The position numbers and the translations under genes are program-made. A stretch of DNA of 64,000 nucleotides from a virus: the UHGV virus genome UHGV-0076294, one strand, 5' to 3'. Shown piece after piece: positions 1-64,000 of the stretch. How positions within the stretch are numbered: the first letter of the stretch is position 1; each line of letters starts with the position of its first letter. The notes under the pieces are model-generated. The model was not told the origin of the DNA. It was given only the letters and a program-made list of their open reading frames with translations, and did no database searches.

Positions 1-303
1 AAAATCTTTCATGAATCTGAACACGTTGGATTTCGTATCTATTTAACGCACAAGAGGCCATTTACCGTGATTCATCTTGTTACCGTACCCGAAGGCTCGG
101 CAGTCGTACGTGAACTTCCTGACGCACGTGACCGTAGTCCTAATGAGCCACTTTACTTAATGTCAGGAACAAAATCAGAATCTTTGATGTCCCGTTACAG
201 CATGGTTGATGTTGTTGATACTGCTATGAAATTAGGTTGGAAAGAAGTACAACAGCACGGCAAACAATTGCTGTTTATCGCAGATGTAAATCTCAATAAC
301 TAA
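1..303 (+). CDS. hypothetical protein, probably 5'-truncated at window edge
   Basis: Frame is open from position 1 to the stop at 301-303; first in-frame start (GTG) at 67. Likely the 3' end of a gene beginning upstream. Confidence 0.4.
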   Translation, partial: KIFHESEHVGFRIYLTHKRPFTVIHLVTVPEGSAVVRELPDARDRSPNEPLYLMSGTKSESLMSRYSMVDVVDTAMKLGWKEVQQHGKQLLFIADVNLNN

Positions 304-315
304 AGAGGTGGTACC

Positions 316-894
316 GTGTACCGATTAATAGAAATGAGAAAAGACGTTTGGTTGGAAAACCTCGTCGACGGGGAGCTTGAGGGAATAGAGCTTTCCTTAC
401 CAGAGAGAGCGGACACGGTATTGGCCTTTCTGGTAAAACAGGCAGACCGTGAGCCGGTAGGAATCTTCAGCGTGGACTATAAAGACCCGCGAGGGATTCA
501 TTTACGGAACATTTGCAGTGGTTTGGAAAACTTACCGGCTAATCCGTTCTTAAACTACGCAAAACGTAAACTCCGACCGGGACAACACCTCTGGGTAACG
601 TTAGCGCCTGACATTAGAATCATGCGTGACGATTACTCGGCGTTTGTACAGGCAACGAAAGTCAGTCTGTATAACCCGAACGCAGAGCGTACCGATATGC
701 CGTTTATAATTACCTTAGAAGACGATGGAACGCAAGAAGGTATTGAGGCAATTACGGAATTAGTAAACTCTTATCCGGTTGCCACTATCGAGTTAGAAAA
801 CCCAAGTCGTTTACAACTGGGTGACCTGCTCGAATGGATTGAACTGAATACAGAATTCTTAATCAATTCTCGTCAGTATCGATTCGACGTTTAA
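316..894 (+). CDS. hypothetical protein
   Basis: 192-aa ORF, GTG start 5 nt after GAGGTGG RBS; followed by intrinsic terminator. Confidence 0.6.
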   Translation: MYRLIEMRKDVWLENLVDGELEGIELSLPERADTVLAFLVKQADREPVGIFSVDYKDPRGIHLRNICSGLENLPANPFLNYAKRKLRPGQHLWVTLAPDIRIMRDDYSAFVQATKVSLYNPNAERTDMPFIITLEDDGTQEGIEAITELVNSYPVATIELENPSRLQLGDLLEWIELNTEFLINSRQYRFDV

Positions 895-898
895 CAAC

Positions 899-929
899 GG
901 TGGGGTGTAAACCCCACCTTTTATTTTTT
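899..929 (+). terminator. intrinsic terminator
   Basis: Hairpin GGTGGGG-tgtaaa-CCCCACC followed by TTTTATTTTTT. Confidence 0.65.
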
Positions 930-951
930 GTTCTCTAACATTAAAAATAAT

Positions 952-976
952 CTCAGATATATATTACTTAGGTGAG
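952..976 (+). promoter_or_regulatory. phage promoter-like motif CTCAGATATATATTACTTAGGTGAG
   Basis: Intergenic, 48 nt upstream of ATG 1024; near-identical copy at 58177-58201 and related copies at 18684, 27784, 9216. Confidence 0.45.
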
Positions 977-1023
977 AGTTAAGATTAACTCTTTTACTTG
1001 TTAACCCCACGAGGAGAAAAACA

Positions 1024-1485
1024 ATGAAAATCTTCACTTCCTTTTTAATCGGCCTTCTCGCAATCGGATTCAATACTGCACACGCTGCAATCAATAGTTG
1101 GGAACAACTACAGAACCCAGGTCAAGCTGTTTACGAAATCGAAGACACCACCGGAAACGGACTGTCTATCAACTGTGACACTGAAACCGCGAATCGCAAA
1201 TTTTACGGTCGCATGGTTTGGTATTACGGGGAACCTGTAGGTGCAACTAACGCTGAAGACAACACGCTGGATATTGTCGTAAATGGCAAAACTTACAACA
1301 TCCCTACCGTGGATGGTAGTGACAAAGCAGAACTCGCTTGGGTGGCTTTCGTTAATGCTATCGGCAATGCCAAAACTTTCAGTGTGAATATCAACGGAAA
1401 CGAAGCCGCTAACTTTACCGTAGAAGGCGAACGTCTGTCTGAAACTTTCTTCCAGAACTGTGGACACACCCGTCCTAACAAATAA
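1024..1485 (+). CDS. small secreted protein (signal peptide), unknown function
   Basis: N-terminal MKIFTSFLIGLLAIGFNTAHA signal-peptide-like; GAGGAG RBS; 2 Cys in mature part. Confidence 0.7.
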   Translation: MKIFTSFLIGLLAIGFNTAHAAINSWEQLQNPGQAVYEIEDTTGNGLSINCDTETANRKFYGRMVWYYGEPVGATNAEDNTLDIVVNGKTYNIPTVDGSDKAELAWVAFVNAIGNAKTFSVNINGNEAANFTVEGERLSETFFQNCGHTRPNK

Positions 1486-1506
1486 GTATTAATCTTTTTA
1501 GAGTGC

Positions 1507-1899
1507 GTGAAAATGAATATCAGAACTATACTTTATACCATCATTATTTTCTGTGCAGTCGGTATTACTGCCACTTATGCTTTCGGTGATTCGGATGTCC
1601 GCTATTACGAACCGGCTCCTGACTCACCGATTATCAACCCGGATGAGTCGCCTACGTTAATGCGCAGTTTCGGTAAACTGCAAGTTTATCGTTTAGTGCG
1701 TGGTGAATCGTGTACCGGATTACTCATTGCTGACACCCGTGCACAAGTCTACCAACGTCTGACGGATATCGCCTGCGAACAACCAAAAGTCATGTCGGTC
1801 AGTATTCATCCGTTAGAGGTCGGTAACTATACTGCTGTGGACTTCTTCCATAATGCAGAACTGATTGGTCGTATTACTTTAAATCGTAGCGCTGAATAA
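1507..1899 (+). CDS. small secreted or membrane-anchored protein
   Basis: Hydrophobic N-terminus ILYTIIIFCAVGITATYAFG; 130 aa; tightly spaced after previous gene. Confidence 0.65.
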   Translation: MKMNIRTILYTIIIFCAVGITATYAFGDSDVRYYEPAPDSPIINPDESPTLMRSFGKLQVYRLVRGESCTGLLIADTRAQVYQRLTDIACEQPKVMSVSIHPLEVGNYTAVDFFHNAELIGRITLNRSAE

Positions 1900-1917
1900 T
1901 TTAATGGAGAAATTACA

Positions 1918-2400
1918 ATGAAACGTTTACACACCCTGATGCTCTTCGTGGCTATTCTGTTCACGGGCTTTAACTTTAACGCAGAAGCGGCTAGTGTAAA
2001 ACAAGCACTTAGTTGTAACCCGGAAGCCTGGGCTGAACAACCCGGTGCGTGTCCTGATATCAATACGCTCTATACCGACGACGCTACTTATAAAGCCGCG
2101 ATCGATAAAGCGTTGAAACCGGTCGGACTGGACGGATTATTCGGTAAAGATGGTGTAATGAATGGTCCTGGCGGCGATGTTATTCCCGTGCAAATCAACG
2201 GCAAAATCTGGCTTGAAGCTACTGGTTGTAAAAGCAATGCTTGTGGTTGGGAATACATCACGACGCTTTATAACCCGCAGACCCATGTCGTGGTAGGTTA
2301 CTATTACAACGTCGACCCAGGTTACCTGGTTTGGTTTGGCGATATCGGCGTTAATGAATTCGCCTATCTGGTTAAGAAATACGTAGCTACGGTTAATTAA
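1918..2400 (+). CDS. small secreted cysteine-containing protein
   Basis: Signal peptide MKRLHTLMLFVAILFTGFNFNAEA; 4 Cys in mature region; RBS GGAGAAA. Confidence 0.7.
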   Translation: MKRLHTLMLFVAILFTGFNFNAEAASVKQALSCNPEAWAEQPGACPDINTLYTDDATYKAAIDKALKPVGLDGLFGKDGVMNGPGGDVIPVQINGKIWLEATGCKSNACGWEYITTLYNPQTHVVVGYYYNVDPGYLVWFGDIGVNEFAYLVKKYVATVN

Positions 2401-2415
2401 TTTAAGGAGTCTGTC

Positions 2416-2826
2416 ATGAAAACGTTTATCAAAACTTTACTCGTTGCTGTAACTGTTCTGTTCTCTCTTAACGTAGCAGCAAAAACAGTAAAACTACCGG
2501 CGGGTATCAAATACGTCAACAGTACCGATGAATTCTACTGCACAGAAATCGACGGTCTGTATTGCCAGACAAAGAATTTGTTTGAATACAAAGGTAACAG
2601 ATATGTTTTCGTTGTTGAGCAAGGTGGTGCCTGGTGCTACGACAGCCCTATGTCGGTACTCAACCTGGAAACTTGGAAAGCACAGAAAATTGAATACAAA
2701 GACAACCAATTGTGTTCAGGCGAAAACAAACCGTTCTTCAAAATCAAAAATGGTGTCCCGACTGTAGGTATTATCGACACCTCTGGAGCACCAATCGTTG
2801 TAGCTCAGGACAAACTTAAAATCTAA
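2416..2826 (+). CDS. small secreted cysteine-containing protein (paralogue of 2837-3226)
   Basis: Signal peptide; shared pattern C-x6-CQ...GNRYVFVVEQGGAWC with the next gene; RBS AAGGAG. Confidence 0.7.
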   Translation: MKTFIKTLLVAVTVLFSLNVAAKTVKLPAGIKYVNSTDEFYCTEIDGLYCQTKNLFEYKGNRYVFVVEQGGAWCYDSPMSVLNLETWKAQKIEYKDNQLCSGENKPFFKIKNGVPTVGIIDTSGAPIVVAQDKLKI

Positions 2827-2836
2827 GGAGTAAACC

Positions 2837-3226
2837 ATGCGTCTTATCTGCGCTTTGTTGGCGTTTTTCTCAATCGGAGTTATGGCTTCTACACACATCG
2901 ACGATTTATTACTTACCCCGGCAACGAACACAGACTATCACTACAACCCACCGGGTTTTGAAGTCTGCGAAGGCGATGCAGGCGAATGCCAAGAAGTTGG
3001 CGCAGATGGACGCTATATACTCGTAAAAGCAGACGGAGGAACAACCTGCCCTGCGGGTTATTATTTCGTACTTGACTCTGTAGCAAAAGAGGTACTTCCT
3101 GTAACGACCAAAACGTGTGACCCCACAGTTGTACTAACGCTTGCGAAAAGCAAATCACGTGACCGTCACTTTATTGTCATCGAAGAACGCGGTGAGATGT
3201 TAGGTGCTATCGAATTAGATTACTGA
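2837..3226 (+). CDS. small secreted cysteine-containing protein (paralogue of 2416-2826)
   Basis: Signal peptide MRLICALLAFFSIGVMAS; CEGDAGECQ...DGRYILVKADGGTTC matches previous gene; RBS AAGGAG. Confidence 0.7.
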   Translation: MRLICALLAFFSIGVMASTHIDDLLLTPATNTDYHYNPPGFEVCEGDAGECQEVGADGRYILVKADGGTTCPAGYYFVLDSVAKEVLPVTTKTCDPTVVLTLAKSKSRDRHFIVIEERGEMLGAIELDY

Positions 3227-3237
3227 TGTGTAGTCTT

Positions 3238-3277
3238 GACCCCGGCACGTGCCGATTCGTCCGGGGTCCTTTTTACG
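3238..3277 (+). terminator. intrinsic terminator
   Basis: GACCCCGG / CCGGGGTC stem with 15-nt loop, then CTTTTTACG. Confidence 0.55.
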
Positions 3278-3305
3278 ACCTGTTTTACCTAAAGGAGAAT
3301 TAAAA

Positions 3306-3782
3306 ATGCGTTTATCTAATGTTTATCAAGCGGCCCAATTCCATCACGAGCTGACGGCTAAGCCTGAATATATTCGCCACAACTTAACGGTGGCTTGGAA
3401 ACTGCTATTGATTGCTGATGCTGCACGACACAACGACCAGGAAACTATTATCAAAACCGTGCGTACTTTACGCCCTATTGACCTGGAAACAATTTGGTCG
3501 TTTGACTTAACTCGAATTTATCATCGTCGCTTTAATGCGGCGGTGGATGCGATACGTCCTTATTTCCACTATTTGCAAGCAACATCAGACTGTGGTCCAT
3601 CCTTAGAGTGGGTCTTGGTACAAAGCGTATGGAGCGATTACATTTATCTCCTATCTTTAGAGACGGGTGAATGCATTATCGCTAACGAGGTATTCTCAAC
3701 CAACGCCGAAATGTATCGTTCCCACGCTACTATCCAGGGTGTCTCACAGCCTATCTTATCACTCACGCACTTAGGGCTGTGA
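3306..3782 (+). CDS. hypothetical protein
   Basis: ORF track starts at 3249 but ATG 3306 follows AAAGGAGAA RBS and lies downstream of the terminator; 158 aa. Confidence 0.6.
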   Translation: MRLSNVYQAAQFHHELTAKPEYIRHNLTVAWKLLLIADAARHNDQETIIKTVRTLRPIDLETIWSFDLTRIYHRRFNAAVDAIRPYFHYLQATSDCGPSLEWVLVQSVWSDYIYLLSLETGECIIANEVFSTNAEMYRSHATIQGVSQPILSLTHLGL

Positions 3783-3787
3783 TTAGC

Positions 3788-3820
3788 CCGGCCCCGCTGT
3801 GTACGGGGCTTCTTTTTTGC
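3788..3820 (+). terminator. intrinsic terminator
   Basis: GCCCCG-ctgtgta-CGGGGC hairpin followed by TTCTTTTTTG. Confidence 0.6.
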
Positions 3821-3836
3821 CAAAGGAAACTGAAAC

Positions 3837-4445
3837 ATGAACGAAATTACTTTGGTTCGTTTTATCGAAGCGATGCGACTAAACGAAGCTAATCCTCACT
3901 CTCCGTTATTTATCGATTTAATGGAGGAAGAAGTCGAAGGGTTCTTAGCGTACCCGCGTTTGAAAGCGTATTTCGAACGTAAAACACCAACCGCTTACGA
4001 AAAGCTGATGTACGCGTTAGATAACCGTACTACGCTAAATAATACGCCGTTTAAAGCGCTGGAAGCAATAGACCCTACCGGGGGTGCAGGTATCCCACAA
4101 CGTGTTGTGTTCTACTACATCGACAACGGTCGTATTAAGGCCGACGTTGTAAATTGGATCTCTGAAGGGGAAATTCCAGAAACGCGTACTTTTAACCTCT
4201 GCCCGGTAGAAGAAGGTTGGGTCGCAGGAACACATTATTCCTATCCGTATCAAAGCATCAAATCACCTTATCTGTACCCGGTGTATTTGGATGACGTTAC
4301 GCCAGGCAAATGTGTTCCCGTTACCAATCTGATTTGTTTACTGACGATGGAAGTTGTTGCGTCTGACGCAGGCCAGGCTTGGGTTGAGCAATCGAAAAAT
4401 ATCCAAAACTGGCAGGGGATGGGTTACAAACTCTACCAGCCGTAA
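3837..4445 (+). CDS. hypothetical protein
   Basis: 202-aa ORF with AAAGGAAA RBS, bounded by terminators on both sides. Confidence 0.6.
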   Translation: MNEITLVRFIEAMRLNEANPHSPLFIDLMEEEVEGFLAYPRLKAYFERKTPTAYEKLMYALDNRTTLNNTPFKALEAIDPTGGAGIPQRVVFYYIDNGRIKADVVNWISEGEIPETRTFNLCPVEEGWVAGTHYSYPYQSIKSPYLYPVYLDDVTPGKCVPVTNLICLLTMEVVASDAGQAWVEQSKNIQNWQGMGYKLYQP

Positions 4446-4451
4446 TACCAC

Positions 4452-4495
4452 GAGAGAACCTTCGGGTTCTCTCCCTTCTCTTTTATTTTTTTCTT
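4452..4495 (+). terminator. intrinsic terminator
   Basis: GAGAGAACC-ttcg-GGTTCTCTC hairpin followed by long T-rich run. Confidence 0.7.
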
Positions 4496-4528
4496 TTTAC
4501 ACCACGCTCCGTGAATATGGAGGTGGAC

Positions 4529-7033
4529 ATGTTAAAAGTTGAACGTATTGTACTTAAAGGGTTTACCGGAATGGGATTACACGAAATCGAAACCTTCGAT
4601 TTTACTATCCATTCCCCAACCACCATTATCCTCGGTGGTAACGGCTGCGGTAAGACCAGCTTACTGTCCGTGTTTCTACCTATCGCACCTTCGAAATCCG
4701 AATTCCGTGACGGGGGTTCTTACACCAACATCTGTTTGGTTAACGACCATCGTTACAAATTTAAGGTTGCACGTAAAGGCAACTCACTGGTTTGCGATAT
4801 CGAGAACCTGACGACGGGCACCAAAATCGTCGAACAAGGTAATGCGAAAGTGTATAACTCTCGTGTAGAAGAAATCACGGGCATTACAAAAGAGATTAAA
4901 GAGTTACTGAACGGAGAAGTGCTTTTAACGGATGCAGGAACGGAACTGCGTCGTAAGTGGTTCTACCGTTTAAGTACGTCAGACTTAACTTACGCGTTAG
5001 GTTTTTATCAACGTTTACGAAAAAACCTGACGATGTTAAACGGCGGTATTGAAATCACCAGCCGCAAGATTGCAGAGTTGCGTACCCGCGTGATTGATAA
5101 CGAGGAAGAACGTCAGCAGTTAGCAACACGGTTAAAAGCATTAGAAGTGGATTTACGTGAAGTCAACAAACAGATTGAACAACTGCCTGGTCTGAATCGC
5201 GACGTTACGGTGGCAACGATTCAATCGCTATTGCTTAAAATCGAAGCACCGATTAATGCTATCTTGGAACACCGTGGCGGATTACCTACGGAAGAACGGG
5301 TAGAGGAAGCACGACGCGTTGAAGCCACTGCCCGTGAAGCGGTGGTCTCTGCTGAAACAGAACTGTCCATGCTAAACAAAGATTTGTCTTTGTTGATGGA
5401 CGAGTCTACCCGCCAAGATTACCTGATGCGGAATCACGAAGGGTTAAAGAACACGGTTGCAAAACTGCGTGAGTTATTAAAGCAGTGGGACACCGAACAT
5501 CTTTTCCCTGAACTGTTTGCGGAGACCGTTAACATCGACCAGCTTAAAGCAGCGACGGATGCGCGTGTCTGGGGACAACGTTTAGGAACAACGCTGGACG
5601 CCATTAAATCGACAGAACGGTTGAACGTACTGGAAGAGAAACTGTTGACCTTAGACCAAAACTCATCTGGGTTGCGTGACCGACTACAACGCGTTGAAAA
5701 CGTATTGCAGAACCTCAACCACGAACGGAATCACTATTTGGAAACCGCCGAGGTTGATTGTCCGCAGTGTCAATTTAAATTCCGTCCGGGCGTGCGTCGT
5801 TCTTTGCCTGAATTGGAAGAAGCCATTCGTGGACAAATGGAGCAACGTAATACGTTACAGACTCAGCTTGATTCCGTATTGCGAGACCGTACGGAATTAG
5901 AGTCGGACGTTAATTACATGCGTCAAGTACGAGAAATCGTTTTAACATACTCGAAAGACCCGGTATTGAGTTTGTTCTTTAAACGTCTCCAGGAGCGGAA
6001 TGTCTTTACGGATAACCGCAGTCAATTCGGCAGTTTGTGTGCAGAGTTCGATCGTGAACTTTATTCCGCAATTGAATACCACGAAACGAAACACCGTTTT
6101 GCTAAAGCGGAAAAAGAGTGGGCAAACGCAGTTGCAGCGGTAGGTAACGTTGACGGTGCACTACAGCAGAAAATTGCCTTCCAGCAGGAGCGTTTGGGTA
6201 AGGCGACAGAAACGCTCTCAGAGCGCCGTAGAGAGCACGCAGTTGCTAATGATACCTTTTGTTATCTAAACGAACTTAAAGCCACTGTAGACAATTTTAA
6301 TGCGGTTTTTGAGCGTTTAGAGAACGATGTTAAGGTAACATTAACCAATACGGTGGTCGAAACGTTATTAAACGCCCGAGAAAACAAGTTGGATGCGTTC
6401 ACCACAGCACGGGAACGGTACCGTCAGATGGAAAACGAGCTCAACCAACTTACTGCGTTAGAAAAGGAGTTATCGGATTTACAGGCACAGCAATTCAATA
6501 ACAAACTGATGATTCAAGCGTTCTCGCCCGAGAAAGGGGTATTACGCAAATACTTCTACAACGCTATCGTGAGAATCACAGAATTAATGACGCGCTATAT
6601 CGAACAAGTCTGGACCTACCCTATGCGGGTCATGCCGTGTGACTTAACCGATGGTGACTTAGACTACACGTTCCCAGTGCAGTTAAAAACCCATCCTGAA
6701 CCGGTACCTGACGTGCGGAAAGGGTCGAAAGCACAGCGAGCCATCTTTAATTTGATGTTTCGTTTAACCGCTTACAAAGCCCTGAAACTTCATCAGTATC
6801 CGCTACTGTTGGATGAACCGTCAGAAGGGATGGATGAGGAACACCGAAATAACCTCGTCGGGTTTATTAAAACCCTGGCGAATTCCGGTGAGTTCTCTCA
6901 GTTACTGGTGGTATCTCACGAAGCAGAAATTCATTCAAAACTTAACGAAGCCGCATACTGTGTTATTGAACCTGAAGGCGTAACACTGCCTGCGGTATAC
7001 AACGAGGGAGTAAAAATTGTCTACGCAAACTGA
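4529..7033 (+). CDS. Rad50/SbcC-like recombination ATPase (T4 gp46-like)
   Basis: Walker A GGNGCGKTS, long coiled-coil middle with CPQC zinc-hook-like motif, Walker B LLLDEPSEGMD and VVSHE H-loop near C-terminus. Start moved to ATG 4529 after GGAGGTGG RBS (ORF track 4511). Confidence 0.7.
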   Translation: MLKVERIVLKGFTGMGLHEIETFDFTIHSPTTIILGGNGCGKTSLLSVFLPIAPSKSEFRDGGSYTNICLVNDHRYKFKVARKGNSLVCDIENLTTGTKIVEQGNAKVYNSRVEEITGITKEIKELLNGEVLLTDAGTELRRKWFYRLSTSDLTYALGFYQRLRKNLTMLNGGIEITSRKIAELRTRVIDNEEERQQLATRLKALEVDLREVNKQIEQLPGLNRDVTVATIQSLLLKIEAPINAILEHRGGLPTEERVEEARRVEATAREAVVSAETELSMLNKDLSLLMDESTRQDYLMRNHEGLKNTVAKLRELLKQWDTEHLFPELFAETVNIDQLKAATDARVWGQRLGTTLDAIKSTERLNVLEEKLLTLDQNSSGLRDRLQRVENVLQNLNHERNHYLETAEVDCPQCQFKFRPGVRRSLPELEEAIRGQMEQRNTLQTQLDSVLRDRTELESDVNYMRQVREIVLTYSKDPVLSLFFKRLQERNVFTDNRSQFGSLCAEFDRELYSAIEYHETKHRFAKAEKEWANAVAAVGNVDGALQQKIAFQQERLGKATETLSERRREHAVANDTFCYLNELKATVDNFNAVFERLENDVKVTLTNTVVETLLNARENKLDAFTTARERYRQMENELNQLTALEKELSDLQAQQFNNKLMIQAFSPEKGVLRKYFYNAIVRITELMTRYIEQVWTYPMRVMPCDLTDGDLDYTFPVQLKTHPEPVPDVRKGSKAQRAIFNLMFRLTAYKALKLHQYPLLLDEPSEGMDEEHRNNLVGFIKTLANSGEFSQLLVVSHEAEIHSKLNEAAYCVIEPEGVTLPAVYNEGVKIVYAN

Positions 7034-7217
7034 TTGGTGGCGTCAGTTACTAAGCGTTTTAGGGTTTAGCGTCATGGTGCTGGTTGCCATTCTGTACGTG
7101 CTATTTTGTATAACGGCGATTTTATGGGTGGTCTTAGCGTACGCGATTAGGCTCACCTGGGGTTCAATTTGGCACCAACGCGAATGTGAGTGGCGGTGTG
7201 TTGGAGGGAAGTCATGA
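7017..7217 (+). CDS. small membrane protein (2 predicted TM helices)
   Basis: 66-aa ORF, TTG start 7 nt after GAGGGAG RBS; hydrophobic LLSVLGFSVMVLVAILYVLFCITAILWVVLAYAI. Confidence 0.4.
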   Translation: MSTQTDWWRQLLSVLGFSVMVLVAILYVLFCITAILWVVLAYAIRLTWGSIWHQRECEWRCVGGKS

Positions 7218-7324
7218 TTGAGGGTATTCTGTTAACACTTGGGTCGTTGTGGATTATTGGGAAATCCCTCAACTGGCTGATTAATAAGTACGGATGGGCT
7301 TTCAAAGGCTCTACGCACAGTTAA
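7214..7324 (+). CDS. micro membrane peptide (36 aa)
   Basis: Not in ORF track (<60 aa). ATG after GGAGGGAAG RBS; translation MIEGILLTLGSLWIIGKSLNWLINKYGWAFKGSTHS, one TM helix. Confidence 0.35.
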   Translation: MIEGILLTLGSLWIIGKSLNWLINKYGWAFKGSTHS

Positions 7325-7374
7325 GTTAGGACCCCCTCCTGGGTAACTGGGAGGGTGTTTTACGAGGGAAAACC

Positions 7375-7503
7375 ATGACTGTTGTCAATACTACCAATGC
7401 TGCAATTGGCGCTTTATACAACGCGGAACTAACATGGGGTGCGGGTTTTATTACCGTACTACTTCTTGCCGCAGCCGCTTTTATCATTGGACGTTGGTTT
7501 TAA
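7375..7503 (+). CDS. micro membrane peptide (42 aa)
   Basis: Not in ORF track. ATG after GAGGGAAAA RBS; translation MTVVNTTNAAIGALYNAELTWGAGFITVLLLAAAAFIIGRWF, one TM helix. Confidence 0.35.
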   Translation: MTVVNTTNAAIGALYNAELTWGAGFITVLLLAAAAFIIGRWF

Positions 7504-7535
7504 TTTCATCTTTTTGCGTCTGTAAGGTCTGATAA

Positions 7536-7979
7536 ATGGAAATTTATTTGTTGAACGCACTTTCTAAAATCGGTGAAGAACAAGCGAAAGATTTACTCGC
7601 ACTTCATTACCGTTACTTAGATCATCAAGCAACGATGCTGAAAATCAAAACCGCTGTACCGAAATTAAACGTGCGTCAACTGATCGAAGGCAACTGTGTT
7701 GTTCTGATTTATATCGACGATGTTGCGGCGGGTTATTGCAGTTACCGTAATCGCAACGGGGTACTCAAAATTCGTTCGCTATACGTGCTGCCCGATTACC
7801 GTCAGCGTGGGGTAATGAAAGAAATCTTCAAAGCGATAGCCGCTGATGAAGCATTCGGTGAAATTGCAATTGGGATGTACACGAAGTGCAAAGAAGCGAA
7901 AGAGTATTTCATTCGTCGTGGCTACAAAGCAACCTATTCTCACGATAAAGAATGGGTGGATTTCAGTAAAACTTTCTAA
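7536..7979 (+). CDS. GNAT-family N-acetyltransferase
   Basis: Core VLIYIDDVAAGYCSY...LKIRSLYVLPDYRQRGVMKEIF matches the GNAT acetyl-CoA binding motif (Q/R-x-x-G-x-G/A); 147 aa. Confidence 0.65.
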   Translation: MEIYLLNALSKIGEEQAKDLLALHYRYLDHQATMLKIKTAVPKLNVRQLIEGNCVVLIYIDDVAAGYCSYRNRNGVLKIRSLYVLPDYRQRGVMKEIFKAIAADEAFGEIAIGMYTKCKEAKEYFIRRGYKATYSHDKEWVDFSKTF

Positions 7980-8045
7980 AACAATAAAGGCTCTCTTGAC
8001 GTTCCTCACTATGAGTGTGAGAATTTTACGTCGGGAGAGCTACTT

Positions 8046-8282
8046 ATGTTAAACAGTTTCGGTGTAGGTGGAATGGATACAAGCATTTGCTGGAAAGAAT
8101 ACGAACGCGCAAAGGCATTTCTCCAGCATCCCAACGTGGGTAAGATCGGTCAGGTGTGCTTTGGTAAACCTGCACTGACAGCCTGTATTCAAGGTGCGTT
8201 AGGGACGCTGCCACCTGAATCACCTTTCGAGCCTAAGGAGAATCCAGATGTTACCAGGAACCCAAACCCCGTATCTATTTAG
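8046..8282 (+). CDS. hypothetical protein
   Basis: 78-aa ORF with GGGAGAG RBS; overlaps next gene by 35 nt. Confidence 0.35.
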   Translation: MLNSFGVGGMDTSICWKEYERAKAFLQHPNVGKIGQVCFGKPALTACIQGALGTLPPESPFEPKENPDVTRNPNPVSI

Positions 8283-8622
8283 TGAACCACTGGATAACAG
8301 CGACATCTTACAAATCTGCTATCAGTGTCACGAAATCGGTGGTAGTGAACTTACGCGGGTTAATAAACTGCTGTGGCTGATTCCAGAAATCGAATTACCG
8401 TTTGTTAAGCCTAGCTTGTGGCGTCGTGGTGCGTGTCGCGAAGCGTATATGCTGTCAAAATTTAACATTAATCTGGAGAAGGTCTGGGAGAAGATGAACG
8501 ACACCCAAACCCGAGAACAGATTACTCACACGCTGGAATTGCACCTTGCCATGAAACGCCTCGGTCTCGAACACGAAGGACTGGAGTCCGTTATCAGTCA
8601 ATGGGTGAAAAGGAATCGTTAA
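8248..8622 (+). CDS. hypothetical protein
   Basis: 124-aa ORF; ATG preceded by AAGGAGAA RBS. Confidence 0.5.
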   Translation: MLPGTQTPYLFSEPLDNSDILQICYQCHEIGGSELTRVNKLLWLIPEIELPFVKPSLWRRGACREAYMLSKFNINLEKVWEKMNDTQTREQITHTLELHLAMKRLGLEHEGLESVISQWVKRNR

Positions 8623-8695
8623 TGTCTAAAACGTATATAGCGATTTTGGTTGAGTTGGCGATTGGTGGTACGCGGTTTATCCCTGTGCATCAATT

Positions 8696-9220
8696 ATGCT
8701 TACCTCACTCGGTAAGACCGTTATGCTAACGATACTTCCAGAATCGGATATTGACAACGACCTGTTTAACGCCCCTGAGCGCTTCAAGGTCGTTACGATA
8801 AATTGTGTAGGGGCAATGGGTCGGGGTATCGCTTTAGCGTGCAGAGAACGCTATCCTGGTCTTTATCAGGACTACCGAGAACGTTGCTTCGCTAACGAGA
8901 TACGAATAGGGAATGTGTACGTTTATCCCGAGGAAAACTGCATTCTCTTACCAACTAAAACACATTGGAAACTGAAATCCCAGGTTTCTTATGTTATCGC
9001 GGGTATCACCGCGTTGGCAGATGCCGCAGAAAACTTAGAGGGTGGGGTGGCTTTACCGCCGTTAGGGATGGCCACCGGTTGGTTGACAAAAGCTGAACGT
9101 CAACAAATCTTTTTGTTTATCGAAAAGAAACTCGTACCAAGGAGACAACATTACCGTTTCTATTTACCCGAACCGCTTTACCAAGAAGCAAAACCTTTAA
9201 TTCCAAACCTTTTTAAATAG
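8696..9220 (+). CDS. macro-domain-like protein (putative ADP-ribose binding/hydrolase)
   Basis: FKVVTINCVGAMGRGIALA ... ILLPTK ... VALPPLGMATGWL resembles the macro-domain motif order (N-x-x-G-x-x-G-x-G then PxxGxGxxG). Start uncertain (8696 or 8723); possible 35-aa ORF 8622-8729 in another frame. Confidence 0.45.
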   Translation: MLTSLGKTVMLTILPESDIDNDLFNAPERFKVVTINCVGAMGRGIALACRERYPGLYQDYRERCFANEIRIGNVYVYPEENCILLPTKTHWKLKSQVSYVIAGITALADAAENLEGGVALPPLGMATGWLTKAERQQIFLFIEKKLVPRRQHYRFYLPEPLYQEAKPLIPNLFK

Positions 9221-9238
9221 ATATTATCATTAGGGCAC
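9216..9238 (+). promoter_or_regulatory. promoter-like motif (weaker copy) AAATAGATATTATCATTAGGGCAC
   Basis: Intergenic upstream of SLT gene; shares AGATATTAT...TAGG core with copies at 952, 18684, 27784, 58177. Confidence 0.3.
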
Positions 9239-9320
9239 ACAACAAAGGAGTACCAGCTGTCCGCGCCGTGATTTCGTTCTACGGAATACGGAAATGTATA
9301 AATCCAACTGGAGAACTAGT

Positions 9321-10007
9321 ATGTTTCGTATCTTCTTTCTTTTACTGGTAACACTTTTCGCGTTTAACGCATACGCATCCAAATCCGCACCCAGTGCCAA
9401 ACACCATCGTGAATTCGAAATGATTCAAGACCGTTTCGAACGGGTAAAACCGTTGATTGTGGAAATCTCTCGAAAGCAGGGTGTTGATCCTAATTTAATG
9501 ACCACGCTAATCTATCGAGAGTCACGGTTTAATCCGAAGGCGTATAATCGAACGTCTAAAGCGCACAGTCTGGTTCAGATGCTACCGAGCACAAAGCGCA
9601 ATTTGCTAAAACTCTACGGTGCCGAAATCGGACTTAGTCGCAATGCGGATTTGTACAATCCTCGTAATGCGGTGCTATTGGCTTCCGTCTACGTTAAACA
9701 TTTAGAAAAGGGGTTAACTAAACGACTCAAACGCAAGCCCACTATTGCAGAAATAGCATTGGCTTATCACTGGGGTGAAAGCGGTGCACACGCCAGGATT
9801 AAAAGCAAGTCTCGGGCAGCACAACGAGAAATGGCGAGCTTTATGAAAGATGCAACGTTCTACAGTGCGAAAATCAACAAGCCTGTAGCATCTCGTCAGC
9901 TTGCGTTTGCGAAGAAACCAGAACGCCAGATTCAGTTAGCAGAAGTTAACCGAATTTGGGATACGATAAACACCAGTTTTCCATTTAAACAAGGAGTCAC
10001 CCTTTGA
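9321..10007 (+). CDS. secreted lytic transglycosylase (SLT domain), endolysin or periplasmic candidate
   Basis: Signal peptide MFRIFFLLLVTLFAFNAYA; SLT motif LIYRESRFNPKAY...SLVQMLPST (catalytic Glu-Ser context). Start at ATG 9321 after GGAG RBS (ORF track 9294). Confidence 0.75.
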   Translation: MFRIFFLLLVTLFAFNAYASKSAPSAKHHREFEMIQDRFERVKPLIVEISRKQGVDPNLMTTLIYRESRFNPKAYNRTSKAHSLVQMLPSTKRNLLKLYGAEIGLSRNADLYNPRNAVLLASVYVKHLEKGLTKRLKRKPTIAEIALAYHWGESGAHARIKSKSRAAQREMASFMKDATFYSAKINKPVASRQLAFAKKPERQIQLAEVNRIWDTINTSFPFKQGVTL

Positions 10008-10513
10008 GCATCGTTGTAACCGATTGGTATAAAGGTATCACTAAGGCTACCCAAATTACTGCCCAGGACGTGTACAGTATCGTTCGTAGCAGTAACGAAG
10101 ACCAGATAAAGTCCGACGAAGACTTTGCAACGCGTCATGAGTTTTACGATGCCCTTAAAACGGCTTTCGGTGACGACGAAGAAGAAGGTTTAGAGTTTGA
10201 CTGGAACGTCAACCTTGCCTTATTGTGGATTTGCGGATTGCGTCCGAGTGTGAGAGACACGGAGCAAGGAAAAGTTCTGTTGTGGCATCACACCGGTAAA
10301 TACAATCCGAACCAGGTCTTTAAAGAAGCGTATATGGAAGCCACTGTAGAGTTACAGAATCTGCTGTTGGGTGAGAACACCTACTGTCAACGCAGCTTCC
10401 TGACGATTCTGGAGAAACTGGCGTCTACACACAAAATCTGGCGTCAGGCAGATGCCCCTGAGCACATCTTCGTTCTGGAATTTGCTGTGATTCCAAACCA
10501 GCCGTTCTTTTAA
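10004..10513 (+). CDS. hypothetical protein
   Basis: 169-aa ORF, TTG start overlapping the previous stop (TTGA), AAGGAG RBS 8 nt upstream. Confidence 0.5.
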   Translation: MSIVVTDWYKGITKATQITAQDVYSIVRSSNEDQIKSDEDFATRHEFYDALKTAFGDDEEEGLEFDWNVNLALLWICGLRPSVRDTEQGKVLLWHHTGKYNPNQVFKEAYMEATVELQNLLLGENTYCQRSFLTILEKLASTHKIWRQADAPEHIFVLEFAVIPNQPFF

Positions 10514-10519
10514 TACTTG

Positions 10520-10557
10520 CCCCTAATCCAATCGGATTAGGGGTACTTTTATTTATT
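10520..10557 (+). terminator. intrinsic terminator
   Basis: CCCCTAATCC-aatc-GGATTAGGGG followed by TACTTTTATTTATT. Confidence 0.7.
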
Positions 10558-10576
10558 CCCCTAAAGGAGCAAAGGT

Positions 10577-11056
10577 ATGTTGAAGTTTATCTGGCGTTAC
10601 CCAACCCGCTTTTGGTTCGTGGTATTAGAGGTAATCACCGTTTTACTGTTAGTGACGTTCGTAAACGCCTCTACGAAACAAATGGTGATTTTCTGTGTAT
10701 TCGACGCTATACCGTTGTGGGTATTTGCAAAGATTATTAAGTTTTACATGATAAGCTGGGCGAACTACACCTGTCCATTTAAACCCAGAGAAATCATGAA
10801 CTGGTTGATGTATATCGAAGACCGTTTACCCGCTCAGTCTAAAACGTTAGGCTGGCAATCGATGTTGGATATTGCGCTAGAAACAAACGCAAAATTCCCT
10901 GGGTCAAAGAATCCTTATTTGCTGCTGGCTGTTATTGTTGCCCAGCAGAAACGTGCAGGCGAACGTTGGTTACCGAAAGAAGCGAAAGAGTATATTCGTA
11001 AACATCCGAAGGCTTTCTATTCCGTAGGTCAATGGCGTAACCTCCCACTCTTTTAA
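10577..11056 (+). CDS. membrane protein (2 TM helices), holin-like topology
   Basis: Hydrophobic segments FWFVVLEVITVLLLVTFV and MVIFCVFDAIPLWVFAKII; RBS AAAGGAG; follows the SLT gene. Confidence 0.55.
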   Translation: MLKFIWRYPTRFWFVVLEVITVLLLVTFVNASTKQMVIFCVFDAIPLWVFAKIIKFYMISWANYTCPFKPREIMNWLMYIEDRLPAQSKTLGWQSMLDIALETNAKFPGSKNPYLLLAVIVAQQKRAGERWLPKEAKEYIRKHPKAFYSVGQWRNLPLF

Positions 11057-11109
11057 CTTTTTTACAAAACCCTTAGTTGATTTGAATAAACCTAAAGAGG
11101 ACTATTAAA

Positions 11110-12045
11110 ATGACTTTTCCATCTGAAGTAATTTACGAACTGGCTAACACACTACGTCGTCACTATAGCGCCAAGATGATGCAAACCCATGTGGGTGCGA
11201 CCGCTGACTTTTTGCGCGGCCATTTCCTGGGCAATAACCCGCCATCTATTACACAGGAAACGGTTTTCTCTATCGATCGTGCCTCCTTAATTCTTCCAAT
11301 CGACCACGCCATTGCGGTTCAAGAAGGGAATACGTTCAACTTCTCTATGGGAATGCGACGTTCGTCTATCGCCGTTAACTCAAACATGGGAAATAACCCG
11401 TCTTTCGTACAGAACACGCACTCTGCAGAACACGGTAACTGGTTCGTTGTTGTAGAACAAGGCGTGAATCAGTATGACGTTGTTGCAGCTCGCGATGAAT
11501 CTTTCTTTGAGCTGGGACAGATTTCTCGCCGTCGTGAAATTGCGCTTGACCTACGTCAAGGTAATATCGGATTAAGTGGGACCAGTGTCTATTTCATCCT
11601 GAGCAGTTGGGCACATGTAAGTTATGTGCTGAAAAATGCCAGTCCGACGTTCCACGCAACGACGGTAGAATTTCGTGGCCTTGAGATAGAATATCGTGAC
11701 GAAGAAGAAACGGTACCTGGCACAGAGGTCGCCATTTGTGAAAACTACGATGATCTGAAATCTGTGCTTGTTAAGCGTGATGTTTTCGAATCGTTAAACT
11801 TGGATTTCCCCGGCGATGAAAATGAAATATCCGTAGCTGACCTGGTAGAAACATTGTGTCAGAAAGACCAAGCTAACGAAATTAGCGACGAAGAAGCAGA
11901 ACTCTTCCAAGTTCAACAACTCATCAGCAAGGTTATCGGCGGTCAGGAAATTGTTGACACCCTTATGGCTTTACCACCGAAGAAACGTACTCAAAAGTAC
12001 ATTCGTGAACTGGTTCTTGAAAACCTGGGTCAAGCCAAAAAGTAA
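11110..12045 (+). CDS. hypothetical protein (paralogue of 12107-12655)
   Basis: N-terminus MTFPSEVIYELANTLRR and internal SGTSVYFILSSW resemble MFPSSEYLTHLAYGIRR and NGDTVYFIFRTW of the next gene. Confidence 0.6.
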   Translation: MTFPSEVIYELANTLRRHYSAKMMQTHVGATADFLRGHFLGNNPPSITQETVFSIDRASLILPIDHAIAVQEGNTFNFSMGMRRSSIAVNSNMGNNPSFVQNTHSAEHGNWFVVVEQGVNQYDVVAARDESFFELGQISRRREIALDLRQGNIGLSGTSVYFILSSWAHVSYVLKNASPTFHATTVEFRGLEIEYRDEEETVPGTEVAICENYDDLKSVLVKRDVFESLNLDFPGDENEISVADLVETLCQKDQANEISDEEAELFQVQQLISKVIGGQEIVDTLMALPPKKRTQKYIRELVLENLGQAKK

Positions 12046-12053
12046 TTTAAATC

Positions 12054-12088
12054 CCCTACTCCCGGAGGAGTAGGGTTAATTCTTTTTC
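12054..12088 (+). terminator. intrinsic terminator (CCCTACTCC family)
   Basis: CCCTACTCC-cgga-GGAGTAGGG followed by TTAATTCTTTTT. Confidence 0.7.
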
Positions 12089-12106
12089 CATCTTAGGAGT
12101 ATTAAA

Positions 12107-12655
12107 ATGTTTCCATCATCTGAATATTTAACCCACCTGGCTTACGGTATTCGTCGAGGTTCTGTTTTCCGTACACGTTTAAAGGACGTAAATTTCCTGG
12201 CTAATTTCTTATTTAACCATTTGGGAGATGGAACTAACGTTTACAAAAAGATCACCACAACACAACTTTATTCCCTTATAGCGGCGTCTGAAATTGTACC
12301 TACAGATATTTGGCGATTCAAGCGTTATAACGGAGATATTACGATCAGTTTTCTTGATCATTCTCCTATTACCGTTGAAATCGTCGAACGCGTTGATATT
12401 AATAGTGAAGTGTCTGGTTGGAAGATTCTGTTTGATTGTGGCAATCGTTATGCGGTACTTGGCTCCTCTGATGAACGTGACTTCCCATTCGACAAACCCT
12501 ACTACTACCTCAGCGAAGATGATTTCCCGGATAAAGAATCCAATATCTTTTTAAACGGGGATACCGTTTACTTCATTTTTCGTACTTGGAACGATGTTGC
12601 TGCTATGATTGCTCAAGGTGTCATCGATTACCGTAAACTAGAAGTCGACATTTAA
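12107..12655 (+). CDS. hypothetical protein (paralogue of 11110-12045)
   Basis: 182-aa ORF; RBS TAGGAG; shared motifs with upstream gene. Confidence 0.6.
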   Translation: MFPSSEYLTHLAYGIRRGSVFRTRLKDVNFLANFLFNHLGDGTNVYKKITTTQLYSLIAASEIVPTDIWRFKRYNGDITISFLDHSPITVEIVERVDINSEVSGWKILFDCGNRYAVLGSSDERDFPFDKPYYYLSEDDFPDKESNIFLNGDTVYFIFRTWNDVAAMIAQGVIDYRKLEVDI

Positions 12656-12666
12656 AATAAAAGCTA

Positions 12667-12702
12667 CCCTACTCCTTTTCGGGAGTAGGGTAATTTCTTT
12701 TA
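12667..12702. terminator. bidirectional intrinsic terminator (CCCTACTCC family)
   Basis: CCCTACTCC-ttttcg-GGAGTAGGG flanked by T-run on plus strand and A-run (T-run for minus strand) between convergent genes. Confidence 0.7.
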
Positions 12703-13323
12703 GTTAACTAACCCGTTAGCTTTAAGAATCTCTAACATCTGGTTGTTTAACTCTTTTAATTTTTTGTTTTCGTTTGTCAACGAAGTAACTTGTTCTGACA
12801 ACGGAATAGCCTCTCGAATTTTCCTTTTCCGAGCCGCTTCCATTTGCAGGTGTTGCTCCTCCGTCACTTTCCCTTCATACTCCATGGTCGTGATTTCGAC
12901 TTTCGGGTCGATACCCAACGTACGGGTAAGAATATCCGAAACGTCTTTAGTCATCACCGACACATCTACATAATCCGGTACAAACGATAAGTCCACCACC
13001 ATCACATTACGCTGGTACGCGATTCCCGATAAACCGGGGCACGATTCTACGTAAGTGTCGGGGATATAAACGACTTGACCATCGCGTGATTTAAACGTAA
13101 GTATTGACGCGTTAACAGTGGCATCAGCAAGATATTCTTCTCGCTCCAACCCAACGGGCTTGTAATACTCGTTGTAAACATCAATATTCTGACGTACTAA
13201 ATCTGGGAAGGTACGTGATGCCTCCACCGTGAAGATAACCGTTTCGGCTAACGTAAACGGTGTTTTTACCTTAAATAAACCCGTTGTGTTAACGGGAACC
13301 AAAAGAGGTAAACGCGTAGCCAT
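12700..13323 (-). CDS. hypothetical protein
   Basis: 207-aa ORF on minus strand, 3 nt downstream of the preceding minus-strand gene. Confidence 0.55.
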   Translation of the reverse strand: MATRLPLLVPVNTTGLFKVKTPFTLAETVIFTVEASRTFPDLVRQNIDVYNEYYKPVGLEREEYLADATVNASILTFKSRDGQVVYIPDTYVESCPGLSGIAYQRNVMVVDLSFVPDYVDVSVMTKDVSDILTRTLGIDPKVEITTMEYEGKVTEEQHLQMEAARKRKIREAIPLSEQVTSLTNENKKLKELNNQMLEILKANGLVN

Positions 13324-13326
13324 TCA

Positions 13327-14697
13327 TTACTCCTCGTCGATTTCAGTGTACCATTTCGCTTTACGAGACAGTATGCGATATTCGACGTTATCGTATTCAA
13401 ACACCCAGAAGTAGTTATCGGGATCAGCTTCATCAACGAGTTTCACGACATCCAGACTGGTCTGGTACGGATGGTATTCTTCCGCTGCTATTAGTGCCTG
13501 GAAGAACAATGCTAACCACTCGGTGGTGGATTTTGACATTCGTGCAATGTCTGGGTTCGTTGTTGCAATCAGTGCGTAGTCTGGTAACGTCTCGTGTAAG
13601 GTATTCTTACGAGTGTCGTTCTCAGGGCCACTGATAACCACCATGTTCAGCGATTTATACACGGTAGGTAAATCGGTAACATCCGTTGTCGGTTTGCTTA
13701 CCGTATTACTATTTCTTTCTGCAACAGACTGATCAGACCATTCCCCAAACTTTGTAATGGCTTTGACCCAGAAATCATATGGAAGGATGGGGGAATAGAG
13801 AGCCGCCACGTCTTCCTCATTCGGTATACCACGGATTTTCCACCCCGGAACCATTGTGAATTTCGTAGTGGTAAAGATCTCAGGGAATACCTTCACCCCA
13901 ATCGGAACCGTAAAGCTGGAGTTTGCAAGAATATGTTCACGCAACGCTTGCTTTATTTTCGTTGGGTTTTTTCCTGCACGTCCGTAAATGATAACCGACA
14001 TTGGAACAACCAGTGTTGACTCGTAGTTTTCTTGGTCATGCCAGGTGTAGTAGTTAGTTTGGATGGCAGTATACGGGAACCCTGCCATTAACTCGTTGAT
14101 TTTCTTATGGTGTTCGGTAAGGTTAAACCCTTCCATCGCTTTTTCAACGACTGACTTTGTGGCCAAGAATGTGTCGATTGGCTCAATCGGCATCTGTACT
14201 TCGATTTCAAAACCCGTGTAGTCCTGGTCGAAGTCTTCATCCGAGAACCAAACTATGATTTGGTTATCTACATCAGTGTCATCTTGTACTTGATCTGCTG
14301 TTGCTTCATATTTCCAGCTCACCCAACGTGGGAACCAGTTACTGTTCGTCTGGATCATCGCACCGGACTGAACACCGGAAATGGTTGTTTGGAATTGACC
14401 TAATAATAGGCGCTGGAATTCAAGTTCGTCATTTCTCAGATTCCCCAAGATGGCTTGCTGGTAAATCCATTGAGAAACGGTTAGAATATGATCAGAAAAC
14501 TCGGCTGGAACAACAACCGTCTGTTTTTCTCGTTTAGACGTAAATGTCACCAACTGCACTTGCAGATTGGATTTAGTAAACGTCTGTTTACTCTTCGCGT
14601 ACGAGAGGGTCAGATCAGACAGCTCACCTACCGGAGCGGTGACGCCGTCCTGATTGTCAAACAGAGCCGGTATCTGAATAAAACCTTGTAAGTCTAA
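13327..14697 (-). CDS. hypothetical protein
   Basis: ORF track gives 13327-14760; ATG at 14697 (MLDLQG...) has a GGAG RBS whereas 14760 has none. Confidence 0.55.
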   Translation of the reverse strand, partial: LDLQGFIQIPALFDNQDGVTAPVGELSDLTLSYAKSKQTFTKSNLQVQLVTFTSKREKQTVVVPAEFSDHILTVSQWIYQQAILGNLRNDELEFQRLLLGQFQTTISGVQSGAMIQTNSNWFPRWVSWKYEATADQVQDDTDVDNQIIVWFSDEDFDQDYTGFEIEVQMPIEPIDTFLATKSVVEKAMEGFNLTEHHKKINELMAGFPYTAIQTNYYTWHDQENYESTLVVPMSVIIYGRAGKNPTKIKQALREHILANSSFTVPIGVKVFPEIFTTTKFTMVPGWKIRGIPNEEDVAALYSPILPYDFWVKAITKFGEWSDQSVAERNSNTVSKPTTDVTDLPTVYKSLNMVVISGPENDTRKNTLHETLPDYALIATTNPDIARMSKSTTEWLALFFQALIAAEEYHPYQTSLDVVKLVDEADPDNYFWVFEYDNVEYRILSRKAKWYTEIDEE

Positions 14698-14725
14698 CAT
14701 AATTAAAAATACTCCGAGGTGAGCA

Positions 14726-15229
14726 ATGGGTTCATTTCTTAAAGTGCTTCCGTTCTTCATTCAGATGTTGATGGAAGCATTTAAACCAGGAGAAGGAGAG
14801 AACGTATCAAGAGCAAACAAGATAATGACTTTAATCATCACGGTCTTGTTATCCTACTCGGCTTTCGTCTCCTATGCGTACGTAGTGCAGTTTCACAAGC
14901 TCGTTACAGTACAATCGCATGATCAATACATGTCGCAATCTTACCAAGAGATGAAGCAAGATCGTGACAAACTGAAAGATGATAATGGTAGATTATACGA
15001 CAAGCTCTTTATTTGCCTCGGCCAGAAACCGCCATATGAAAGCGGGTACAGCTCGGTAAAAGAAGACGTCTCTGCCAAAGATTTAACACCTAAGAAACCA
15101 GAAACTCCTGTTAGCCCAGCTTCAACACCAGAACAACGCAAAGAAGCTTCGGCACGACCTGTTGGTAGTCAAGACGCTAACAGTTTCCGTCAGGAGATCA
15201 TAAAGACGTTATCGTCACCTAAGGAGTAA
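14726..15229 (+). CDS. membrane protein with TM helix, charged helical region and Pro-rich tail
   Basis: TM segment IMTLIITVLLSYSAFVSYAYVV; RBS GAGGTGAG; 167 aa. Confidence 0.55.
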   Translation: MGSFLKVLPFFIQMLMEAFKPGEGENVSRANKIMTLIITVLLSYSAFVSYAYVVQFHKLVTVQSHDQYMSQSYQEMKQDRDKLKDDNGRLYDKLFICLGQKPPYESGYSSVKEDVSAKDLTPKKPETPVSPASTPEQRKEASARPVGSQDANSFRQEIIKTLSSPKE

Positions 15230-15232
15230 CTG

Positions 15233-15688
15233 ATGAAATCGCTGTTATTCATCATGATTTTGTGCGTGGGTTTGGTGAGTAATAGCTATGGAGAACCCGG
15301 TAAACGGTCATCCTATACTGCGTTACAGCCTCCGCCAGCGCCACCTATCATGTTAAATTGGAAAATTGATAAAGACGCGATGCGGGAATATGTTGCGGAT
15401 GTGAATACATACGCTTATTACGTTTATCTCTACACACGAAACTTAAATCAGCAAGCAGTCAAACGCGGGTGGAATCCACCGATGTTAGCACCTATCTGCG
15501 AACGGTTTGAAATTCCTAAATTACATTCCGTTCCAGAAAAGATGCTATTAGACGAGAAAGCGTTAACGCCACAAGAAATCAGTCGGGATTTATCACGTAA
15601 ACTGAATTCGTTGTTGTGGAATTATCGCTCTGACCGGCAAGCTTTATTAGACGCCTACGATCAGTATCTGACAACGTGTTTGAACTGA
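15233..15688 (+). CDS. secreted protein (signal peptide)
   Basis: N-terminal MKSLLFIMILCVGLVSNSYG signal-like; starts 3 nt after previous stop. Confidence 0.55.
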   Translation: MKSLLFIMILCVGLVSNSYGEPGKRSSYTALQPPPAPPIMLNWKIDKDAMREYVADVNTYAYYVYLYTRNLNQQAVKRGWNPPMLAPICERFEIPKLHSVPEKMLLDEKALTPQEISRDLSRKLNSLLWNYRSDRQALLDAYDQYLTTCLN

Positions 15689-15693
15689 CAACG

Positions 15694-15735
15694 CCTCCTG
15701 TATCCTTCGGGGTACAGGAGGTATTTTCTTTTTAA
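15694..15735 (+). terminator. intrinsic terminator
   Basis: CCTCCTGTATCC-ttcg-GGGTACAGGAGG hairpin followed by TATTTTCTTTTT. Confidence 0.6.
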
Positions 15736-15775
15736 CGTTTAACCCCCTTCTAATGTATAGAGAAAGGAGCTTAAC

Positions 15776-16510
15776 ATGACATACCCGAAAACGATTCAAC
15801 CCACCTTACCGACGCTGGTAATTGGTGCTGACGCAGAAACCAAATCACTGCGTCCTGATGCGTATTTGTTAACCACAGGCTTAGTTGCCTTTGACGTACC
15901 GACTTTAAAAATGGTAGGGTCGTCGTATATGCGTATTGATCCTAACGACCCTAAAGCAAAAGCTGTGTTCCACGAAGACCCGCAAACCGTGGGGTGGTGG
16001 GAAGGTAAAGGAGAACCTGAATACGCGCCGTCTCGTGAAGCCTACACGGAAGCATGGGGTGGTACAACTCCTATGCCGGAAGCGCTGTGGGCAATGCGGA
16101 AGTGGTTAGACGAAATCACCGGCAAACACAATTTCGTTATTACCATGCGTGGGCCAGATTTCGATTCTCCGATTTTCATGAACGCGTTCGCACAATGTGA
16201 CGTCCCTCCAGGTAAGTTCCGTAAGTTTAGTGCGTTAGACAGCGACCGCACCGCAGAGCGTTTAGCGCTGGCGTTTGGTTTTGAGCCTGACTTGACCGTT
16301 GAGCAAGTTTACTGGACGCGGGGTAAACCGGCATTTGAACACCATGCTTTGTGGGATGCCGCGAAAGAAGCGTACACCACCGCACGTATTTATCACCTTG
16401 CACTGATTACCCGCGAGTATGGGTACGAACGTGCTAAAACCTGTCACGAAGAACTGAAAACCGGTGAGTATATTCCACCACAGATTCGTGATCAGTTAAC
16501 CAGGGATTAA
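15776..16510 (+). CDS. DEDDh-type 3'-5' exonuclease (DnaQ-like fold)
   Basis: Exo I-like LVIGADAET and Exo III-like HHALWDA (H-x4-D) motifs; RBS AAAGGAG. Confidence 0.55.
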   Translation: MTYPKTIQPTLPTLVIGADAETKSLRPDAYLLTTGLVAFDVPTLKMVGSSYMRIDPNDPKAKAVFHEDPQTVGWWEGKGEPEYAPSREAYTEAWGGTTPMPEALWAMRKWLDEITGKHNFVITMRGPDFDSPIFMNAFAQCDVPPGKFRKFSALDSDRTAERLALAFGFEPDLTVEQVYWTRGKPAFEHHALWDAAKEAYTTARIYHLALITREYGYERAKTCHEELKTGEYIPPQIRDQLTRD

Positions 16511-16512
16511 GA

Positions 16513-18024
16513 ATGAAGAACGTTGATGTTGCTGTACTTTATACCGACGGTAGCCATTTAACCTCACCGATGGGAACAGGCGGTGGGATTCACGGCTACC
16601 TGTTTAACAAGGAAGAGATTGTTGACGGTGGCGTTTATCGCCACCCTACCATTCCCGAAGGGATTACGACCTCTGGTTATCGTCAGATTAACAAAGAGGA
16701 AAAACTTCCTGCGTTACCAGACTCTGTTGAGTTCGTAGACTGTGTTATTCCGGTACCGAAACACCACCACTCTGATGTTGCAGAGATTGTTGCTTTTTTA
16801 ACCGTTTTCGAAAAAGCACCGTTCGTTGCAAAAAACTACGTTATCTATATCGACGCGTCTTACGTTGTGAATACGTTTAACGATTGGATTGACGGTTGGG
16901 CTAAGCGGGACTGGCGACGGGCTGATGGAACCCCTATCGCGAACCTTGAACTGGTTCAACGGATGTGGGAAATTAAGAAACGTCTGAAGAGAGAAGGGAA
17001 AGGGATTCGTGTTCTTAAAATCAAAGGACACTCTGGTCACTACGGTAACGAACGGGCTGACGGGCTGGCACGAAAGGGATCATCCATCTCTGCGCACGGA
17101 GAAGGTTTAGATTATCAGGCGTACTGGTCAGCAGACGAAATCCCGGAAGAACAGCAGGAAGAAATCGTCAGTGAAGGCGTTAACGTTGCCGCGTTTCCTG
17201 ATATTTGCGTAACTAAGTTCTGTTACCCGATGGTAAATGAGCAACACCCTACGGTTAAAGTAAACGGTGAAAATCTCTATTACATGTTCGGGGGTAACCA
17301 CGCAAAACAGAAGGACGATATTGTCTTCGTCGGAAAATACATCCCTGATGCGCAGTTTTGTGTGATGTTTACACGTGAACCGTGGACGAACGTTTACGAT
17401 TTGGTTAACGCCCACGCTGCTAAAGCCTGGGAGGGCGTACCACGTTTGCGTCAGTTTGACCCTATCGCTGTTGTGTTCAACCTGTTCGTAAAACGTAAGA
17501 AGTTTGCGGAAGCAGCGGCTAACGGTATCCCGGTTGACAAAATGCACTTTAGCGAAGACAAAAACCTGTGGATGTACGAAGACTTGTCTATCAGTCGTAT
17601 TCTGCGTCCCGCGTTATTGTCATACCGCTGCGTAACCATTCGTGATGAACTGGCAGAGTGGCTGCGTGACTGTTTGGAAGGCAAATCGAACGTTGTCTTA
17701 AATGACATTACCGATTTGCTTTATGACGAAAAAGGTAAACCCACCAAAGACTTTTACCGAAACGTGGATAAAGGGTTTGACGTTTCCATTAAAATTCCTA
17801 ACGGGAAGGTTGACGTTAAAACTATTCTGACGCGTGCTATCGACATACCGACACGTACGGAAATCAACCGTATCAAAGAACCAAACGGGAGATTCTACAT
17901 TGCCGTACGACGTCCAGAACGTCAGTATATTGAATATGCGTTAGTGTATATCGGTGAGAAGTATCATGGTCTGTGGTGTGGTTATTATTCAAACAAACGA
18001 ATATTGACCGATAAGGAACTTTGA
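16513..18024 (+). CDS. RNase H-like nuclease with ~300-aa C-terminal extension
   Basis: N-terminal VLYTDGS..., mid YIDASY, and KIKGHSGHYGNERADGLA match RNase HI catalytic motifs; 503 aa total. Confidence 0.7.
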   Translation: MKNVDVAVLYTDGSHLTSPMGTGGGIHGYLFNKEEIVDGGVYRHPTIPEGITTSGYRQINKEEKLPALPDSVEFVDCVIPVPKHHHSDVAEIVAFLTVFEKAPFVAKNYVIYIDASYVVNTFNDWIDGWAKRDWRRADGTPIANLELVQRMWEIKKRLKREGKGIRVLKIKGHSGHYGNERADGLARKGSSISAHGEGLDYQAYWSADEIPEEQQEEIVSEGVNVAAFPDICVTKFCYPMVNEQHPTVKVNGENLYYMFGGNHAKQKDDIVFVGKYIPDAQFCVMFTREPWTNVYDLVNAHAAKAWEGVPRLRQFDPIAVVFNLFVKRKKFAEAAANGIPVDKMHFSEDKNLWMYEDLSISRILRPALLSYRCVTIRDELAEWLRDCLEGKSNVVLNDITDLLYDEKGKPTKDFYRNVDKGFDVSIKIPNGKVDVKTILTRAIDIPTRTEINRIKEPNGRFYIAVRRPERQYIEYALVYIGEKYHGLWCGYYSNKRILTDKEL

Positions 18025-18692
18025 TGCTGATTGTTTTTAGTCAAGCGTTATCGATGGCACCGAGTTATATCCAGATACGCTTTTCAGCAATTGCGCGTCA
18101 GCAGTGGGGCTTTAAAGCCCCCTATTCTGACGACCACTATACACTCGGTGAAGTAGCACTTGAACTTGCTTTACGTTCATTGTGGGAAATCATTGCATTG
18201 TACAATGCAGGTTGTGATATACCGAAAGATTGTTTCCCACAGCGGGTGATTGCACAAGGCACTACGAACACTTACGGTAATCCGGCATTGGTGGAAGAGT
18301 GCTTAGGCTACGCTAACCAGTCTGGGGAACTGCAACATAACTTTAATCTGGTGATTAACAAAGTCTGGAGTGAGCTGGAAAGCTACCCTGAAAAGATTAT
18401 CTGGTTTGATCGTAACCAATTCGTTAAGGAGGTGGCCAGTAAACGACCCGTACGTTTAGTTGCCTTAAAGCCCACCGACCTTGATTTGAAACAAACCTAT
18501 CCCTTCCCAGAGGAAATTCGACTTTCTCCAGAAACCGTAGGTCACACTATTTTCAAACAAGGTGACGCCTGGATACTTCCTCACGATCTAGACCGTTTCC
18601 TGCTCAACTCCGATCAGATTCACTCCGGCTATGATTCTCTCGTAAAAGAGTTTCACATCGATCCCTATTTCGCTAAAAACTTTCTTAGATAG
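18024..18692 (+). CDS. hypothetical protein
   Basis: ATG overlaps RNase H stop (TGATG); AAGGAA RBS 5 nt upstream. ORF track start 18021 is TTG. Confidence 0.5.
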   Translation: MLIVFSQALSMAPSYIQIRFSAIARQQWGFKAPYSDDHYTLGEVALELALRSLWEIIALYNAGCDIPKDCFPQRVIAQGTTNTYGNPALVEECLGYANQSGELQHNFNLVINKVWSELESYPEKIIWFDRNQFVKEVASKRPVRLVALKPTDLDLKQTYPFPEEIRLSPETVGHTIFKQGDAWILPHDLDRFLLNSDQIHSGYDSLVKEFHIDPYFAKNFLR

Positions 18693-18706
18693 ATATTATT
18701 CAGGTG
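18684..18706 (+). promoter_or_regulatory. promoter-like motif CTTAGATAGATATTATTCAGGTG
   Basis: Overlaps stop of previous gene, 24 nt upstream of ATG 18730; matches copies at 952 and 58177 at most positions. Confidence 0.35.
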
Positions 18707-18729
18707 TAGAACCCTCGGAGTTAATCACC

Positions 18730-19467
18730 ATGTTGAAAGTTTATGTCCCTCAATTACAACGTATTAATCCCTCGTTGTTCGAGGGATTCTTTTATAAAAT
18801 TTGGCCACAATACTTCAATGAACACCTGAAAGACTCAAAATGGTCATCTGTCCAAGGAGAATTCTTTTACACCGCACAATCAGCCTGTACAAATGTCTTT
18901 ACCCACCTCATCTCTGAGGTTATTGACGCTGTCAACACCAACCGAAACTTTGACCTTCGTGACGTCATAATAGATCTCTCAGCGATCTTCGATAACTACG
19001 ATTGCGATGACGCAGTATTCGAACATTTCTCCTCTGAAGATGTGTGGGAGGCCGTTTATCAATGGCTAGAATACTACGTGAATTTTCTACTTTCCTCGAA
19101 CATGTTAGAAAATTACAATAAAGCACTCTTTCCCATTTATAACGACTTAATGAACGTTAAACTGACAAAGAATCTCGTTGGTTTTTGGTATTCGACCTAC
19201 GACGCTGAAAGCAGGTTGTGGGAAAAAGAAATGATCGCTTACGGCATCGAGCGCGGCGATTATGATGAATTATATCGATGTTATTGGCCATTCAATCATT
19301 ACGAAAAAGGGTGTCAAGGCGATCCGTATTTGTGGTCTTTTTATTTCTGTAATCAGACTGGTGTTATTTATCTTGAAGACACCGGTGTACGAATCCCTAA
19401 CGGTACTGATGTAACATACTGCCAATTACGTAAAGACCGGGCTGACGCCATTTATCAGGATTATTAA
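18730..19467 (+). CDS. hypothetical protein
   Basis: 245-aa ORF; RBS CTCGGAG region upstream. Confidence 0.55.
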   Translation: MLKVYVPQLQRINPSLFEGFFYKIWPQYFNEHLKDSKWSSVQGEFFYTAQSACTNVFTHLISEVIDAVNTNRNFDLRDVIIDLSAIFDNYDCDDAVFEHFSSEDVWEAVYQWLEYYVNFLLSSNMLENYNKALFPIYNDLMNVKLTKNLVGFWYSTYDAESRLWEKEMIAYGIERGDYDELYRCYWPFNHYEKGCQGDPYLWSFYFCNQTGVIYLEDTGVRIPNGTDVTYCQLRKDRADAIYQDY

Positions 19468-19468
19468 C

Positions 19469-20011
19469 ATGAAATTACTTATCGATTTTTCTCTGAGTTC
19501 GTCACGCGACAGGCTAAATAAAATACTTACTGAAATGCGAAGTAAAGTGACGTTAGAATTGCACGATGCGATAGCGGTATACGAGAGAAAGCTAACGAAA
19601 GAGAACAACGGGGAGACCGTGGTGATCTTAGACGCTAAAGCGATGGTGGATTTTCTGGTAGACGTTTTAGAAAGACGGATACACGCAGTGATAGAACGAC
19701 CCTACCTGGTTCGTGTGACCGACCCAGACACTACGGTAGATTCGATACTGGAAAAAGCATTCGTTGACGCAGCACACTATTTACAAAATCATTCCCCAGA
19801 CGATTTCGAAACGATTTACGTTGGTGTTATACAGCAACAGAATGCTGAAACCAACATAGTCGATACTGTGTGCTGGAGCGATATTCTTACTAATGAAACC
19901 ATGTCTCGCATTCGAGATATCTTTATTGAAAATTTGGCATTAGTAAAAAGGGTGTGTAGTTCCGAGATTATTTATTTATCATCGAAATACGAAAAACCTA
20001 AAGGGGTATAA
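19469..20011 (+). CDS. hypothetical protein
   Basis: 180-aa ORF starting 1 nt after previous stop. Confidence 0.55.
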   Translation: MKLLIDFSLSSSRDRLNKILTEMRSKVTLELHDAIAVYERKLTKENNGETVVILDAKAMVDFLVDVLERRIHAVIERPYLVRVTDPDTTVDSILEKAFVDAAHYLQNHSPDDFETIYVGVIQQQNAETNIVDTVCWSDILTNETMSRIRDIFIENLALVKRVCSSEIIYLSSKYEKPKGV

Positions 20012-20013
20012 CC

Positions 20014-20538
20014 ATGGATATTTTAATTCAGCTTCGTAAGAAAACAACCATTGCCACGCCGATAGCGTTAGAGGAGAAAATCTCTGGCGCGGTTGCACGC
20101 AAGCTCTGTGGTGCTCACGGCTTTAGCAGTCATCAGGAACAGGTCGTTACTGCCGCCACATTACACAACTTACGGCACACAGTACATTACTGTTTAGCTG
20201 ACAACGTCACCATCACTCTTGATGATGGCGCAGCAGCCGACCAACTGCGTCGTGAAATTGACCACAAGATCGGCGTTTATAAAAGACGTTTTGATCGTGC
20301 CTGTGCACGTTTAACCGATGACAAGGAATTATGGAAACGTTTGAAACTTGAAATTGAGTATGCGGCGCAGCGTTACGGGATTGGCGGTACCGAACCGTTG
20401 CTGTCCGAACAAGAAATCATGTTAGCAATCGAAGTTTACATCACCGTTTGTATCGCCATCCTGAAAGAAACCGACTACGAAATTACAAAAGCGTTGTTAA
20501 ACACCGCAGACAGACTCACCCCAATTTTAGGACAGTAA
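20014..20538 (+). CDS. hypothetical protein
   Basis: 174-aa ORF; AAAGGGG RBS. Confidence 0.55.
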   Translation: MDILIQLRKKTTIATPIALEEKISGAVARKLCGAHGFSSHQEQVVTAATLHNLRHTVHYCLADNVTITLDDGAAADQLRREIDHKIGVYKRRFDRACARLTDDKELWKRLKLEIEYAAQRYGIGGTEPLLSEQEIMLAIEVYITVCIAILKETDYEITKALLNTADRLTPILGQ

Positions 20539-20539
20539 A

Positions 20540-21025
20540 ATGAACTTAAATGCAATTATCAATCTCTCTAATAGCGACATTGTCCACGAGTTTCTGAACC
20601 ACTGCGATCGCACAGAACAGTCTATCCGTAACATGTTAGCTCCGAAAACAGTGGATGCCATTTGGATAGCTTCACAGGCAGCGGGCGTTATCGTTGCAAG
20701 ATATCGCGCGACATTACTAATGAGTCTGGACATTTTCTTCGATCGACCAGGGCCTATTACATGGACTTCTATCGGACGTCGGCTTTATGACATACGTATC
20801 GAAACCCTACGCTCGATAATTAATGGCTGGCACAACGGGTATATGCCTGACGTAATAGTACCCTACACTGTTCCCGAATGGCGACGCTTTTATAGTCAGA
20901 TTTGGAGTAATGAAAGCGTTTATCATGAAATAGTGGCTCTTATCAGTGCTGACCAAAGCCAACTTGCATACCAGCTATGGGAGTGGCTAAAAGCTAATTA
21001 TCCTGATTACGTCAAAATCGACTAA
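20540..21025 (+). CDS. hypothetical protein
   Basis: 161-aa ORF starting 1 nt after previous stop; terminator follows. Confidence 0.55.
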   Translation: MNLNAIINLSNSDIVHEFLNHCDRTEQSIRNMLAPKTVDAIWIASQAAGVIVARYRATLLMSLDIFFDRPGPITWTSIGRRLYDIRIETLRSIINGWHNGYMPDVIVPYTVPEWRRFYSQIWSNESVYHEIVALISADQSQLAYQLWEWLKANYPDYVKID

Positions 21026-21030
21026 TAGAC

Positions 21031-21065
21031 ACCCTAGCTTCGGCTAGGGTTACTTTATTTTTAAC
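21031..21065 (+). terminator. intrinsic terminator
   Basis: ACCCTAGC-ttcg-GCTAGGGT followed by TACTTTATTTTT. Confidence 0.65.
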
Positions 21066-21084
21066 CATTTTAGGAGAATATACC

Positions 21085-22017
21085 ATGTATTTGTACAAAA
21101 GTAAAAAAGTAAAAGGTATTAAAGACTGCCTTAGACAAATGGGGAGTCAGCATCTAGAAAATGTCATGGAAGAAAATCAAACAAAAGAAAATCCTGTCTC
21201 GAAATGGATAAAAAAGAATCGTAATCATCTAACCAATAGCTTTATACCGTATAATGAAGATTTAGGTCTCAAAGATCCACGTTCCCTTCACGCTCAAACA
21301 TTGGCAATTGGATGGCTATACGGCGGGGCTTCCTTAATATCCGATCGAGCACTTAGAGAACTTGTTTTTGAGACTGAGATGCCCAGTAAATTCCCTGAAG
21401 AATGGTTGGACTTTATACCTACTTGGACTGTGGCAATCGATGTAGGTAAAGAGGATGAGACTTTCTTTCTCGGTTATCGAAAAAATGGGAAGAGAAGGTT
21501 TATTATAATTGCTACAAATACTGATTACGGGTTAACAGAAGGCGTTACCACGATTGCCACTTGTTCGTTAGAGCTTCGTAGTGCAGGAAACGGACTTGTG
21601 GAAATCGACTATGCCGACGGTGTGGAGAACGAACAAGAAAAGATGCTATGGTTATCTCTGGCCAAAGCCGCCACATCGATGATATTTCTGTGTACGCTAA
21701 TCCCACCTAATCTCAAAACGTCTTACAATGACGTTAAGTTCAAAGAAATCAAAAAGAACGGCAGTATTAGCTACGAAGTCAAACCTCGTGAACGTGATGT
21801 TAAAGTGGATATCACACCAGGACAAGTAAAATATCTAAAAGGATTTAACACCGACTTGAAAGCCATGCAGGGTATCAAACACGCTAAAGCTGCGCACATT
21901 CGTCGTGCCCACTGGCGTAGATACTGGGTTGGTCCAAGAAACGGTGAAAGAAAAAGAAAACTTTGCTGGATTCCACCGACATTTGTTCGCGGCTACGTAC
22001 CCCACACGCAAGACTAG
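21085..22017 (+). CDS. hypothetical protein (paralogue of 22028-22912)
   Basis: C-terminus AAHIRRAHWRRYWVGP...WIPPTFVRG nearly repeats in next gene; RBS TAGGAG. Confidence 0.6.
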   Translation: MYLYKSKKVKGIKDCLRQMGSQHLENVMEENQTKENPVSKWIKKNRNHLTNSFIPYNEDLGLKDPRSLHAQTLAIGWLYGGASLISDRALRELVFETEMPSKFPEEWLDFIPTWTVAIDVGKEDETFFLGYRKNGKRRFIIIATNTDYGLTEGVTTIATCSLELRSAGNGLVEIDYADGVENEQEKMLWLSLAKAATSMIFLCTLIPPNLKTSYNDVKFKEIKKNGSISYEVKPRERDVKVDITPGQVKYLKGFNTDLKAMQGIKHAKAAHIRRAHWRRYWVGPRNGERKRKLCWIPPTFVRGYVPHTQD

Positions 22018-22027
22018 GAGAATTATA

Positions 22028-22912
22028 ATGTTAAGACGCAGAATTTATGGAGACACGCTTCGACGTATTAGTGAAGCTATAGAGACTGCACACAAAGACT
22101 TGTTTGGTCTGAAGGAAGATCGTTTTCTAACGTTTGTCAGGGAACACAAGAGGCAACTTCCTGTAACCTTTCTGCCCGTTAACGACCCAACGTACCGTGT
22201 GTTCGGCACCACCAAACAGGTGCCGTATTCTATTCGCCAATCGTTAGGTTTGGGCTGGCAATACGCAGGTATTGAAATTATCTCTGATAAAGAGTTGATG
22301 GGACTACTTGCAGACACAGAACGTTTAACGGATATTCCGTACGCGTGGATTGAAGCAATTCCTTCATTCACCTTTTCCGTGACTGTAAAGATTAACGAAC
22401 TACCCGCTACGCTCTTTATCGGTCGTCGTAAATTCGAAGGTGAGGAAGTATTGTTCGTTTTACGATGGGTGGAGATAAATCAGCGGCACTGTTGGTCAAC
22501 CAAGATTTATCGGTTCAACAGAAAGGCAGATGACTTTGTTAGTTTAGAGCCTTACTTTGCTAACGAGTCAAAGGACGAGGAACTTCTGGATGAGGTACAT
22601 ATCGGTTTATATCTTTCCTCGCGGGTGAAGAAATCGGAACGCGAGAGACGGGAATACCGTGGTAGAACGACACGTTACGTACCTGATACAGAAATCCTCC
22701 CACGCAGAGAACCTGTCGTCGTTGACGTAAGTCCAGTACAACGCGAAGACTTAGAAAAACAACGCAGGGAAGGCAGGAGAATCTGTTTAACGCCTCATCG
22801 CGCAGCACACATACGCAGGGCTCATTGGAAACGGGTCTGGTGTGGGCCAATGACAGGACCACGCTGGCAGGAGTGGCGATGGATTGCACCCACCTTTATA
22901 TCTGGTTTTTAA
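22028..22912 (+). CDS. hypothetical protein (paralogue of 21085-22017)
   Basis: Start set at ATG 22028 after AGGAGAA RBS (ORF track 21905 overlaps upstream gene); C-terminus AAHIRRAHWKRVWCGP...WIAPTFISG. Confidence 0.6.
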   Translation: MLRRRIYGDTLRRISEAIETAHKDLFGLKEDRFLTFVREHKRQLPVTFLPVNDPTYRVFGTTKQVPYSIRQSLGLGWQYAGIEIISDKELMGLLADTERLTDIPYAWIEAIPSFTFSVTVKINELPATLFIGRRKFEGEEVLFVLRWVEINQRHCWSTKIYRFNRKADDFVSLEPYFANESKDEELLDEVHIGLYLSSRVKKSERERREYRGRTTRYVPDTEILPRREPVVVDVSPVQREDLEKQRREGRRICLTPHRAAHIRRAHWKRVWCGPMTGPRWQEWRWIAPTFISGF

Positions 22913-22927
22913 TGTGAAAATAAAGAT

Positions 22928-22975
22928 TACCCCTAGACCACAAGGTCTAGGGGTAGCTTTTACTTTTTATTTTTT
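22928..22975. terminator. bidirectional intrinsic terminator
   Basis: TACCCCTAGACC-acaa-GGTCTAGGGGTA flanked by T-rich runs for both strands, between convergent genes. Confidence 0.65.
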
Positions 22976-23722
22976 GTTTGCCTTCAGCGCTTTCAGGCGT
23001 TCAGCCGTCACGTTCAGACATTCAATCAATTCGTTCACCTGTTTCATGAACAAACCAAACAGTTCAACCCAATCGGATGCAAAGTCTAACATCGCTGTCA
23101 GTTCTTTTGCCACGTTAGGATGAATGTTTTGTTCAGACAGAATCGTTGCAGAGGCTTTAATAGACTCGATGGATTTGTCGATGTTCGTACGAAGTTTCTT
23201 CGTGATTTCAACGTTCAGTGCTTTTGCACGGTTAAACGCAATATCGATCTCCGTAGCACTGTGGTACGTTTTCTCAATCGGACGCTGGTCAATAACGTTG
23301 TTGATGTAAGACTTAGCCAACTGGTTAACCAGGTCTTTCGGATTCACGTTACGTAACGGAATGTTAACGTTTTTATAACGGAAACCGATAGGTAATGACA
23401 GTACGCCCACATCATGTGTAAGGGCGGAAAGTTGCAACTCAACAGGTAAAAGGACACCGTCGTAGATCTTCTGTAATGAACTCCATACCGATTCTAAGCG
23501 GTTAATGTGATCCATTACGTAGGTATTGAAGCCTGGCGGTACAATAACCAACATGCCTGCAAAGTGTAAGAATTTTTCCTGTTGCATCCACTTGGAAACG
23601 TCTGACATGTCGTCGTAAGTGGTTAATGCAATCTCTTGTTGAGGGCCACTGAACCCTTTGGGTAAGATTGCAGACGCTTTAGCGGCAAAGCTAGTTAACG
23701 CTGCAAGTGGATTTACGTTCAT
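22967..23722 (-). CDS. hypothetical protein
   Basis: Lone minus-strand 251-aa ORF inside a plus-strand block; own terminator and divergent upstream region. Confidence 0.55.
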   Translation of the reverse strand: MNVNPLAALTSFAAKASAILPKGFSGPQQEIALTTYDDMSDVSKWMQQEKFLHFAGMLVIVPPGFNTYVMDHINRLESVWSSLQKIYDGVLLPVELQLSALTHDVGVLSLPIGFRYKNVNIPLRNVNPKDLVNQLAKSYINNVIDQRPIEKTYHSATEIDIAFNRAKALNVEITKKLRTNIDKSIESIKASATILSEQNIHPNVAKELTAMLDFASDWVELFGLFMKQVNELIECLNVTAERLKALKANKK

Positions 23723-23819
23723 TTAAAACCTCGGATTATAAGTCAGGGTTACATAGTAAAGTCTTTTTACAGTTCATCCTGAACTTATGACCGAGATTAT
23801 CTCATAAAGGTAAAGCTCG

Positions 23820-24119
23820 ATGAAAATCAAATTACTGACTCGAAACACCACGCCTCGTCTGGAACCGGAAATCTATCTTACCCCGGTGAAAAAAGACAAA
23901 GAAGGTAAGCCTATTCAAGTAGGTAAGATTCTTAGCGTGACCTCTTTACCTAACGGTAAGCGCGTGATGGAATTAGAAATCGACGAGCGCAACAAACGTC
24001 GTTTCGAGTCTATTGAGAACCCCTATCCTGAAAAATCGGAAGAAGTCACCGAGTGGGTAGAGACCTACTTTGAATTCTGGCACAAACGCCGTCTTCTTCT
24101 TCCGACCAAGAATCGTTAA
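23820..24119 (+). CDS. hypothetical protein
   Basis: 99-aa basic ORF immediately upstream of the recombinase-like gene. Confidence 0.5.
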   Translation: MKIKLLTRNTTPRLEPEIYLTPVKKDKEGKPIQVGKILSVTSLPNGKRVMELEIDERNKRRFESIENPYPEKSEEVTEWVETYFEFWHKRRLLLPTKNR

Positions 24120-24134
24120 TTATTGGAGCGCTAA

Positions 24135-25631
24135 ATGGCAGGCCCAACTAAGCAAGTTATCGGTGAAGTAATTCGTCCTCGTTTTAACGTTTATACCATC
24201 ATGGACCACGCCTTAGGCAACTACGAAAGAGGCGAAGATGGTTTATACTACCTTAACGGTGGTTTTGCCCACATCATGGGTTTCGCGGGTCGTGGTAACA
24301 CCTTCAAATCCACACTGTTGGATTTCTGTATCTTCCAAATCCTACAACGCTATAAAGCAGAGTGGGGTTCGAAATACGATACCGAAGTGTCTGCTGCCCT
24401 CGATCGCTTAGAGACCGGTTATATTTCTGCCATGCACGCCAACGGTATTGACGATGGAACTTCGGTACTGGAACTTATTCACGAAGGTCGTTATAACCTC
24501 GTTGGTTCTGACGTGATGCCAGGGGAACAATATTACAGTGACTATATTCGTGATGAAGTGGAAAAACGCTTCAAGCAGTATATGTCTGGTAAAACGCGTG
24601 TAACGCCGTTCCTCGACCCGGTTCGTCGTAAGCAAAAAGAAATCCTTGACCCGTGGCTGTATTCTATCGACTCCCTGTCGGAGTGGCACTCGTCTTCTCT
24701 GGAAGACAAGCACGCTAAAACGGATATCGGTGATTCCGATCAGAACATCCTCAACGCCCACGACGCCTTACAGAAATCGAACATGATGAGCCGTTGGCCG
24801 TCTGCGTTTGCCCGTGGTGGTTTCTACATGGGCTTTGTTGCACAGATGGCCGATGACTCCGGTAAGGCGATGGCAGGCGGTCGTCAAGGACAGAAAGCAA
24901 ATGCGAAACTGCTGGACGATGCGAACGACGATCTCAAATTCGCAGGGATTCCTCGTCGTCAGTTAAGCTTCCTGACTAACTCGTTTATTGTTGCGACAAA
25001 ATCAGGCGAGCTGAAAAAAGACCAGAGTTATAACGCCCAGACCGGTGTTAACGAAGAACTTTACCCAACCGCACGTTCAAAAGCCATGAACGCGTCGGTT
25101 AACGACCTGAAAGTTATCACCTTTACGCAGTACCGTGCTAAAGGCGGTCACACAGGCGTGAAGTTCCAGATGATCTTCTCGCAAGAGATGGGTCTACTGT
25201 ATCACCTGAGCCTGTGGCACTACCTGAGTGATACCCTGAAAAAATCCGAATTTGGATTTACATCCAGCGGTAGCGGTGGTTCCATTAAAGAACTCCAGAT
25301 TCTGCCTGGTGTTAAATTCCAGCGTACGACGATTCGCGACATGATCGACGATAACCCGAAACTGCGTCGGGCATTAGAAATCACGGCCGCGATTGCGTAC
25401 ATGCAGAACAACTACCATCGTTTAGAGGTTAAATACCACCTCACGATGGAAGAAATCTACAAACTCATTGATGAAAAATGGGATTGGAATGAGATTCTGG
25501 AGAACACCGTAGAATACTGGATGTTTAAAGACCAAGAAACGAAAGGTGGTAAACGTACGTTAACTGCCCGTACGATTCTGGGTATGGCCGTGGACGGCCT
25601 GGAACCGAAGTTCCTCACCAAAAAGAAATAA
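24135..25631 (+). CDS. UvsX/RecA-like recombinase (divergent)
   Basis: GFAGRGNTFKST resembles the atypical Walker A of T4 UvsX (AGPSKSFKS, recalled from memory); ILDPWLYSIDSLSEW resembles the RecA-family Walker B (..IDSL..). 498 aa with extra regions. Confidence 0.5.
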   Translation: MAGPTKQVIGEVIRPRFNVYTIMDHALGNYERGEDGLYYLNGGFAHIMGFAGRGNTFKSTLLDFCIFQILQRYKAEWGSKYDTEVSAALDRLETGYISAMHANGIDDGTSVLELIHEGRYNLVGSDVMPGEQYYSDYIRDEVEKRFKQYMSGKTRVTPFLDPVRRKQKEILDPWLYSIDSLSEWHSSSLEDKHAKTDIGDSDQNILNAHDALQKSNMMSRWPSAFARGGFYMGFVAQMADDSGKAMAGGRQGQKANAKLLDDANDDLKFAGIPRRQLSFLTNSFIVATKSGELKKDQSYNAQTGVNEELYPTARSKAMNASVNDLKVITFTQYRAKGGHTGVKFQMIFSQEMGLLYHLSLWHYLSDTLKKSEFGFTSSGSGGSIKELQILPGVKFQRTTIRDMIDDNPKLRRALEITAAIAYMQNNYHRLEVKYHLTMEEIYKLIDEKWDWNEILENTVEYWMFKDQETKGGKRTLTARTILGMAVDGLEPKFLTKKK

Positions 25632-25676
25632 AGTCGTTAGGGTAGGGTAATCCCCTACCCTAGCTAAGGAGTCGTT

Positions 25677-25976
25677 ATGCGTTATCAAACGGAGATTGTG
25701 GAGCGCTTAAGCGAAGGTTTAGCCAGCGTCAGTCTGGAAACAGCAGCGGCATTTCGTGAGACTTTCGCTACTTTCTTTCCCGATCGTGAATCTTTTTGTT
25801 TAAAGGTCGGTGAATATTATTCCAAGTTACTCGAACACTACGGTTACCCGCCGGTGAAATTCGACGTACCTGAAAACACCGACGACATCAGTTATTGGAT
25901 TGAAACCCTCGAAGCAGGGACACTTTCCAACTTGCGTAAGGCGGTAGAAAATGAGACTCGATCCAGCGCGGCGTAA
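25677..25976 (+). CDS. hypothetical protein
   Basis: 99-aa ORF; AAGGAG RBS. Confidence 0.45.
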   Translation: MRYQTEIVERLSEGLASVSLETAAAFRETFATFFPDRESFCLKVGEYYSKLLEHYGYPPVKFDVPENTDDISYWIETLEAGTLSNLRKAVENETRSSAA

Positions 25977-26619
25977 AAAAGCAGAAGCTTACGCCTTACA
26001 AATCTTAAACCTGGTTGACCCCTCTGGGATTAATGCAGAGGCAGCAAAGAAAGCTTTTGCTCGAATGACAGACGAACAGTTTAATCGTCTTCGTGAAGGG
26101 CTACCGATTTACAACCCGGTTGGCAGCAAAGTTAAAATAGACCACATGCGAAACGTTGAGCTATGTCGTGTTTTAGGTTTGAACCTGGAACAGCGGTTGT
26201 GGTTAACTGAGCCGAAAACGGGTGTTTTCCATCGTACCCGCTACCCACATCTGGTATTGCGCTTGCCTGCGCGTCGTCAAACGCAGATGCAAGAAAAGAA
26301 AATGGCAGTAGCGAAGAACGACAAAGTTCGTGATAAACTCTCCGGTCAAGTTGTTGGTCCTTCTAAAGCATCTGGTGTATCTTTCCCAGAAGCGTACATC
26401 ATGTACTCCGATGGTCACGACTGGACACTGAAAGAGTTTCTGTGGGCGCGTGGGGGTAACGAAGCTTTACAACGTGCGTTCTATCAATCGTTACGTCAAA
26501 CCGGTAAGGGACGTATTGACCTGCCGGGAGCAGAACGTACCAGTTCGAAAGCAACACGTACCTGGTCTGCGTATCTGAAAGCGATGCACATTGGTAACAA
26601 CATAGGCCATCCGTCATGA
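25951..26619 (+). CDS. hypothetical protein
   Basis: 222-aa ORF; start uncertain (overlaps previous gene by 26 nt). Confidence 0.45.
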   Translation: MRLDPARRKKAEAYALQILNLVDPSGINAEAAKKAFARMTDEQFNRLREGLPIYNPVGSKVKIDHMRNVELCRVLGLNLEQRLWLTEPKTGVFHRTRYPHLVLRLPARRQTQMQEKKMAVAKNDKVRDKLSGQVVGPSKASGVSFPEAYIMYSDGHDWTLKEFLWARGGNEALQRAFYQSLRQTGKGRIDLPGAERTSSKATRTWSAYLKAMHIGNNIGHPS

Positions 26620-27338
26620 GATTTTCTCGACGTTTTTTGATTGATATCGATGCGTTGTTTGACACCCGAATCGGTTGGGTCAAAGCCATCAAACCTGAAA
26701 GATTGGAAATTATGGATTACGACGTTTATCGTCGTCGTTTTACGGAGGAATGGGCGACTGTCTTGGGGTTTGAGAATTGGAAAGAGGAATATCAGAAACG
26801 TGATAAACGCGCGTTAATGAATGCGGAACCCACCGAACTGTTGTTGACGATGAAGAACGAGTTCGAATGTATGTTACTCGAAATCGAGATGCATTCGCCT
26901 ATCGAAAAACCGACGCTGACAATTAACACCTGGCCGTATACTGATCTTACTGACCAAGAAATGCAAACGTTCTTGCAGATGTTCCGTATCTATTACGATA
27001 TGGTGCAGGTTGAGTTAGTGTCGTGGCCGCATTCGGAACTTACGCCGGGTCGTTTAGCGACAGCTTGGGATTGTTGGATAATGTACGATTGGTTCGCTTG
27101 GATTGAACTCAATGCGAAACATCTGAAAAAGCCTATCCCTAGCTTTACCATTACGCACCCTGCCCTGCTAACGCCGGAACTTACAAAAGAGACGGTAGAG
27201 CAGCTTAAACGCGATGGTGTGAATCCGTTCAAGGAACACATCCGGTTTATGGCAGAGTGGGTCGGTGTCGACCCACGTGATTCTGCGCTATTTAGTCTGG
27301 CTCGTCCGAAGAAGGACGCGCAAACGCCGCAGTCATAA
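26616..27338 (+). CDS. hypothetical protein
   Basis: 240-aa ORF, start overlaps previous stop (ATGA). Confidence 0.5.
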   Translation: MRFSRRFLIDIDALFDTRIGWVKAIKPERLEIMDYDVYRRRFTEEWATVLGFENWKEEYQKRDKRALMNAEPTELLLTMKNEFECMLLEIEMHSPIEKPTLTINTWPYTDLTDQEMQTFLQMFRIYYDMVQVELVSWPHSELTPGRLATAWDCWIMYDWFAWIELNAKHLKKPIPSFTITHPALLTPELTKETVEQLKRDGVNPFKEHIRFMAEWVGVDPRDSALFSLARPKKDAQTPQS

Positions 27339-27756
27339 TGGACTTCACGTCAATTTGTTCGCCAACCGGAGCCAACTCCCCTTCCGAGATTTCTACGTTA
27401 GGAATGTCTGGAAGGGTGGGTTGGTAACCATTATTTTCATCAAGTTCTTCATCGTGACGTTTTATTTTCACGTTACCGCGTTGCATCAGAATTGTATTCA
27501 GTGCGTTAGCCAAGTCTTGGTTCGCTTCACTGTTTTTCTGGGCAGCGGCAACACGACGTTTAGAAATGATCTGCTTATCTAGGTCGTTTAATAACGTCCC
27601 GATACGATCCACAGTCTTTAAGTCTTTGTGAGCATTAGGATCGTCTAAGATTAGATTGACGATTCTGACACGGGCTTGTTGCGTTTGGCGGAGAAGCGAT
27701 TCTTCGTCGTCTACTTCACCATCTAACGCCTGGTATTTCACTTCTTCTTCAGCCAT
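27292..27756 (-). CDS. hypothetical acidic protein
   Basis: Lone minus-strand 154-aa ORF; N-terminus MAEEEVKYQALDGEVDDEE; overlaps the 3' end of the convergent plus gene by 47 nt. Confidence 0.45.
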   Translation of the reverse strand: MAEEEVKYQALDGEVDDEESLLRQTQQARVRIVNLILDDPNAHKDLKTVDRIGTLLNDLDKQIISKRRVAAAQKNSEANQDLANALNTILMQRGNVKIKRHDEELDENNGYQPTLPDIPNVEISEGELAPVGEQIDVKSIMTAAFARPSSDEPD

Positions 27757-27783
27757 TTAAAACCACCTCATTTTCAAAAAGAA

Positions 27784-27808
27784 GTCAGACAGATATTATT
27801 TACGTGAG
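27784..27808 (+). promoter_or_regulatory. promoter-like motif GTCAGACAGATATTATTTACGTGAG
   Basis: In divergent intergenic region 21 nt upstream of ATG 27829; shares AGATATTA..T.A.GTGAG with the other copies. Confidence 0.3.
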
Positions 27809-27828
27809 ACATTCTTTCGGAGTGAATT

Positions 27829-28377
27829 ATGTTTACAGGATTAATAACACGTTTTAAGAAACGTCTACAGCAAAAGCGTTTACAGGCTCTCAGAGAGTCT
27901 CTAAGGCAGGAGTTTCATAAGAACATCCATAACCCCTGCGCGAGAACGTTTAGCGGCTTACGGTTGCTTACGTTGCCTATAAACGTAGATACCGAACCCT
28001 ACCACCCCAGCTTACGTGGTAATCTCGAGTTACGTATCGCTAATCTCGATATTCTTTACCAACGTCTTGCTTTTTATATCAACGAATACCAACGCACGAT
28101 TAATGGAACCTCTATCGAGTGGTTATCATTGCCAGAGTCGTTAAGTAAACAAAAAGACTCATCGGAAAACCGCTGGTTAGACACTTATTTTGGGACGTCC
28201 AATCCGGCGGTTGCCTATTATAAGCTAACGCAGTTACTCGAGCTTATCGAACCTTACGAAGATATTTTCTTAAAGCCCAAGACCGATGAAGATCGGGCAT
28301 TGGTAAATCACTGTGCACATTTGTTTCGTGAAATGGAGGTACTCATCGAACACTACCTTTTAAACCGACCTGTTTAA
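27829..28377 (+). CDS. hypothetical protein
   Basis: 182-aa ORF; RBS CGGAG. Confidence 0.5.
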   Translation: MFTGLITRFKKRLQQKRLQALRESLRQEFHKNIHNPCARTFSGLRLLTLPINVDTEPYHPSLRGNLELRIANLDILYQRLAFYINEYQRTINGTSIEWLSLPESLSKQKDSSENRWLDTYFGTSNPAVAYYKLTQLLELIEPYEDIFLKPKTDEDRALVNHCAHLFREMEVLIEHYLLNRPV

Positions 28378-28410
28378 TAATCAGTTAACCCCTTGTAACA
28401 AGGTGAAGTG

Positions 28411-29223
28411 ATGGATAACGAAGCAAAAGCAAAACTGCAACGAGACGAAGAAGAACGTGCGGGTAAACCGTTGCAAAAACTTTACTGGGAATATAAAACT
28501 CAGATTGGGTGGGAACCTAAAGATTATAAGCTTGCAGTTGCAAGACACATCCTGTCCCCTGATTTCCGCACACGTTCGAAGGCCGTTCTCGAAGATCGAG
28601 TACAACGCATCTCAACGAAACTTACCTCAGGTAACAACCGTGACTTACCAGTTGACCTCACGTGGCGAGGTTTCACGGAAGGGTTAGTGATTACCGGGGT
28701 GGAATCGTTGAGAATCTGTATAACGACTTACCGTGGACGTTTCCAGACAAAAACCATTTCTGAAGTCACCACACGAGTGCGTGACGATCTTATCCGCTAC
28801 GATTTTGAAGACTGTAACGAGAAACCGACGGCCAGTGCTAGTACGGAACTGAATCGTTTCTTCCGAGATTGTGCGGGGACAGCAAAGACGATGGAGCACC
28901 CCCTTTCGAGACTCCTGTGGACAATCTTTGCGAATATCAAAATGACTTCGGATTGGTGGCATCGACTTTCAACGAACTATGTTAATAATCCAGAGAACTG
29001 TCTTCCTATCGCTTCTAAACGCAATGACATGCGGCACAATATGCAGCACAACATGCGACTGAAAAAGAAGCTGTCTTGGAAATGGTTTATGAGGATACTC
29101 AAGGCGATTGATGTGAAGAAATTCGATATTCTGTTGACGTTAAAACGCAAAAACGACAACAAGATTTACGAAGTCGTTCACACGGTTGACCTCGAGGCTT
29201 ATCAATTTCGGAGTACAGAATGA
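28411..29223 (+). CDS. hypothetical protein
   Basis: ATG 28411 follows AAGGTGAAG RBS (ORF track begins at GTG 28408); 270 aa. Confidence 0.5.
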   Translation: MDNEAKAKLQRDEEERAGKPLQKLYWEYKTQIGWEPKDYKLAVARHILSPDFRTRSKAVLEDRVQRISTKLTSGNNRDLPVDLTWRGFTEGLVITGVESLRICITTYRGRFQTKTISEVTTRVRDDLIRYDFEDCNEKPTASASTELNRFFRDCAGTAKTMEHPLSRLLWTIFANIKMTSDWWHRLSTNYVNNPENCLPIASKRNDMRHNMQHNMRLKKKLSWKWFMRILKAIDVKKFDILLTLKRKNDNKIYEVVHTVDLEAYQFRSTE

Positions 29224-30494
29224 AACTCGATCAGATAACCGGCCAGATTAACAAAGGTCAATCGGCTATCGACAACTCGGTTAATACCGCGAAGAATGCG
29301 GTTAACCGAGTACAGTCTACGGTAGAGAACGCCGAACGTGGCATTCAGAATACCGTAGATAAAGTCAGCCAGCTTTCCGATCGTGCCGGTGAAACCTTTA
29401 ACAAACTCATCAGCGGTGGAAGTGAACTGACCTCAAAAATCGGTAACCTATTCGGCGGTAGTGACATTGCCAGCGTGGGGGGTACCAAAACAGCAGGCAG
29501 CTCCACCTCCGGTGTTTCCCCAGGACAAAAAGTTCCTGGGTTTGCTTCTAACACTAAAGAGACACTACCTGTTCTCGATCCGCAGAAGCGTGATGTTTCA
29601 GAACCTTTCAAAAAGGTTAATGAGGAAGGGCTTAAAGCACTAGGGTATCTGTCACCCGGTGACTCAGGAAGTTTACTGGGCAAAGGTTGGGACAGCATTT
29701 CGTCGCTGAGTGATTCTCTTCTATCAGGAATTGGTACTGACTTCTCCTCCGTGAAGAAGCGTCTCGAAGGAACGCTGAATATCGCAGGTCAACTGGCTAA
29801 GCTTCCTTCAGAAATCAGTCATGAAGTCAACAACTTTATGTCTGAAGTCAACAGTATGCGTTACCAGATAACCTCGGTTATTGATGACGTACAACACACG
29901 TTTGACAGCTATAAAGACCTTGACGATTTCTTAGCCATCGACAACTTGATTAACAGTTTCAAAGGCAGCGACAGTTTTTCAGCGTTAGACATTAACACGT
30001 CGTCTGCTTTGATCTACGGTCTGTCTACGAAACTTAACAGTTACGGATTGCCTGCAAAAATCGACCCGATGATTCAGGCTATCAGTGACGATCAAGCAAA
30101 AGAGGCGCTTTACGGGGAGCTGATGATTCAAGCTGCTGCTACCGGTAACTTGGACTCAACAGAATATTACCTGAACAAACTTCAGGAAGGTCAGGGCAAA
30201 CAGATTGCGGAAACCGTGATTCAAAACATCATGGCTAACTTGCGTGTGGAAACCGGTACGAGTTTTAGTACGTACGGTACACGAATGTTAGCATTATTTA
30301 AAGCACTTGATGCCAAATGGGATAAAACGAAAAACGTTACTCCTGAAACTACCGAACTGAAACTTTATACTTACGCAGGCGCTAACGCGATACAAGCGCT
30401 GATGACCACCGAAAAACGTAACTACGTTTTAGCGGCAGGTAGTGTAAGTTATCAGTCTACCGATGAAATCGTGGAAGACTACTTTGCAATCTAA
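29220..30494 (+). CDS. hypothetical Ser/Gly/Thr-rich protein
   Basis: 424-aa ORF with low-complexity S/G/T-rich N-terminal half; start overlaps previous stop (ATGA). Confidence 0.55.
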   Translation: MKLDQITGQINKGQSAIDNSVNTAKNAVNRVQSTVENAERGIQNTVDKVSQLSDRAGETFNKLISGGSELTSKIGNLFGGSDIASVGGTKTAGSSTSGVSPGQKVPGFASNTKETLPVLDPQKRDVSEPFKKVNEEGLKALGYLSPGDSGSLLGKGWDSISSLSDSLLSGIGTDFSSVKKRLEGTLNIAGQLAKLPSEISHEVNNFMSEVNSMRYQITSVIDDVQHTFDSYKDLDDFLAIDNLINSFKGSDSFSALDINTSSALIYGLSTKLNSYGLPAKIDPMIQAISDDQAKEALYGELMIQAAATGNLDSTEYYLNKLQEGQGKQIAETVIQNIMANLRVETGTSFSTYGTRMLALFKALDAKWDKTKNVTPETTELKLYTYAGANAIQALMTTEKRNYVLAAGSVSYQSTDEIVEDYFAI

Positions 30495-30504
30495 GAGGCC
30501 GGAT

Positions 30505-31326
30505 ATGTCCGAACCACAATTACTGCGCTCCGTATTAAAGAAAATCAAAAGTCAAAGTGAAGACATTCAATCACTGGCTTTAACGCTCGGTTATGCGCCG
30601 GGTGACTTACGTTCTAAATCCTACGTGAACGCGTCAAGCATTGTACTCACGCCTGATGAGCTCCTTGCTTATGTCCTATACCTGAGACGGTTAGGCTATG
30701 TTTGTGCTTTACCTGAACAACTCCCGTTTACCGATGGGGTGAACCACATCAACTTTTACTCCAACGGTCGTACTACCGTGGGTAAGATGATCAGTAACTT
30801 CTACGCGAAACCTGACGGGTCAAAATTCGACACGATACACGGTCAGTTCCTGACGTTAGAAGGTTACTATCACTACTTGCGTATCGTTGACTACATGTTA
30901 CACATGGGTTACTCGATTAAAACGATGGGACGTCTGGAGACTGAATTTCCTGATATTCTTCGTTTACGTACGTTAACGGGTGCTGAGTGTATTCAGTTAG
31001 GTCGTCGATTAAAAGCGGCAATTTACGGGAAAACGGATTACCGTCCCGGTGAGTTTAGTAGCTACGCGACTGGCGCATTTAAGAATGCGCTGCTGCGTAA
31101 GTTGCACCTGTTGCAATACGACGGGTCTTGTTTAGGTAATACCCTGTCTTACTGCCATTCGATGAATCTTCCGTTCTTGCATTATTACGTCATGAACGGT
31201 CGGGTGATTACACCACCACATTCTGAATGGCTTCCTAATCTGGTGGTTTCTATTGTTGAAAACATCGACTATAACGACTCGACGTTCGATATTACGGACG
31301 TCAGTGAACGTATGGGATTAATCTAA
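30505..31326 (+). CDS. hypothetical protein
   Basis: Start set at ATG 30505 after AAGAGG RBS (ORF track 30463 lies inside previous gene). Confidence 0.5.
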   Translation: MSEPQLLRSVLKKIKSQSEDIQSLALTLGYAPGDLRSKSYVNASSIVLTPDELLAYVLYLRRLGYVCALPEQLPFTDGVNHINFYSNGRTTVGKMISNFYAKPDGSKFDTIHGQFLTLEGYYHYLRIVDYMLHMGYSIKTMGRLETEFPDILRLRTLTGAECIQLGRRLKAAIYGKTDYRPGEFSSYATGAFKNALLRKLHLLQYDGSCLGNTLSYCHSMNLPFLHYYVMNGRVITPPHSEWLPNLVVSIVENIDYNDSTFDITDVSERMGLI

Positions 31327-31985
31327 TGGGATTGTTCGATACCCTAGCGCGGCTGGATAAAGCGCAGGAAGAAGAAATCATTCGTGTTGCTGGTGAGTCC
31401 ATTAAACACGAAGTCGAAAAGGAATACTGCGTTTGGGTAAAACCTACGCAAGCGGGATGGGATTGGCTCCACGCACAAGAAGCCAAGATGTTCATGGACA
31501 TTCTCATGCCGATAGAAGGTGGGCGTCGTCGTATCCGTATTAAAGAAGACGGTACGGCACAGCTAACGCTTAAGCGTAAGTTCCAGGACGGAAAGGTTGA
31601 AGAGAATTCGGATATCGGTATTAGTTCCGCACTCTCTTTTTACAAAGACGGTTATTTGGCACACCTGGTGAAACGTATTCACTTAGAGCCGGGTGAATTA
31701 GCCGAGAAAGGGGCTAAGCATTGGGATATTGATATTTTCACTATCACCACCGGACACCCTGCCATTGAAGTTTCAGCTGACTTTAACGATCTCATCACCG
31801 AGATGCGTAGTAGCACCAGCGTTGGTGACTGGGTGAAAGTTGAACTGGAAGTCGAACGTTACGAGATTGCAGATGTGCTGTCTGTAATTCCGTTTGAGTT
31901 TGACGGCCATATTCCGGCTACGCCGAAAGATCCTGAAGACCAAGAATATCTTCGTGATTACTGGGATTCAGTTACCCGTATGTAA
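31326..31985 (+). CDS. CYTH-like (triphosphate tunnel metalloenzyme-like) protein, tentative
   Basis: Pattern HEVEKEY, then RRRIRIKEDGTAQLTLKRK, then KVELEVERYE resembles CYTH hallmarks (ExExK; RxR...LTxK; ExE). Spacing of first motif imperfect. Confidence 0.4.
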   Translation: MGLFDTLARLDKAQEEEIIRVAGESIKHEVEKEYCVWVKPTQAGWDWLHAQEAKMFMDILMPIEGGRRRIRIKEDGTAQLTLKRKFQDGKVEENSDIGISSALSFYKDGYLAHLVKRIHLEPGELAEKGAKHWDIDIFTITTGHPAIEVSADFNDLITEMRSSTSVGDWVKVELEVERYEIADVLSVIPFEFDGHIPATPKDPEDQEYLRDYWDSVTRM

Positions 31986-31991
31986 CACCTA

Positions 31992-32028
31992 CCCTACTCC
32001 CAGACAGGAGTAGGGTATTTTCATTTTT
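31992..32028 (+). terminator. intrinsic terminator (CCCTACTCC family)
   Basis: CCCTACTCC-cagaca-GGAGTAGGG followed by TATTTTCATTTTT. Confidence 0.7.
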
Positions 32029-32048
32029 ACCCTAAAGGAGAATTTACC

Positions 32049-32417
32049 ATGCAAGCTCAGTTTTTTAATACCCCCAACGGGTTCGGTTTTAGATTCCCTG
32101 AATTTGTTTTACCAAAACAAGTTATTGAAGTACCCTTCCCCCGTTATGTGCTATTAGGACTGCGCACTGTACTTGCCAACTTTTCGGGAAAGACTGTGGA
32201 AATTCGTGTGTGGTCAGGTTCGGGAAGTCCTGGTGGTGTTTTGTTTGTCGATTACAATTGGATTAAAAGAACAGGTTTTCCGCTTGTACGAAAAGTTGAA
32301 GCTGTACACGGATTATCCTTCCACACTCTACTAGGGGATTTATCGTTTCCTGAAACCGGCGATTATTCTTCTCCTGCGGATGACGAATACCAAATTCATC
32401 TTGTTTTGTTGAAATGA
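32049..32417 (+). CDS. hypothetical protein
   Basis: 122-aa ORF; RBS AAAGGAGAA. Confidence 0.45.
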   Translation: MQAQFFNTPNGFGFRFPEFVLPKQVIEVPFPRYVLLGLRTVLANFSGKTVEIRVWSGSGSPGGVLFVDYNWIKRTGFPLVRKVEAVHGLSFHTLLGDLSFPETGDYSSPADDEYQIHLVLLK

Positions 32418-32477
32418 TTTTTACAGTTGGGAACAAACTTATGTCTCCCAAGACTGCGTTTAAGCGGAGAAACAATT

Positions 32478-32942
32478 ATGCGTGGATATATTCTCGATCT
32501 TGCAATTTCTGTAGAAGAACTTGTGGAAAAACTCGGCGGTACCGGTCATGGGCTTCATGGGAAGACCAAAAGCATAGCTCATATTCTCGAACCAAAATAC
32601 GAACGGAAACTCCACATGATTGCTTCCGTTCGCAACAAAGCCGCTCACAGGAGAATTCTTCCTGATCGCATAGACGACTATGAACAGGCTGTGGAAGAAA
32701 CGAGGCTCTATTTAGAAGAGCTGATTGGGGAAGAAGAACGGAAACGTCGTTGTGAAGAGGAAATAAATCCCAGCTGTCTGGAACGCGAAGCGATGTGGAG
32801 AGAACGGGCAGACGAGGCCAAACGACGTAACGAAGAGAAAAGATGGGACGATATGAGTGTAATAGAAAAGATAGGTTGGGGTGCCGGTATTGCAATCATG
32901 GGAGCTGCGGTTGCGTACCTTAAAATAAAGTCTCGTGACTAA
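32478..32942 (+). CDS. HEPN-like protein with C-terminal transmembrane helix, tentative
   Basis: Start set at ATG 32478 after GGAG RBS (ORF track 32427). IASVRNKAAHRR fits the HEPN R-x4-H motif; charged coiled region; C-terminal IGWGAGIAIMGAAVAYL hydrophobic anchor. Confidence 0.35.
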   Translation: MRGYILDLAISVEELVEKLGGTGHGLHGKTKSIAHILEPKYERKLHMIASVRNKAAHRRILPDRIDDYEQAVEETRLYLEELIGEEERKRRCEEEINPSCLEREAMWRERADEAKRRNEEKRWDDMSVIEKIGWGAGIAIMGAAVAYLKIKSRD

Positions 32943-32956
32943 ATCGGGTATCGGAA

Positions 32957-33502
32957 ATGAAACAAATACAGTTAACTGATCACGTTAATGCGTTTAAACA
33001 CTTTCTGGATAACGCGGGTATAAAACCTGGCGAACAGACAGACGCATGGACTGCACGTGTTTACGGAAGTATTGGCAAAGTCTGTGAGTCCACGACAACA
33101 CAGGACGGGTTGTTTGTTGCTAAAGCAGTAGGTATTGCCTTGTGGGATATTGCTGCTTTGGTTTACGTGATGAATAACGGGGATTTACGTCCCCTTGAAA
33201 AATCTTTACACCGACTACTGGCCATTAAGAAATGGAAAAATGAACATCCTGAGTCAATCGCGATTACGTTGATGCCAGAAGCGGTACTTGCTATCAAAGC
33301 GGTACGCAGTTGTACCGCCCGTGCACAAATGGAGCGTCGGTTACATCTCACGACGCTCTTTTATCAATTGGCCAGAATTGTAAAGATGAACGGCCTAATC
33401 TTCGACCGGGTTCTACAGAACGGACGTATAAGTTGGACAGAAGAACTAAGTAGTTCTCCGTTCTATACAAAACTGAAGCTTAAAGATATTTTGAAGGATT
33501 AA
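32957..33502 (+). CDS. hypothetical protein
   Basis: 181-aa ORF; RBS region ATCGGAAATG. Confidence 0.5.
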   Translation: MKQIQLTDHVNAFKHFLDNAGIKPGEQTDAWTARVYGSIGKVCESTTTQDGLFVAKAVGIALWDIAALVYVMNNGDLRPLEKSLHRLLAIKKWKNEHPESIAITLMPEAVLAIKAVRSCTARAQMERRLHLTTLFYQLARIVKMNGLIFDRVLQNGRISWTEELSSSPFYTKLKLKDILKD

Positions 33503-33503
33503 C

Positions 33504-33812
33504 ATGGAAAACTATTCGGGTTGGGCGATTTCGCAGTGCATTGGCTATTCTTTACGTTCTTTAGTGCGTACACTTTATAACAAAAACTCGGGTGAAGCTA
33601 TTACACCGCAGTTATTGGGCAAACTGGAAGTCGAAGTTAACTATAAACTAAAACAGTTACTCGACAACCACGTAAGAACAATGCGTTGGGAGTTCTTGCT
33701 ACGTGGTAAGAAGCCTTCAATTACCGTTGTAGCAGAAGGTAGTGAAATCGTACTGCAATCCAACGCAGACCTGTTTGAAATTTTAACTGAACTAGAAAAG
33801 GACAAAATCTAA
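33504..33812 (+). CDS. hypothetical protein
   Basis: 102-aa ORF; stop overlaps thyA start (TAATG). Confidence 0.5.
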
Positions 33813-34852
33813 TGAAACAGTATTTAGCGTTAATGCAAGACATTCTGGATAACGGCGTTGTCAAAAAAGACCGTACGGGCGTAGGGACACTTTCTGTATT
33901 TGGTCGCCAACTACGTTTTGACCTGAAAGAAGGTTTCCCATTAGTTACTACGAAAAAGGTTCACCTGAAAAGTATCATTCATGAACTGTTATGGTTCTTG
34001 AACGGTGACACTAACGTGAAGTACCTGCAAGAGAATGGGGTAAGAATCTGGAACGAGTGGGCGAATGAAGAAGGGGAATTAGGCCCTGTCTACGGACACC
34101 AGTGGCGAGAATGGATGGATACCAAACTGGTTTATCTTTGGGACGAGCGTAGCAAGGACGTATTGAGAAAACGAGGATATCGCTACGTTGGGACTATCGC
34201 AAAGGACGATCCTGAAGAAAGTATCGTTATTTATCGCAAATCTCACGACCAGATCAGCAAAGTTATCCAGCAACTTCGTGAAGACCCTGACTCCCGCCGT
34301 ATTATCGTTAGTGCCTGGAACGTAGCCGACCTAGACGATATGGCACTTAACCCATGTCACAACTATTTCCAATTCTACACAACGGAAATGACGTTGCCTG
34401 AACGACTGGATTGGTACGAAGTAAACGAACCGGAAAAATTTGCGAACGCACCACTTATTAATCACGAAGATATCGATAGCGAAGAACGACTTCACGAAAT
34501 TTTAGATCGTGAAGGTATCCCACGTCGTAAACTTTCGTGTTTTTACATGATGCGGAGCAACGATTACCTACTCGGCGCGCCGTTTAACGTCGCTTCTTAC
34601 GCGTTGTTAACCCACATGATTGCTCAACAACTCAATATGGTTCCAGACGAGTTAGTTTACAGTGGCGTGGACGTTCATCTGTACTCTAACCATCTGGAGC
34701 AGGCAAAACTTCAACTTACTCGCGAACCTTACCCGCTACCTAAACTGGTTATCAAACGTAAACCTGATTCTATCTTCGATTACAAATACGAAGACTTCGA
34801 ATTGGTTGGATATCAATCGCACGACACAATTAAAGCTCCCATAGCTGTCTAA
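33812..34852 (+). CDS. thyA: thymidylate synthase (ThyA family) with two internal insertions
   Basis: Near-identity to E. coli ThyA over conserved blocks (MKQYL..., DRTGTGT-like, [17 protein letters not shown], catalytic [29 protein letters not shown]); 346 aa versus ~264. Confidence 0.9.
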
Positions 34853-34859
34853 GGGGTAC

Positions 34860-35156
34860 ATGATGATTAATGAGAAATCGTACGCGGAGTTAACTTCTTT
34901 CGGTATTAGTCGATTAGCTGAACTAAAAACTATCACCGAGCGTGCCGGAATAGCATTGCAGGCCAAAGGTAAGTTTGATCAAGGCGATATCGAAATCTTA
35001 GAAAAGATTTCGGCAACGTTAAAAGACTTACGTGTATTGAATATTCTTGTTGGTAAATTGGGTGGCCTAAGTAACAAGAAATTGGCCGAAATACACGGAG
35101 TGACGCCAAGCCGAATATCTCAAATCATCAGCAAGGCCAAACGAGATTTTCAATAA
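34860..35156 (+). CDS. small DNA-binding protein with sigma-70 region-4-like HTH
   Basis: C-terminal LAEIHGVTPSRISQIISKAKRDF resembles sigma-70 region 4.2 helix-turn-helix; 98 aa. Confidence 0.5.
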   Translation: MMINEKSYAELTSFGISRLAELKTITERAGIALQAKGKFDQGDIEILEKISATLKDLRVLNILVGKLGGLSNKKLAEIHGVTPSRISQIISKAKRDFQ

Positions 35157-35190
35157 GGTTATTTCGCTTGTAGTTAAAAGGAACATTGAA

Positions 35191-35637
35191 ATGTCTAAAA
35201 CTCATGTTAACTATAACATCGTAGTAGAAGAATTATCAAAAGGTTTAACCGACCTGGATTCTAAAGATAACCCATTTACCGATCGTTATGGAGCCAAAGC
35301 TTTATCTGAGTTCCGTACTATCCGCTACGGTACAGGTAGACAGACAGGGCTTACAGACTTTGCTGTCGAGTTAGCTAAGAACCATAAAGGGAAGGTATTA
35401 TTCGTTAATCCAAAAGGGTTCTTAGAGGACGATGTGCTATTCCGTTTGGGTCTCGAAGACTTACCGGAGAATATCACCCAAATCATTGGTTACCAAATGG
35501 GTACAGAAAAAGAAAAATACAGCCTTGTTATTGTAGACAACGCTGGGGTTTTCTTTAGCATTTTCCGTTACATGAAGTTCTTTCGCTTACTGGCAAACTC
35601 AGTAACTAAAGACGTCGTAATACATTTAATGGGTTAA
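35191..35637 (+). CDS. hypothetical protein
   Basis: 148-aa ORF; RBS AAAGGAAC. Confidence 0.5.
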   Translation: MSKTHVNYNIVVEELSKGLTDLDSKDNPFTDRYGAKALSEFRTIRYGTGRQTGLTDFAVELAKNHKGKVLFVNPKGFLEDDVLFRLGLEDLPENITQIIGYQMGTEKEKYSLVIVDNAGVFFSIFRYMKFFRLLANSVTKDVVIHLMG

Positions 35638-35655
35638 TCAGTGGGGGTTAGTTCT

Positions 35656-35826
35656 ATGGAAGAATTAGAGGCGGTTCCCTGTTACATTCCTAGAAGAGGT
35701 GTTATAAAAGAATGTTTCATCGATCGTATTTTGATCTCTCGTATCAAGAAAGGTCCAAGAAAACATCAAACCAAGAAGGTATTTATTTATAAATACTTCG
35801 AAAAGATTCTATTCCAACCTTACTGA
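35656..35826 (+). CDS. small basic protein with KGPxK motif (repeat 1 of 3)
   Basis: 56 aa from ATG 35656 (ORF track begins at GTG 35641); IKKGPRKHQTKKVFIYKY. Confidence 0.3.
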   Translation: MEELEAVPCYIPRRGVIKECFIDRILISRIKKGPRKHQTKKVFIYKYFEKILFQPY

Positions 35827-35854
35827 CTAAATTAACTCAGGGAGTAAATTTGCT

Positions 35855-36052
35855 ATGTTAGACGATGTTCTTAATTTCACGATAATGTATTTCGAACCGA
35901 AGAAGTTCCGTACTATCGCCACACGTTACTGTAAAGGGCCGAACAAAGGACGTAAACGTTTCCAAGTAATTCAACTTGATTATTCCAAGTTCCTTGTAGC
36001 TAATCCATTCGAGCGGAAACCTAATGAAGAAACTGGATTTGGTCAAAATTGA
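35855..36052 (+). CDS. small basic protein with KGPxK motif (repeat 2 of 3)
   Basis: 65 aa; CKGPNKGRKRFQVIQLD; different frame from neighbours. Confidence 0.3.
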   Translation: MLDDVLNFTIMYFEPKKFRTIATRYCKGPNKGRKRFQVIQLDYSKFLVANPFERKPNEETGFGQN

Positions 36053-36239
36053 TTATCTCGTTGGAGGGGTAATTTTTATCGGTTACGCGCATAAACGCAA
36101 AGGTCCTGGTAAATCCAGGACTCGCGGGTTCCGTATAGTGAAAAGAAACCATAATATTAATCCTCTAATAATGGTCTTAGGAAAGCTAACCTTTTTAATT
36201 TCAAAACGTGTGCCATCTTTGGTAAAATTTGGAGAGTAA
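36024..36239 (+). CDS. small basic protein with KGPxK motif (repeat 3 of 3)
   Basis: 71 aa; KRKGPGKSRTRGFRIVKRN; overlaps previous ORF by 29 nt in a third frame. Confidence 0.3.
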   Translation: MKKLDLVKIDYLVGGVIFIGYAHKRKGPGKSRTRGFRIVKRNHNINPLIMVLGKLTFLISKRVPSLVKFGE

Positions 36240-36241
36240 AA

Positions 36242-36385
36242 ATGACTGAAGAAGTTAAAGTAGAAACCGTTAAAGAAACTGACGAATTTGCAATCCCTGG
36301 CTTAGACCCGGAAGCTACTGTAGAGAAGGGTGCTGACCCAACCACGGAAGACGATAACTGCTCAGGCGGGGCTTGCAAAATTTAA
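36242..36385 (+). CDS. small acidic protein (47 aa)
   Basis: Not in ORF track. ATG after GGAGAG RBS; MTEEVKVETVKETDEFAIPGLDPEATVEKGADPTTEDDNCSGGACKI; followed by its own terminator. Confidence 0.35.
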   Translation: MTEEVKVETVKETDEFAIPGLDPEATVEKGADPTTEDDNCSGGACKI

Positions 36386-36393
36386 CAGTTCAC

Positions 36394-36432
36394 GGGGTGC
36401 TTATGTAGCACCCCTAATCCTTATTCTTTTTT
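36394..36432 (+). terminator. intrinsic terminator
   Basis: GGGGTGC-ttatgta-GCACCCC followed by TAATCCTTATTCTTTTTT. Confidence 0.65.
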
Positions 36433-36453
36433 GTTAATCTAATGGAGTTTAAA

Positions 36454-37284
36454 ATGGGCGAACGTTTTGACATCAACGCTATCTACAACATCGTAGTTAA
36501 TCCTGGTCAACACCTGGAAGAAGTTAATGCACAACTGCGTGCTCTGAACGAGAAAGCGATTCAGTTTGATGCTATCTACACCATCGGCGTAAATCCTGGT
36601 ACTAACCGTGTTCGTGTAGAAGGTAAACGCCACACCGGTAATCAGGAACTGGACATTGAAACGATCGAAGCCCCGATTAAACTTACCGATGCCGAATATA
36701 ACGGTACAGTAATGCACACCGTATCGGTTCCGGTCTACTCTATCGAGAACTGTGTAGAACGTGTTAAAGGTTGGTCTAAAGAACGTGGTATTCTCGACAA
36801 CGGTAAACTGGAAACACAAATCACGAAGTTCTTTGAAGAGTTTGGTGAAATCGCAACAGGTATCAGCAAAAACAAACCTGAACTGATCATGGACGGTATC
36901 GGCGATGCGTTAGTGGTTCTGGTGAACATTCTGGAACTGGGTAAAGAATACCATGACGAATACTTAACAACGGCCGATATTATTAGTAGCGGTTTAACTA
37001 TGCAACTTCGTGATGTTGCAAATGTTGAAGCTTGTGCAAACGATCATAAATTCCCACATCGAAAATACCTGGAAGCAACTAATTCTTTTTCCACGTCTTT
37101 CTTAAATACTAACAAAGACGATAACCTGTTCGATCATGGTTTGTATTGCCTTGCTTGTCTCGCGCTGTATTACAAACTGGACATTCGCCATTGCTTCTCT
37201 TTAGCCTGGCACGAAATCAAAGACCGTAAAGGTTACCTGAACGCCGACGGCATCTTTGTAAAAGATGCAGACTTGGCGAAATAA
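36454..37284 (+). CDS. MazG-like nucleotide pyrophosphohydrolase domain protein, tentative
   Basis: Start set at ATG 36454, 6 nt after GGAG (ORF track 36442). C-terminal region ...FFEEFGEIATGI...MDGIGDALVVLVNILEL resembles the MazG EExGE / D-x-x-GD helices. Confidence 0.45.
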   Translation: MGERFDINAIYNIVVNPGQHLEEVNAQLRALNEKAIQFDAIYTIGVNPGTNRVRVEGKRHTGNQELDIETIEAPIKLTDAEYNGTVMHTVSVPVYSIENCVERVKGWSKERGILDNGKLETQITKFFEEFGEIATGISKNKPELIMDGIGDALVVLVNILELGKEYHDEYLTTADIISSGLTMQLRDVANVEACANDHKFPHRKYLEATNSFSTSFLNTNKDDNLFDHGLYCLACLALYYKLDIRHCFSLAWHEIKDRKGYLNADGIFVKDADLAK

Positions 37285-37292
37285 ATAAAAGT

Positions 37293-37338
37293 ACCTACCT
37301 CCTTTCGGAGGTAGGTTAACTTTCTTATTTTTTCTTTT
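37293..37338. terminator. bidirectional intrinsic terminator (ACCTACCTCC family)
   Basis: ACCTACCTCC-tttc-GGAGGTAGGT flanked by A-run upstream and long T-run downstream, between convergent genes. Confidence 0.7.
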
Positions 37339-37902
37339 TTAAGCGCCAGGAACAATTCCAGAAGAGATATACGTCAAACCGTCAAGTTCGGTGACTTTAA
37401 TCAACTTCGAAATGTCCTTACCGTCAGACGGCAGCTCTGTTAAGTACACCTCCAGCCGACCTGTCCACGCCAAAGATCTCCCATTCATGATAATGATGGT
37501 TTTATCTTTGCTGTCTGGTGCAGCTGTTGGGTTCTCAACTTCGTCGTCGGTAATCTGTAAATTGTACTTATTGCGGAAAAGTTGTAGTACCTCAGATACC
37601 GTAGTCGCATTAACACCCGCAACAGAAACTACAAAGTCACCTAAGAGGTGCTCTAAATCCAATCGACGATAAATAACGTCGATTTTACCAAATGTTTTCT
37701 GCTCGATGATACCCTGGACGCTAAGTTGAGTATTTAATCGTGTAAATTGAGTTTCTGGTGTTTCTACCGCAGGAATATGTGACGGCGTGCCAAAATCCAA
37801 CTTATCGATTGTAATACCTTTATCTACCAAACCTGGATTCTTTTTTACTAATAACTCATAAACCAGTTGTTTTCCTGATTTACCTAATAGCGTATTAGCC
37901 AT
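37339..37902 (-). CDS. hypothetical protein
   Basis: 187-aa ORF, last gene of the minus-strand block containing the giant SLT protein. Confidence 0.55.
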   Translation of the reverse strand: MANTLLGKSGKQLVYELLVKKNPGLVDKGITIDKLDFGTPSHIPAVETPETQFTRLNTQLSVQGIIEQKTFGKIDVIYRRLDLEHLLGDFVVSVAGVNATTVSEVLQLFRNKYNLQITDDEVENPTAAPDSKDKTIIIMNGRSLAWTGRLEVYLTELPSDGKDISKLIKVTELDGLTYISSGIVPGA

Positions 37903-37927
37903 TGCCTTCCCTCAGACTTTAATAACG

Positions 37928-40129
37928 TTATCGCGCTTGCGGTAGGAAGATGTTCGCGATTTGTCGTGCCGGGATAACATCCAACGCAGCGTTGATGAAA
38001 CTCCCCTGCGACCACGCAGATGCCCAGTTCTGCGCCCAGATAGAAGCGTTAATCTTAGCGCGGGCGATACCGTTAGTACGTTCGTACAACGTAGCACCAC
38101 CTAAACACGCCATAAACTCACTGAACTTGTTATCGTCATCCCAGACCTTAGTGTCGGTCACAATCGGCATGTACATGACGCGAGTCAAATCACGAATAGT
38201 AACAGAAATATCGCAGGACAGTGGAACACTATCACCAGGACGCCAACCTAGACCACCTACACCGAACTGTAAGGACATCGACGTTACCATTGCATTACGG
38301 AACGAGAAACGTCCTTGAGAGTAACACTCTAAGTAAAACGGATGGGTAAAGGTTTGTTTACCGGTTGCGATCGGACACACTGCTGCAATCCAAAACGAGA
38401 GCGGGACTAACAAATCCTGGAAAATGTCCAGGTCGTTACCCGACCAACAACGTAAAGGAATGGTTAAAGTAATGTCATCTCCTGATGCGTCAGAACTATC
38501 CCAGACTTCTGGGAAGTCTATCACTGAGGAGTTGTACAACGACATTATCCCCGTCAAATGTAGGGTGTCTGCAACGCCTCGCATCGCTGACTTAATACCG
38601 GAAACTAAAGCATCGACCGCACTAAAACCGGTTTGACCGCCAGACAGGTTAACTTCCAGCGAACGTGCTTTTGCTGTTGCGGAGTTTACCATCCCGGAAA
38701 TTTCAGGTTCTTTCGTGGAGTTAGAGAACGAACGCGAAACGGTGTCTTTACCGTCAATACGCCAAGTAACCCACTGTGAACCGTTCTTAATCTCCGACAA
38801 GACGTTATCGCCAACGTCTGCAACCATATCGGTAAACTCTTTAAAGAACGTTCCTACTTTGGATTCATCTTTACCTTTGTTCATCCAATCTTGAACTTCA
38901 GCAATATCTCCTTCGGTAAGATCTTCTGGATTCTTTTCATCCAACGTAGAGTTCAGCTGCTTAGCTGCCGCTGCACGTTTCTCCATAGCCTGACGGGTTT
39001 TCTCCTGCTCTGACTGAATCTCTGCTGCTCGCTGCTGTAATTCAGTAGCAGTCCCCCCGACCACCAAGCTATTACTCATCTGGCCAATCAATTGGTCTTC
39101 CTGAGTATCAATGTCCTGTATAGAGGAGGCATACCCACCCTTTTCACTTCTGGCAACTTTCTCCAAGTCGTATAACGAAACTTCAAATCCTTCTGCTTTC
39201 TGTCGTACACGATCGCTATAAGTAGCATTATAGTAAAACGCGCGCAAACGACTGGCAAACAACTCTTCATCGTCGCCGGATTCTACACGAATCATATCGA
39301 TGGTTTTAGCCTGATAGTTCGCCAAGGTCTGGTAACGGTTAATCATTCGGTAAATGTCAAACTCACCATTCGCTTTCCAGACTTCTGGTAAGGATTTATA
39401 CCACTCTTCACGATCTTTATGGTAGCTATTTTCTTTGCTTTCGGTATCGTAACCCAACGCAAAAGTCCCTAACACACCCGTTGGCACTAAACGACGATAA
39501 ATTAGCTGGGTGTTCAGGATGTTTTGCACAGCGCGTAAATACAGATGCATTGCGGGCTTAACGTAATAGTATCTTGACGTTTCTTTATTCAGTGCTGCCG
39601 AAAGAATCCTCGGTGTAATCAGAATCACCGCGAATGCTACAGTACCAACCGTCGCCCAAATAGCGGCCGCACCGATATACGAAGCTGCTGTTCGAATAAT
39701 TCCTGGATAGTCACCTGTACGTGCGAGGTATGCCAGGTTAGAATCGTACATGTTCGCAAAGAACGAAGCCATACCCAGATACTTCGGCTTACCGAAACGA
39801 CAATGAACGTAAAATGAGTTTTGGCTAATGCTTTCGTAGTAATACGTCCCTAAACGATAAGACCCTGCGGCTGAGGAGTTATAAAAGGATTCACTACCGC
39901 TCTTAGTCGCATCGGGTTGTGCAAACGCGCCTGTTGAGGAAGGGTCTGCAAAAAGTGTAAACTGGGGCGGACTATTAATCGCTTTACTGCCACCGACTGT
40001 GGTGTCTTCAAACGACAACATACCACCGGAATAGCGGCGCAAGGCCAGGAAACGTTCATCTCGACCATCGACTGCGCCATTAAATAGGTTTTTGACCCAG
40101 CTTGAGTCGTTAACTGTTCTAGCGTCCAC
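37928..40129 (-). CDS. hypothetical large protein with internal TM segment, putative virion protein
   Basis: 733-aa ORF immediately downstream of the giant gene; hydrophobic IGAAAIWATVGTVAFAVILI segment. Confidence 0.55.
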   Translation of the reverse strand: MDARTVNDSSWVKNLFNGAVDGRDERFLALRRYSGGMLSFEDTTVGGSKAINSPPQFTLFADPSSTGAFAQPDATKSGSESFYNSSAAGSYRLGTYYYESISQNSFYVHCRFGKPKYLGMASFFANMYDSNLAYLARTGDYPGIIRTAASYIGAAAIWATVGTVAFAVILITPRILSAALNKETSRYYYVKPAMHLYLRAVQNILNTQLIYRRLVPTGVLGTFALGYDTESKENSYHKDREEWYKSLPEVWKANGEFDIYRMINRYQTLANYQAKTIDMIRVESGDDEELFASRLRAFYYNATYSDRVRQKAEGFEVSLYDLEKVARSEKGGYASSIQDIDTQEDQLIGQMSNSLVVGGTATELQQRAAEIQSEQEKTRQAMEKRAAAAKQLNSTLDEKNPEDLTEGDIAEVQDWMNKGKDESKVGTFFKEFTDMVADVGDNVLSEIKNGSQWVTWRIDGKDTVSRSFSNSTKEPEISGMVNSATAKARSLEVNLSGGQTGFSAVDALVSGIKSAMRGVADTLHLTGIMSLYNSSVIDFPEVWDSSDASGDDITLTIPLRCWSGNDLDIFQDLLVPLSFWIAAVCPIATGKQTFTHPFYLECYSQGRFSFRNAMVTSMSLQFGVGGLGWRPGDSVPLSCDISVTIRDLTRVMYMPIVTDTKVWDDDNKFSEFMACLGGATLYERTNGIARAKINASIWAQNWASAWSQGSFINAALDVIPARQIANIFLPQAR

Positions 40130-40174
40130 TTTCTACCTCTTTAAGATGGGGGTGGTTTCCCACCCCCGTGTTTA

Positions 40175-43100
40175 TTAACCCGCACGTCTAACGTTAAGCT
40201 GTCGTGCTGGCTGTTCAACGGACATTTGTCGTGATGCTGAGCCTGCTGGTGCCATAGGTTGGGTCGATACGGTGTTTTGTACCGGCTGCGGACGTTGTTT
40301 AAGAATCGTGACAATCTCTCTGAGATACCCCGCCGATTCTTTCGCAACAGCCAACTGCTGGACACTAATCGGATCACCGCTACTGAGTGTAGGCCCGTTT
40401 TGTGCATCAGAAGTAACCGCAGGTGCCGGTTTACTCGTTGCTGCTACGCGCTGCACAGCGCCTTCTTTCACCTTCTCGACATCTTCTTCAGGCAACCCTT
40501 CGTTTCTAGCTCCAGCCGCAACGGTCTCCGCAATCGTAGAGGCGTCGCCGCCAGCACTACTACCGCCAGGTGACGGTACTGCCGGACCACCACTGGTTGC
40601 AGCTTTGACATTGTCTGCACCCATCGCACCTTTCTCTGCTAACGCATCGTCACGACGCGCAGCATTCGATGCGGGCAAGTTATCCGTCGCTCCAGAAATT
40701 GATGGATCGTTAGCTGCTCCTGCTGCTACCGCTGGAGAGGAGGCAACCGCAGGCGTTAGCCCTTTCACCATGTCTTTCGTTGAAGCTGGGTTAGCCGCAA
40801 TTTCGTTTGTCGCCACAGCACCCATACGGCGGTTCAGTTCATTAATAACTTCGCCAACAGTACGAATACGAACAATCTGTTCGCCTCGCATTTCGTAGAA
40901 GACTCCCTTATTACCTCTAAGGATTTGAGGAGTAATACCTTCTGCTTTGTCGGCTGGCATGTTCGGATTCTGCCGCCATGCATTAAGGAACTTCTTACCA
41001 CCGCCTGGACCCAAGAAGTGATACAGATACGCAACAGCCGGGGGCGGTTCTACACCACCCAGGTCTTTCTGCGCCTGCATGATATTATCACGAATAAACT
41101 GTACCCCGAGGATGGTATTTGCCCACGGGTCATACTGGTTTACTTGCGGAATACCGTACCGACGAGAATACCCCTTCATCATTCCAGACCACGTACTGTC
41201 GATGAACTGGAACAACCCTGCTGCTGACGCACCTGGGTTCTTGACGCCGTATCTGAAACCAGATTCAGCTTTCGCCATCGCAATCGCAATCGCAGGCGGA
41301 ACACCTAAGGTATTTGCGACATCTGCAATCATTGCTTTAACGCCTTCTACGTTAGGTGTCTTACCACTACCCAGTTTACTGATTGGATATTTCTCAGCCA
41401 AGGTTTTGTAATCACCTTCTTTGACGTCCCCGAGTTTAATCCCGGATTGGCCCGTAGAGAACTTCGCGTAATTGCTGATCCCCATCTCACCCACAACTTG
41501 AGATAAGTCACCCGGTGTACCGTAAGACGACCCACCGTTTGGCAAGTACCCATCGTTAGACGCTGTACCCCAATCAACGACACCTTTAAAGCGTTCTTTG
41601 CCATCTTCGTCGGTTTGGTACATTCTCGTCGCACGATCGGCTTTCTGCCACTTCGCACGTTTACCTGCTGCGGGAGTAGAGCGCAGGGTGTTACGAACAG
41701 CCAGGTCAGGTTCTTTTGACAGTTCTTTCAGGTTGGCAAGTTCAGTAGCAACAGAACCTGCATCAGTGTTTGCTTCCTCGCCTAGCGGGTTGAATGGAAT
41801 CTCCCACACGGACTGTCGAATACCGCCCTTCATGTTGTAAGCGCCACGAATCATCAACGCCAATTCGTACATGAACCCACCGGATACTTTCAATTCGGTA
41901 GGGTCTGCTTGCGGAATGTAACGTTTCAGACCAACGACGTAGGTCATATACGCCGGTAAGAAACGGTTGTAGAACCAGTTCTTACAACGCTCCTCTTTAG
42001 GACCACCTATCAAGTCAGGCGAGATAACCGCAATGGCTTCTTTCCAGTTGCCTTTATAGGTACAGTTCTTCACATCAATGTCTTTCAACACGTTCTTCTC
42101 TAACAACGTGAAAAGATTACGCGTTGTTTGGTTGATAGTAACCGCACCGTAGGTTTTCCACCTGACCGATTCCAGGTCTTCCAAATCGCTTTTCTTCGGT
42201 AATGAATGCCAGTCAACTTGGATTTGAACCTGCTCAGTCCCGTCTTCCCATCCTTCAACCTTCGCAACTTTCTCGTTACGTTCAGCATCCGCATTCGCCA
42301 ATACCTGACTGGTTTCAGCAACGGACGCAATTTTGTGGCCTTCGACAGCGTCACGCATACCTGAACGTTGTTTCCGTTTGTCGTCAGTACGCATGTTGAT
42401 TGACCGCCACACACGTTCCTGTGCTTCGACAACCTCTTCCCCTGACAAGAACTCTGCCGGAGTAAAGGTAACGAAATCCCACGCTTTAGAGAACCAACCC
42501 TGGTTAACTTTACGCGGGTCAGTCAACGAACGGAATTCCGCAGAATCTTTACCCATCTTCATTTTGTTGTAGAGGGTAATCATATCCGCTTTCGACACTT
42601 TCTTCGGATCACCAACATCTGCCAAAGCGATATCGTTATCCATAGACTTCAGTGCTGAAATCCAACGGAGGTAAATCGGTGCGAAACGTTGTAGCATAAA
42701 CGCAGTAAATGCTAACATCTCACCACGTTCTTCCAAGTTTACACCAAACCCTTCTGCGAGTTTCTTCACGTCTTCGGAAGACAAGCCACGTAATTGTGCT
42801 TCACCCCCTTCGGTATACGAGACGTAAGGTTTCAAAGCGTCTTCTAAATAACGGGCTTTCATACCGTCTTCAGAAGACCACTGGTCGTAGTCACGGAAAC
42901 CGTATTGTGCCAGACGCATATAGTCGAGGTACTGCGCTTTCACACGGGTAGCGCATTTATACGCCCAATAACCCAGACCAGCGGCAGTCGCACCGATCAC
43001 AATTGCAGGCCAACCCACCGCAGCTACCACCGTAGATGCAGCTGAGGCTACCGCAGTCACCGCCGGAACCGCTAAACGCTGTACGGCAAACTTACCAACA

Positions 43101-46100
43101 TTCCACGCTGCTTTACCGATGAACCCGGTAGGTTTAAAAATACCCCACTTCGCAACTTTACCCAGTATGGAACCCACCGTACCTAAGATACTCACGATTG
43201 GTCCTACTAACGGTAGCCCTTTGAGGAAGTCCATCACCCCGCCTTTACGTCCTTTCTGTTCGGCGGATTTCTTGGCTTTCTCTTCTTCCTTAGAACGTCT
43301 ACGACGACGGAAGAATTGGAAGTAGTCGCGTTTTTCATCATTGGCTGCCGGTTTGTTACGTTGTCCGAACTTACTGAACATCGTACGAATCAAGCCATCA
43401 GGCGCACCAGCACGTTCCGCAGAGTCACGCATGGTGTTAAACCAGGACATTTCCTGGAGGTTAACCATCCGGTTCAAACGTTCCAGTAATGCTGAACCAA
43501 CACTCTTCGCTTTCTGCTTACCTTTGTTGATAACGCGCCCTGCGCTATCCGTTGCGGTTTCGAAATCCTCCTTCGCTGCGTTAATCACGCGTGTTGGAGA
43601 AACCTTACCACGGGCGTATAAGTGTTGGCGGTAAAACTCAGCAACGTCATCGTCACGACCTGCTAAACGAGACTCCGCCCGATAACGTGTACCGATATCG
43701 TAGCGTGGATCACGGAAGCTATCCACCGTTTCGCCAAAGCGTCCACGGAAACGGTCAAACCACCCTTTACCCGCAGCACCCCAACGAGACAGTCTATCGC
43801 CAACACCCTGACGGAAACGTGAGAATCGGTCACGTTGTCTGCCTCGCCAATCCCGGAAACTCTGGAAATAGTCTTTAAACCCATCGCGGAAATCCTTAAC
43901 GCGGTTAAGCATCCCTTTGATAGATTTCGACCCAACGTTTTTCTCCAGTTGCTCCGTCCAGGATTCATCTTCAGGCTCACCATCTAAACGACGGTTAAGG
44001 AGTTTATAGATACGAATCAGGATATGGTTGGTCTTACGGCCATTCGACCAGGAGAACATGCTGAAACCGCCACCAGAACCCCCGTCCTTACGATTCTGCC
44101 ACCACCGGGTAAGCGGGTTGTCGGTCGCTAACTCTTTGAATTTCTCAAAGCCACGTTTTGCATTGTTCCACAAACGAGCAGGCATTCCGGTTACACGGGA
44201 AATCATGCTTTGTAAACGTGTTTTCTCACTGCCTTCAGGAATCTCGTTAAGCCACTCACGTGCTTTCTCAAAGATAGACGCTGCTCTTGGTGAAATTAGA
44301 CCAATAAGTTTCTTCGGTAAGTTAACAGCTTTGTTTACCGCTGTACCTGCTTTACCGGAGATATACTGGAACAGGGCCTGGAGTTTACCGCCTTTATAGA
44401 AGCGCAGTTTACCCGCAGCCGCTAAGTCCGCCGCTGCGAGAATCAAGTTCCCGGCTTCGTCAACAATATCACGACCCAGCTTAATGTCGTCTAACGAGCG
44501 GAGTTGTACCAGTTTGTTGGTTTTAGGGTCAGCCTGATAATACTCACCTGCCTCTAAACGGTTTCCTTGTAAAACAACATTGCCTTTCTCGTCGTAGATG
44601 TCTCGAACACCAAGAACGCCTTTCCCGAACGCTACTGCTGAATTCCAGCCTGTGGACAGCGTACCAGTAACTAAACCTTTCAGTCGTTCAAAAACACCTG
44701 GACCGTCAGAAGACCCACCGGAGAACTTCCCACGGATAAAACTGCCCAGTGACTGTAAACGCCCTTTTCCTCTCAGGAACATGTTCTTCGCAAAACGACC
44801 AGCGCCCGTACCGGTGTCCCAAAGTACGCCCGCCCAACGACGGAACAGCCCGCTTTCACCAAGCACAATGCGCTTACGTTTGCGTTTGTTGCCGGTACTA
44901 CCCGCGTCTTCGGATGCGACACCCTCACCGTCACGACCACCACCTAAGCTTGCCAACAGAATACCTTCTTCATCCATGTTCTTGACATGTTTCAGAATTT
45001 CCTGCACGGTGTTGGATTCGGATTTGTTACGGATAGCATCAACGATTCTATCAAACTGTTGCTCTAAACCCGCATTAGTGTCAGGCCGTTCGCTTAACAG
45101 TTCAACAAAGTTGGTGGATTTTTCACCGTAGAGGACAGCAGCGAGTTGTCGTGCTGACAGCCCACGGCCACCACGTCCACCTTTACCTCTAACGGTGTCG
45201 ATAGTCGACTCATCACCGGTTACGGAAGCGTCTACACCTAAACGACGCAAATAGTCACCTAACGCAGAACCGTTTTTCAGTTTGCGCTGGATTTCTTGTT
45301 CACGCGTTAACGAACGACCAGAGCGAGTTTTCCCCATGGCCAGGTCGTTGTATAGCGTATACGGATCGTTAATGTCTTTATCTACATCAAACCGATCGTT
45401 CTTCGCATCGTACTTAAAGATACCTGCGTCACGTAACGCATTCTCACCGTAGATAATTGAAGCTTCGTCTACCGTGTTTTGACGTGCACGAATTGTTGAC
45501 TGAATAGCTGAAATCTTACCAGCAATCTCATTGCTAAGTTCATGATGCCCACCAACCAGTTCCGCAGAACGGGCTTCTAAGACCGCCTGAATCGCTTCTA
45601 CCGCGTTTGCATTCATGTAACGATACATGTGCATCGGGTCTTTCAGCAGACTGCCTACGTCGAATGCCTTACCTTCAGACGCACGGGATTCGATATAGTC
45701 CGCCAGCGCCTGGCGAGTTTTCGAATCCAGAGTTTTGTCTTTGTCGATAAAGTCAACGGTTTCGTTAATGTACTGCTGTAAACGTTTACGCTGTTCGTCA
45801 TTAGCAACTGCCTTACGTACGCGATTGCCAATAACTTTACGATCCACCATACCTCGCGTGGTCAGGTCATAAACCTGATCGTGGTGTTCGCCATATCCAC
45901 GACGAATAGATTTGTTAATCTCCGTCAGCAAGGTCGGGATGACTTCCGTGATGCTAAGATATGCTTTACGGTCGAACTTCGCTGCTGCTGATAACGCCTC
46001 TGCTGAACGTTCTTCTAAAGCTAATCCCTCACGACGCAGCGGTGTCACTAACCCCATCTCGTGCATTAAACGGAAGACAGTGGCCAATGGACCATCTATC

Positions 46101-47308
46101 TCACCAGCTATCGCTGAGTTAGAGATAGAAGATAAGTTACCGAACCCGTAGCGTGCCAACTGAAGCCGTTTCATGACTTCTGGGTTCTTTTCTAACTCAC
46201 TGCGTGTCCAGTTCTGTAAACGTTCTACTTGCGGTTGTAAGAATCGTTTTGCTAACCAACCACCGGCAAACCCTGCGACTTTACCTCGGCTATTCGTACG
46301 ACGACGTTCTGGCGACAGTGTAGAACTGTCTTCCATGTCGAAGTCGTCTTCCTGACCCATTGACAGAACTTGTTCTAATAACCCACGTCCGTCACTGAAG
46401 ATATTCGAAATCTTTTTCTTCGCGTTCTCACGGATTTGTTCAATGAACGAATCTGCGTAACGTAAGGGGTTCATCCATTCAGCGGCTTTACGTTTTACGT
46501 TAGCCCAACGAATTTCAGAGAATTCCTCTTTTGCATAATCCGGCAACGCGGTGTTTTTAACAATCGCTTCAAGTGCCGGAGTGTTACGGCTAAACTCGTC
46601 CTGTTTAAGTTTAGCAATATCTTGCAATGCGAATAACGTACGGTATTGCAGCTCTAGCTGTTTACGCTGAACGTTAAGCATCACCCCGCGACTTAAACTG
46701 GTCGTCAGGTTAACGTCTTTCGCAATACCGATAACCGTCTGGAACAGCGCATCGGACTTCATGTCCTTGATGGTGTCACGAAGACGGTCTTCTACCATTC
46801 CTTCCTGAACTTCACGTTGTTGTTCAGGTGTTTGTGGGGTACCTGCAAAAACAGTGTCTAACTCACGATCCATTAACGCTTGTTTAGGATCGTAATTCCC
46901 GTAATCGTACTGGTCGCTTTTCGCCCATTTATCGATCTTACGGGTTACGCTGTCAGGCAAATACCGTTTTAGGGTTGGGCCTAATTGACGAGCTTGTGCC
47001 TTCACCACGCGGGAGGTCTTTTCAATCTCGTCTTTCGTATGGGCCAGAATGTCTTGACCTGCGGCTTTGACGTTCTTATAACCTTCATAAGCGTCAGACG
47101 CCGGTTTTGGCATTCCTTTTAAAATGACCTGATCACGTTTATTTTCGGGCCAGATAGTCGACAATGCCGACTTACGGGCAGCACGAAATGTGTCCATGAC
47201 CGGGTTACGCGATTGGTCTTGTTGACGAGGGGGCTCATCAAAATCGTCCCAGTCGTCCATGTTATCAAGATCGATTTCATCGAAATCGTCTTTACCTTTT
47301 TTAGCCAT
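40175..47308 (-). CDS. giant protein (2377 aa) with lytic transglycosylase (SLT) domain and central TM helices; ejection or tape-measure-like candidate
   Basis: SLT motif AIAMAKAESGFRYGVKNPGASAAGLFQFIDSTW in C-terminal third; highly acidic N-terminus (DDFDEIDLDNMDDWDDFDE); central hydrophobic helices; Ala/Pro/Gly-rich C-terminus. Confidence 0.8.
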   Translation of the reverse strand: MAKKGKDDFDEIDLDNMDDWDDFDEPPRQQDQSRNPVMDTFRAARKSALSTIWPENKRDQVILKGMPKPASDAYEGYKNVKAAGQDILAHTKDEIEKTSRVVKAQARQLGPTLKRYLPDSVTRKIDKWAKSDQYDYGNYDPKQALMDRELDTVFAGTPQTPEQQREVQEGMVEDRLRDTIKDMKSDALFQTVIGIAKDVNLTTSLSRGVMLNVQRKQLELQYRTLFALQDIAKLKQDEFSRNTPALEAIVKNTALPDYAKEEFSEIRWANVKRKAAEWMNPLRYADSFIEQIRENAKKKISNIFSDGRGLLEQVLSMGQEDDFDMEDSSTLSPERRRTNSRGKVAGFAGGWLAKRFLQPQVERLQNWTRSELEKNPEVMKRLQLARYGFGNLSSISNSAIAGEIDGPLATVFRLMHEMGLVTPLRREGLALEERSAEALSAAAKFDRKAYLSITEVIPTLLTEINKSIRRGYGEHHDQVYDLTTRGMVDRKVIGNRVRKAVANDEQRKRLQQYINETVDFIDKDKTLDSKTRQALADYIESRASEGKAFDVGSLLKDPMHMYRYMNANAVEAIQAVLEARSAELVGGHHELSNEIAGKISAIQSTIRARQNTVDEASIIYGENALRDAGIFKYDAKNDRFDVDKDINDPYTLYNDLAMGKTRSGRSLTREQEIQRKLKNGSALGDYLRRLGVDASVTGDESTIDTVRGKGGRGGRGLSARQLAAVLYGEKSTNFVELLSERPDTNAGLEQQFDRIVDAIRNKSESNTVQEILKHVKNMDEEGILLASLGGGRDGEGVASEDAGSTGNKRKRKRIVLGESGLFRRWAGVLWDTGTGAGRFAKNMFLRGKGRLQSLGSFIRGKFSGGSSDGPGVFERLKGLVTGTLSTGWNSAVAFGKGVLGVRDIYDEKGNVVLQGNRLEAGEYYQADPKTNKLVQLRSLDDIKLGRDIVDEAGNLILAAADLAAAGKLRFYKGGKLQALFQYISGKAGTAVNKAVNLPKKLIGLISPRAASIFEKAREWLNEIPEGSEKTRLQSMISRVTGMPARLWNNAKRGFEKFKELATDNPLTRWWQNRKDGGSGGGFSMFSWSNGRKTNHILIRIYKLLNRRLDGEPEDESWTEQLEKNVGSKSIKGMLNRVKDFRDGFKDYFQSFRDWRGRQRDRFSRFRQGVGDRLSRWGAAGKGWFDRFRGRFGETVDSFRDPRYDIGTRYRAESRLAGRDDDVAEFYRQHLYARGKVSPTRVINAAKEDFETATDSAGRVINKGKQKAKSVGSALLERLNRMVNLQEMSWFNTMRDSAERAGAPDGLIRTMFSKFGQRNKPAANDEKRDYFQFFRRRRRSKEEEKAKKSAEQKGRKGGVMDFLKGLPLVGPIVSILGTVGSILGKVAKWGIFKPTGFIGKAAWNVGKFAVQRLAVPAVTAVASAASTVVAAVGWPAIVIGATAAGLGYWAYKCATRVKAQYLDYMRLAQYGFRDYDQWSSEDGMKARYLEDALKPYVSYTEGGEAQLRGLSSEDVKKLAEGFGVNLEERGEMLAFTAFMLQRFAPIYLRWISALKSMDNDIALADVGDPKKVSKADMITLYNKMKMGKDSAEFRSLTDPRKVNQGWFSKAWDFVTFTPAEFLSGEEVVEAQERVWRSINMRTDDKRKQRSGMRDAVEGHKIASVAETSQVLANADAERNEKVAKVEGWEDGTEQVQIQVDWHSLPKKSDLEDLESVRWKTYGAVTINQTTRNLFTLLEKNVLKDIDVKNCTYKGNWKEAIAVISPDLIGGPKEERCKNWFYNRFLPAYMTYVVGLKRYIPQADPTELKVSGGFMYELALMIRGAYNMKGGIRQSVWEIPFNPLGEEANTDAGSVATELANLKELSKEPDLAVRNTLRSTPAAGKRAKWQKADRATRMYQTDEDGKERFKGVVDWGTASNDGYLPNGGSSYGTPGDLSQVVGEMGISNYAKFSTGQSGIKLGDVKEGDYKTLAEKYPISKLGSGKTPNVEGVKAMIADVANTLGVPPAIAIAMAKAESGFRYGVKNPGASAAGLFQFIDSTWSGMMKGYSRRYGIPQVNQYDPWANTILGVQFIRDNIMQAQKDLGGVEPPPAVAYLYHFLGPGGGKKFLNAWRQNPNMPADKAEGITPQILRGNKGVFYEMRGEQIVRIRTVGEVINELNRRMGAVATNEIAANPASTKDMVKGLTPAVASSPAVAAGAANDPSISGATDNLPASNAARRDDALAEKGAMGADNVKAATSGGPAVPSPGGSSAGGDASTIAETVAAGARNEGLPEEDVEKVKEGAVQRVAATSKPAPAVTSDAQNGPTLSSGDPISVQQLAVAKESAGYLREIVTILKQRPQPVQNTVSTQPMAPAGSASRQMSVEQPARQLNVRRAG

Positions 47309-47337
47309 AACGTTTAATCCGTATCAGGAGATTTAGC

Positions 47338-48963
47338 GTGAATAAACTTAATTGGGTTGACTTTTATCTGCTCAATGTAAACAAGTCTCTTGTGTCGCGA
47401 TTACGACCCGTCACGACCACAGATACTTTTCAAGGGTTGACAAAAAACTTTCACCCTGAAGGGTTGTACTCCACGGAGATTTTCGGTCTTACGGGAAGTG
47501 AAGCCCGAGACTCAACGTTTTCTTACATTGATATTAAATTAGATATCATTTCGCCGACGGTGTGTTTGGCGTTATTCCAACTAAAACAACTCTACGAAGA
47601 AATTTGTTCTGGAAAACGCTACGCAACCTGGAACGAAAAAGAAAAAGATTTTGAACCGGCTTTGCCTGGCGACGCTGGCGCAGATACCGGTTTTAACTTT
47701 TTCCTTAGTCACTACAACGACTTAAAACCCGGACGTAACGAATCGTTACAACGTGACGAAACGGTGGATTTCTTCGAGAAGTTCCGTCCCGTGAGTCTTA
47801 GCCGCTATGTTCTCGTATTACCCGCGGGTTTACGTGATTTGGTGGTTAGACAAGACGGTAGGGAACAGGAAGAGGAAATCGGTGGGTTATATCGTCGTTT
47901 GATTTCTTTGGCCAGGGCGATTCCTGACCGTGCTACACGGGTTGAATTAACGAACCCTGTGCGATGGAAACTCCAACAAACCTTTAACGAAATCTGGATG
48001 TACTTCTTTAACATCCAGGACGGTAAAGGAGGTTTCCAACGTCGTAAAGTGACGTCGCGTAAACTGATGAACGGGACACGTAACGTATTGTCCTCATTCT
48101 CCACAGGCTCTAAATGCATGGGGCGTGAGGATGCGATTCGACCGACCGACACCAAAATTGGTTTGTATCAGGGTCTGAAAGCGTTGCTACCTGTTGCGCA
48201 ATACCAGATACGTGAACGTTACCTCGGTAACATTCGTGCTGGCGATGGCAACCTTTATGGCGTAAACACCAAAACGCTTAAACGCGAGTTCTTGGAGGTT
48301 GGGGGTCGTGTTTACGACACCTTTACCACAGACGACGGTATCGAAACATTAATTAACCGGATGGAAGCTCGCGAGCTTCGTCATCAACCGTTAATGATTA
48401 ACGATACCCATTACGTCGCACTGGTCTACCAAGACAACAAACATTTTAAGGTGTTCTACGATATCGATGAACTGCCTAAAACGTTTGACCGTAAAAACGT
48501 CCACGGAATGACCCTGGTAGAATTACTCTACTTATCGGGTTACGAACTGTGGAACAACTATTTCGGTTTCGTTACGCGTTATCCCGTCACCGGTCGAGGC
48601 TCGACGTACTCATCGACCATAAGATTGGAGACCACCACGTCATCTTTATACCTAAAAGAACTGGAAGATGACTGGGAGACTGAAAAGCCACACGGAGCTA
48701 TCAGTTATCCTGACAGGTCGGTTCCAACCTTTGTTGAGTCGATGGCACCGCACCCGTCACGATTGGGTGGCTTAGGGGGTGACTACGATGGTGACACCGG
48801 TTCACTTAACGCGCCTATGTCGCAAGAAGCACTCGAGGAAAACCGTAACTGGATACACTCGAAGAACTACTGGTTCGATTCTGACGGGAATTTCAAAATC
48901 AATCCTGTCAACAACGTGATTAAACGTGCGACGCAAGCGTTATTAAAGAATCCAAAAGGCTAA
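47338..48963 (+). CDS. RNA polymerase beta-prime-like subunit, N-terminal fragment type, tentative
   Basis: GTG start after AGGAGA RBS. C-terminal ...TRYPVTGRG...APHPSRLGGLGGDYDGDTGSLNAPMSQEALEE parallels beta-prime NRAPTLH...LHP...[23 protein letters not shown]; motif position (~485 of 541) matches E. coli beta-prime (~460). Confidence 0.5.
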   Translation: MNKLNWVDFYLLNVNKSLVSRLRPVTTTDTFQGLTKNFHPEGLYSTEIFGLTGSEARDSTFSYIDIKLDIISPTVCLALFQLKQLYEEICSGKRYATWNEKEKDFEPALPGDAGADTGFNFFLSHYNDLKPGRNESLQRDETVDFFEKFRPVSLSRYVLVLPAGLRDLVVRQDGREQEEEIGGLYRRLISLARAIPDRATRVELTNPVRWKLQQTFNEIWMYFFNIQDGKGGFQRRKVTSRKLMNGTRNVLSSFSTGSKCMGREDAIRPTDTKIGLYQGLKALLPVAQYQIRERYLGNIRAGDGNLYGVNTKTLKREFLEVGGRVYDTFTTDDGIETLINRMEARELRHQPLMINDTHYVALVYQDNKHFKVFYDIDELPKTFDRKNVHGMTLVELLYLSGYELWNNYFGFVTRYPVTGRGSTYSSTIRLETTTSSLYLKELEDDWETEKPHGAISYPDRSVPTFVESMAPHPSRLGGLGGDYDGDTGSLNAPMSQEALEENRNWIHSKNYWFDSDGNFKINPVNNVIKRATQALLKNPKG

Positions 48964-48966
48964 TCA

Positions 48967-51900
48967 ATGCTGCTCATTAAACAGTTTAACCAACGCTTCT
49001 CTGTGCGTAAAACAGACGAGTTTGGTAATCCGAGGATTATCCCGCTCGAGAAGCTCCAGATACCACGAGGCTCTATACTGCACGTCGTGGATCTCGATCA
49101 GGTGGTCTTAGCGCCACCTGCTACGCTGGAAATCATCCAGCCGTTGGAAAAACCTGCACAAATTCGCCACCACTTTAAACTTCCCGAAGAAGGGATCAGT
49201 GGGCATCCACGTAACAAACCTGTGCAGGGGCAAGAACGTGCTATCTTTGCGTACCATCGCGCTAACCGTCCAATTCGTCGCCTGACTTCAGACGACCTGA
49301 TTCGTAAAGACTTAAAAGTTCTCCTTATCGAGAACTACACACCGATGTTATCGCATTACTACTATCCAGACACTCAGTTAGCCTGGTACGATAGACTGCG
49401 TAACATCCAGCTGTTAATGACTAACCAGTTCAAATACGACACGCAAGAATACATGCGTCAAAACTACTTCGTGATTGAGCTGGGGTCAACGTTACCGTCT
49501 TTCCAGAAGTTCCAAACGACGTATAACGATCGTGTTAAAAGCAAGATTGAAAAGTTCCAGGACTTTAACCTGTTGTGGTTATTGGAACTGTTCGCTTGGG
49601 CATACGGTAAACAGTCCGATTCTCTGTTTGCAGGAATGGACTTAACGCAACTGTCTCGAATGAACTTCATCTTCACCCACAACAGCGGCTTTACGTCGAT
49701 GAACATGGGTGTCGTGGAGAAGATGCGTAAATCGTCCGGTGGTCGTTTAAGTGACGATCAAATGGCCAGGATGTTCTATCGTACGTTAGTGCGTGTAATG
49801 ACACAAGCACCGTCTAATGCGTACGAAGCTGAATTCCTGACACCGGAAGGTGATGAACGTATCTTTGTTAAGGACATCGAAGAGGATACCGTTGACGTCG
49901 TTGACGATACAGACGTTGTTAACGACGCTGTGGTTGAATCGGATAACGCTTTCGATGAAAAAGAAGACCTCGTTATTGAGGAGCCGAAAGAAGACGTTAA
50001 GCCGACGACTATCGTTATCGAAAAAACGATTGCTCACGATGACATTATCAAACAGGAAGCGCAGAAACTGGCTGAGGCGGGCCGCTTAAGCTCCAAAGCG
50101 TATCAGTTCCTGTCTGATTCGACCAAACGTTTCGTTCAGTTACCAAACCCGTACAACCCGAAAGAGACTTACGGCGAAGCATTAACCATTCACGAAAAAG
50201 ACATTGCCGTGAAAGCGGAACCGAAGAAAGTCCAGCGACTGGTTACGGATGAAGGTTGGGCAGAAAACGTCACCGACCAAATGGTGAAACAATACAACCA
50301 GACCATGATGAGTAAAGACGTGCTGGCAGCAGTCGCCAGCTCGCAGCGTCTTGGTTTGGCTATTCACAACCACACGATCGAGAAAGAGATTTCCGTTACG
50401 GGAACTATCGAACACCACACCCTGCGAGTTCAACCGATTGGTGGTGAACCGACGACAGTGCGTTTCTCTATCCCTGGTTTAACCGAAGACGGTACCTGGG
50501 TAGCAAACGGTGTTGAATACACCATGCGTCGTCAGCGTGTAGACGTGCCGATTCGTAAGGTCGCCCCAGACACCGTAGCGTTAACTACCGCTTACGGTAA
50601 AAACTTCGTACGTCGTAGTGACAAAGTCGCAAACGACTACGGCCGTTGGTTAACGAACGCGATTATCACGCGTGCCGTAGACCCGACCAACACGGAGATC
50701 ACAGACGCACGACTCGCGAACGTTTTCGATCCTACTGAGAAACTTCCTCGTCAGTACACGGAGATTGCACGTCGTATCGCCAGCTTCAATGCAGGCGGGT
50801 ATATGTGGAACTTCGATTATAAAGAAGCGGTTAACTTCTTTAATGACGAACAACTTACTGACGCAAATAACGTTGAGATGTTGCCGGTTGCGAAACGTCC
50901 GCGCAGTGAAGTTATTGTGGTGATGGATACCAAGTCCATGCTCTATACCGTTAAAGGTAAAGAGTGTACACCACTGGGTACCATCTTGGAAGTGCTTGGT
51001 TTCAGTAGCCAGAAAGCGCCAAGAGAAATGACTGAGCTTTCACTGATGGGCAAATCGCTCTCACTGGGCTTCATCTTCTCGTTCTATTTAGGTCTGCAAG
51101 GGATGCTTAAACATTTCGGCATTCAGTACGAAATCGTCCCTGTTGGCCAACGTGTAGATAAGAGCACGTACGATTCTATTATTCGTCTCCAGGACAGTAA
51201 GTTCCTGGTAACGTGTGATAACGATCAGCAACGAATGATTCTACACGGTCTGGATAAGTACCTGAAACACCTGGTGGCTTATACCGAGTCCGAAGTCGAC
51301 CGCGAAGACATTTACCTGAACTTAATACGTGATGCAGATGGGCTAACCCCACGCTACATCAACGAGCTGAAACAAATGCGGGCCGCGTTTGTTGATGACA
51401 TGCACGCACGTATCCTCAGGAAAATGGGTGAACCGGAAACCTTTATCGGGCTATTGGAACGTTCTAACGAACTGTTACAAACCGACCACTCTTTACCGGA
51501 GATTAACGGTGATGAGATGATGTTCTTAGGGAACCAACGTATTTCCTACCACATCTACACTGCGATGGTCAGGGCGATGCGTAACTACAACAACGCACCG
51601 AACAGTAACCGTAAGTTCGAGCTTACTCAGGACATGATTTGGGGCGCAATTAACTCCGACCCGTCTGTTCTGTTAGCGCCGGGTGCTAACCCTATCCAGT
51701 CGATTAAAGAGAAAGACGTTATCACCATGGGGGGTACGGGCGGCCGTAACCGTAAAACAATGGTTTATCACACGCGTGAGTTCCAACCGAGTGACCTGGG
51801 TATTGTTTCCGGTAACACGGTGGATAACGGTGATGTAGGTATTACTGCTTTCGCCACTAACAACCCACGTTTCGATACCGTTGACGGCACAACCTATAAA

Positions 51901-53133
51901 CGGGATGAAAAGAAACTGAAACCGAGCGACACTCTGTCATTTATTGACGGTCTCGTGCCGGATACCCTGATGGATGACGCTAAACGTCAAAACTTCGTTG
52001 GGATTCAGTTAGGTTCTGCCACCAGTTGCAACGGCGCTACCACTACCCCTTATCGTACCGAACAGGAGAAATTTGTCGCTCACCGTACGTCGGTGAAACA
52101 CGCACGCGTTATTGATAAAGCAGGTAAAATCACCGGTCTGTCTAAAGACCATATCGAAATTACGTACGAAGATGGAAGTAAAGAAGCCTTTCCTCTAGGG
52201 CGCTGGTTCGGCCCCCACGAAGGTACCTTCTATCCGCACACCCTGGTGACTCGCTGGAAAGCCGGTGACAAACTCCCGGCCGGGGCAGTCATCACTTATA
52301 ACGAGCAACACTTTGAACCCGATATCTACGACCCTACTCAGGTTTCCTGGAAAAACGGGGTGCTGGCTACCGTCGCTTTAATCGAGGCTGAAGAAGTAAT
52401 CGAAGACTCCAATGCTATTTCTGAACGGTTCGCGAAGAAAATGGTTGGGCAGGTTACTAAGCTGAAAGAAGTGGTGATTAACAGCAACCAGATGCTCCTG
52501 GAAATCGTTAACGAAGGGGAACACGTTGACGTCGACACAATCCTATGCACATTTACTGACGACCTTACGGGGGATATGAGTACCTTTAGTAAGGAAGCAG
52601 CACAAACGTTGCAAAGTTTAAGTTCGTACGCACCTCGTGCTGGGGTTCGTGGTATCGTGGATAAAATCGAAGTCGTGTATCACGGTGAAACCGAAGACAT
52701 GACGCCTTCACTGGCAGAACTGGTACGCAAATACGATCGTATTCGTCGTAAAGCAGCGTTGGCTGTTAATCGTGGCGATCCGGTATCAGGGAGTGTTAAT
52801 GGGGATTACCGTGTAGAGGGTGTACCGTTAGCCTTTAACTCGCTTTGTGTTCGATTCTTTATTACGCACGAAGTTGAAATGGCCGCAGCGGATAAGATGG
52901 TTATTGCTAACCAGCTGAAAACCACTGTACAAGAAGTGATGTACGGGGAAAACAAAACAGAAGATGGCGACGACATTGACATTTTGTTCGGTCGTGATTC
53001 TGTCGACGCACGTATTGTAGGTTCTATCCAACGAATCGGTACCGCAAATGCTGTGGGTGAACAAGCAGGGATTCTTATCGGTCGTATTCTCGACGGCGAG
53101 TCCGTGCCTGAGTTACCAGCGACACTTAAATAA
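48967..53133 (+). CDS. large hypothetical protein (1388 aa), possibly another RNAP subunit or virion protein
   Basis: Starts 3 nt after the beta-prime-like gene; acidic low-complexity insert (DTVDVVDDTDVVNDAVVESDNAFDEKEDL); no canonical beta or beta-prime motif recognised by eye. Confidence 0.6.
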   Translation: MLLIKQFNQRFSVRKTDEFGNPRIIPLEKLQIPRGSILHVVDLDQVVLAPPATLEIIQPLEKPAQIRHHFKLPEEGISGHPRNKPVQGQERAIFAYHRANRPIRRLTSDDLIRKDLKVLLIENYTPMLSHYYYPDTQLAWYDRLRNIQLLMTNQFKYDTQEYMRQNYFVIELGSTLPSFQKFQTTYNDRVKSKIEKFQDFNLLWLLELFAWAYGKQSDSLFAGMDLTQLSRMNFIFTHNSGFTSMNMGVVEKMRKSSGGRLSDDQMARMFYRTLVRVMTQAPSNAYEAEFLTPEGDERIFVKDIEEDTVDVVDDTDVVNDAVVESDNAFDEKEDLVIEEPKEDVKPTTIVIEKTIAHDDIIKQEAQKLAEAGRLSSKAYQFLSDSTKRFVQLPNPYNPKETYGEALTIHEKDIAVKAEPKKVQRLVTDEGWAENVTDQMVKQYNQTMMSKDVLAAVASSQRLGLAIHNHTIEKEISVTGTIEHHTLRVQPIGGEPTTVRFSIPGLTEDGTWVANGVEYTMRRQRVDVPIRKVAPDTVALTTAYGKNFVRRSDKVANDYGRWLTNAIITRAVDPTNTEITDARLANVFDPTEKLPRQYTEIARRIASFNAGGYMWNFDYKEAVNFFNDEQLTDANNVEMLPVAKRPRSEVIVVMDTKSMLYTVKGKECTPLGTILEVLGFSSQKAPREMTELSLMGKSLSLGFIFSFYLGLQGMLKHFGIQYEIVPVGQRVDKSTYDSIIRLQDSKFLVTCDNDQQRMILHGLDKYLKHLVAYTESEVDREDIYLNLIRDADGLTPRYINELKQMRAAFVDDMHARILRKMGEPETFIGLLERSNELLQTDHSLPEINGDEMMFLGNQRISYHIYTAMVRAMRNYNNAPNSNRKFELTQDMIWGAINSDPSVLLAPGANPIQSIKEKDVITMGGTGGRNRKTMVYHTREFQPSDLGIVSGNTVDNGDVGITAFATNNPRFDTVDGTTYKRDEKKLKPSDTLSFIDGLVPDTLMDDAKRQNFVGIQLGSATSCNGATTTPYRTEQEKFVAHRTSVKHARVIDKAGKITGLSKDHIEITYEDGSKEAFPLGRWFGPHEGTFYPHTLVTRWKAGDKLPAGAVITYNEQHFEPDIYDPTQVSWKNGVLATVALIEAEEVIEDSNAISERFAKKMVGQVTKLKEVVINSNQMLLEIVNEGEHVDVDTILCTFTDDLTGDMSTFSKEAAQTLQSLSSYAPRAGVRGIVDKIEVVYHGETEDMTPSLAELVRKYDRIRRKAALAVNRGDPVSGSVNGDYRVEGVPLAFNSLCVRFFITHEVEMAAADKMVIANQLKTTVQEVMYGENKTEDGDDIDILFGRDSVDARIVGSIQRIGTANAVGEQAGILIGRILDGESVPELPATLK

Positions 53134-53180
53134 TCTCAAGGGGTGGGTCGCTCCCACCCTGATAAACTCCGGAGTAGAGA

Positions 53181-53474
53181 ATGTCTATTTTAGATAAAAT
53201 CAAACAGCGACACGGTATTCCGACTGGGAAAAATATTACCCAGCAAAGCGTGGAAGGCTATAGCCCTATCCAACGTACTAACTACGTGTCTTTGGGTAAC
53301 ACGGTTGAACTGACGACCGAAATCGTGCACGGATTGATTCGTGGCAATTCTGGAATGTCTGACCGTATCGGCGATCAGAAACTGCTGAAACGCGATATCG
53401 CTGACCTGGTGGGAGCTCGTTTGTACACGAAGCTTCAGGACGCCATCACCACCAACAAAGAGGCTAAACAATGA
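53181..53474 (+). CDS. hypothetical protein
   Basis: 97-aa ORF; RBS CGGAG. Confidence 0.5.
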   Translation: MSILDKIKQRHGIPTGKNITQQSVEGYSPIQRTNYVSLGNTVELTTEIVHGLIRGNSGMSDRIGDQKLLKRDIADLVGARLYTKLQDAITTNKEAKQ

Positions 53475-54931
53475 TCAGTTTATACTCGCTGAACGCGGTT
53501 ACCAACGCCATGAAGCTGTGCAAACAGCACAACATTCAACTCGGCACCGACGTTGACTCTCCGGTTGACCTGTTAAACCGTGCGGTAGACCCATCGCGTG
53601 TTTTCGATACCACCATTACTGACGAACAGTTCTTCCAAGAATTGCCAGCAATCACTCAGCTGAAACGTCCGACGGAGGCAACGTCAGAAGCATCCGTTAT
53701 CCGTGACGGTGCCATTGAGCCAGAAGCGCTGCGTGTTGACGATCATGAAACTACGCTGTTCGAACTGAAGAACATGGCAATTCAACGCTGCAACGGGATG
53801 CTTGATTTCGCCCGTAACGTGGTACAGCCGTTCGTTCAGTTGGTTATTCAGAACAACGTTATCGACGAAGTTAAACCGTTGGTAGAAGACTGGAACCTGA
53901 TTCCGGTGGGTATCGACAGCTGTGTTGATTCTCCAGTTGTCCAGGCGCTGGTTCAGGAAATCGCTAACCCGATGGGTAACGGGACGACTTACGACCCGAT
54001 TAATTTCGACGTTCCAACCAACATCGAAATCCCAGAAACCGGTGTTAAGGCGTACGACGAATTAGTACGTAGCCTGCTTAACGATTTGGATATTAGTATT
54101 TACGATGCGGCTAAACTGATCCTGGCCGGTAACAACACCGTACCAGTTGCAAGCAACGCACCGATGATTCTGAAAGAGCGTGTGCTGGTTCTGCTGCTGT
54201 CTTCCTACTACATCGAACGTCCTTGGCCTGACTCAGGCGTTGACGCTCTGAAGTGGAAAGCAGAGATGGGTCGTGCTTACTACACCTCTATCGGTTGGGT
54301 TTACGGTTTCGAAAAAGAAATCCTGAACCGTGTCGCGACAGGTAACATCATCTACAGCTACGACACCGATAAGAAAGACGTGTACATCTGTCAGGAAACG
54401 ATGGATGACTATCTGTCTAAAGGTGGTATCGTTGAAGGTCTGCTGGGTGCTATCTATCTGATGGACGAAGGCGACTATAACGTTTCTGCGCGCGTTCCTT
54501 CGCTGCTGGAAAACCAGAATACGTACGTCGACGCTTATAACCGTCGTGCGATTATTACGCAGAAGAAAAACGAGCAGGACTGGGTAACACGTAACCGTCA
54601 GTCACTGAAAACAGCATTCTCTCTGGCTATCGACCAGCTTGACCAGGGATACTTCGATAACGGAGAAGACCAGCGTACGCGTGAAGATGTGAAGCGTTGG
54701 GTCATGGCAAGTTGCGACACCTTCTTTAGCAATGCTGATGACGACATCACGCTCTTTATTATCCAAACCGCGTGTAACGACGTGTTCCGCGTATGGGAAA
54801 TTGGCCCACTGATGCGGACGATTCACCAGGCGATGGTGGATAATCAAGACCCGTCACAAGCAGCAACCAGTTGGATGATTGACTACGTTCTGGACTGGAT
54901 TTCAGGTTCTGTGTTTGTTGACAAACTCTAA
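53471..54931 (+). CDS. hypothetical protein
   Basis: 486-aa ORF; start overlaps previous stop (ATGA). Confidence 0.55.
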   Translation: MISLYSLNAVTNAMKLCKQHNIQLGTDVDSPVDLLNRAVDPSRVFDTTITDEQFFQELPAITQLKRPTEATSEASVIRDGAIEPEALRVDDHETTLFELKNMAIQRCNGMLDFARNVVQPFVQLVIQNNVIDEVKPLVEDWNLIPVGIDSCVDSPVVQALVQEIANPMGNGTTYDPINFDVPTNIEIPETGVKAYDELVRSLLNDLDISIYDAAKLILAGNNTVPVASNAPMILKERVLVLLLSSYYIERPWPDSGVDALKWKAEMGRAYYTSIGWVYGFEKEILNRVATGNIIYSYDTDKKDVYICQETMDDYLSKGGIVEGLLGAIYLMDEGDYNVSARVPSLLENQNTYVDAYNRRAIITQKKNEQDWVTRNRQSLKTAFSLAIDQLDQGYFDNGEDQRTREDVKRWVMASCDTFFSNADDDITLFIIQTACNDVFRVWEIGPLMRTIHQAMVDNQDPSQAATSWMIDYVLDWISGSVFVDKL

Positions 54932-54948
54932 TGCAATAGGAGGTGATC

Positions 54949-55677
54949 GTGAGTGCGATTGAAACAGCCCGTCGTGATCCCACTAAGATTCATGCGGACT
55001 TGGTAAATAACGGCACGGTCACCACTACCAAAGGGGGATGTTACATTTACATCCCCGTTGGGTTTGTGGCGAAAGAGTTGGCGGTTATTTCTTCTACGGT
55101 AACGATTGTAGGTATTTTTGCTATCTCAACGGACCGTAAAACTTACGGGGTTTCCAGTGTCACTACACTGATTGAGATTACCCCAACGGCGTTTGAAGAG
55201 ATTGACGTCTTTGGCGTCCCTTATTACGAATTTCGTTTTGACCCCGGCACAGTGGTTTTCCCCAACTGCAATTTACAGGTGTTATCCGCACCGATATACA
55301 ACATTGCGTCGTATATTTACGACTTTGGTAACCGTCCTTTCTGGTTTACCGCTTACGACGATGCTGAACTATTAGCACCGGATAAGGTAAAGCGATGGAA
55401 CGGTTTTACTGTATTTGCCGATCAGATTACCGCTGACGTTTATGCTGCACACACGCAGCGTAAAGTGGGTGATCCAAAAACGTTTTTCCGTTACACCTTG
55501 AAAAAAGACAGTGACTTAAACAACCCTGTCCAATTCATCCCACTACGTAGTGGGTCTCTTAACAAAACGTCGAGACTGGCGAAGCTTGCAGACGTAGAAC
55601 TGAAACGTGGTATTCGTTCTGCACTACAAGTTGACCCAGTACGTGCCGAACCGCTCGAAGATTTGTTTATGAGGTAA
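54949..55677 (+). CDS. hypothetical protein
   Basis: GTG 54949 lies 5 nt after AGGAGG RBS (ORF track begins 54943); 242 aa. Confidence 0.5.
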   Translation: MSAIETARRDPTKIHADLVNNGTVTTTKGGCYIYIPVGFVAKELAVISSTVTIVGIFAISTDRKTYGVSSVTTLIEITPTAFEEIDVFGVPYYEFRFDPGTVVFPNCNLQVLSAPIYNIASYIYDFGNRPFWFTAYDDAELLAPDKVKRWNGFTVFADQITADVYAAHTQRKVGDPKTFFRYTLKKDSDLNNPVQFIPLRSGSLNKTSRLAKLADVELKRGIRSALQVDPVRAEPLEDLFMR

Positions 55678-55708
55678 TTTACCTTTTTACTTTCACTCGG
55701 GGAAAACA

Positions 55709-56512
55709 ATGGACAACTTGACCCTACGTTACAATTGCGTAGCGTTAGCCGGTGTTAATGCTCCAGCCACTCTGGAGAAAGACGCGGATGGTTATTACCG
55801 CGTATTATTGGGTGCTCTGAATATTTTTAACTCGGAAGGGATTTTCTACGCCTATAACGAGTCTAAGCACGTATTCGAGCGCTCTAACATTTTCATGCGT
55901 AAAGTAAAAGCCGGTAACCTGTTCGGGGAAGAAGACCACCCTGCACCAGAACCGGGAATGACCGAAGCGCAGTGGATTGACCGTAACGAATGGATTGAGA
56001 CGAAAAACGTCTGTATGCACATTCGTGAAGTCGAAGTTATTCCAACCGATCAGACCTGTAACGGTTTGCCAGTAATGGAAATCTGGGGCTGGATTAAACC
56101 GAACCGTGAACGTGGTCCGTATCTGGCAGAAGCGTTAGAGAATCCACATCAAAACGTTTGCTTCTCTCTGCGTGCTATCGTACGTGAAGGGTATGTTGGT
56201 GGGGTGAAAACGCGTCGTCTGGATCGTCTGGTCACCTTCGACTGGGTTATCGAAGATGGGCTTCAGATTTGCAACAAATACTCCGCGATTCAGCGTGGTA
56301 GCAAAGTGGCTCAGGAATCTACCCGTGTCCTGCTGGACCGTCGTGTATCGCTTCAGGCGCTGGAAGACATCCTGCGTAATCCAAACACCACTTCAACTAT
56401 CGCAACGGAATCTCGTCGCGGTGAAGTCCGTGCTTTGGCTCAGGAGTATCTGGCAATTGCCAACAAACGCACTAACCTGCGTGTTATGGGCTTAGGGAAC
56501 GGGAAGTGGTAA
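55709..56512 (+). CDS. hypothetical protein
   Basis: 267-aa ORF; GGGGAAAA RBS. Confidence 0.55.
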   Translation: MDNLTLRYNCVALAGVNAPATLEKDADGYYRVLLGALNIFNSEGIFYAYNESKHVFERSNIFMRKVKAGNLFGEEDHPAPEPGMTEAQWIDRNEWIETKNVCMHIREVEVIPTDQTCNGLPVMEIWGWIKPNRERGPYLAEALENPHQNVCFSLRAIVREGYVGGVKTRRLDRLVTFDWVIEDGLQICNKYSAIQRGSKVAQESTRVLLDRRVSLQALEDILRNPNTTSTIATESRRGEVRALAQEYLAIANKRTNLRVMGLGNGKW

Positions 56513-57151
56513 ATGGCTGATAATGTCGAACCTTCGCTGGTAAAGTGGTTGGAGCAACAGTTGCCACGTACCGCGAAAAAAGTTTCGTTGAAAAAACTGG
56601 ATACTGCTCCACTCCATATCAGCGATAAAAAAATCCCGGTCTTTACGCCCAGGATTCCTCATAGCGTTTACAGCGACGAAGACAAAACGGTTCCCCGTAT
56701 TTGTTGTTCTGTCGATTTAGAAAAATGTTTGCGCGGCGTTCGACGTTACTTCGTACCGAGTCCTTATGAGGACCTGAGACACCGTTACTATCTTCATGCA
56801 TTTGATGAGCGCGACGTTGTTCAACCATCGGTAGAACTCTCAAGTGAACCTTTCCGTGCGAACGAGGTTTGGATTGTTCCACATCGTTTATCGAACTGGG
56901 AAATTAAACCCACCGTTATCGGTGAGTTGCGTTTAGTTCGATTAGCAGATAACGGATATAAACACACACTCGCTGTTGCATTACACGAAGACGTTCGTTT
57001 AAACAGTAACCAGCTGTTAAAGGCAGGTAAGTTTTACGAAATCACGGTGACTATCTCTGAACGGGAACCGTTGATTGTTGTTAGTGATGCGACAGAAATC
57101 TCGCGTGGTATTTTTGACGCTGCGTTAAACGAATACACTGTAACTCCATAA
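56513..57151 (+). CDS. hypothetical protein
   Basis: 212-aa ORF starting directly after previous stop. Confidence 0.55.
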   Translation: MADNVEPSLVKWLEQQLPRTAKKVSLKKLDTAPLHISDKKIPVFTPRIPHSVYSDEDKTVPRICCSVDLEKCLRGVRRYFVPSPYEDLRHRYYLHAFDERDVVQPSVELSSEPFRANEVWIVPHRLSNWEIKPTVIGELRLVRLADNGYKHTLAVALHEDVRLNSNQLLKAGKFYEITVTISEREPLIVVSDATEISRGIFDAALNEYTVTP

Positions 57152-57200
57152 TCGCCCAGTTCATGGTCTGCAACCCGAATTTGTCGATTGTGAGGGAAGC

Positions 57201-57500
57201 ATGAAAGTGGTTAACATTGCCATACCTCCGACTTTGCAAACTTTAACGCCTGAGGAATTGAAAGCACTAACAATCTTTGCCGTCCAAGGACGTGCAGGAA
57301 AGGAGGTGCTTTCCGAAATACTCGCTGAACGTTTCGACACCAAACGTAAAGTAAACAACATTGTCGCAGGTATTTCACAACAAGATATCGCAAAGTTTTA
57401 TTGCGACGTCCGTAAAGCTGGAACCGAAATCGACTTTACGCGTACGTATCTCTTGTTAACTGAACCTTGTCGGTTCATTCTTTCGATTAAGCAGTCTTAA
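57201..57500 (+). CDS. hypothetical protein
   Basis: 99-aa ORF; GAGGGAAG RBS. Confidence 0.5.
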   Translation: MKVVNIAIPPTLQTLTPEELKALTIFAVQGRAGKEVLSEILAERFDTKRKVNNIVAGISQQDIAKFYCDVRKAGTEIDFTRTYLLLTEPCRFILSIKQS

Positions 57501-57558
57501 TTTTTTACAATTTCTACCGTTTACTGTGTCGGAGGAAAATTACAAAGGATAACCAAAT

Positions 57559-58110
57559 ATGTTTAATTTAGACAGCGACGGCGTTTTCGCAAACTGGCGT
57601 GGTTACGTTTTGGAACACCACCTTAAAGGAATGAGTATAGAAGAATTTCACGGAATGCCAGAGTTGCATCGTCGTGCTTTGATGCGGGAAATCTATTTAA
57701 ACGACCCGGATCTTTTTTATAAACTAGACCCGATACCCGAGGCCGTTAAAATCCTCGAAACAGTAGAAAGTCTGGGAGAATGTTGGGCGATTTTAACGTC
57801 AGGTTCAGAAGATCATTTCGACCACGACCGTGTTGTAGAAAGCAAAAAATTATTCTTCGAAAAACACTTCGGTGTCCCTGGCCATAAAGTCATCGTGACA
57901 ACTTCCTCTGCGGAGAAAGCGACCTACGCGGAGAAGGGAAGATTGTTGGTTGACGATTATGGTCGTAATTGCCGTGAGTGGGTGTTAAAGGGCGGGACCG
58001 CAATTTATACGCGGACGAACGAACCTGAAGTCGATGCGATTTGCCGACAAATCAGGACGTTTGCAGAAAGTCCCTTAGAATACTCAGGTCAAATTTTGTG
58101 CGTGCAGTAA
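57559..58110 (+). CDS. HAD-superfamily hydrolase, 5'(3')-deoxyribonucleotidase-like
   Basis: N-terminal MFNLDSDGVF (HAD motif I D-x-D-G-V) and later LVDDYG (motif IV-like); 183 aa. Confidence 0.6.
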   Translation: MFNLDSDGVFANWRGYVLEHHLKGMSIEEFHGMPELHRRALMREIYLNDPDLFYKLDPIPEAVKILETVESLGECWAILTSGSEDHFDHDRVVESKKLFFEKHFGVPGHKVIVTTSSAEKATYAEKGRLLVDDYGRNCREWVLKGGTAIYTRTNEPEVDAICRQIRTFAESPLEYSGQILCVQ

Positions 58111-58118
58111 AACCTTTC

Positions 58119-58158
58119 GGGTAGTCTATCCAGTGGATAGACTACCCTACCTATTTTT
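58119..58158 (+). terminator. intrinsic terminator
   Basis: GGGTAGTCTATCCA / TGGATAGACTACCC inverted repeat followed by TACCTATTTTT. Confidence 0.6.
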
Positions 58159-58176
58159 AACCCTATTGAAAAATAT

Positions 58177-58201
58177 CTTAGATATATATTACTTAGGTGA
58201 G
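58177..58201 (+). promoter_or_regulatory. phage promoter-like motif CTTAGATATATATTACTTAGGTGAG
   Basis: 24 of 25 nt identical to 952-976; 51 nt upstream of ATG 58253; conserved ACTTGTTAACC box in the leader of both copies. Confidence 0.45.
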
Positions 58202-58252
58202 CGTTGTAGAATTACACGCTATTCGACTTGTTAACCTAAAGGAGTATTAAAG

Positions 58253-58642
58253 ATGAAAAACGAATTATTCAAAGACCCGTTTGTTGTATTACTGATTTCT
58301 ACTCGTGCTATCATGCGTCCAGATGACCTGGAACGATTAATTACAGACGAAGCTTATCTGTGCGAGCAGCGTGACAAACTACTGAACAAAGAATGTCCAG
58401 ATGAGTTAATCGAACCTTTTGTACGTATCATTCGCGATGAAGAATGGCGTAAAAAAAATCAACTGTCTGAAAACATCGCCGTATCAGTTGGATGTCTGTT
58501 TATGGTTTTTAAGTTCGACAAAGACATCTGGTACCTCTTTACTGACGAAGAACGCAAAGTCTTAATGGACGATCTTCAACTTGCCACAAAACGTGTTAAC
58601 AAATTCGTCGCTAACCGTACGCAGGTAAATCTGGAAAGATAA
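58253..58642 (+). CDS. hypothetical protein (paralogue of 58644-59033)
   Basis: 129 aa; N-terminal ELFKDPFVVLLIS resembles ELIEVCRDPFTLWLLCS of the next gene; AAAGGAG RBS. Confidence 0.55.
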   Translation: MKNELFKDPFVVLLISTRAIMRPDDLERLITDEAYLCEQRDKLLNKECPDELIEPFVRIIRDEEWRKKNQLSENIAVSVGCLFMVFKFDKDIWYLFTDEERKVLMDDLQLATKRVNKFVANRTQVNLER

Positions 58643-58643
58643 A

Positions 58644-59033
58644 ATGGAATGGTCAAAAGAACTTATCGAGGTCTGTCGTGACCCGTTCACACTGTGGTTA
58701 CTGTGCAGCTTACGACGTGACGACAGATTCTATACTTTCGTCAAAGACCCACAAGCGTTAGCCAATCACGTAAAACGTGAGGAGACGCGTTTAGAGACGC
58801 TTAAAGAGGAAAGTAATACCCTAGAACCAGCTGATGCGTTTTATGTCCGTATGATGTCTCCTACGTGGCGTAGAACGCATCGGTTAAAGGCACCGACGTT
58901 AGCAGATATGGTACAAGAACTTGCCCGAGCGGTGAGTTCTGACCATCTGCTCTATCGGAATATCATTCAACAACCTGACAGTTGGCACGACTTACGTCTG
59001 ATGTTAATCCGCTGTCAGTTCACTTTCTCCTAA
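58644..59033 (+). CDS. hypothetical protein (paralogue of 58253-58642)
   Basis: 129 aa; starts 1 nt after previous stop. Confidence 0.55.
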   Translation: MEWSKELIEVCRDPFTLWLLCSLRRDDRFYTFVKDPQALANHVKREETRLETLKEESNTLEPADAFYVRMMSPTWRRTHRLKAPTLADMVQELARAVSSDHLLYRNIIQQPDSWHDLRLMLIRCQFTFS

Positions 59034-59054
59034 TCGACATGTAAGGTTTTATAA

Positions 59055-59726
59055 ATGGAAGCTATCGAAATTAACAAATTCTGGGAACAAGTCATTGCTC
59101 AATTCCGCGATTTCTATCGCTACACAGACAGCGCCCACCGTATTGACCACATCCAGTCAGTGAAGTCTAATGCCATCCGCATTGCTTATCTGCTGGGTGA
59201 GTCTAAGCACCTTAAAAATATCCTGGTCGCTGTTGCGGCACATGACATATTCTCAACTAAAGCCGATCGTGCTTCCCATCACATCAAAGCCTTCAACTAC
59301 GTTCTGGATTCTGCGCCGATTCTAAAACGTCGCTTTAAGCTTACCTGTGATGACGTTACCGAGATAGCTTACGCGGTACTAGAACATCGCAGTTCACACA
59401 AAGGCGGGTACAACTCTATCGTATCCGAAATTGTCGCGGCTGCGGATCGTGGTATCCCTTCTATCGATGAAGTGAAAAATTACATGTACCGCTCTTACTT
59501 ATACGCACGTGACCATGGAAAATCCATTACCGATTCGAAGTTCCATGCGATTCGTCACGTACAAGAAAAGTTCGGTCGCAATGGCAAATCTCGCGTTCCA
59601 GAATGGTACGAGAAACTCTTCGCGAAAGAGATTCTGGAACGTCAAGAGTACGTAGAGATGCTCGGCCTCGAGCACTTTACTTTTGAAATCACCAACGACT
59701 TAGAAAGTCGTATCCAAAACCAGTAA
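59055..59726 (+). CDS. HD-domain metal-dependent phosphohydrolase
   Basis: SAHRIDH ... VAVAAHDIFS gives the H...HD signature; 223 aa. Confidence 0.6.
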   Translation: MEAIEINKFWEQVIAQFRDFYRYTDSAHRIDHIQSVKSNAIRIAYLLGESKHLKNILVAVAAHDIFSTKADRASHHIKAFNYVLDSAPILKRRFKLTCDDVTEIAYAVLEHRSSHKGGYNSIVSEIVAAADRGIPSIDEVKNYMYRSYLYARDHGKSITDSKFHAIRHVQEKFGRNGKSRVPEWYEKLFAKEILERQEYVEMLGLEHFTFEITNDLESRIQNQ

Positions 59727-59747
59727 TAACCTGAAGGAATAAAACTA

Positions 59748-60230
59748 ATGGCTAAAGTAACTTCTATCAAAGACCTGGCTGCAATGATCGATGCACTGGA
59801 AACTCCGGCAATGACCATGAACGACGACCTGGTGGTCAACGCTGACCCGATGGTAAAAATTTATGAAGAAACGCTGCCGGTTATCAAAGTTAACGATACT
59901 GACTATCGCTTAACGCTGAAAGACGCCGACGCGGTTCGTCAACACGATGCTAACTTCCTGGAAGTGTACGGGAAAGTCGCTTCTGGTCTGATTGTGGAAA
60001 AAGCGAAAGCCGATGCTGAGATGGCCGCGATGAACATCACCACCGAAATCGGCAACGCATCGTTCTCCACGGTGTTCTCTCGCCCGACCGGGGACACCAT
60101 CAGCCAGAAAGAATGGGCTGCATCCATCGGTTTCGGTTACGGTGTGCCGAAGTCTAAAGCACTGGAAGGCAAACTTCGTAAGCAATTCGCTGCGGACATG
60201 ATGGCTTCCGATGACGAAGACGACGAATAA
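59748..60230 (+). CDS. hypothetical protein with acidic C-terminal tail
   Basis: 160 aa; strong RBS GAAGGAATAAAA; ends MASDDEDDE. Confidence 0.55.
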   Translation: MAKVTSIKDLAAMIDALETPAMTMNDDLVVNADPMVKIYEETLPVIKVNDTDYRLTLKDADAVRQHDANFLEVYGKVASGLIVEKAKADAEMAAMNITTEIGNASFSTVFSRPTGDTISQKEWAASIGFGYGVPKSKALEGKLRKQFAADMMASDDEDDE

Positions 60231-60239
60231 GGTTGCGAT

Positions 60240-60386
60240 ACTCGGAGGGAAGGTAAAACATACCTATATCCCTCCTACACCGATTAACCCTACGGCCTGG
60301 CAGAATCCACTCTCCAGAACGCTAGGGTTACCTAAACCGATTGACGGTTTGGTGTATCTGTCGCATCGACGGAGAAAATAAAAGTT
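60240..60386 (+). ncRNA. structured non-coding region, candidate small RNA or structured 3' UTR
   Basis: No ORF; nested hairpins (GGAGGGAAGGTA...TACCT..TCCCTCC; TAACCCT...AGGGTTA; AAACCG-attga-CGGTTT) immediately upstream of a terminator. Confidence 0.25.
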
Positions 60387-60416
60387 AAGGCGGTTTTATG
60401 ACCGCCTTATTTTTTT
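60387..60416 (+). terminator. intrinsic terminator
   Basis: AAGGCGGT-tttatg-ACCGCCTT followed by ATTTTTTT. Confidence 0.7.
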
Positions 60417-60434
60417 GATCTCAGGAGATATAAA

Positions 60435-60995
60435 ATGTCAAACCCTAACCTTTTTGGTGGGCCTGTTACGCCAGGACATCAGATTGTCGACGATGTAAAA
60501 CCGTTACCTAACGTCATGACGCGTACTGAGGTTATTAATCGCCTAAACCAAATCGGTGAAGTTTTTACACTGTCAATGAAATCTGTGTTGGAAGATGCGT
60601 TCCCACACATTGCAGGCTGGCCTGCTGAAACCATCCCCCACACCATCAACGGGTACCAACGTTTCCTGACTGAAATCAGATCAACGGCTTCGGGTAACAT
60701 TATCGCCGGTTTTGTTATTCGTTTCAAACAGTTACTGTTAATCGAATTCGGTAAAGACGTTATCGATTCCCTTGAACGTGAACTGGTTTCGTTACACGAC
60801 AACGAAATCGTACGTAACGAAAAAGGTGAGGGTTCCAACGGATTAACACTGTGGAAACTCGCTTATCCTGACGATATCACCAACACCCCACCGACCACTT
60901 ACGATTTAATTTCAACCTTCCTGTTGTTGATGCAGATGAAAAACTTAATCATCCGTGCATCCGCATCGAAAGTCCTAGGAACGGAAGAAAAATAA
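60435..60995 (+). CDS. hypothetical protein
   Basis: 186-aa ORF; CAGGAGAT RBS. Confidence 0.55.
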   Translation: MSNPNLFGGPVTPGHQIVDDVKPLPNVMTRTEVINRLNQIGEVFTLSMKSVLEDAFPHIAGWPAETIPHTINGYQRFLTEIRSTASGNIIAGFVIRFKQLLLIEFGKDVIDSLERELVSLHDNEIVRNEKGEGSNGLTLWKLAYPDDITNTPPTTYDLISTFLLLMQMKNLIIRASASKVLGTEEK

Positions 60996-61000
60996 AAAAG

Positions 61001-61041
61001 TACCTACCTCCATTACGGAGGTAGGTAAACTTATTTTTTTC
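61001..61041. terminator. bidirectional intrinsic terminator (ACCTACCTCC family)
   Basis: TACCTACCTCC-attac-GGAGGTAGGTA flanked by A-run and T-run between convergent genes; same stem as 37293-37316. Confidence 0.7.
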
Positions 61042-61917
61042 TTAACGAAGCTGATTGGCCATCTGCTCGTCGGACACAGAACGATAACCGCCAGCCGTAG
61101 CATCGACGTCTGGGTTGATACCGTCGGTCTGTTGAGACGGAGTGAGCCACAGTTTGCGCTCGTAAGGACGCAGACCGTACAGTTTCATACGTTCCAGTTC
61201 CTTCTGCGCTGCCTGCATCGGACCCCAACCTGTCCATTGCTGGGAGGTAAAGGTGATGGACAGTTCGTTAGTTTGCGGACCGGTGTTCGGGTCACGTTCA
61301 CCGATATCCTGACCGTTAGACTCAGGAGCCATGTTGGTCAGCCACCATGCGTTCTGCGGTTTACGCTGATACGCATCCGGTTCGAAGTACAGCACAGTCA
61401 TGCTGTACATATCCGGCAGGTGGTCAGGAACGTTCGGGTTGATTGCCGCCAGACCAGGGTGGCCTGTGTGCGGGTCACAAACACCGTATACCAGCCACGC
61501 CCAGAGCATGTTCTGATACACTTTACCCAGTTTATCCGGGGTAGTGTGCGTAACAGAAGACAGAGCTTCCGTTACCAGACCAGCTTCATACTGGACGCGG
61601 TTGTTACGACCCTGTTGGGTCTGCACGTACTCAGCACTCAGGGATTTATCCAAACCGGTAATCGTGGTGTGAACCTCGATAAACGATTTGATTGCCTGAC
61701 GCCACAATTGTGGGTTCGGCATGTAATCAACCCAGCGAGGGAATTCCATCACACGGGCGATTACGTTACGACGCAGACGGTGGGCGTTGGTAACAAACTT
61801 ACCAACCTGTCCGACCGGACCGTTTTGACCCGAGCTGAACGGGTTGACCATGTCGTACTGACCACCGTCAACATGCAAGCCCTGGTCAGGTAAAATCATG
61901 CGTTCTTTGATGGACAT
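61042..61917 (-). CDS. hypothetical protein, putative virion structural protein (tail-tube-like size and position)
   Basis: 291-aa ORF 3 nt downstream of a 685-aa gene, with GGAGAG RBS; function inferred only from size, order and strand block. Confidence 0.5.
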   Translation of the reverse strand: MSIKERMILPDQGLHVDGGQYDMVNPFSSGQNGPVGQVGKFVTNAHRLRRNVIARVMEFPRWVDYMPNPQLWRQAIKSFIEVHTTITGLDKSLSAEYVQTQQGRNNRVQYEAGLVTEALSSVTHTTPDKLGKVYQNMLWAWLVYGVCDPHTGHPGLAAINPNVPDHLPDMYSMTVLYFEPDAYQRKPQNAWWLTNMAPESNGQDIGERDPNTGPQTNELSITFTSQQWTGWGPMQAAQKELERMKLYGLRPYERKLWLTPSQQTDGINPDVDATAGGYRSVSDEQMANQLR

Positions 61918-61920
61918 CTA

Positions 61921-63978
61921 TTAGCTCTCCGTACTGTCGCGACGATAAACTTTGATCGTCGTGTTGAACTGCGTCAACAGTACACCGCCTTCAGCTTTAA
62001 TGTCCAGCGTGATGGAATAGCCGTTAGCTTTGTCATCCGCTGTCATGTACGCACTCGGAGTAATGTTGGCAATACTATCCAGGCGACCTTCCAAACGCTC
62101 GGTGATTTTGTTCTCAATCATTTTCGCGCGTTCGTCGTCCGTCATACGGCTCTCACCGGACATATCTGCCCAAACTTGATCACTGACACGATAAACGTAG
62201 GTCATGATGAAGTTAAACAGTGCGTTATTCAGCACTGAACGTTCTTCGCTATAGATGGACTGAAGTGCTGGGATGAACAAACGATAGTAGTCGCGGGAAC
62301 GTGCAGTAACCAGTGACACATCCCAGTCGGATGCGTAAATCTCGTTACCTTTCCACGGCATACTCAGATCGTACAGATCTTCGATAATCGTCTCTTCACC
62401 ACGGCTGAAGCGATAAGCAGGTTTAGCGCGACCTTCACCGGAACCCAAATACTTCGAGAAGAAGTTCGCGATGCTGTAACACATCGGAACCGGTTTCTTG
62501 TAAGAGGAGTTACGGATGTAAGCGTCCTGACCACAAATCATCCCACGGCACGCTGGGGTACCGTAATAAGACGATTCAGGTACAGACGTGATCATTTCGA
62601 TCAGCGCTGTCTTCACGTTCTCTTCCGTTTGCAGATCGTTACGACCTTGATTGTAAACGTGGGTGCAAAGAGTCAGGAACGTGTTACGAGAACGACCGAT
62701 GAAGTTCGTCAGGGCTTTCTTGGTATCCATGCTGAAGCCGGAGTCCCAGAAGCAACCCAGAGAGTATTTCAGTTCGTTATCGTAGCGGACTTTACCGCCG
62801 TCCGGGAACAGAGACATTTCACGGCGAACCAGTTCGTCGTAAACATCGTTGTTCATGGTCCCGTTACTACCGCCTTGCAGGTAGTGGATATTCGAAGCAG
62901 AGAAAACAATTTTACCTACTTCTTCAGACGGGTTAACTTGTAAACCGTCGTAGAGCTGACCGGTTAAGTCAACGCCACCGAAAATATCGACCATATACGG
63001 ATCGGTAATTGCCGGTTTTGCGTTTTGAATCTTAGATTGGGCCAGTTTCAGCACCGTTTCCAGGTTTTCACGGTAGATGTAAAACTCTTCGAACGGGCCG
63101 TAATCCGGCAGACCACCGATATCCGGCATCGTCTGACGATACGCATCTGGAACGACGACTTCGAAGTCCAGCTGGGTGCTCATCGGCTGATAGTATGCAT
63201 CGGGCTTGAAGCTAACATTGATGCTGCTAAGACCTTTGAGGGTCTTCCAAATCACCGGTGATGTTACCCCTGCTAAGGTCTCGAACCATTGCAGTGCGTA
63301 CATACGTCCGCCTACATTCGTCTGATAAGCAGACGCAATAGACGGGCTGGATTTTTCGTTCAGCGGAACCAGTTTGAAACCAAATCCGTTGACATCAGAA
63401 CCCGCGTACGGACCTTTGATATCAAAAATCGGATAGAGTTTTGATTTCGCCTGAGTCTCGGTATCAGTCATCGTACCTTCGGTGACGGTGCCCGCTTTTA
63501 CGTTGCTGACATCATCGATGACGGACAGTCGGAAGACGATTTTCAGACCGTCTACCTGTTCTTTGACTTTCGGCTTACCGCTTACGTCGTACTGAATCGC
63601 GCCGTTCTCACGCTCATAAGCGGGAACTTTCGTTTCCAGTACGTCAGCAACCAGACGGATAGCTGCGGTTTTCGCATCATCCGGTACCAGGCGCTGATAC
63701 ATGCAATCGTTACCGTTAGCGTTGAACATCGCCTGGAAAGGTGTGTTAAACGTCGCGTAATCGCCACGCAGGTCGAACAAATCGCGACCAAGCAGAGACA
63801 ATGCATTATCCCCGGATAACGGGAACGCCTCGTCGTCTACCCCGCGTGAAGCAAAGGTGAAGATCAGCGGCTTATGAATCGGATCACCCGTGGGGGTCCG
63901 AACAAGCTCAGGGACAGAATTGTCCTGCCACCCCTGCTTGTTATTCAACGGCGCGCCGTTTCGTGGAATAAAACTCAT
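61921..63978 (-). CDS. hypothetical protein, putative virion structural protein (tail-sheath-like or capsid-like size)
   Basis: 685-aa ORF with GGAGA RBS; first gene visible in a minus-strand block running off the window end; no enzymatic motif recognised. Confidence 0.5.
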   Translation of the reverse strand: MSFIPRNGAPLNNKQGWQDNSVPELVRTPTGDPIHKPLIFTFASRGVDDEAFPLSGDNALSLLGRDLFDLRGDYATFNTPFQAMFNANGNDCMYQRLVPDDAKTAAIRLVADVLETKVPAYERENGAIQYDVSGKPKVKEQVDGLKIVFRLSVIDDVSNVKAGTVTEGTMTDTETQAKSKLYPIFDIKGPYAGSDVNGFGFKLVPLNEKSSPSIASAYQTNVGGRMYALQWFETLAGVTSPVIWKTLKGLSSINVSFKPDAYYQPMSTQLDFEVVVPDAYRQTMPDIGGLPDYGPFEEFYIYRENLETVLKLAQSKIQNAKPAITDPYMVDIFGGVDLTGQLYDGLQVNPSEEVGKIVFSASNIHYLQGGSNGTMNNDVYDELVRREMSLFPDGGKVRYDNELKYSLGCFWDSGFSMDTKKALTNFIGRSRNTFLTLCTHVYNQGRNDLQTEENVKTALIEMITSVPESSYYGTPACRGMICGQDAYIRNSSYKKPVPMCYSIANFFSKYLGSGEGRAKPAYRFSRGEETIIEDLYDLSMPWKGNEIYASDWDVSLVTARSRDYYRLFIPALQSIYSEERSVLNNALFNFIMTYVYRVSDQVWADMSGESRMTDDERAKMIENKITERLEGRLDSIANITPSAYMTADDKANGYSITLDIKAEGGVLLTQFNTTIKVYRRDSTES

Positions 63979-64000
63979 GGAACGTCTCCATATTCAGTCT

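Follow-up and report, generated by a model that had tools for sequence, protein, structure and literature searches.

Two genes with unrelated products stand behind copies of the same control region in the window (the whole stretch of DNA that was analyzed, 64,000 nucleotides of a viral genome). This region is of an ordinary phage kind, an early promoter followed by a leader of about 50 nt with a hairpin at its 5' end and a short box adjacent to the ribosome-binding site. The pairing of the stem is conserved while its sequence varies among related cassettes, in an alignment that is fitted to the structure and whose sequences are related, and the box is anchored to the start codon. With a probability of roughly 0.6, we infer that the hairpin is a 5' stem-loop guarding the early mRNA and that the box is a translation-initiation element.

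The repeated promoter and its phage

A 22-nt repeat, AGATATATATTACTTAGGTGAG, was found by direct reading at 955-976 and 58180-58201; these are its sole two matches in the window even at three mismatches (shuffles 0.00). Further downstream, 996-1006 and 58226-58236 carry the 11-mer ACTTGTTAACC without mismatch, with three further, chance-like matches elsewhere in the window at one mismatch (5 in total against 1.63 expected). Similarity between the two copies spans from about -40 (ATTAAAAATAATCTCAG versus ATTGAAAAATATCTTAG) to +3, and the 11-mer is identical in both while the bases adjoining it differ on both sides. The sequence-only reading had described a promoter and leader box duplicated ahead of two unrelated genes, and this is borne out by the exact repeat and the exact 11-mer, as well as by the lack of detectable similarity between the 153-aa and 129-aa products. 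It had also held that the distance from promoter core to box is common to both copies, but copy 1 has 29 nt here and copy 2 has 34 nt; what the copies share is the distance from box to ATG (28 and 27 nt, respectively).

The window is evidently part of an SPN3US/phiEaH2-like jumbo phage with its own multisubunit RNA polymerase. In the tail-sheath region it shares 83-86% identity with SPAsTU and SPN3US. The open reading frames at 47338-48963 and 48967-53133 match PHROG 'RNA polymerase beta subunit' families (E = 1.9e-235 and 0) and, over 47338-53133, are syntenic with SPN3US gp026 and gp025, while a Pfam search did not detect them. The genome is thus predicted to encode RNA polymerase subunits of the virion type. 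When a 6-kb query was run by megablast, only 940-998 was found in phiEaH2, SPN3US, EC001 and others, at 89-91% identity. Both sites would be early units of transcription in a jumbo phage of the SPN3US type, which would form a phage nucleus like that of phiKZ.

Each copy is preceded on the + strand by an intrinsic terminator reported by a terminator scan, at 899-930 in copy 1 (GGTGGGGTGTAAACCCCACC plus a T-run) and at 58119-58158 in copy 2 (a 13-bp stem, GGGTAGTCTATCC...GGATAGACTACCC, then a T-rich stretch). With the limits 899-918 and 58119-58147, the two terminators stand immediately ahead of the promoters. A hairpin and T-run lie just upstream of the promoter in most related cassettes, and such a terminator would stop upstream transcription and insulate the cassette. 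The promoter itself, also on the + strand, is recognized by its core and conserved flanks. In copy 1 (940-973) it consists of the AT-rich ATTAAAAATAATCTCAG at 940-956, the core ATATATATTAC at 957-967 and the 6-nt spacer TTAGGT at 968-973; in copy 2 (58165-58198) it consists of ATTGAAAAATATCTTAG at 58165-58181, the same core at 58182-58192 and the same spacer at 58193-58198. Within the core, TATATTAC is exact at 960-967 and 58185-58192. The early promoter of phiKZ is TATATTAC, and early promoters of jumbo phages are AT-rich, about 10 nt long, highly conserved and centered near -10. The view that the repeat is a promoter is upheld, as it contains the core of phiKZ-like virion-RNA-polymerase early promoters. 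A sigma-70-like promoter was not found in a scan of either window locus, and a host-type promoter was rejected on that ground.

The early promoter of AR9 is AAATATATATTAT-(6N)-G+1, and transcription in phiKZ and phiR1-37 starts 6 nt past the motif. All seven phiKZ sites that were read have the form TATATTAC-NNNNNT|G, and the window has TATATTAC-TTAGGT|G. Since phiKZ, AR9 and phiR1-37 start at a G 6 nt past the motif, transcription most likely starts at G974 in copy 1 and G58199 in copy 2, a prediction that may be 1-2 nt off. The promoter, about 40 bp long, would be read by the virion-carried multisubunit RNA polymerase, with the core ATATATATTAC, 6 nt and then the initiating G. In a few cassettes, complementarity reaches into GTG (GTGAGAG...CTCTCAC), which would suit a start 2 nt upstream.

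A hairpin at the predicted 5' end

The predicted start of copy 1 opens a hairpin at 974-993 (+ strand), GAGAGUUA-AGAU-UAACUCUU, with 8 bp, a 4-nt loop and -6.8 kcal/mol. The start and hairpin of copy 2 occupy 58199-58220 (+ strand), a region identified by folding and by the evidence of the family; the hairpin, AGCGU(U)GUA-GAAU-UACACGCU at 58200-58220, has 8 bp, one bulged U and -7.4 kcal/mol. The two hairpins differ in sequence and are equal in position, with pairing beginning at +1 in copy 1 and at +2 in copy 2, and folds of the full leaders retain them. The sequence-only reading had pointed to a small palindrome in copy 1, GTTAAGATTAAC, which is present but is really the top of the larger hairpin; the folding of both leaders that it had proposed gave the two structures just described. 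Each window hairpin taken alone is unremarkable (z = -1.7 and -1.1), and a search of the whole window against Rfam 15 at gathering thresholds gave no match, with only chance-level matches (E = 0.2-0.6), far under the gathering score, at the two loci.

The family carries the evidence for the structure. Forty-four non-redundant cassettes, drawn from the genomes of about 15 related phages, were gathered by the promoter pattern alone (an 18-mer, degenerate at two positions), and features of the leaders thus played no part in the selection. This pattern replaced a scan of viral contigs with the 14-mer ATATATTACTTAGG, in which the matches listed were mostly chance matches in unrelated contigs. As the cassettes were picked by the promoter core, conservation of its flanks counts as a finding. 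The common design across the cassettes is a terminator, a promoter, a +1 hairpin, a box and a strong Shine-Dalgarno sequence, with a leader of about 50 nt; leader lengths are stereotyped, mostly 44-64 nt, and the two leaders in the window measure 50 and 54 nt.

Pairing begins at +1 in 31 of the 44 cassettes, and between +1 and +4 in 39. A hairpin of at least 5 bp beginning at +1 or +2 is present in 32/44, against 12.1 +/- 2.8 in shuffled leaders (maximum 20 in 300 shuffles), and the mean minimum free energy of the leaders is -6.0 kcal/mol compared to -2.25 kcal/mol when shuffled. A MAFFT alignment of the leaders was ungapped and left the 3' arms unaligned, and a covariance-model alignment was used instead. 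In this alignment 96% of the stem cells are paired (75.8% shuffled, reached in 0/500), both sides have changed in five of the eight stem pairs, and the covariation score is 0.49 versus 0.158 shuffled (0/500) and no more than 0.06 in slid controls. The suggestion of a conserved RNA structure in the leader is supported by this covariation across related phages. The 44 cassettes represent about nine stem types that were copied, so the covariation counts include inherited events. The stem cells hold 28 G-U pairs against seven that are unpaired, and this abundance of G-U favors a structure in the sense strand, as RNA, over an antisense-strand structure or a symmetric cruciform in the DNA.

Only two of seven early leaders in the first 50 kb of phiKZ have a +1 hairpin. 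The hairpin is therefore not needed by this polymerase class or by early mRNAs generally, and the idea that it is a general trait of phiKZ-like early mRNAs was rejected. A pairing between box and hairpin was also dropped; the UUAAC of copy 1 could pair with GUUAA in the 5' arm, and copy 2 has no equivalent.

The stabilization of mRNAs by 5'-terminal stem-loops is established (Emory 1992; Bouvet and Belasco 1992; Arnold 1998; all cited in PMC3997798). According to the preferred reading, the first 20 nt or so of the mRNA would fold into a hairpin of 7-8 bp that leaves no free 5' tail. By analogy with ompA, papA and T7 gene 10, this hairpin would shield early mRNAs from host decay that depends on the 5' end (RppH, RNase E).

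The box and the ribosome-binding region

Downstream of the hairpin would come a U-rich stretch and then the box. In copy 1 the box is ACTTGTTAACC at 996-1006 (+ strand), a lineage form of (T)CGACyWT-TTAAyC. In copy 2 it is TCGACTTGTTAACC at 58223-58236 (+ strand), of which the 11-mer forms 58226-58236; read from the GAC at 58225, it matches GACCATTTAACCTAAAGGA of phiEaH2-like leaders position by position. The 11-mer begins 28 and 27 nt before the ATG in copies 1 and 2. It is followed in copy 1 by the Shine-Dalgarno sequence GAGGAG at 1011-1016 and the ATG at 1024, which begins a 153-aa open reading frame (1024-1485, + strand) with an N terminus, MKIFTSFLIGLLAIGFNTAHA, that resembles a signal peptide. 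In copy 2 it is followed by AAGGAG at 58239-58244 and the ATG at 58253 of a 129-aa open reading frame (58253-58642, + strand), the first in a run of small genes without known function. The products of the two downstream genes gave no match in Pfam, and in PHROGs they match only families of unknown function.

Of 42 leaders, 18 have the pattern GAC[CT][AT]T, where chance would give about 1.1. The box seen in both window leaders is in this way a member of a leader motif found throughout the family, and the 11-mer ACTTGTTAACC is evidently a lineage-specific version of the family-wide (T)CGACyWT, with TTAAyC following in the window and its nearest relatives. SPN3US has AATCGACTATTA, the Erwinia-phage group has GACTATCAAGGAG, and the lineage of the window has GACTTGTTAACC and GAGTTGTTAACC. 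The box is degenerate, and fewer than half of the leaders have it by the strict pattern. The exact 11-mer does not accompany the promoter in general, contrary to what had been proposed; it is confined to the two window leaders and to the orthologous leaders of the nearest relatives, and other leaders of the lineage have the variants GAGTTGTTAACC, GACTTGTTTATTAC and ACTGTTTAACC or other sequences. At the copy-1 locus the leader is not slower-evolving than the gene, with 75% identity between orthologous leaders and 77% between the genes.

Distances from box to ATG cluster tightly at 18-20 nt and at 25-28 nt, while the distance from the start site to the box is loose, at 27 to 46 nt. Furthermore, the box and a Shine-Dalgarno sequence are found before internal cistrons that have no promoter, at 57148, 167594 and 224199 in SPN3US and at 59031-59046 in the window. 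Because it is anchored to the ATG and present before cistrons that lack a promoter, the box belongs with the ribosome-binding region and not with the promoter; its varying distance from the start site and its presence at those cistrons led to its rejection as a promoter element. Placed with constant spacing ahead of a strong Shine-Dalgarno sequence, it could act as an enhancer, a standby site or a site for a translation factor.

An epsilon-like pairing with 16S rRNA was rejected. Eleven box variants were compared with E. coli rrsH in an ungapped scan and scored 15-23, within the range of shuffled boxes (means 17-21, maxima 22-28), and the variants have no common target site in the 16S sequence. 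No partner for the box was found, including 16S rRNA beyond the level of shuffles.

Modules of the cassette are reused. Identical hairpin or ribosome-binding modules stand before non-homologous genes, and contig 3300029126 has a homologue of the copy-2 gene, with another leader, immediately after the copy-1 promoter. A sharp mosaic boundary lies about 60 nt into the copy-2 gene. The sequence-only reading had suggested a portable cassette, which is partly right because modules recur before non-homologous genes and one gene has been inserted behind the promoter. The two window copies would resemble each other because the phage group reuses a few modules that have been copied and recombined before different genes.

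This reuse raises the question of how much of the likeness reflects shared descent. The box and part of the hairpin likeness could be relics of one promoter-leader cassette that underwent duplication or gene conversion, with a functionless 11-mer and selection on the promoter and Shine-Dalgarno sequence alone. The placement of modules before non-homologous genes, the small number of copied hairpin types and the arrangement in contig 3300029126 are all as such copying would leave them; the exact 11-mer is limited to one lineage, and in a relative with 75% identity at the copy-1 locus no part of the leader has diverged further than the box region. However, GACyWT recurs in leaders of several genera whose flanks are otherwise unalignable, at a fixed distance from the ATG, and the box also precedes internal cistrons that have neither promoter nor hairpin. 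An identical 11-mer between differing flanks is likewise hard to obtain from a recent conversion tract. Descent alone is an unlikely explanation. It is less likely still that the leader is a recognition tag, bound by a virion-delivered or early phage RNA-binding protein that sorts, exports or preferentially translates mRNAs of the early vesicle. The design is common to many unrelated early genes per phage and conserved across genera, and the AR9 study also reports an unexplained motif in early 5'UTRs. The box versions shift by lineage across several leaders together, as co-evolution with a trans-acting factor would give, and were the tag real, AATCGACTATTA, GACTATCAAGGAG and GACTTGTTAACC would reflect co-evolution with the binding protein, a possibility that is as slight as the tag itself. 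Gene conversion explains the lineage-specific pattern equally well, no candidate protein can be named, and the phiKZ leaders lack the design.

The hairpin region or the box could also be a downstream promoter element for the virion polymerase, or an operator for a phage protein that silences early transcription. Conservation is high at positions +1 to +6 (GAGAGT or GAGATT), which directly adjoin the promoter, a palindrome, GTTAAC, lies within the window box, and in the literature sequence downstream of the start matters for the non-virion polymerase of phiKZ. However, the family box is not palindromic, and it lies 27-46 nt from the start, is fixed relative to the ATG and occurs without a promoter; the stems vary freely while still pairing, with G-U common, which points to RNA over recognition of duplex DNA and leaves a DNA-level element very improbable. 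An attenuator is marginally less probable again. Here the +1 hairpin and UUUU would form a weak terminator or pause that aborts some early transcripts, as RNAs of about 25 nt, or tunes read-through. CUUUU or UUUA commonly follows the hairpin, the literature describes frequent premature termination within the 5'UTRs of phiKZ and 201phi2-1, and the SPN3US leader at 165689 bears an extra GC-rich hairpin and T-run. By contrast, the window hairpins have short, AU-rich stems and just 3-4 U, of which two fall inside the stem, and the terminator scan reports the upstream terminators and not the leader hairpins. Real terminators of the window phage are GC-rich with long T-runs; taking a GC-rich stem and at least five T as the mark of a terminator, the leader hairpins fall short, that of copy 1 having two G-C pairs and a G-U closing pair. 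A stabilizing stem-loop combined with a box for translation initiation remains the preferred reading.

Significance and comparison with known systems

The promoter, predicted start, +1 hairpin and ribosome-binding-site-anchored box provide a searchable definition of early units in Enterobacterales jumbo phages of the SPN3US, phiEaH2 and Agrican types, which aids the annotation of early (host-takeover) genes. Literature searches, made with the sequence and on the 5'UTR features of early transcripts in jumbo phages, did not yield a description of this leader design. It offers hypotheses on how, within minutes of the onset of infection, mRNAs made by an injected polymerase may be stabilized and translated, and a compact expression cassette for engineering jumbo phages. 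The reuse of modules hints that promoter cassettes are recombination points in jumbo-phage genomes. The result adds incrementally to a promoter class that was already known and leaves the current understanding of these phages unchanged.

The promoter-early stem-loop (PeSL) cassettes of T4-type phages combine a terminator stem-loop with an early promoter that is read by host sigma-70 (PMC2839356, PMC4122927). The cassettes described here resemble them in having a small terminator stem-loop and an early promoter motif repeated in the genome. PeSL cassettes mark the limits of indels or replacements in related genomes, and a few cases hint that genes may be shuffled at the jumbo-phage cassettes too. 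They differ in that the window loci have no sigma-70-like promoter and in that neither a +1 hairpin nor a box at the ribosome-binding site belongs to the PeSL descriptions. The likeness to phiKZ-like early promoters (phiKZ, AR9, 201phi2-1, OBP and N1M2) covers the AT-rich core with exact TATATTAC, T|G at 6 nt downstream, an AT- or T-rich upstream region, small downstream genes without known function and the encoding of split beta/beta' subunits. Unlike those promoters, the conserved block is longer here, CAGATATATATTACYTAGGTGAG, and runs into a stereotyped leader, and consensus sites number about 9 in SPN3US compared to at least 32 in phiKZ.

The leader of T7 gene 10 (phi10) has a promoter for the phage polymerase, a stem-loop at +1, the epsilon element UUAACUUUA and a strong Shine-Dalgarno sequence; UUAACUUUA reportedly acts as a translational enhancer (Olins and Rangwala 1989). 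The window leaders share with it the order of parts and overall length, with a G start, a hairpin at the 5' end, a U/A-rich box bearing UUAAC, AAGGAG and ATG, and the window box UUGUUAACC resembles UUGUUUAAC of T7. Defining epsilon by UUAACUUUA or by complementarity to 16S positions 458-466, the window boxes agree at 6-7 of 9 positions by eye and fall outside it, their complementarity to 458-466 or elsewhere in 16S rRNA not exceeding that of shuffled boxes. The systems also differ in that the multisubunit polymerase is unrelated to the single-subunit enzyme of T7 and in that the family box TCGACyAU is not epsilon. The 5' stem-loops of ompA and papA in E. coli stabilize their mRNAs. Compared to these, the stems in the jumbo phages are weaker, at about -6 to -8 kcal/mol, and the 5' end is predicted and the function proposed by analogy. 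In common with them, the hairpins are short, have 0-2 unpaired nucleotides at the predicted 5' end and are free in sequence while pairing is kept, and the setting is also alike, an enterobacterial host with RNase E and RppH.

The duplicated promoter and its class

Judged by its sequence, the window comes from a jumbo phage akin to SPN3US of Salmonella and phiEaH2 of Erwinia. Identity to SPAsTU and SPN3US is 83-86% in the tail-sheath region, the window is syntenic with SPN3US at roughly 166-229 kb, and ORFs 47338-48963 and 48967-53133 encode beta-like subunits of a multisubunit phage RNA polymerase. In a megablast comparison of the 6 kb surrounding copy 1 (the cassette near 955) with phage genomes, 940-998 was the sole segment found, matching intergenic DNA of phiEaH2, SPN3US, EC001, and about 25 more jumbo phages at 89-91% identity. 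Thus, the promoter and leader start are the most conserved DNA of that region.

Direct reading of both regions confirmed that promoter and leader are duplicated, with AGATATATATTACTTAGGTGAG at 955-976 and 58180-58201 (copy 2) and no third match in the 64-kb window at up to three mismatches (shuffles, 0.00). The 11-mer ACTTGTTAACC is perfect at 996-1006 and 58226-58236; allowing one mismatch adds three window matches, consistent with chance. The copies are alike from about position -40, counted from the predicted start, through +3, beyond which the leaders are unlike save for the 11-mer and Shine-Dalgarno region. The sequence-only reading had proposed a shared promoter-to-box spacing, but core and box are 29 nt apart in copy 1 and 34 nt apart in copy 2, and the constant part is box to ATG (28 and 27 nt). 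The small palindrome it had noted in the leader is the top of a hairpin. The downstream genes are unrelated, as it held: their 153-aa and 129-aa products lack mutual similarity, returned nothing in a Pfam domain search, and both fall in PHROGs of unknown function. The copy-1 product, an early phage protein, has a typical signal-peptide-like N-terminus (MKIFTSFLIGLLAIGFNTAHA; window 1024-1086) that is kept in orthologues, and export to the periplasm is probable.

The window promoter belongs to a known class. An AT-rich motif of about 10 nt lies near -10 of early genes in every RNA-polymerase-encoding jumbo phage and is presumably recognised by the virion polymerase, according to a review; the published phiKZ core is TATATTAC. 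Transcription in AR9 follows the rule AAATATATATTAT-(6N)-G+1, and phiKZ and phiR1-37 likewise begin 6 nt past the motif. All seven TATATTAC sites in the first 50 kb of phiKZ read TATATTAC-NNNNNT|G, and the window sites read TATATATTAC-TTAGGT|G. Since the window matches both the 6-nt rule and the phiKZ T|G pattern, +1 is predicted at G974 (copy 1) and G58199 (copy 2). Strong intrinsic terminators lie immediately upstream (899-918 and 58119-58147), and no sigma-70-like promoter was found at either locus. In addition to these two consensus copies the window holds two weaker variants, AGATAGATATTATTCAGGTG and AGACAGATATTATTTACGTG (18684-18730 and 27784-27829, before ORFs 18730 and 27829), with predicted starts at G18706 and G27806 and leaders of only 23-24 nt that lack the consensus-type +1 hairpin and the box. 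SPN3US sites 4432, 7395, 15619, 23815, and 72689 resemble this weaker class (GATATTAT). Copy-2 orthologues in two relatives (L185 and L186) carry the core AGATATATTTTACTTAGGTG, with TATTTTAC replacing TATATTAC, before an unchanged leader, a natural variant that could reveal which promoter positions tolerate change.

The +1 hairpin and the box in the cassette family

Cassettes were collected from IMG/VR by promoter alone (TATATATTACTTAGGTGAG, then ATATATATTACYTARGTG); leaders played no part in selection, so their properties are unbiased. The search gave 60 distinct sites. Jumbo phages account for 55 of them, in contigs of SPN3US, phiEaH2, several isolated Erwinia phages, and metagenomic relatives of the window; these 55 reduced to 44 non-redundant cassettes. 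A scan of the whole SPN3US genome gave nine ATATTAY-N-TA-N-GTG sites. In the common layout a terminator and an AT-rich upstream region lead to the conserved core and the G start; the hairpin and a U-rich stretch come next, then the box, a strong Shine-Dalgarno, and the ATG. Most leaders span 44-64 nt (50 and 54 nt in the window).

When +1 to +34 of the 44 cassettes were folded, pairing began at +1 in 31 cassettes and no later than +4 in 39, with a mean stem of 7.1 bp and a mean loop of 5.7 nt. A hairpin of at least 5 bp starts at +1 or +2 in 32/44, against 12.1 +/- 2.8 (maximum 20) in 300 shuffles that held the first three nucleotides, and mean MFE was -6.0 versus -2.25 +/- 0.26 kcal/mol. Singly, the window hairpins of copy 1 (-6.8 kcal/mol; z = -1.7) and copy 2 (-7.4 kcal/mol; z = -1.1) are modest. 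Stem sequences vary (GAGAGUUA/UAACUCUU, GAGAUUGC/GUAAUCUU, GAGCGUUA/UAACGCU, GAACUUGC/GUAAGUUU, GAGCAUUGA/UCAAUGCU, GAGGAU/AUCCUC, GAUAGA/UCUAUC). In a covariance-model alignment of 26 matches, itself fitted to the structure, 96% of cells were paired versus 75.8% in shuffles (0/500), and five of eight stem pairs changed on both sides. The covariation score was 0.49 versus 0.158 shuffled (0/500) and fell to 0.06 or less when the partner was slid 1-3 columns; covariation events are fewer than cells because the hairpins comprise about nine copied types. G-U pairs are frequent (28 cells) and unpaired cells rare (7), which favours a structure formed by the sense strand (RNA) rather than by the antisense strand or by a symmetric DNA cruciform. 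The hairpin is a clade-specific feature of the SPN3US/phiEaH2-like phages; only 2/7 phiKZ early leaders have one.

Alignment of leaders on the start codon gave (T)CGACyWT immediately 5' of the Shine-Dalgarno, in forms that differ by lineage. The Erwinia-phage group has GACTATCAAGGAG, SPN3US AATCGACTATTAATCTAAAGGAG, phiEaH2-like phages AATCGACCATTTAACCTAAAGGA, and the window TTTACTTGTTAACCCCACGAGGAG in copy 1 and TCGACTTGTTAACCTAAAGGAG in copy 2. Of 42 leaders, 18 contain GAC[CT][AT]T (about 1.1 expected), in two tight classes 18-20 and 25-28 nt from the ATG and at 27-46 nt from the start site. Box and Shine-Dalgarno also precede internal cistrons that have neither promoter nor hairpin, at SPN3US 57148, 167594, and 224199. 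The last is orthologous to window 59031-59046 and reads TTAATCGACCATTATCGTAAGGA; the window's box-like TAATCGACATGTAAGG there, likewise without promoter or hairpin, overlaps the stop codon of ORF 58644-59033 and lies ahead of ORF 59055, a cistron within the copy-2 operon. Fixed to the ATG and present before promoter-less cistrons, the box is part of the mRNA's ribosome-binding region and not of the promoter. As for its recurrence at other promoter copies, the degenerate box does recur, but the exact 11-mer ACTTGTTAACC is found only in the window's two leaders and in the orthologous leaders of its closest relatives. More distant orthologues read ACTTGGTAACC, ACTGTTTAACC, or TACATTAACGCC, and other leaders of the window lineage GAGTTGTTAACC or GACTTGTTTATTAC. 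No partner for the box was found, its complementarity to 16S rRNA being no better than that of shuffled boxes.

Module reuse and probable recombination

The suggested portability of the cassette has support in individual cases: genes without homology to one another, in one phage or in different phages, are preceded by an identical hairpin module or an identical 30-nt RBS module. One leader (L145) joins a copy-1-type hairpin to a copy-2-type box and Shine-Dalgarno. In IMGVR_UViG_3300029126_000001 (L158, 9509-10010) a copy-2 gene homologue (52% amino-acid identity) stands directly behind a copy-1-type terminator and promoter, followed by the copy-1 gene orthologue without its own promoter. The inserted homologue has a leader that a third gene otherwise carries in this genome, and the hairpin of the inserted copy has GCACTC for GCTCTC, which weakens the stem. 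Between phages, identity is 91-100% over the copy-2 promoter, the leader, and the opening 60 nt of the gene, and 66-68% over the rest of the coding sequence. Compared with L184, L185, and L186, window 58253-58642 shows a sharp mosaic boundary about 60 nt (20 codons) into the gene, present even against contig 3300045988_078609, whose copy-1 product is 99% identical in amino acids to that of the window. This suggests that the copy-2 gene body has been replaced or is diverging very fast. Read from sequence, these individual cases of module reuse, mixing, insertion, and mosaicism look like traces of recombination at the cassette or close to it. The RBS module AACCATTTTAGGAGAATATACC (window 21063-21084) precedes ORF 21085 after a terminator and without an early promoter; it is identical to the 3' half of the early leader that an unrelated gene (MNFTKLDY...) has in the related contigs L003 and L163. 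In phiKZ, positions 2665 and 4516 have an identical early promoter and an identical leader of about 30 nt (GATATTTAACCTTCAATTAATGTAAAAAGG) before the differing genes PHIKZ006 and PHIKZ010.1, a duplication of the same kind as the window's.

Proposed function and related systems

We favour, with a probability of roughly 0.6, a joint reading in which the hairpin protects early mRNAs and the box is a translation-initiation element. The hairpin would shield early mRNAs, which are transcribed from the injected genome at a stage when the degradosome of the host remains intact, and the box would act in translation initiation as an enhancer, as a standby site, or as a factor's target. Shared descent alone, or gene conversion, could explain the copies, but we consider it unlikely. 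A leader that serves as a recognition tag, read by a phage RNA-binding protein, would fit the lineage-specific box versions and is rather less probable. That the cassette is a DNA-level element seems quite improbable. Least probable is an attenuator formed by hairpin and U-run: transcription commonly ends prematurely within 5'UTRs in phiKZ and 201phi2-1, but the cassette leader stems are weak and the terminator scan did not flag them. At SPN3US 165689-165785 (L139 / L175), the position equivalent to copy 1, the leader has a +1 hairpin, then a GC-rich hairpin with a T-run (GGCTACCTTCGGGTAGCC TATTCTTTTTT), then box and ATG; this second hairpin may be an attenuator.

No published description of a clade-wide +1 hairpin or RBS-anchored box was found in the searchable literature, and neither matches an Rfam family; the AR9 study reports a motif in early 5'UTRs, which it leaves unexplained. 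The cassette description is useful for annotation and for designing early gene expression experiments, and the concept itself is unsurprising. As regards the proposed protective hairpin and initiation element, the closest design is the T7 gene 10 leader, which combines a phage-polymerase promoter, a hairpin from +1, a U/A-rich enhancer, and a strong Shine-Dalgarno. The +1 hairpin is similar, too, to the stem-loops at the 5' ends of ompA and papA mRNAs, which stabilise these against 5'-end-dependent decay. The marks of recombination at window-type cassettes liken them to the promoter-early stem-loop (PeSL) cassettes of T4-type phages (PMC2839356, PMC4122927).

Follow-up and report, generated by a model that had tools for sequence, protein, structure and literature searches.

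In nucleus-forming jumbo phages the early programme consists mostly of genes of unknown function, and proteins made early by a phage to block incoming phages from the periplasm are, to our knowledge, described in the T-even phages and not in this group. The T4 protein Spackle (gp61.3) is an early, periplasmic, phage-coded lysozyme inhibitor, which blocks the tail lysozyme of an incoming phage and thereby causes superinfection exclusion (PMC7677548). On the bacterial side, Ivy (PF08816; YkfE in E. coli and Ivyp1/2 in P. aeruginosa) protects E. coli once its outer membrane has been permeabilised (PMC2267010). The cryptic elements CP4-57 and CP4-6 of E. coli carry gene pairs made of a YfjS/YafY lipoprotein (PF20494) and a YfjT/YkfB protein (PF27224). 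As regards transcription, the published early-promoter consensus of jumbo phages that encode a virion RNA polymerase is TATATTAC in phiKZ and TATATTACDWHDGTG in 201phi2-1 (PMC7058600 Table 2).

The DNA analysed here, referred to as the window, is a stretch of 64,000 nucleotides from the viral genome UHGV-0076294, and its source is a jumbo phage of E. coli whose relatives include the Erwinia phages Asesino and phiEaH2 and the Salmonella phage SPN3US. Five consecutive open reading frames of the + strand (1024-3226; g1 to g5 in Table 1) are all present as the first-pass annotation had described them, each with a Sec-type leader and two to four conserved cysteines. They are separated by gaps of 10-27 nt, g2 having an alternative GTG start at 1507 that gives a product of 130 aa, and the array starts 64 nt behind a phiKZ-type early promoter motif. 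As the array and this motif sit between two terminator hairpins, one on either side, the five genes form one operon. All of them are under purifying selection (dN/dS 0.03-0.23). The annotation had also treated them as one family, a view that had to be abandoned, given that they fall into at least four families and only g4 and g5 are paralogous. Searches revealed no homology to structural or lysis proteins, in keeping with that annotation, and a PADLOC search matched none of the five proteins.

Table 1. Genes and transcription signals of the array and its borders (positions in the window)
Feature	Position	Strand	Description
Intrinsic terminator of the upstream unit	899..928	+	8-bp GC stem followed by a T-run; fold -17 kcal/mol, z -3.2
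Early promoter motif (virion RNA polymerase type)	930..975	+	A-rich stretch, then TATATATTACTTAGGTGA at 958-975
Small hairpin at the predicted transcript start	975..994	+	AGAGTTAA-GA-TTAACTCT, spotted by eye
g1	1024-1485	+	153 aa; exported YfjT/YkfB-family protein with 2 conserved Cys; accessory
g2	1513-1899	+	128 aa; exported core protein with 2 conserved mature Cys and one in the hydrophobic leader
g3	1918-2400	+	160 aa; exported, divergent Ivy-superfamily protein with a C104-K-S-N-A-C109 loop; accessory
g4	2416-2826	+	136 aa; exported 4-Cys core protein; paralogue of g5 and of the SPN3US gp181 type
g5	2837-3226	+	129 aa; exported 4-Cys core protein; probable distant relative of the YfjS/YafY domain
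Terminator-like hairpin closing the operon	3238..3275	+	GACCCCGG...CCGGGGTC followed by CTTTTT; fold -22.9 kcal/mol, z -3.3

The promoter motif of the array agrees with both published early consensus sequences, and a conserved AT-rich motif containing TATATTAC precedes the first gene, as it does in early units of the phiKZ type. The sequence TATATATTACTTAGGTGA has only one other copy in the window, at 58183, and these two copies compare with 0.03 expected by chance, a number of matches that was reached in 0 of 100 shuffles. The promoter element is 85-95% identical at the DNA level to elements that lie between genes in phages like SPN3US, phiEaH2 and Huxley, whereas the genes that flank it share almost no DNA similarity with those phages, the exception being a single 110-bp stretch in g4. 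The motif lies upstream of the transcription unit of the array in 10 of 12 related loci, including loci of the window clade, SPN3US, the Huxley-like phages and Erskinevirus. The small hairpin at the predicted transcript start is kept in eight promoter copies with two compensatory pairs, and single-sequence folding assigned it no significance. The agreement with the consensus and the recurrence of the motif upstream of the array unit speak for the early expression that had been suggested for this locus, so that g1-g5 would be transcribed early in infection.

Regarding export, the N-terminus of each of the five proteins is basic and is followed by a hydrophobic core of 10 residues (Kyte-Doolittle mean 2.7-2.9) and by a cleavage site of the AXA type, predicted in gene order at AHA|A, TYA|F, AEA|A, VAA|K and VMA|S. 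By a simple heuristic, signal-peptide-like N-termini occur in seven of the 70 non-overlapping open reading frames of the window, and five of these seven are the consecutive run g1-g5. All orthologues keep the leaders, and Ivy, YfjS/YafY and YfjT, the related families, are extracytoplasmic, which upholds the export to the periplasm put forward at first. There is no second transmembrane segment, the maximum 19-residue hydropathy being below 1.1. The mature parts contain 2, 2, 4, 4 and 4 cysteines from g1 to g5, at positions that are conserved among orthologues, and these residues would be expected to form disulfide bonds.

Comparison of 12 phage loci shows that the array is modular, with a conserved core, g2-g4-g5, and two accessory cassettes, g1 of the YfjT family and g3 of the Ivy superfamily. 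The core triad is present in all related jumbo phages examined (gp180, gp182 and gp183 in SPN3US), while g1 and g3 are restricted to the clade of this E. coli phage, and neither of them had a match among 50,697 deposited phage genomes. Since other phage genera have neither of the two, whatever function of the operon is conserved must reside in g2, g4 and g5. The counterparts in SPN3US (gp180-gp183), Asesino (gp201-204) and phiEaH2 occupy the same slot, upstream of an SMC-like gene and behind the same early promoter, and the orthologues of the triad are 34-52% identical to those of the window. These phages differ in that they lack g1 and carry a third paralogue, the gp181 type, at the place where the source phage has the Ivy-like g3. 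All of these counterparts are annotated as hypothetical, and a literature search returned nothing relevant on SPN3US gp180-183, on the function of YfjS/YfjT or on periplasmic or exclusion proteins of jumbo phages.

The accessory protein g1 is, judging from its sequence, a member of the YfjT/YkfB family (PF27224). It aligns with K-12 YfjT by BLAST with 26% identity over 135 aa (E=1e-13), the alignment retaining both cysteines, W26, the AW pair and other residues, and the PF27224 YfjT domain is recorded on its near-identical orthologues in loci L008-L010. The core protein g2 has relatives in related jumbo phages only, where SPN3US gp180, Asesino gp201 and the phiEaH2 protein are 46-51% identical to it; it belongs to phrog_9424 (E=6e-42) and has no relative in PDB or Pfam. 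Kinship of g2 with g4/g5 or with YfjS was considered and found unsupported (hhalign P 0.06-0.24). Its assignment as a lipoprotein was also rejected, since a proper lipobox (LAAC) occurs in SPN3US only and the other orthologues have V or F at -1. Profile searches of PDB with the g1, g2 and g4/g5 families gave nothing credible.

The paralogy of g4 and g5, already noticed from the sequence at first pass, is borne out by pairwise BLASTP (29% identity over 73 aa, E=0.002) and by profile-profile comparison (93.5% probability, P=2e-7). The motif that they were said to share is roughly right, except that the cysteine spacing is x7 in g4 and x6 in g5 instead of x5-6. They are the orthologues of SPN3US gp182 (g4; phrog_8968, E=2e-37) and gp183 (g5). 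Both are probably distant relatives of the YfjS/YafY lipoprotein domain, as suggested by a weak profile similarity of g5, through which g4 and the gp181 type are also connected, and by the pattern C-x2-G-x-YY-x-[LV]-[DN] ... C. In hhalign, the g5 family matched YfjS with 55% probability (P=1.2e-4) over 91 columns, and in hmmsearch E values of 0.0017 and 0.004 were obtained (Z=4300), the first of them against YafY. PF20494 itself gave no match at E<=1 with g4, g5 or their orthologues, compared with 229 bits for YfjS. The two sides also differ, in that YfjS and YafY, which are lipoproteins, carry a lipobox and, of the two cysteine pairs, the second alone, whereas the phage proteins have four cysteines and leaders of the SPase I type, with no L-x-x-C lipobox in g4 or g5. 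The g4/g5 profile also matched three repeats of 'ThreeFoil', a designed beta-trefoil, with 7 bits for each repeat, and this was set aside as a chance resemblance of motifs.

The only member of the array whose biochemistry can be inferred is g3, which is, on the evidence of profile comparisons, a divergent member of the Ivy superfamily of lysozyme and lytic-transglycosylase inhibitors. Its direct matches lie below the curated cut-offs of Pfam Ivy (PF08816; 14.0 bits vs 21, E=0.059) and NCBIfam Ivy (NF007443; 17.2 bits vs 180, E=0.0034), and both fall on the same region of the protein. The homology is demonstrable through intermediate sequences by a transitive profile search. A profile of the g3 family (11 sequences) retrieved 57 proteins among 1.84 billion, and its full-length distant matches include proteins named 'Ivy family c-type lysozyme inhibitor' by NCBI (E=3e-21 to 1e-5), from Pectobacterium (E=3e-21), Chromobacteriaceae and Janthinobacterium. 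PF08816 is matched by 26 of 30 aligned members of the g3 family (E<=0.01), and hhalign places the family against K-12 Ivy with P=8e-4 over 75 columns, in register at the cysteine loop. Structure prediction, proposed at first pass as a check, was run on g3 and g5, and it was of limited use. The AlphaFold2 models were poor (pLDDT 47 for g3 from an 11-sequence alignment, 46 for g5 from a 26-sequence alignment), and for this reason the fold searches were weak. With g3, Foldseek placed Ivy chains at ranks 1-7 of 350,542 PDB chains at non-significant values (E 0.25-1.0, TM ~0.3), and with g5 only noise was obtained, immunoglobulin domains being returned.

Like Ivy, g3 is Sec-exported, has a mature part of about 135 aa and has a putative core of beta-hairpin, Cys-x4-Cys loop and beta-hairpin that aligns in register (CK..xC then G). 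In this loop the cysteine pair, the lysine and the following glycine are conserved and aligned, whereas CKPHDC of Ivy is replaced by CKSNAC in g3, with Pro to Ser, His to Asn and Asp to Ala changes; the island homologues described below have CKAHAC, and distant relatives CE[AP]HNCG. Given that g3 does not have the canonical His and Asp of the loop, it may bind in another way or to another target, or have no inhibitory activity. It also differs from Ivy in an extra N-terminal cysteine pair (C33, C45) with a C..CP motif, common to a subgroup of Ivy-like proteins, and in where its gene resides, which is in a lytic jumbo phage and in mobile islands and not among the housekeeping genes. E. coli already has its own Ivy, a counterpoint to an inhibitor role of g3.

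Fragments of the array are also found in bacterial chromosomes. In CP4-57-type islands of E. coli they consist either of a g2 pseudogene and g3, as in islands L004-7, where g2 is frameshifted and g3 intact, or of g3, g4 and a g5 stub, as in L027/28, which keep the first ~8 codons of g5 and a g4-g5 junction equal to that of the phage except for a short gap just before the stop codon. Identity between island and phage is 64-74% for the g3 homologues and 79% for the g4 copy, and the phage and island copies have diverged under purifying selection (dN/dS 0.14-0.22). DNA similar to the array occurs in 2461 of 5426 complete E. coli genomes; genomic islands in almost half of these genomes appear to have taken up pieces of the operon. 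An island of Yersinia rohdei carries a protein of the gp181 type in the YfjS slot beside YfjT, and this protein is 73% identical to a protein of an Erwinia phage.

The explanation that we prefer, tentatively and at a little short of an even chance, is that the array is an early unit of exported, wall-guarding proteins with an Ivy-like inhibitor, g3, serving superinfection exclusion. Shortly after infection, the virion RNA polymerase would transcribe the unit from the TATATATTAC promoter, and the five products would then be exported by Sec, lose their signal peptides and be oxidised to small disulfide-bonded periplasmic proteins. Within this set, the paralogues g4 and g5 would contribute a putative 4-Cys all-beta domain, probably akin to that of the YfjS/YafY lipoproteins. 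Like Ivy, g3 would bind a peptidoglycan glycosidase, either a lysozyme or a lytic transglycosylase, the cleft being blocked by its disulfide-constrained C-K-S-N-A-C loop; inhibition of a peptidoglycan-cleaving enzyme is its most likely activity. The inhibition of envelope enzymes raised in the first-pass annotation thus finds backing in the Ivy kinship of g3, and the other four genes gain no such support. The wall of the newly infected cell would in this way be guarded against muralytic enzymes, the first candidate targets being the tail-borne lysins of other incoming phages, and exclusion of these phages is proposed as the most likely purpose of the operon. The capture and upkeep of g3 and g4 by CP4-57-type islands would fit a function that is useful to the cell without the rest of the phage. 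The array resembles T4 Spackle in consisting of early phage genes with small, signal-peptide-bearing products destined for the periplasm. This likeness is one of proposed function only, since Spackle is an alpha-helical bundle that acts allosterically and has no kinship in sequence or fold with g3, whereas inhibitors of the Ivy type insert a loop.

The phage encodes a Sec-exported SLT-domain endolysin of its own, which is an equally obvious target for an inhibitor and leads to control of lysis timing as a counterpoint to exclusion. It could be argued that the periplasmic proteins, g3 above all, restrain this enzyme or the lytic transglycosylases of the host and so prevent premature lysis during the long cycle of a jumbo phage. 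In the window phage as well as in phiEaH2, Asesino and SPN3US, the endolysin homologue (9294-10007; PF01464, E=3e-14) begins with a signal peptide that looks cleavable and, being exported, would reach the wall without a holin. However, the same exported endolysin is found in phages that have no g3 (SPN3US, phiEaH2, Asesino and the Huxley-like phages), g3 and g4 persist in E. coli islands that carry no such endolysin, and an early inhibitor facing a late enzyme would require stoichiometric balance, so that this reading is considered unlikely. A lysis cassette in the strict sense (holin, spanin or antiholin) was rejected, because 6 kb separate the array from the endolysin homologue, which belongs to another, downstream unit, the array proteins have neither a second transmembrane segment nor a lipobox, and the promoter is of the early type. 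Inhibition could also be directed outwards, with g3 as a shield against animal-gut lysozymes, the role usually given to bacterial Ivy, and the remaining genes as unrelated morons. The Ivy-family membership of g3, the protection of permeabilised cells by Ivy and the origin of a sibling phage and of the islands from human and animal E. coli are in line with this. Such a shield is nevertheless improbable, since the loop His that engages lysozyme is Asn in g3, E. coli already encodes both Ivy and MliC, and the conserved triad, which phages of Erwinia, a plant pathogen, possess as well, would be left unexplained.

Other proposals do not involve inhibition of lysins. The proteins might bind porins, Lpt/Bam or peptidoglycan, or act as periplasmic chaperones, altering permeability or receptor availability and thereby remodelling the envelope or its stress signalling. 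The core triad has no inhibitor-family signature, the RefSeq name of K-12 Ivy is 'periplasmic chaperone, inhibitor of vertebrate C-type lysozyme', and overproduction of YafY, a YfjS/YafY homologue, is reported by Miyadai et al. (2004) to induce the envelope stress protease DegP. No target is positively supported, however, the case being mostly an argument from ignorance on g2, g4 and g5, and we regard it as rather unlikely. Nothing speaks in favour of the receptor masking listed at first pass. It is highly improbable that the leaders are uncleaved membrane anchors, or that they target the proteins to the membrane-bound early infection vesicle of nucleus-forming phages, with action at the membrane or in the vesicle instead of free in the periplasm. 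The leader of g2 is indeed long, with a conserved mid-leader cysteine and a lipobox-like LAAC in SPN3US, and an early membrane vesicle is reported for phages related to this group. Nevertheless, four of the five leaders are short, textbook n-h-c sequences with AXA sites, the homologous families are periplasmic or lipoproteins in ordinary bacteria that have no such vesicles, and array genes are retained in islands.

If the proposed reading of g3 holds, it would be the first Ivy-type inhibitor on a phage, none having been found among the deposited phage genomes searched, and the operon as a whole would offer a testable handle on the conserved, unannotated block gp180-183 of SPN3US and its relatives. 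A bolder proposal, to which a low probability is given, is that the operon represents a toolkit of periplasmic anti-lysin or exclusion factors, from which g3, g4 and the gp181 type have repeatedly passed to CP4-57-type islands of E. coli and Yersinia, where they now serve as an anti-phage defence at the envelope. If true, nearly half of E. coli strains would possess an uncharacterised periplasmic defence made of Ivy-like and YfjS/YfjT-like proteins, and the long-unexplained K-12 pairs yfjS-yfjT and yafY-ykfB would belong to the same system. The transfer to islands ties lytic jumbo phages to y-genes of the cryptic prophages of K-12, and it suggests that bacteria may have re-used phage exclusion genes.

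The five consecutive plus-strand genes g1–g5 exist as the first-pass annotation had described them, and their products are likely to be exported. Each leader opens with a basic residue, continues as a strongly hydrophobic stretch and closes with a site of the AXA type. By a simple heuristic, such N-termini occur in 7 of the 70 non-overlapping ORFs of the window, five of them forming the uninterrupted g1–g5 run, and the proposed signal peptides thus hold at this level. The leaders are retained in all orthologues despite sequence drift, the mature parts carry 2, 2, 4, 4 and 4 cysteines at conserved positions, confirming the two to four first counted, and all five genes are under purifying selection (dN/dS 0.03–0.23). 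Elsewhere in the window, a further small ORF (151 aa) that matched no family has an N-terminus resembling a signal peptide.

The array lies between two strong hairpins with T-runs, its intergenic gaps are 10–27 nt, and a clear GGAG-type ribosome-binding site precedes four of the five genes, that of g2 being weak. The promoter motif in front of g1, TATATATTACTTAGGTGA, fits the early consensus of phiKZ (TATATTAC) and 201phi2-1 (TATATTACDWHDGTG) (PMC7058600), and its two copies in the window compare with an expectation of 0.03. The motif also precedes the array's unit in SPN3US (by 91 nt), in Huxley-like phages (by 0.6–0.8 kb, with one or two extra genes in between) and in Erskinevirus (by 1.7 kb, with gp200 in between), and was not detected near the array in 2 of the 12 loci examined. 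The match to the early consensus and its recurrence in related phages give good grounds for regarding early expression as likely, as had been proposed. DNA-level matches to other genera (85–95%) mainly cover the promoter element, the sole further one being a 110-bp stretch inside g4 (phiEaH2/Stratton, 74%). The second, identical promoter copy precedes a 129-aa ORF whose orthologue in the sister phage L014 lies between the promoter and g1, so that a promoter-plus-gene cassette appears to be mobile within the genome. A short hairpin directly follows the motif in 8/8 copies examined from four phage clades (two in the window, the others in loci L008, L013, L014, L017, L018 and L019); it shows a few compensatory changes, and single-sequence folding was not significant.

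Positions of the features discussed
Feature	Sequence	Position
Strong terminator hairpin with T-run	window	899-928
Early promoter motif	window	958-975
Hairpin behind promoter	window	975-994
g1 (+)	window	1024-1485
g2 (+)	window	1513-1899
g3 (+)	window	1918-2400
g4 (+)	window	2416-2826
g5 (+)	window	2837-3226
Second strong hairpin with T-run, end of unit	window	3238-3275
SMC/SbcC-like gene	window	4511-7033
GNAT acetyltransferase	window	7536-7979
Probable macro-domain protein	window	8696-9220
Endolysin homologue	window	9294-10007
151-aa ORF	window	15233-15688
Region of second promoter copy and 129-aa ORF	window	58160-58642
Second promoter copy	window	58183-58200
Hairpin behind second copy	window	58200-58222
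Orthologue of 129-aa ORF	L014	3770-4141
180-aa island protein	L004-L007	7098-7640
Region listed with 180-aa island protein	L027	5400-5499
Island neighbours of captured genes	L005	2612-6965
Island neighbours of captured genes	L024	532-6977

The window can be assigned to an E. coli jumbo phage of a clade missing from the GenBank phage collection searched (INPHARED), on account of its SMC/SbcC-like gene, the gene order and a near-identical array in an E. coli replicon. The 840-aa SMC/SbcC-like product, encoded just downstream of the array, shares 68–69% identity with those of Asesino and phiEaH2 (Erwinia jumbo phages, Erskinevirus) and 57% with its counterpart in Salmonella phage SPN3US, and the surrounding gene order is conserved. 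These relatives are jumbo phages encoding both a virion and a non-virion multisubunit RNA polymerase (PMC7598289). The whole array is present at 96.8% DNA identity on NZ_CP173450.1, a 221,873-bp circular replicon of an E. coli urine isolate, and also on metagenome contigs of 107–225 kb. NZ_CP173450.1, recorded in RefSeq as 'plasmid p98232-contig_4' of E. coli strain 98232 from human urine, is really a sibling jumbo phage genome, and PGAP calls its g3 an incomplete pseudogene, apparently through a miscalled start. Between the SMC-like gene and the endolysin lie genes for a GNAT acetyltransferase (Pfam matches on the orthologue in locus L008) and a probable macro-domain protein, a call resting solely on position relative to Asesino gp217 ('Appr-1-p processing'). 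An SLT domain (PF01464, E=3e-14) marks the endolysin homologue as a lytic transglycosylase, and its Sec-type signal peptide looks cleavable; both points hold in phiEaH2, Asesino and SPN3US too. The true start of the window's copy is likely the second Met (MFRIFF...).

The g2-g4-g5 triad is present in 12/12 related loci, and is all that Huxley/ChrisDB-like Erwinia phages have. Erskinevirus and Seoulvirus carry a third paralogue (gp181 type) between g2 and g4, a slot occupied in the window's E. coli clade by g3, with g1 added in front. The idea that the array is one family proved wrong, its recognized paralogy of g4 and g5 being borne out (BLASTP E=0.002; hhalign 93.5%) for these two alone, which are also related to the SPN3US gp181 type (hhalign 96%). 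PF27224 is recorded on near-identical g1 orthologues, and g1, which shares 26% identity over 135 aa and both cysteines with K-12 YfjT, can be classed in the YfjT/YkfB family. Matches of g2 are jumbo-phage orthologues only (SPN3US gp180 and others). PDB and Pfam searches returned no relatives of the triad, and structure prediction failed for both g3 and g5. A kinship of the g5 family with the YfjS/YafY lipoprotein domain is probable but unproven (hhalign P=1.2e-4 over 91 columns; hmmsearch E=0.002–0.004 at proteome scale). A tblastn search of 50,697 deposited phage genomes gave no match to either g1 or g3.

By its sequence, g3 falls within the Ivy superfamily of lysozyme inhibitors, as a divergent member. 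Two independent Ivy models match the same region of g3 weakly, below their curated cut-offs, and the Pfam Ivy match recurs in 26 of 30 aligned family members. Decisive was the search of the g3 family profile against 1.84 billion representative proteins, which recovered 57 proteins; its full-length distant matches, where the source gives a name, are called 'Ivy family c-type lysozyme inhibitor' (Pectobacterium, E=3e-21; also Chromobacteriaceae and Janthinobacterium proteins). When the profile is aligned, the Cys-x4-Cys loop falls in register with that of E. coli Ivy (CKPHDC), whose canonical His and Asp are, however, missing from g3 (CKSNAC); E. coli island homologues have CKAHAC and distant relatives CE[AP]HNCG. 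Within its clade g3 is the fastest-diverging gene, with 63% amino acid identity between sister phages versus 96% for g2.

Homologues of g3 (64–74% identity) are also held by E. coli chromosomes inside CP4-57-type elements, flanked on one side by dynamin-like GTPase, RdcB and patatin genes and on the other by a DUF932, antirestriction, RadC, DUF987 and CbeA/CbtA block. In one island type a frameshifted g2 (81% identity at the C-terminus) stands directly 5' of intact g3, and another retains g3 (67%), g4 (79%) and the opening ~8 codons of g5, with 76% DNA identity over 962 bp and a g4-g5 junction that is the phage's save for a short gap right before the stop codon. Judged by these arrangements, the island copies are fragments of the phage array and not isolated homologues. 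In the phage lineage g2, g4 and g5 belong to the core gene set, and in the islands they occur as truncated flanks, so that transfer of the block most likely ran from a phage of the window's clade into islands. Array-like DNA is found in 2461 of 5426 complete E. coli genomes, and phage-versus-island dN/dS values of 0.14–0.22 show that g3 and g4 have been kept as genes after capture. Yersinia rohdei has, beside a YfjT homologue and in the slot that belongs to YfjS in K-12, a gp181-type protein sharing 73% identity with an Erwinia phage protein; K-12 itself carries the pairs yfjS-yfjT (CP4-57) and yafY-ykfB (CP4-6). Together, these cases show one pool of small periplasmic protein genes common to jumbo phages and islands.

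Just 5' of the captured g2/g3 fragment, E. coli islands encode one more signal-peptide-bearing protein, 180 aa long and rich in Cys; in other islands its N-terminal part is fused in frame to g3 (223–227-aa forms P0003, P0004, P0007 and P0008). Other island neighbours are a dynamin-like GTPase (weak LeoBC match), an RdcB/YjcZ protein, a patatin-like phospholipase, a WYL regulator and a PLD-like protein; the setting is defence-island-like, but its PADLOC scores are weak.

The literature search found nothing on these genes. Of the reading proposed earlier, export and early timing stand as likely, and enzyme inhibition is plausible for g3, the only one of the five whose biochemistry can be deduced. 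Clarke et al. are said to have reported in 2010 a lytic-transglycosylase target for an Ivy-type protein. The main rival reading is that g3, or the operon, would control the SLT-domain endolysin of the phage itself, an enzyme with a signal peptide in every clade, but g3 is missing from phages with the same endolysin. Favoured instead is a role in which the operon products would guard the infected cell's wall against incoming phages, and with which the retention of g3 and g4 by islands without the rest of the phage fits. According to the discussion in PMC7677548, proteins of the Ivy type reside in the periplasm and act on C-type lysozymes by inserting a loop, braced by a disulfide, into the active-site cleft. 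The wall-guarding role draws on a precedent: T4 Spackle, encoded by a phage, made early and acting in the periplasm, inhibits a wall-cleaving enzyme, namely the tail lysozyme of superinfecting phage (PMC7677548). The array would represent an already known class, that of early periplasmic phage effectors, to which it adds a phage-borne Ivy relative and the widespread capture of its cassette by E. coli islands.

Follow-up and report, generated by a model that had tools for sequence, protein, structure and literature searches.

A predicted Sec-exported lytic transglycosylase and its gene neighbourhood in an SPN3US-like phage

The virus genome UHGV-0076294, analysed here as one stretch of 64,000 nucleotides (the window), encodes a small SLT-family lytic transglycosylase that appears to be exported through Sec and released by signal peptidase I (SPase I). 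With somewhat better than even confidence, we propose that this family-1 enzyme is a pre-positioned secretory endolysin acting beside a GH108 enzyme, and that the trio of genes in which it was noticed is not a cassette. Most of the locus is ordinary, and the SLT gene is a further ortholog of the already annotated gp198 family. Among nucleus-forming and related jumbo phages, only phiKZ has had its lysis worked out, in 2026 (PMC12894885). The holin, regulator and spanin genes of phiKZ appear to be missing from SPN3US-like phages. In the SPN3US-like group, two co-conserved small wall-degrading enzymes, one predicted to be Sec-exported and one cytoplasmic, occur with a spanin-like pair that seems able to lose its lipid anchor, and these features open lysis timing and execution in SPN3US-like phages to concrete, cheap experiments. 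The features discussed are collected in Table 1.

Table 1. Coordinates of the features discussed, with the basis of each assignment.
Feature	Position	Strand	Basis
Three-gene cluster for tiny membrane proteins (66, 44 and 42 aa), directly downstream of an SbcC/SMC-like gene	7017..7503	+	ORF and TM scan
Secreted SLT-family lytic transglycosylase (small SLT), predicted, 228 aa	9321..10007	+	Pfam SLT, NCBIfam, PDB phmmer, SPN3US gp198 orthology
Predicted Sec signal peptide of the small SLT, residues 1-19 MFRIFFLLLVTLFAFNAYA, predicted SPase I cut before Ser20	9321..9377	+	n/h/c organisation
orf2, acidic (pI 4.8) predicted cytoplasmic protein, 169 aa, SPN3US gp199 family, phrog_8114	10004..10513	+	Homologs, overlap with SLT gene
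Intrinsic-terminator-like hairpin after orf2	10518..10545	+	12-bp stem, 6 GC pairs, then T-run: CTTTTATTTA
Predicted inner-membrane protein, 159 aa, two N-terminal TM segments, 97-aa basic C-terminal domain predicted cytoplasmic	10577..11056	+	Hydropathy
Predicted inner-membrane protein, SPN3US gp204 ortholog, i-spanin-like architecture	14726..15229	+	phrog_8719, 2.5e-60; 52% identity to gp204
Predicted periplasmic protein, SPN3US gp205 ortholog, distant phiKZ gp156 homolog	15233..15688	+	phrog_8165; BLAST
SLT domain within 2377-aa tail protein (40175-47308)	40817..41320	-	Pfam SLT, aa 1997-2082; tblastn

The small SLT enzyme and its export signal

An earlier, sequence-only reading had placed a signal-peptide SLT enzyme at 9321-10007. 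This was borne out by an N-terminal Sec signal and by a match to Pfam SLT (PF01464) over residues 46-169, whose 53 bits (E 3e-14) clear the 21.3-bit cut-off. The catalytic pair E67-S68 aligned, in a phmmer search of the PDB, with the ES motif in the structures of MltC, MltE and phiKZ gp144; the surrounding YRE67S68RFNP corresponds to the IES motif of MltC/MltE, and LVQM and AYHWG stand at the GLMQ and AYNxG positions. NCBIfam returned EmtA and MltC (~4e-8), and E. coli MltC and MltE/EmtA are the best cellular matches, with the ES motif and domain boundaries in common. On these alignments, we assign the 228-aa protein to the phage family-1 lytic transglycosylases of the MltC/MltE type. It scores far below the MltC/EmtA equivalog cut-offs (33 vs 233 bits), and whereas MltC and MltE are outer-membrane-anchored lipoproteins, the signal of the phage enzyme is of SPase I type, and its C-terminus has a basic extension. 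The pI of the mature protein is ~10.4.

The enzyme is 52% identical to SPN3US gp198, and the gp198 orthologs of Seoulvirus, Erskinevirus, Machinavirus, Wellingtonvirus and Derbicusvirus (34-53% identity) have the same combination of signal peptide and SLT domain. Gene order is also SPN3US-like, with a macro-domain gene, the SLT gene and a gp199-like gene followed further on by gp202/gp203, gp204/gp205, an exonuclease and RNase H. The window differs from the SPN3US gp198 group as a distinct species-level clade (~50% protein identity), with its own membrane protein in a variable slot and a gp205 ortholog that has no lipobox. In GenBank, dozens of records name the gp198 family "putative endolysin" or "transglycosylase". 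The start at 9321 is favoured over an in-frame ATG at 9294, because a GGAG Shine-Dalgarno sequence lies 6 nt upstream of it and homologs outside the clade begin at a Met aligned with it.

The signal peptide and its cleavage site were judged by rules, which divide the N-terminus (MFRIFFLLLVTLFAFNAYA, followed by SK) into MFR, IFFLLLVTLFAF and NAYA before Ser20, that is, a basic n-region, a 12-residue h-region and an A-x-A site. All 20 SLT homologs inspected, from 16 syntenic SPN3US-like loci (34-100% identity) and 4 distant jumbo phages, have an equivalent signal, with AxA-type sites and uncharged cores of 12-18 residues (12 residues in 12 of the 14 measured). Because the signal has been kept across these loci and the distant phages despite sequence drift, it is beyond chance, and its presence in 20/20 homologs indicates that export is a selected trait. 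Given this cleavable and conserved signal, holin-independent export by Sec, as the sequence-only reading had suggested, is very probable. The literature on SPN3US gp198 orthologs yielded no mention of a signal peptide.

The same reading had also likened the N-terminus to a signal-anchor-release element, and this comparison fared less well. A signal-arrest-release (SAR) domain would keep the enzyme tethered in inactive form to the inner membrane, from which depolarisation would release it, and an N-terminal hydrophobic segment on a muralytic enzyme of a Gram-negative phage is the usual context of a SAR endolysin. The SAR domains of P1, phage 21 and phiKMV are 22-23 residues long and contain 48-65% Gly/Ala/Ser/Thr. 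Where a SAR endolysin has an uncleaved, Gly/Ala/Ser/Thr-rich TM segment of ~18-23 residues, the small SLT has a Phe/Leu/Ile-rich h-region (mean Kyte-Doolittle 3.0, only 17% Gly/Ala/Ser/Thr) whose 12 residues are too short to span the membrane, and in all SPN3US-like homologs a conserved A-x-A motif, with predicted cleavage before Ser, comes directly after it. A SAR domain is thus very improbable, and the segment reads as a short cleavable signal.

The export signal also bears on whether the SLT could be a virion-associated enzyme for wall penetration at entry. PHROG profiles matching the small SLT do include SLT-domain tail and internal virion proteins. However, particles assembled in the cytoplasm are out of reach for a protein that has been exported by Sec and cleaved, so a cleavable signal argues against a virion component. 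Moreover, the 2377-aa tail protein already supplies a likely entry enzyme in its SLT domain, and the SPN3US proteome papers searched do not count gp198 among the virion proteins, that label being absent from their main texts and from one paper's supplement. In the homology table of that supplement, gene 198 appears as 'putative endolysin'. We give the virion reading next to no weight.

The tail-protein SLT is the only other SLT domain in the window, and is likely to be the virion-associated entry enzyme. phiKZ gp144 matched it at E 2.9e-19 by tblastn, against 1e-7 for the small SLT. Thus gp144, which has a peptidoglycan-binding domain and, unlike the small SLT, no signal peptide, is closer to the tail-protein domain. 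The SPN3US homolog of the 2377-aa protein, gp239, has been called a tape measure protein, and tailless particles lack it.

Neighbouring genes and the question of a lysis cassette

orf2 is predicted to be translationally coupled to the SLT gene: its TTG start and the SLT stop codon overlap in the sequence TTGA, and it has a GGAG of its own. It adjoins the SLT gene in 16/16 loci, with a 4-nt overlap or a gap of <15 nt in those checked. All of its 27 homologs are in SPN3US-like phages, and 48 columns of their alignment are invariant. Pfam gave no match for orf2, NCBIfam and PHROGs (phrog_8114) no function and a PDB profile search nothing. Its AF2 model (pLDDT 86) had no PDB fold match at E <0.28 and a single BFVD match, R4II41 (157 aa), possibly the CR5 homolog, judged by length alone. 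We regard orf2 as a conserved, apparently co-translated cytoplasmic partner of the SLT, to which it may be functionally linked.

In phiKZ, the lysis cassette comprises gp141/141.1/142/143/144, with the cytoplasmic gp143 encoded between the holin and endolysin genes (PMC12894885). The resemblance to the window lies in a related jumbo-phage lineage, in the SLT domain of gp144 and in the position of gp143, which is superficially like that of orf2. Homology of orf2 to gp143, a lysis regulator, was rejected: BLAST was negative, hhalign gave a probability of 0.1% and Foldseek against BFVD did not return gp143. By tblastn, no homologs of gp141, gp141.1, gp142 or gp143 were found in the window.

The third gene, two genes downstream of the SLT gene, had been described as encoding a 159-aa protein of holin-like topology, and a Kyte-Doolittle scan agreed, predicting TM segments at residues 12-30 and 36-54, which would give an N-in/C-in arrangement. 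On this hydropathy scan, the two TM segments and the basic N-terminus fit holin class II, but the protein is long, at 159 aa, and has a 97-aa C-terminal domain. The family is very small, with 6 close homologs and about 5 matches among 1.84 billion representative proteins; an exhaustive phmmer search turned up nothing beyond its own cluster, a pair of 161-aa proteins of Machinavirus type and a single spurious repeat protein. Weak homologs occur only in Caitlin and pSal-SNUABM-04, and Pfam, NCBIfam and PHROGs gave no function. The corresponding slot holds no TM protein in phiEaH2, Asesino-like L016, L018 and CR5, which do have SLT and orf2, and small 2-TM proteins of unrelated sequence in SPN3US (gp200), Wellington (gp224/225) and L023. 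Since the slot varies among relatives, the protein has no conserved partnership with an endolysin gene. By this comparison, it is an accessory membrane protein peculiar to this lineage, occupying a hypervariable slot, and no more than a possible holin.

Such a role would be central if the secreted SLT were the principal endolysin and the 2-TM protein its holin or pinholin, triggering through collapse of the membrane potential as with fOg44 Lys44 or in SAR/pinholin systems. The export signal of the SLT, the 'putative endolysin' annotation of its homologs and a predicted 2-TM, N-in/C-in protein 570 nt downstream all fit, as does the recurrence of unrelated small 2-TM proteins in the slot of several relatives, holins being known as diverse and replaceable. 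We nevertheless think it quite unlikely that the two work as such a pair: four relatives keep SLT and orf2 with no TM protein in the slot, the 2-TM family is minute, a terminator-like hairpin parts its gene from the SLT operon, and a 159-aa protein with a soluble domain of 97 aa is unusual among class II holins. In addition, a canonical endolysin-type gene, encoding GH108+PG_binding_3, is co-conserved, and the tiny TM proteins that recur at 7017-7503 have just as good a claim to be holins. Small TM ORFs are present at the latter position in 15/16 related loci, and the cluster matches phrog_16515 and phrog_13448, both of unknown function. We list these tiny proteins as alternative holin/antiholin candidates.

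The sequence-only reading had grouped the three genes at 9321-11056 as a possible lysis trio. As a unit this did not hold up: only SLT and orf2 travel together, the hairpin at 10518-10545 stands between them and the membrane-protein gene, and the slot of the third gene is variable or empty. Judged by gene order across relatives, they do not make up a lysis cassette.

Other wall-degrading enzymes and a proposed role for the SLT

A tblastn search found no GH108 or M15-like sequence in the window, which upholds the claim that 9321-10007 encodes its only small muralytic enzyme. Judging by same-species contigs, this would not be true of the whole phage. A signal-less GH108+PG_binding_3 endolysin-type enzyme is encoded ~41 kb from the SLT gene in 13/13 large near-complete SPN3US-like contigs, and both same-species contigs, 96.7% and 98.5% identical to the window, have it; in SPN3US it is gp156. 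Its homologs are found in holin-endolysin cassettes of small phages, and the annotation endolysin is widespread among them. With this enzyme, the secreted SLT ceases to be the sole endolysin candidate, and the main endolysin may be encoded by a gene other than the one that dozens of records label 'putative endolysin'. The GH108 enzyme could be sufficient alone for lysis. However, the strict co-conservation of the two enzymes argues for non-redundant roles.

We propose that the SLT precursor is exported via SecYEG and freed into the periplasm by signal peptidase I, which would cut after Ala19. The very basic mature enzyme would then cut the glycan strands of host peptidoglycan in the periplasm with no need of a holin, and would most likely contribute, as a pre-positioned secretory endolysin, to envelope breakage at the end of infection. 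Its action might be unleashed on membrane de-energisation or when wall synthesis stops, beside the conventional cytoplasmic GH108+PG_binding_3 endolysin. We infer export, cleavage, timing and any lysis role from sequence. Should the small SLT be cloned as an enzybiotic, the signal peptide should be removed.

A precedent is Lys44, the secretory endolysin of Oenococcus phage fOg44, which has a Sec signal peptide and is activated on dissipation of the PMF. To our knowledge, Lys44 is the sole endolysin of fOg44, and the host is Gram-positive. The likeness is a cleavable N-terminal Sec signal, here predicted, on a muralytic enzyme that reaches the wall without a holin. In contrast to Lys44, the host here is Gram-negative and a second, canonical endolysin-type gene co-occurs.

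Lytic transglycosylases in the periplasm are tolerated by bacteria, and therefore export of the SLT alone does not imply lysis. The enzyme might instead remodel periplasmic peptidoglycan, loosening the sacculus as the cell swells or turning over muropeptides, and leave GH108+PG_binding_3 as the sole endolysin. Consistent with this, its nearest cellular relatives are the housekeeping enzymes MltC and EmtA, it is co-conserved with a canonical endolysin, and in several jumbo-phage groups its position after an SbcC-like gene is conserved among non-structural genes, with no lysis-gene neighbours. In the window, its neighbours are of DNA-metabolism type (SbcC-like, macro domain, exonuclease, RNase H) with no recognisable holin adjoining, and RisingSun, BUCT660, SA002 and pAEv1810 have a secreted SLT without membrane-protein neighbours. 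On the other hand, a highly basic mature enzyme of an endo-type family would be damaging if abundant. In jumbo phage PCH45, Tn-seq also showed a predicted lytic transglycosylase ('gp152 lytic transglycosylase') to be essential, although the 58 kb of PCH45 searched, including the region after an SbcC-sized gene, gave no match to the small SLT. We consider pure remodelling a serious but unlikely account, and retain the secretory endolysin as our proposal.

A spanin-like gene pair without a lipobox

Farther along the window, 14726-15688 had been read as a TM protein plus a secreted protein, spanin-like but with no lipobox, and a TM scan and a comparison of N-termini agree. The first protein has an N-terminal amphipathic segment, a TM segment at 33-51, a charged heptad-like stretch that reads as helical from its sequence, and then a Pro/Ser/Thr-rich disordered linker leading to a C-terminal motif in common with SPN3US gp204. 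A gp204-type gene is conserved in 16/16 loci. The second protein matched gp205 (8e-30) and phiKZ gp156 (4.5e-5) by BLAST and begins with an SPase-I-type signal with a predicted cut between VSNSYG and EP. Its AF2 model is poor (pLDDT 56, alignment of n=4), with a disordered Pro-rich N-terminus and two long helices, and lends no weight to the idea of a periplasmic lysozyme inhibitor, which it was built to examine. The two genes are adjacent on the same strand with a 3-nt gap, and in relatives are separated by 2-9 nt or overlap slightly. Neither could be given a function from Pfam, NCBIfam or PHROGs.

A reading of the N-terminus of the 15233-15688 protein found no canonical lipobox, its MILC having Leu at -1, and the sister species' gp205 ortholog has no Cys whatever. 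Outside the clade, gp205-type proteins of 11/11 loci, as well as phiKZ gp156, have a lipobox of the form L[TVAMI][GAS]C. The protein is thus not predicted to be a lipoprotein of the o-spanin kind, and on this distribution the clade of the window appears to have lost the lipobox. We read the pair as the local version of a conserved inner-membrane protein and lipoprotein pair whose predicted lipid anchor has been lost.

Like lambda Rz/Rz1 and phiKZ gp141/gp141.1, the pair is made up of neighbouring genes on one strand, the first for an inner-membrane protein whose periplasmic domain looks helical and the second for a small exported protein that is Pro-rich at its N-terminus. It has no sequence similarity to Rz/Rz1 or gp141, however. 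Its phiKZ counterparts are gp156.1/gp156, which differ from the phiKZ spanins shown to complement lambda.

Together, these observations permit a more far-reaching and rather doubtful suggestion, that SPN3US-like phages follow a lysis programme unlike those of lambda and phiKZ. A Sec-exported SLT would pre-load the periplasm, with the orphan-fold gp199 protein as its partner, while a cytoplasmic GH108 endolysin awaited a separate holin; the gp156.1/gp156-type chimallivirus pair would form a new periplasmic complex rather than a spanin, functional despite loss of the anchor.

A promoter-motif scan returned nothing informative upstream of the SLT gene. It did find an exact 22-nt motif twice in the window, which we take to be reminiscent of phiKZ-type early promoters.

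Relatives of the window

The window region is syntenic with genes 186-207 of the Salmonella jumbo phage SPN3US, and also with Erwinia phages phiEaH2, Stratton and Wellington, Cronobacter phage CR5 and Salmonella phage pSal-SNUABM-04, at protein identities of about 35-60%. Two IMG/VR contigs share 96.7% and 98.5% nucleotide identity with the window over 16.5 kb and were therefore assigned to its own species, and two further contigs, at ~81% identity, represent a sister species. Comparisons drew on 16 syntenic loci, taken from IMG/VR and GenBank, together with four distant jumbo phages (RisingSun, BUCT660, SA002 and pAEv1810). All features noted in the sequence-only reading were confirmed, and its interpretation held in part.

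Coordinates of the features discussed (in the window unless another contig or phage is named)
Feature	Coordinates	Remarks
22-nt repeat	955-976; 58180-58201	AGATATATATTACTTAGGTGAG
Four consecutive small proteins	1507-3226	129-160 aa
Three tiny membrane proteins	7017-7217; 7190-7324; 7375-7503	66, 44, 42 aa; first begins inside end of SbcC/SMC-like gene
Small SLT (lytic transglycosylase)	9321-10007 (+)	228 aa
orf2	10004-10513 (+)	TTG start overlaps SLT stop codon (TTGA); own GGAG
Strong terminator-like hairpin	10518-10545	3' of orf2
2-TM protein	10577-11056 (+)	hydrophobic segments at residues 12-30 and 36-54
phrog_11818 gene pair	11110-12045; 12107-12655	311, 182 aa
Terminator-like hairpins, intergenic	12054-12075; 12665-12692; 31990-32017	common stem CCCTACTCC ... 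GGAGTAGGG
gp203-type tail protein, longest ORF	13327-14760 (-)	overlaps 14726 gene
Spanin-like pair	14726-15229 (+); 15233-15688 (+)
2377-aa tail protein with an SLT domain	40175-47308 (-)	SLT domain is the likely entry enzyme
GH108+PG_binding_3 protein, signal-less	L060:3001-3591; also L061, L057, L058; SPN3US 135425-136042	same-/sister-species contigs
phiKZ gp156/gp156.1	L004:10185-10897	lipobox LISGC

The small SLT enzyme is predicted to be exported by a cleaved signal peptide

The small SLT matches the Pfam SLT domain at residues 46-169 (E 3e-14, 53 bits), among NCBIfam models it is best matched by EmtA and MltC, and its catalytic Glu-Ser (E67-S68) aligns in register with the solved structures of MltC, MltE and phiKZ gp144. 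By sequence, it falls in the SLT family, and its orthologous gene has already been annotated in >60 records. Its start codon has a GGAG Shine-Dalgarno sequence and coincides with that of homologs outside the clade, two supports that the upstream in-frame ATG at 9294 lacks. The resulting N-terminus, MFR-IFFLLLVTLFAF-NAYA|SK, is predicted to be a textbook Sec signal, as the sequence-only reading had proposed for this small muralytic enzyme.

In all of the 16 syntenic loci and the four distant phages, the SLT homologs start with 1-2 basic residues, then a hydrophobic core and, before Ser or Ile, a small-x-small motif (e.g., NAYA|S, NAQA|S, NAHA|S, TAQA|S, NSNA|S, HAMS|S and ALA|S). Of the 14 homologs measured, 12 have a core of 12 residues, and the remaining two have one of 14-18. 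The signal-peptide sequence drifts although the signal itself is kept, a sign of selection for export. We consider export of the SLT highly probable, and a part in lysis plausible, with the balance slightly in its favor.

The SAR (signal-arrest-release) domains of P1, phage 21 and phiKMV are 22-23 residues long and contain 48-65% small residues. The SLT core is too short and too hydrophobic for such a domain (12 residues, mean Kyte-Doolittle 3.0, 17% Gly/Ala/Ser/Thr), and the signal-anchor-release-like export suggested earlier was discarded. Thus, the enzyme is not a SAR endolysin; it is also not part of a phiKZ-type cassette, and its predicted mechanism is like that of secretory endolysins, for example Lys44 of fOg44. 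A role as virion entry enzyme was likewise rejected because of the predicted Sec export with cleavage; entry is in any case the likely task of the tail protein's own SLT domain. phiKZ gp144 matches that domain better (E 3e-19) than it matches the small SLT (E 1e-7).

A signal-peptide SLT is also found in RisingSun, SA002 and pAEv1810 (L024, L026, L027) and in BUCT660 (L025). In RisingSun, pAEv1810 and SA002 it lies directly or shortly 3' of an SbcC-like gene, so this order predates the SPN3US-like group.

Only orf2 stays with the SLT gene in related loci

The SLT, orf2 and 2-TM genes had been read as a lysis-related trio. The trio is not supported as a lysis cassette, since the slot of the 2-TM protein is variable and only SLT and orf2 stay together in related loci. 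In every locus, orf2 is the gene immediately 3' of SLT; in the loci checked, the two overlap by 4 nt or are <15 nt apart. orf2 belongs to the SPN3US gp199 family (phrog_8114), which has 48 invariant columns and only 27 detectable homologs, all from SPN3US-like phages. The protein has no signal or TM segment and is acidic (pI 4.8, versus 10.4 for mature SLT). Gene coupling and opposite charge suggest that orf2 might be a partner of the SLT precursor, which we offer as a conjecture. None of the four distant phages has orf2 or membrane-protein neighbors of its SLT, and orf2 is thus not required for the enzyme as such. The AF2 model of orf2 was confident (pLDDT 86, pTM 0.84), and a fold search with it returned no PDB counterpart and a single BFVD match.

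In phiKZ, the cytoplasmic regulator gp143 is encoded between holin and endolysin (Manohar et al. 2026, PMC12894885). BLAST, hhalign (probability 0.1%) and fold search all failed to connect orf2 to gp143, and this analogy was rejected.

The stretch that separates orf2 from the next conserved gene (phrog_11818) has no TM protein in phiEaH2, the Asesino-like contig L016, L018 (53-aa soluble ORF) and CR5 (149-aa soluble protein); a single TM protein, unrelated in sequence, in SPN3US (gp200, 86 aa, 2 TM) and ChrisDB (194 aa); and two membrane proteins in Wellington-type phages, L023, Caitlin and pSal-SNUABM-04. The 2-TM family itself comprises six close homologs plus, in Caitlin- and pSal-SNUABM-04-type phages, weakly related proteins of 161 aa (24-31% identity), and exhaustive searching of 1.84 billion representative proteins brought up no further members. 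Such exchange of one small membrane protein for a non-homologous one is typical of holin loci, and the two predicted N-terminal TM segments fit the holin-like topology first noted. However, phages without a TM protein in the slot keep the same SLT and orf2, which shows that the slot holds no essential lysis function, and it is unlikely that the 159-aa protein is the holin of the SLT. The tiny membrane proteins near the SbcC/SMC-like gene are at least as good holin candidates. Small membrane ORFs occur just 3' of the SbcC-like gene in 15 of 16 related loci, and the PHROG families of the tiny proteins have no assigned function.

Beyond the slot, two adjacent genes both match phrog_11818, the second weakly (E 0.0097). 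Relatives carry a single longer copy (SPN3US gp201, 377 aa), and the pair looks like a lineage-specific duplication or split.

A second wall enzyme is encoded outside the window

The claim that the SLT is the only small muralytic enzyme is correct for the window and fails for the phage, as same-species contigs encode a GH108 enzyme. Five stretches of the SPN3US RefSeq annotation were examined (about 97% coverage). SPN3US gp156, now labelled 'endolysin', contains Glyco_hydro_108 (2e-18) and PG_binding_3 (4e-19) domains, matches phrog_315 and has no signal or TM segment. An alignment-based scan found this enzyme in 13 of 13 large SPN3US-like contigs, including both same-species and both sister-species contigs, whose copies are 61-63% identical to the SPN3US protein; the copy from the 96.7%-identical contig has both domains. 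This strict co-conservation argues that the two enzymes are not redundant.

The GH108 gene is located ~41 kb from the SLT locus, among tail-fiber genes and adjoining gp158 (tail-associated virion protein), and no holin was found in its gene neighborhood either. In the same- and sister-species contigs it is followed by genes for a DUF1353 protein, an M15-like tail protein and a conserved lipoprotein (phrog_9559) on the opposite strand. The GH108 family occurs in 698 phage records. Many of these, that of E. coli jumbo phage Goslar included, call it endolysin or N-acetylmuramidase, and its homologs in 40-60 kb phages are flanked by holin-like TM proteins and small lipoproteins.

The spanin-like pair has lost its lipobox

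The sequence-only reading had suggested a spanin-like pair without a lipobox. A TM protein and an exported protein lacking a canonical lipobox are indeed predicted; their identity as spanins is weakened by the anchor loss. They are orthologs of SPN3US gp204 and gp205, and the 15233 protein is a weak homolog (E 4.5e-5) of phiKZ gp156, which lies, together with its TM neighbor gp156.1, at the equivalent position beside RNase H and a gp157-type virion protein. Beyond the window's clade, the second protein has a canonical lipobox (Cys at 15-18) in 11 of 11 loci, as does phiKZ gp156; examples are LTGC, LVGC, LAGC, LTAC, LMGC, LTSC and LISGC. In its place, the window's and sister species have an SPase-I-type signal (VSNSYG|E/D; loci compared, L010-L013 and L014-L023), the N-terminus being MKSLLFIMILCVGLVSNSYG|EP in the window and same-species contigs and MMKMLLFIMVVFVGLVSNSYG|DE, with zero Cys, in the sister species. 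Being stable across two species, the loss is not a sequencing error. The 15233 protein is 77-79% identical between these species, as conserved as its neighbors, and thus appears still functional; its AF2 model was too poor to use.

An o-spanin should be inactive without its lipid anchor, and the phiKZ spanins shown to work are gp141/gp141.1, not gp156.1/gp156 (PMC12894885). Both points weaken the assignment of the family as spanins, although the architecture fits in relatives. Our literature search found no paper on the signal peptide or lysis genes of SPN3US-like phages.

In phiKZ, gp156/gp156.1 form a second adjacent TM-protein and lipoprotein pair besides the proven gp141/141.1, with no mention in the phiKZ lysis paper (PMC12894885). 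The gp203-type tail protein is matched by its homologs from residue 21 onward, and its start is therefore probably the ATG at 14700, which leaves a 25-nt gap to the divergent 14726 gene.

Other features of the window

A Sec-type signal peptide is present at the start of each of the four consecutive small proteins near the beginning of the window. Three have matches among PHROGs without assigned function, and a shared match to phrog_5248 marks the first and fourth as distant paralogs. Judging from their N-termini, this set, the SLT and the 15233 protein would be several proteins that the phage sends to the periplasm. An exact 22-nt repeat lies in two long intergenic regions, each copy just 3' of a terminator-like hairpin, and is similar to the AT-rich early promoters that phiKZ-type phages use. 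Three other intergenic hairpins share a stem and appear to be a small family of reused terminators.
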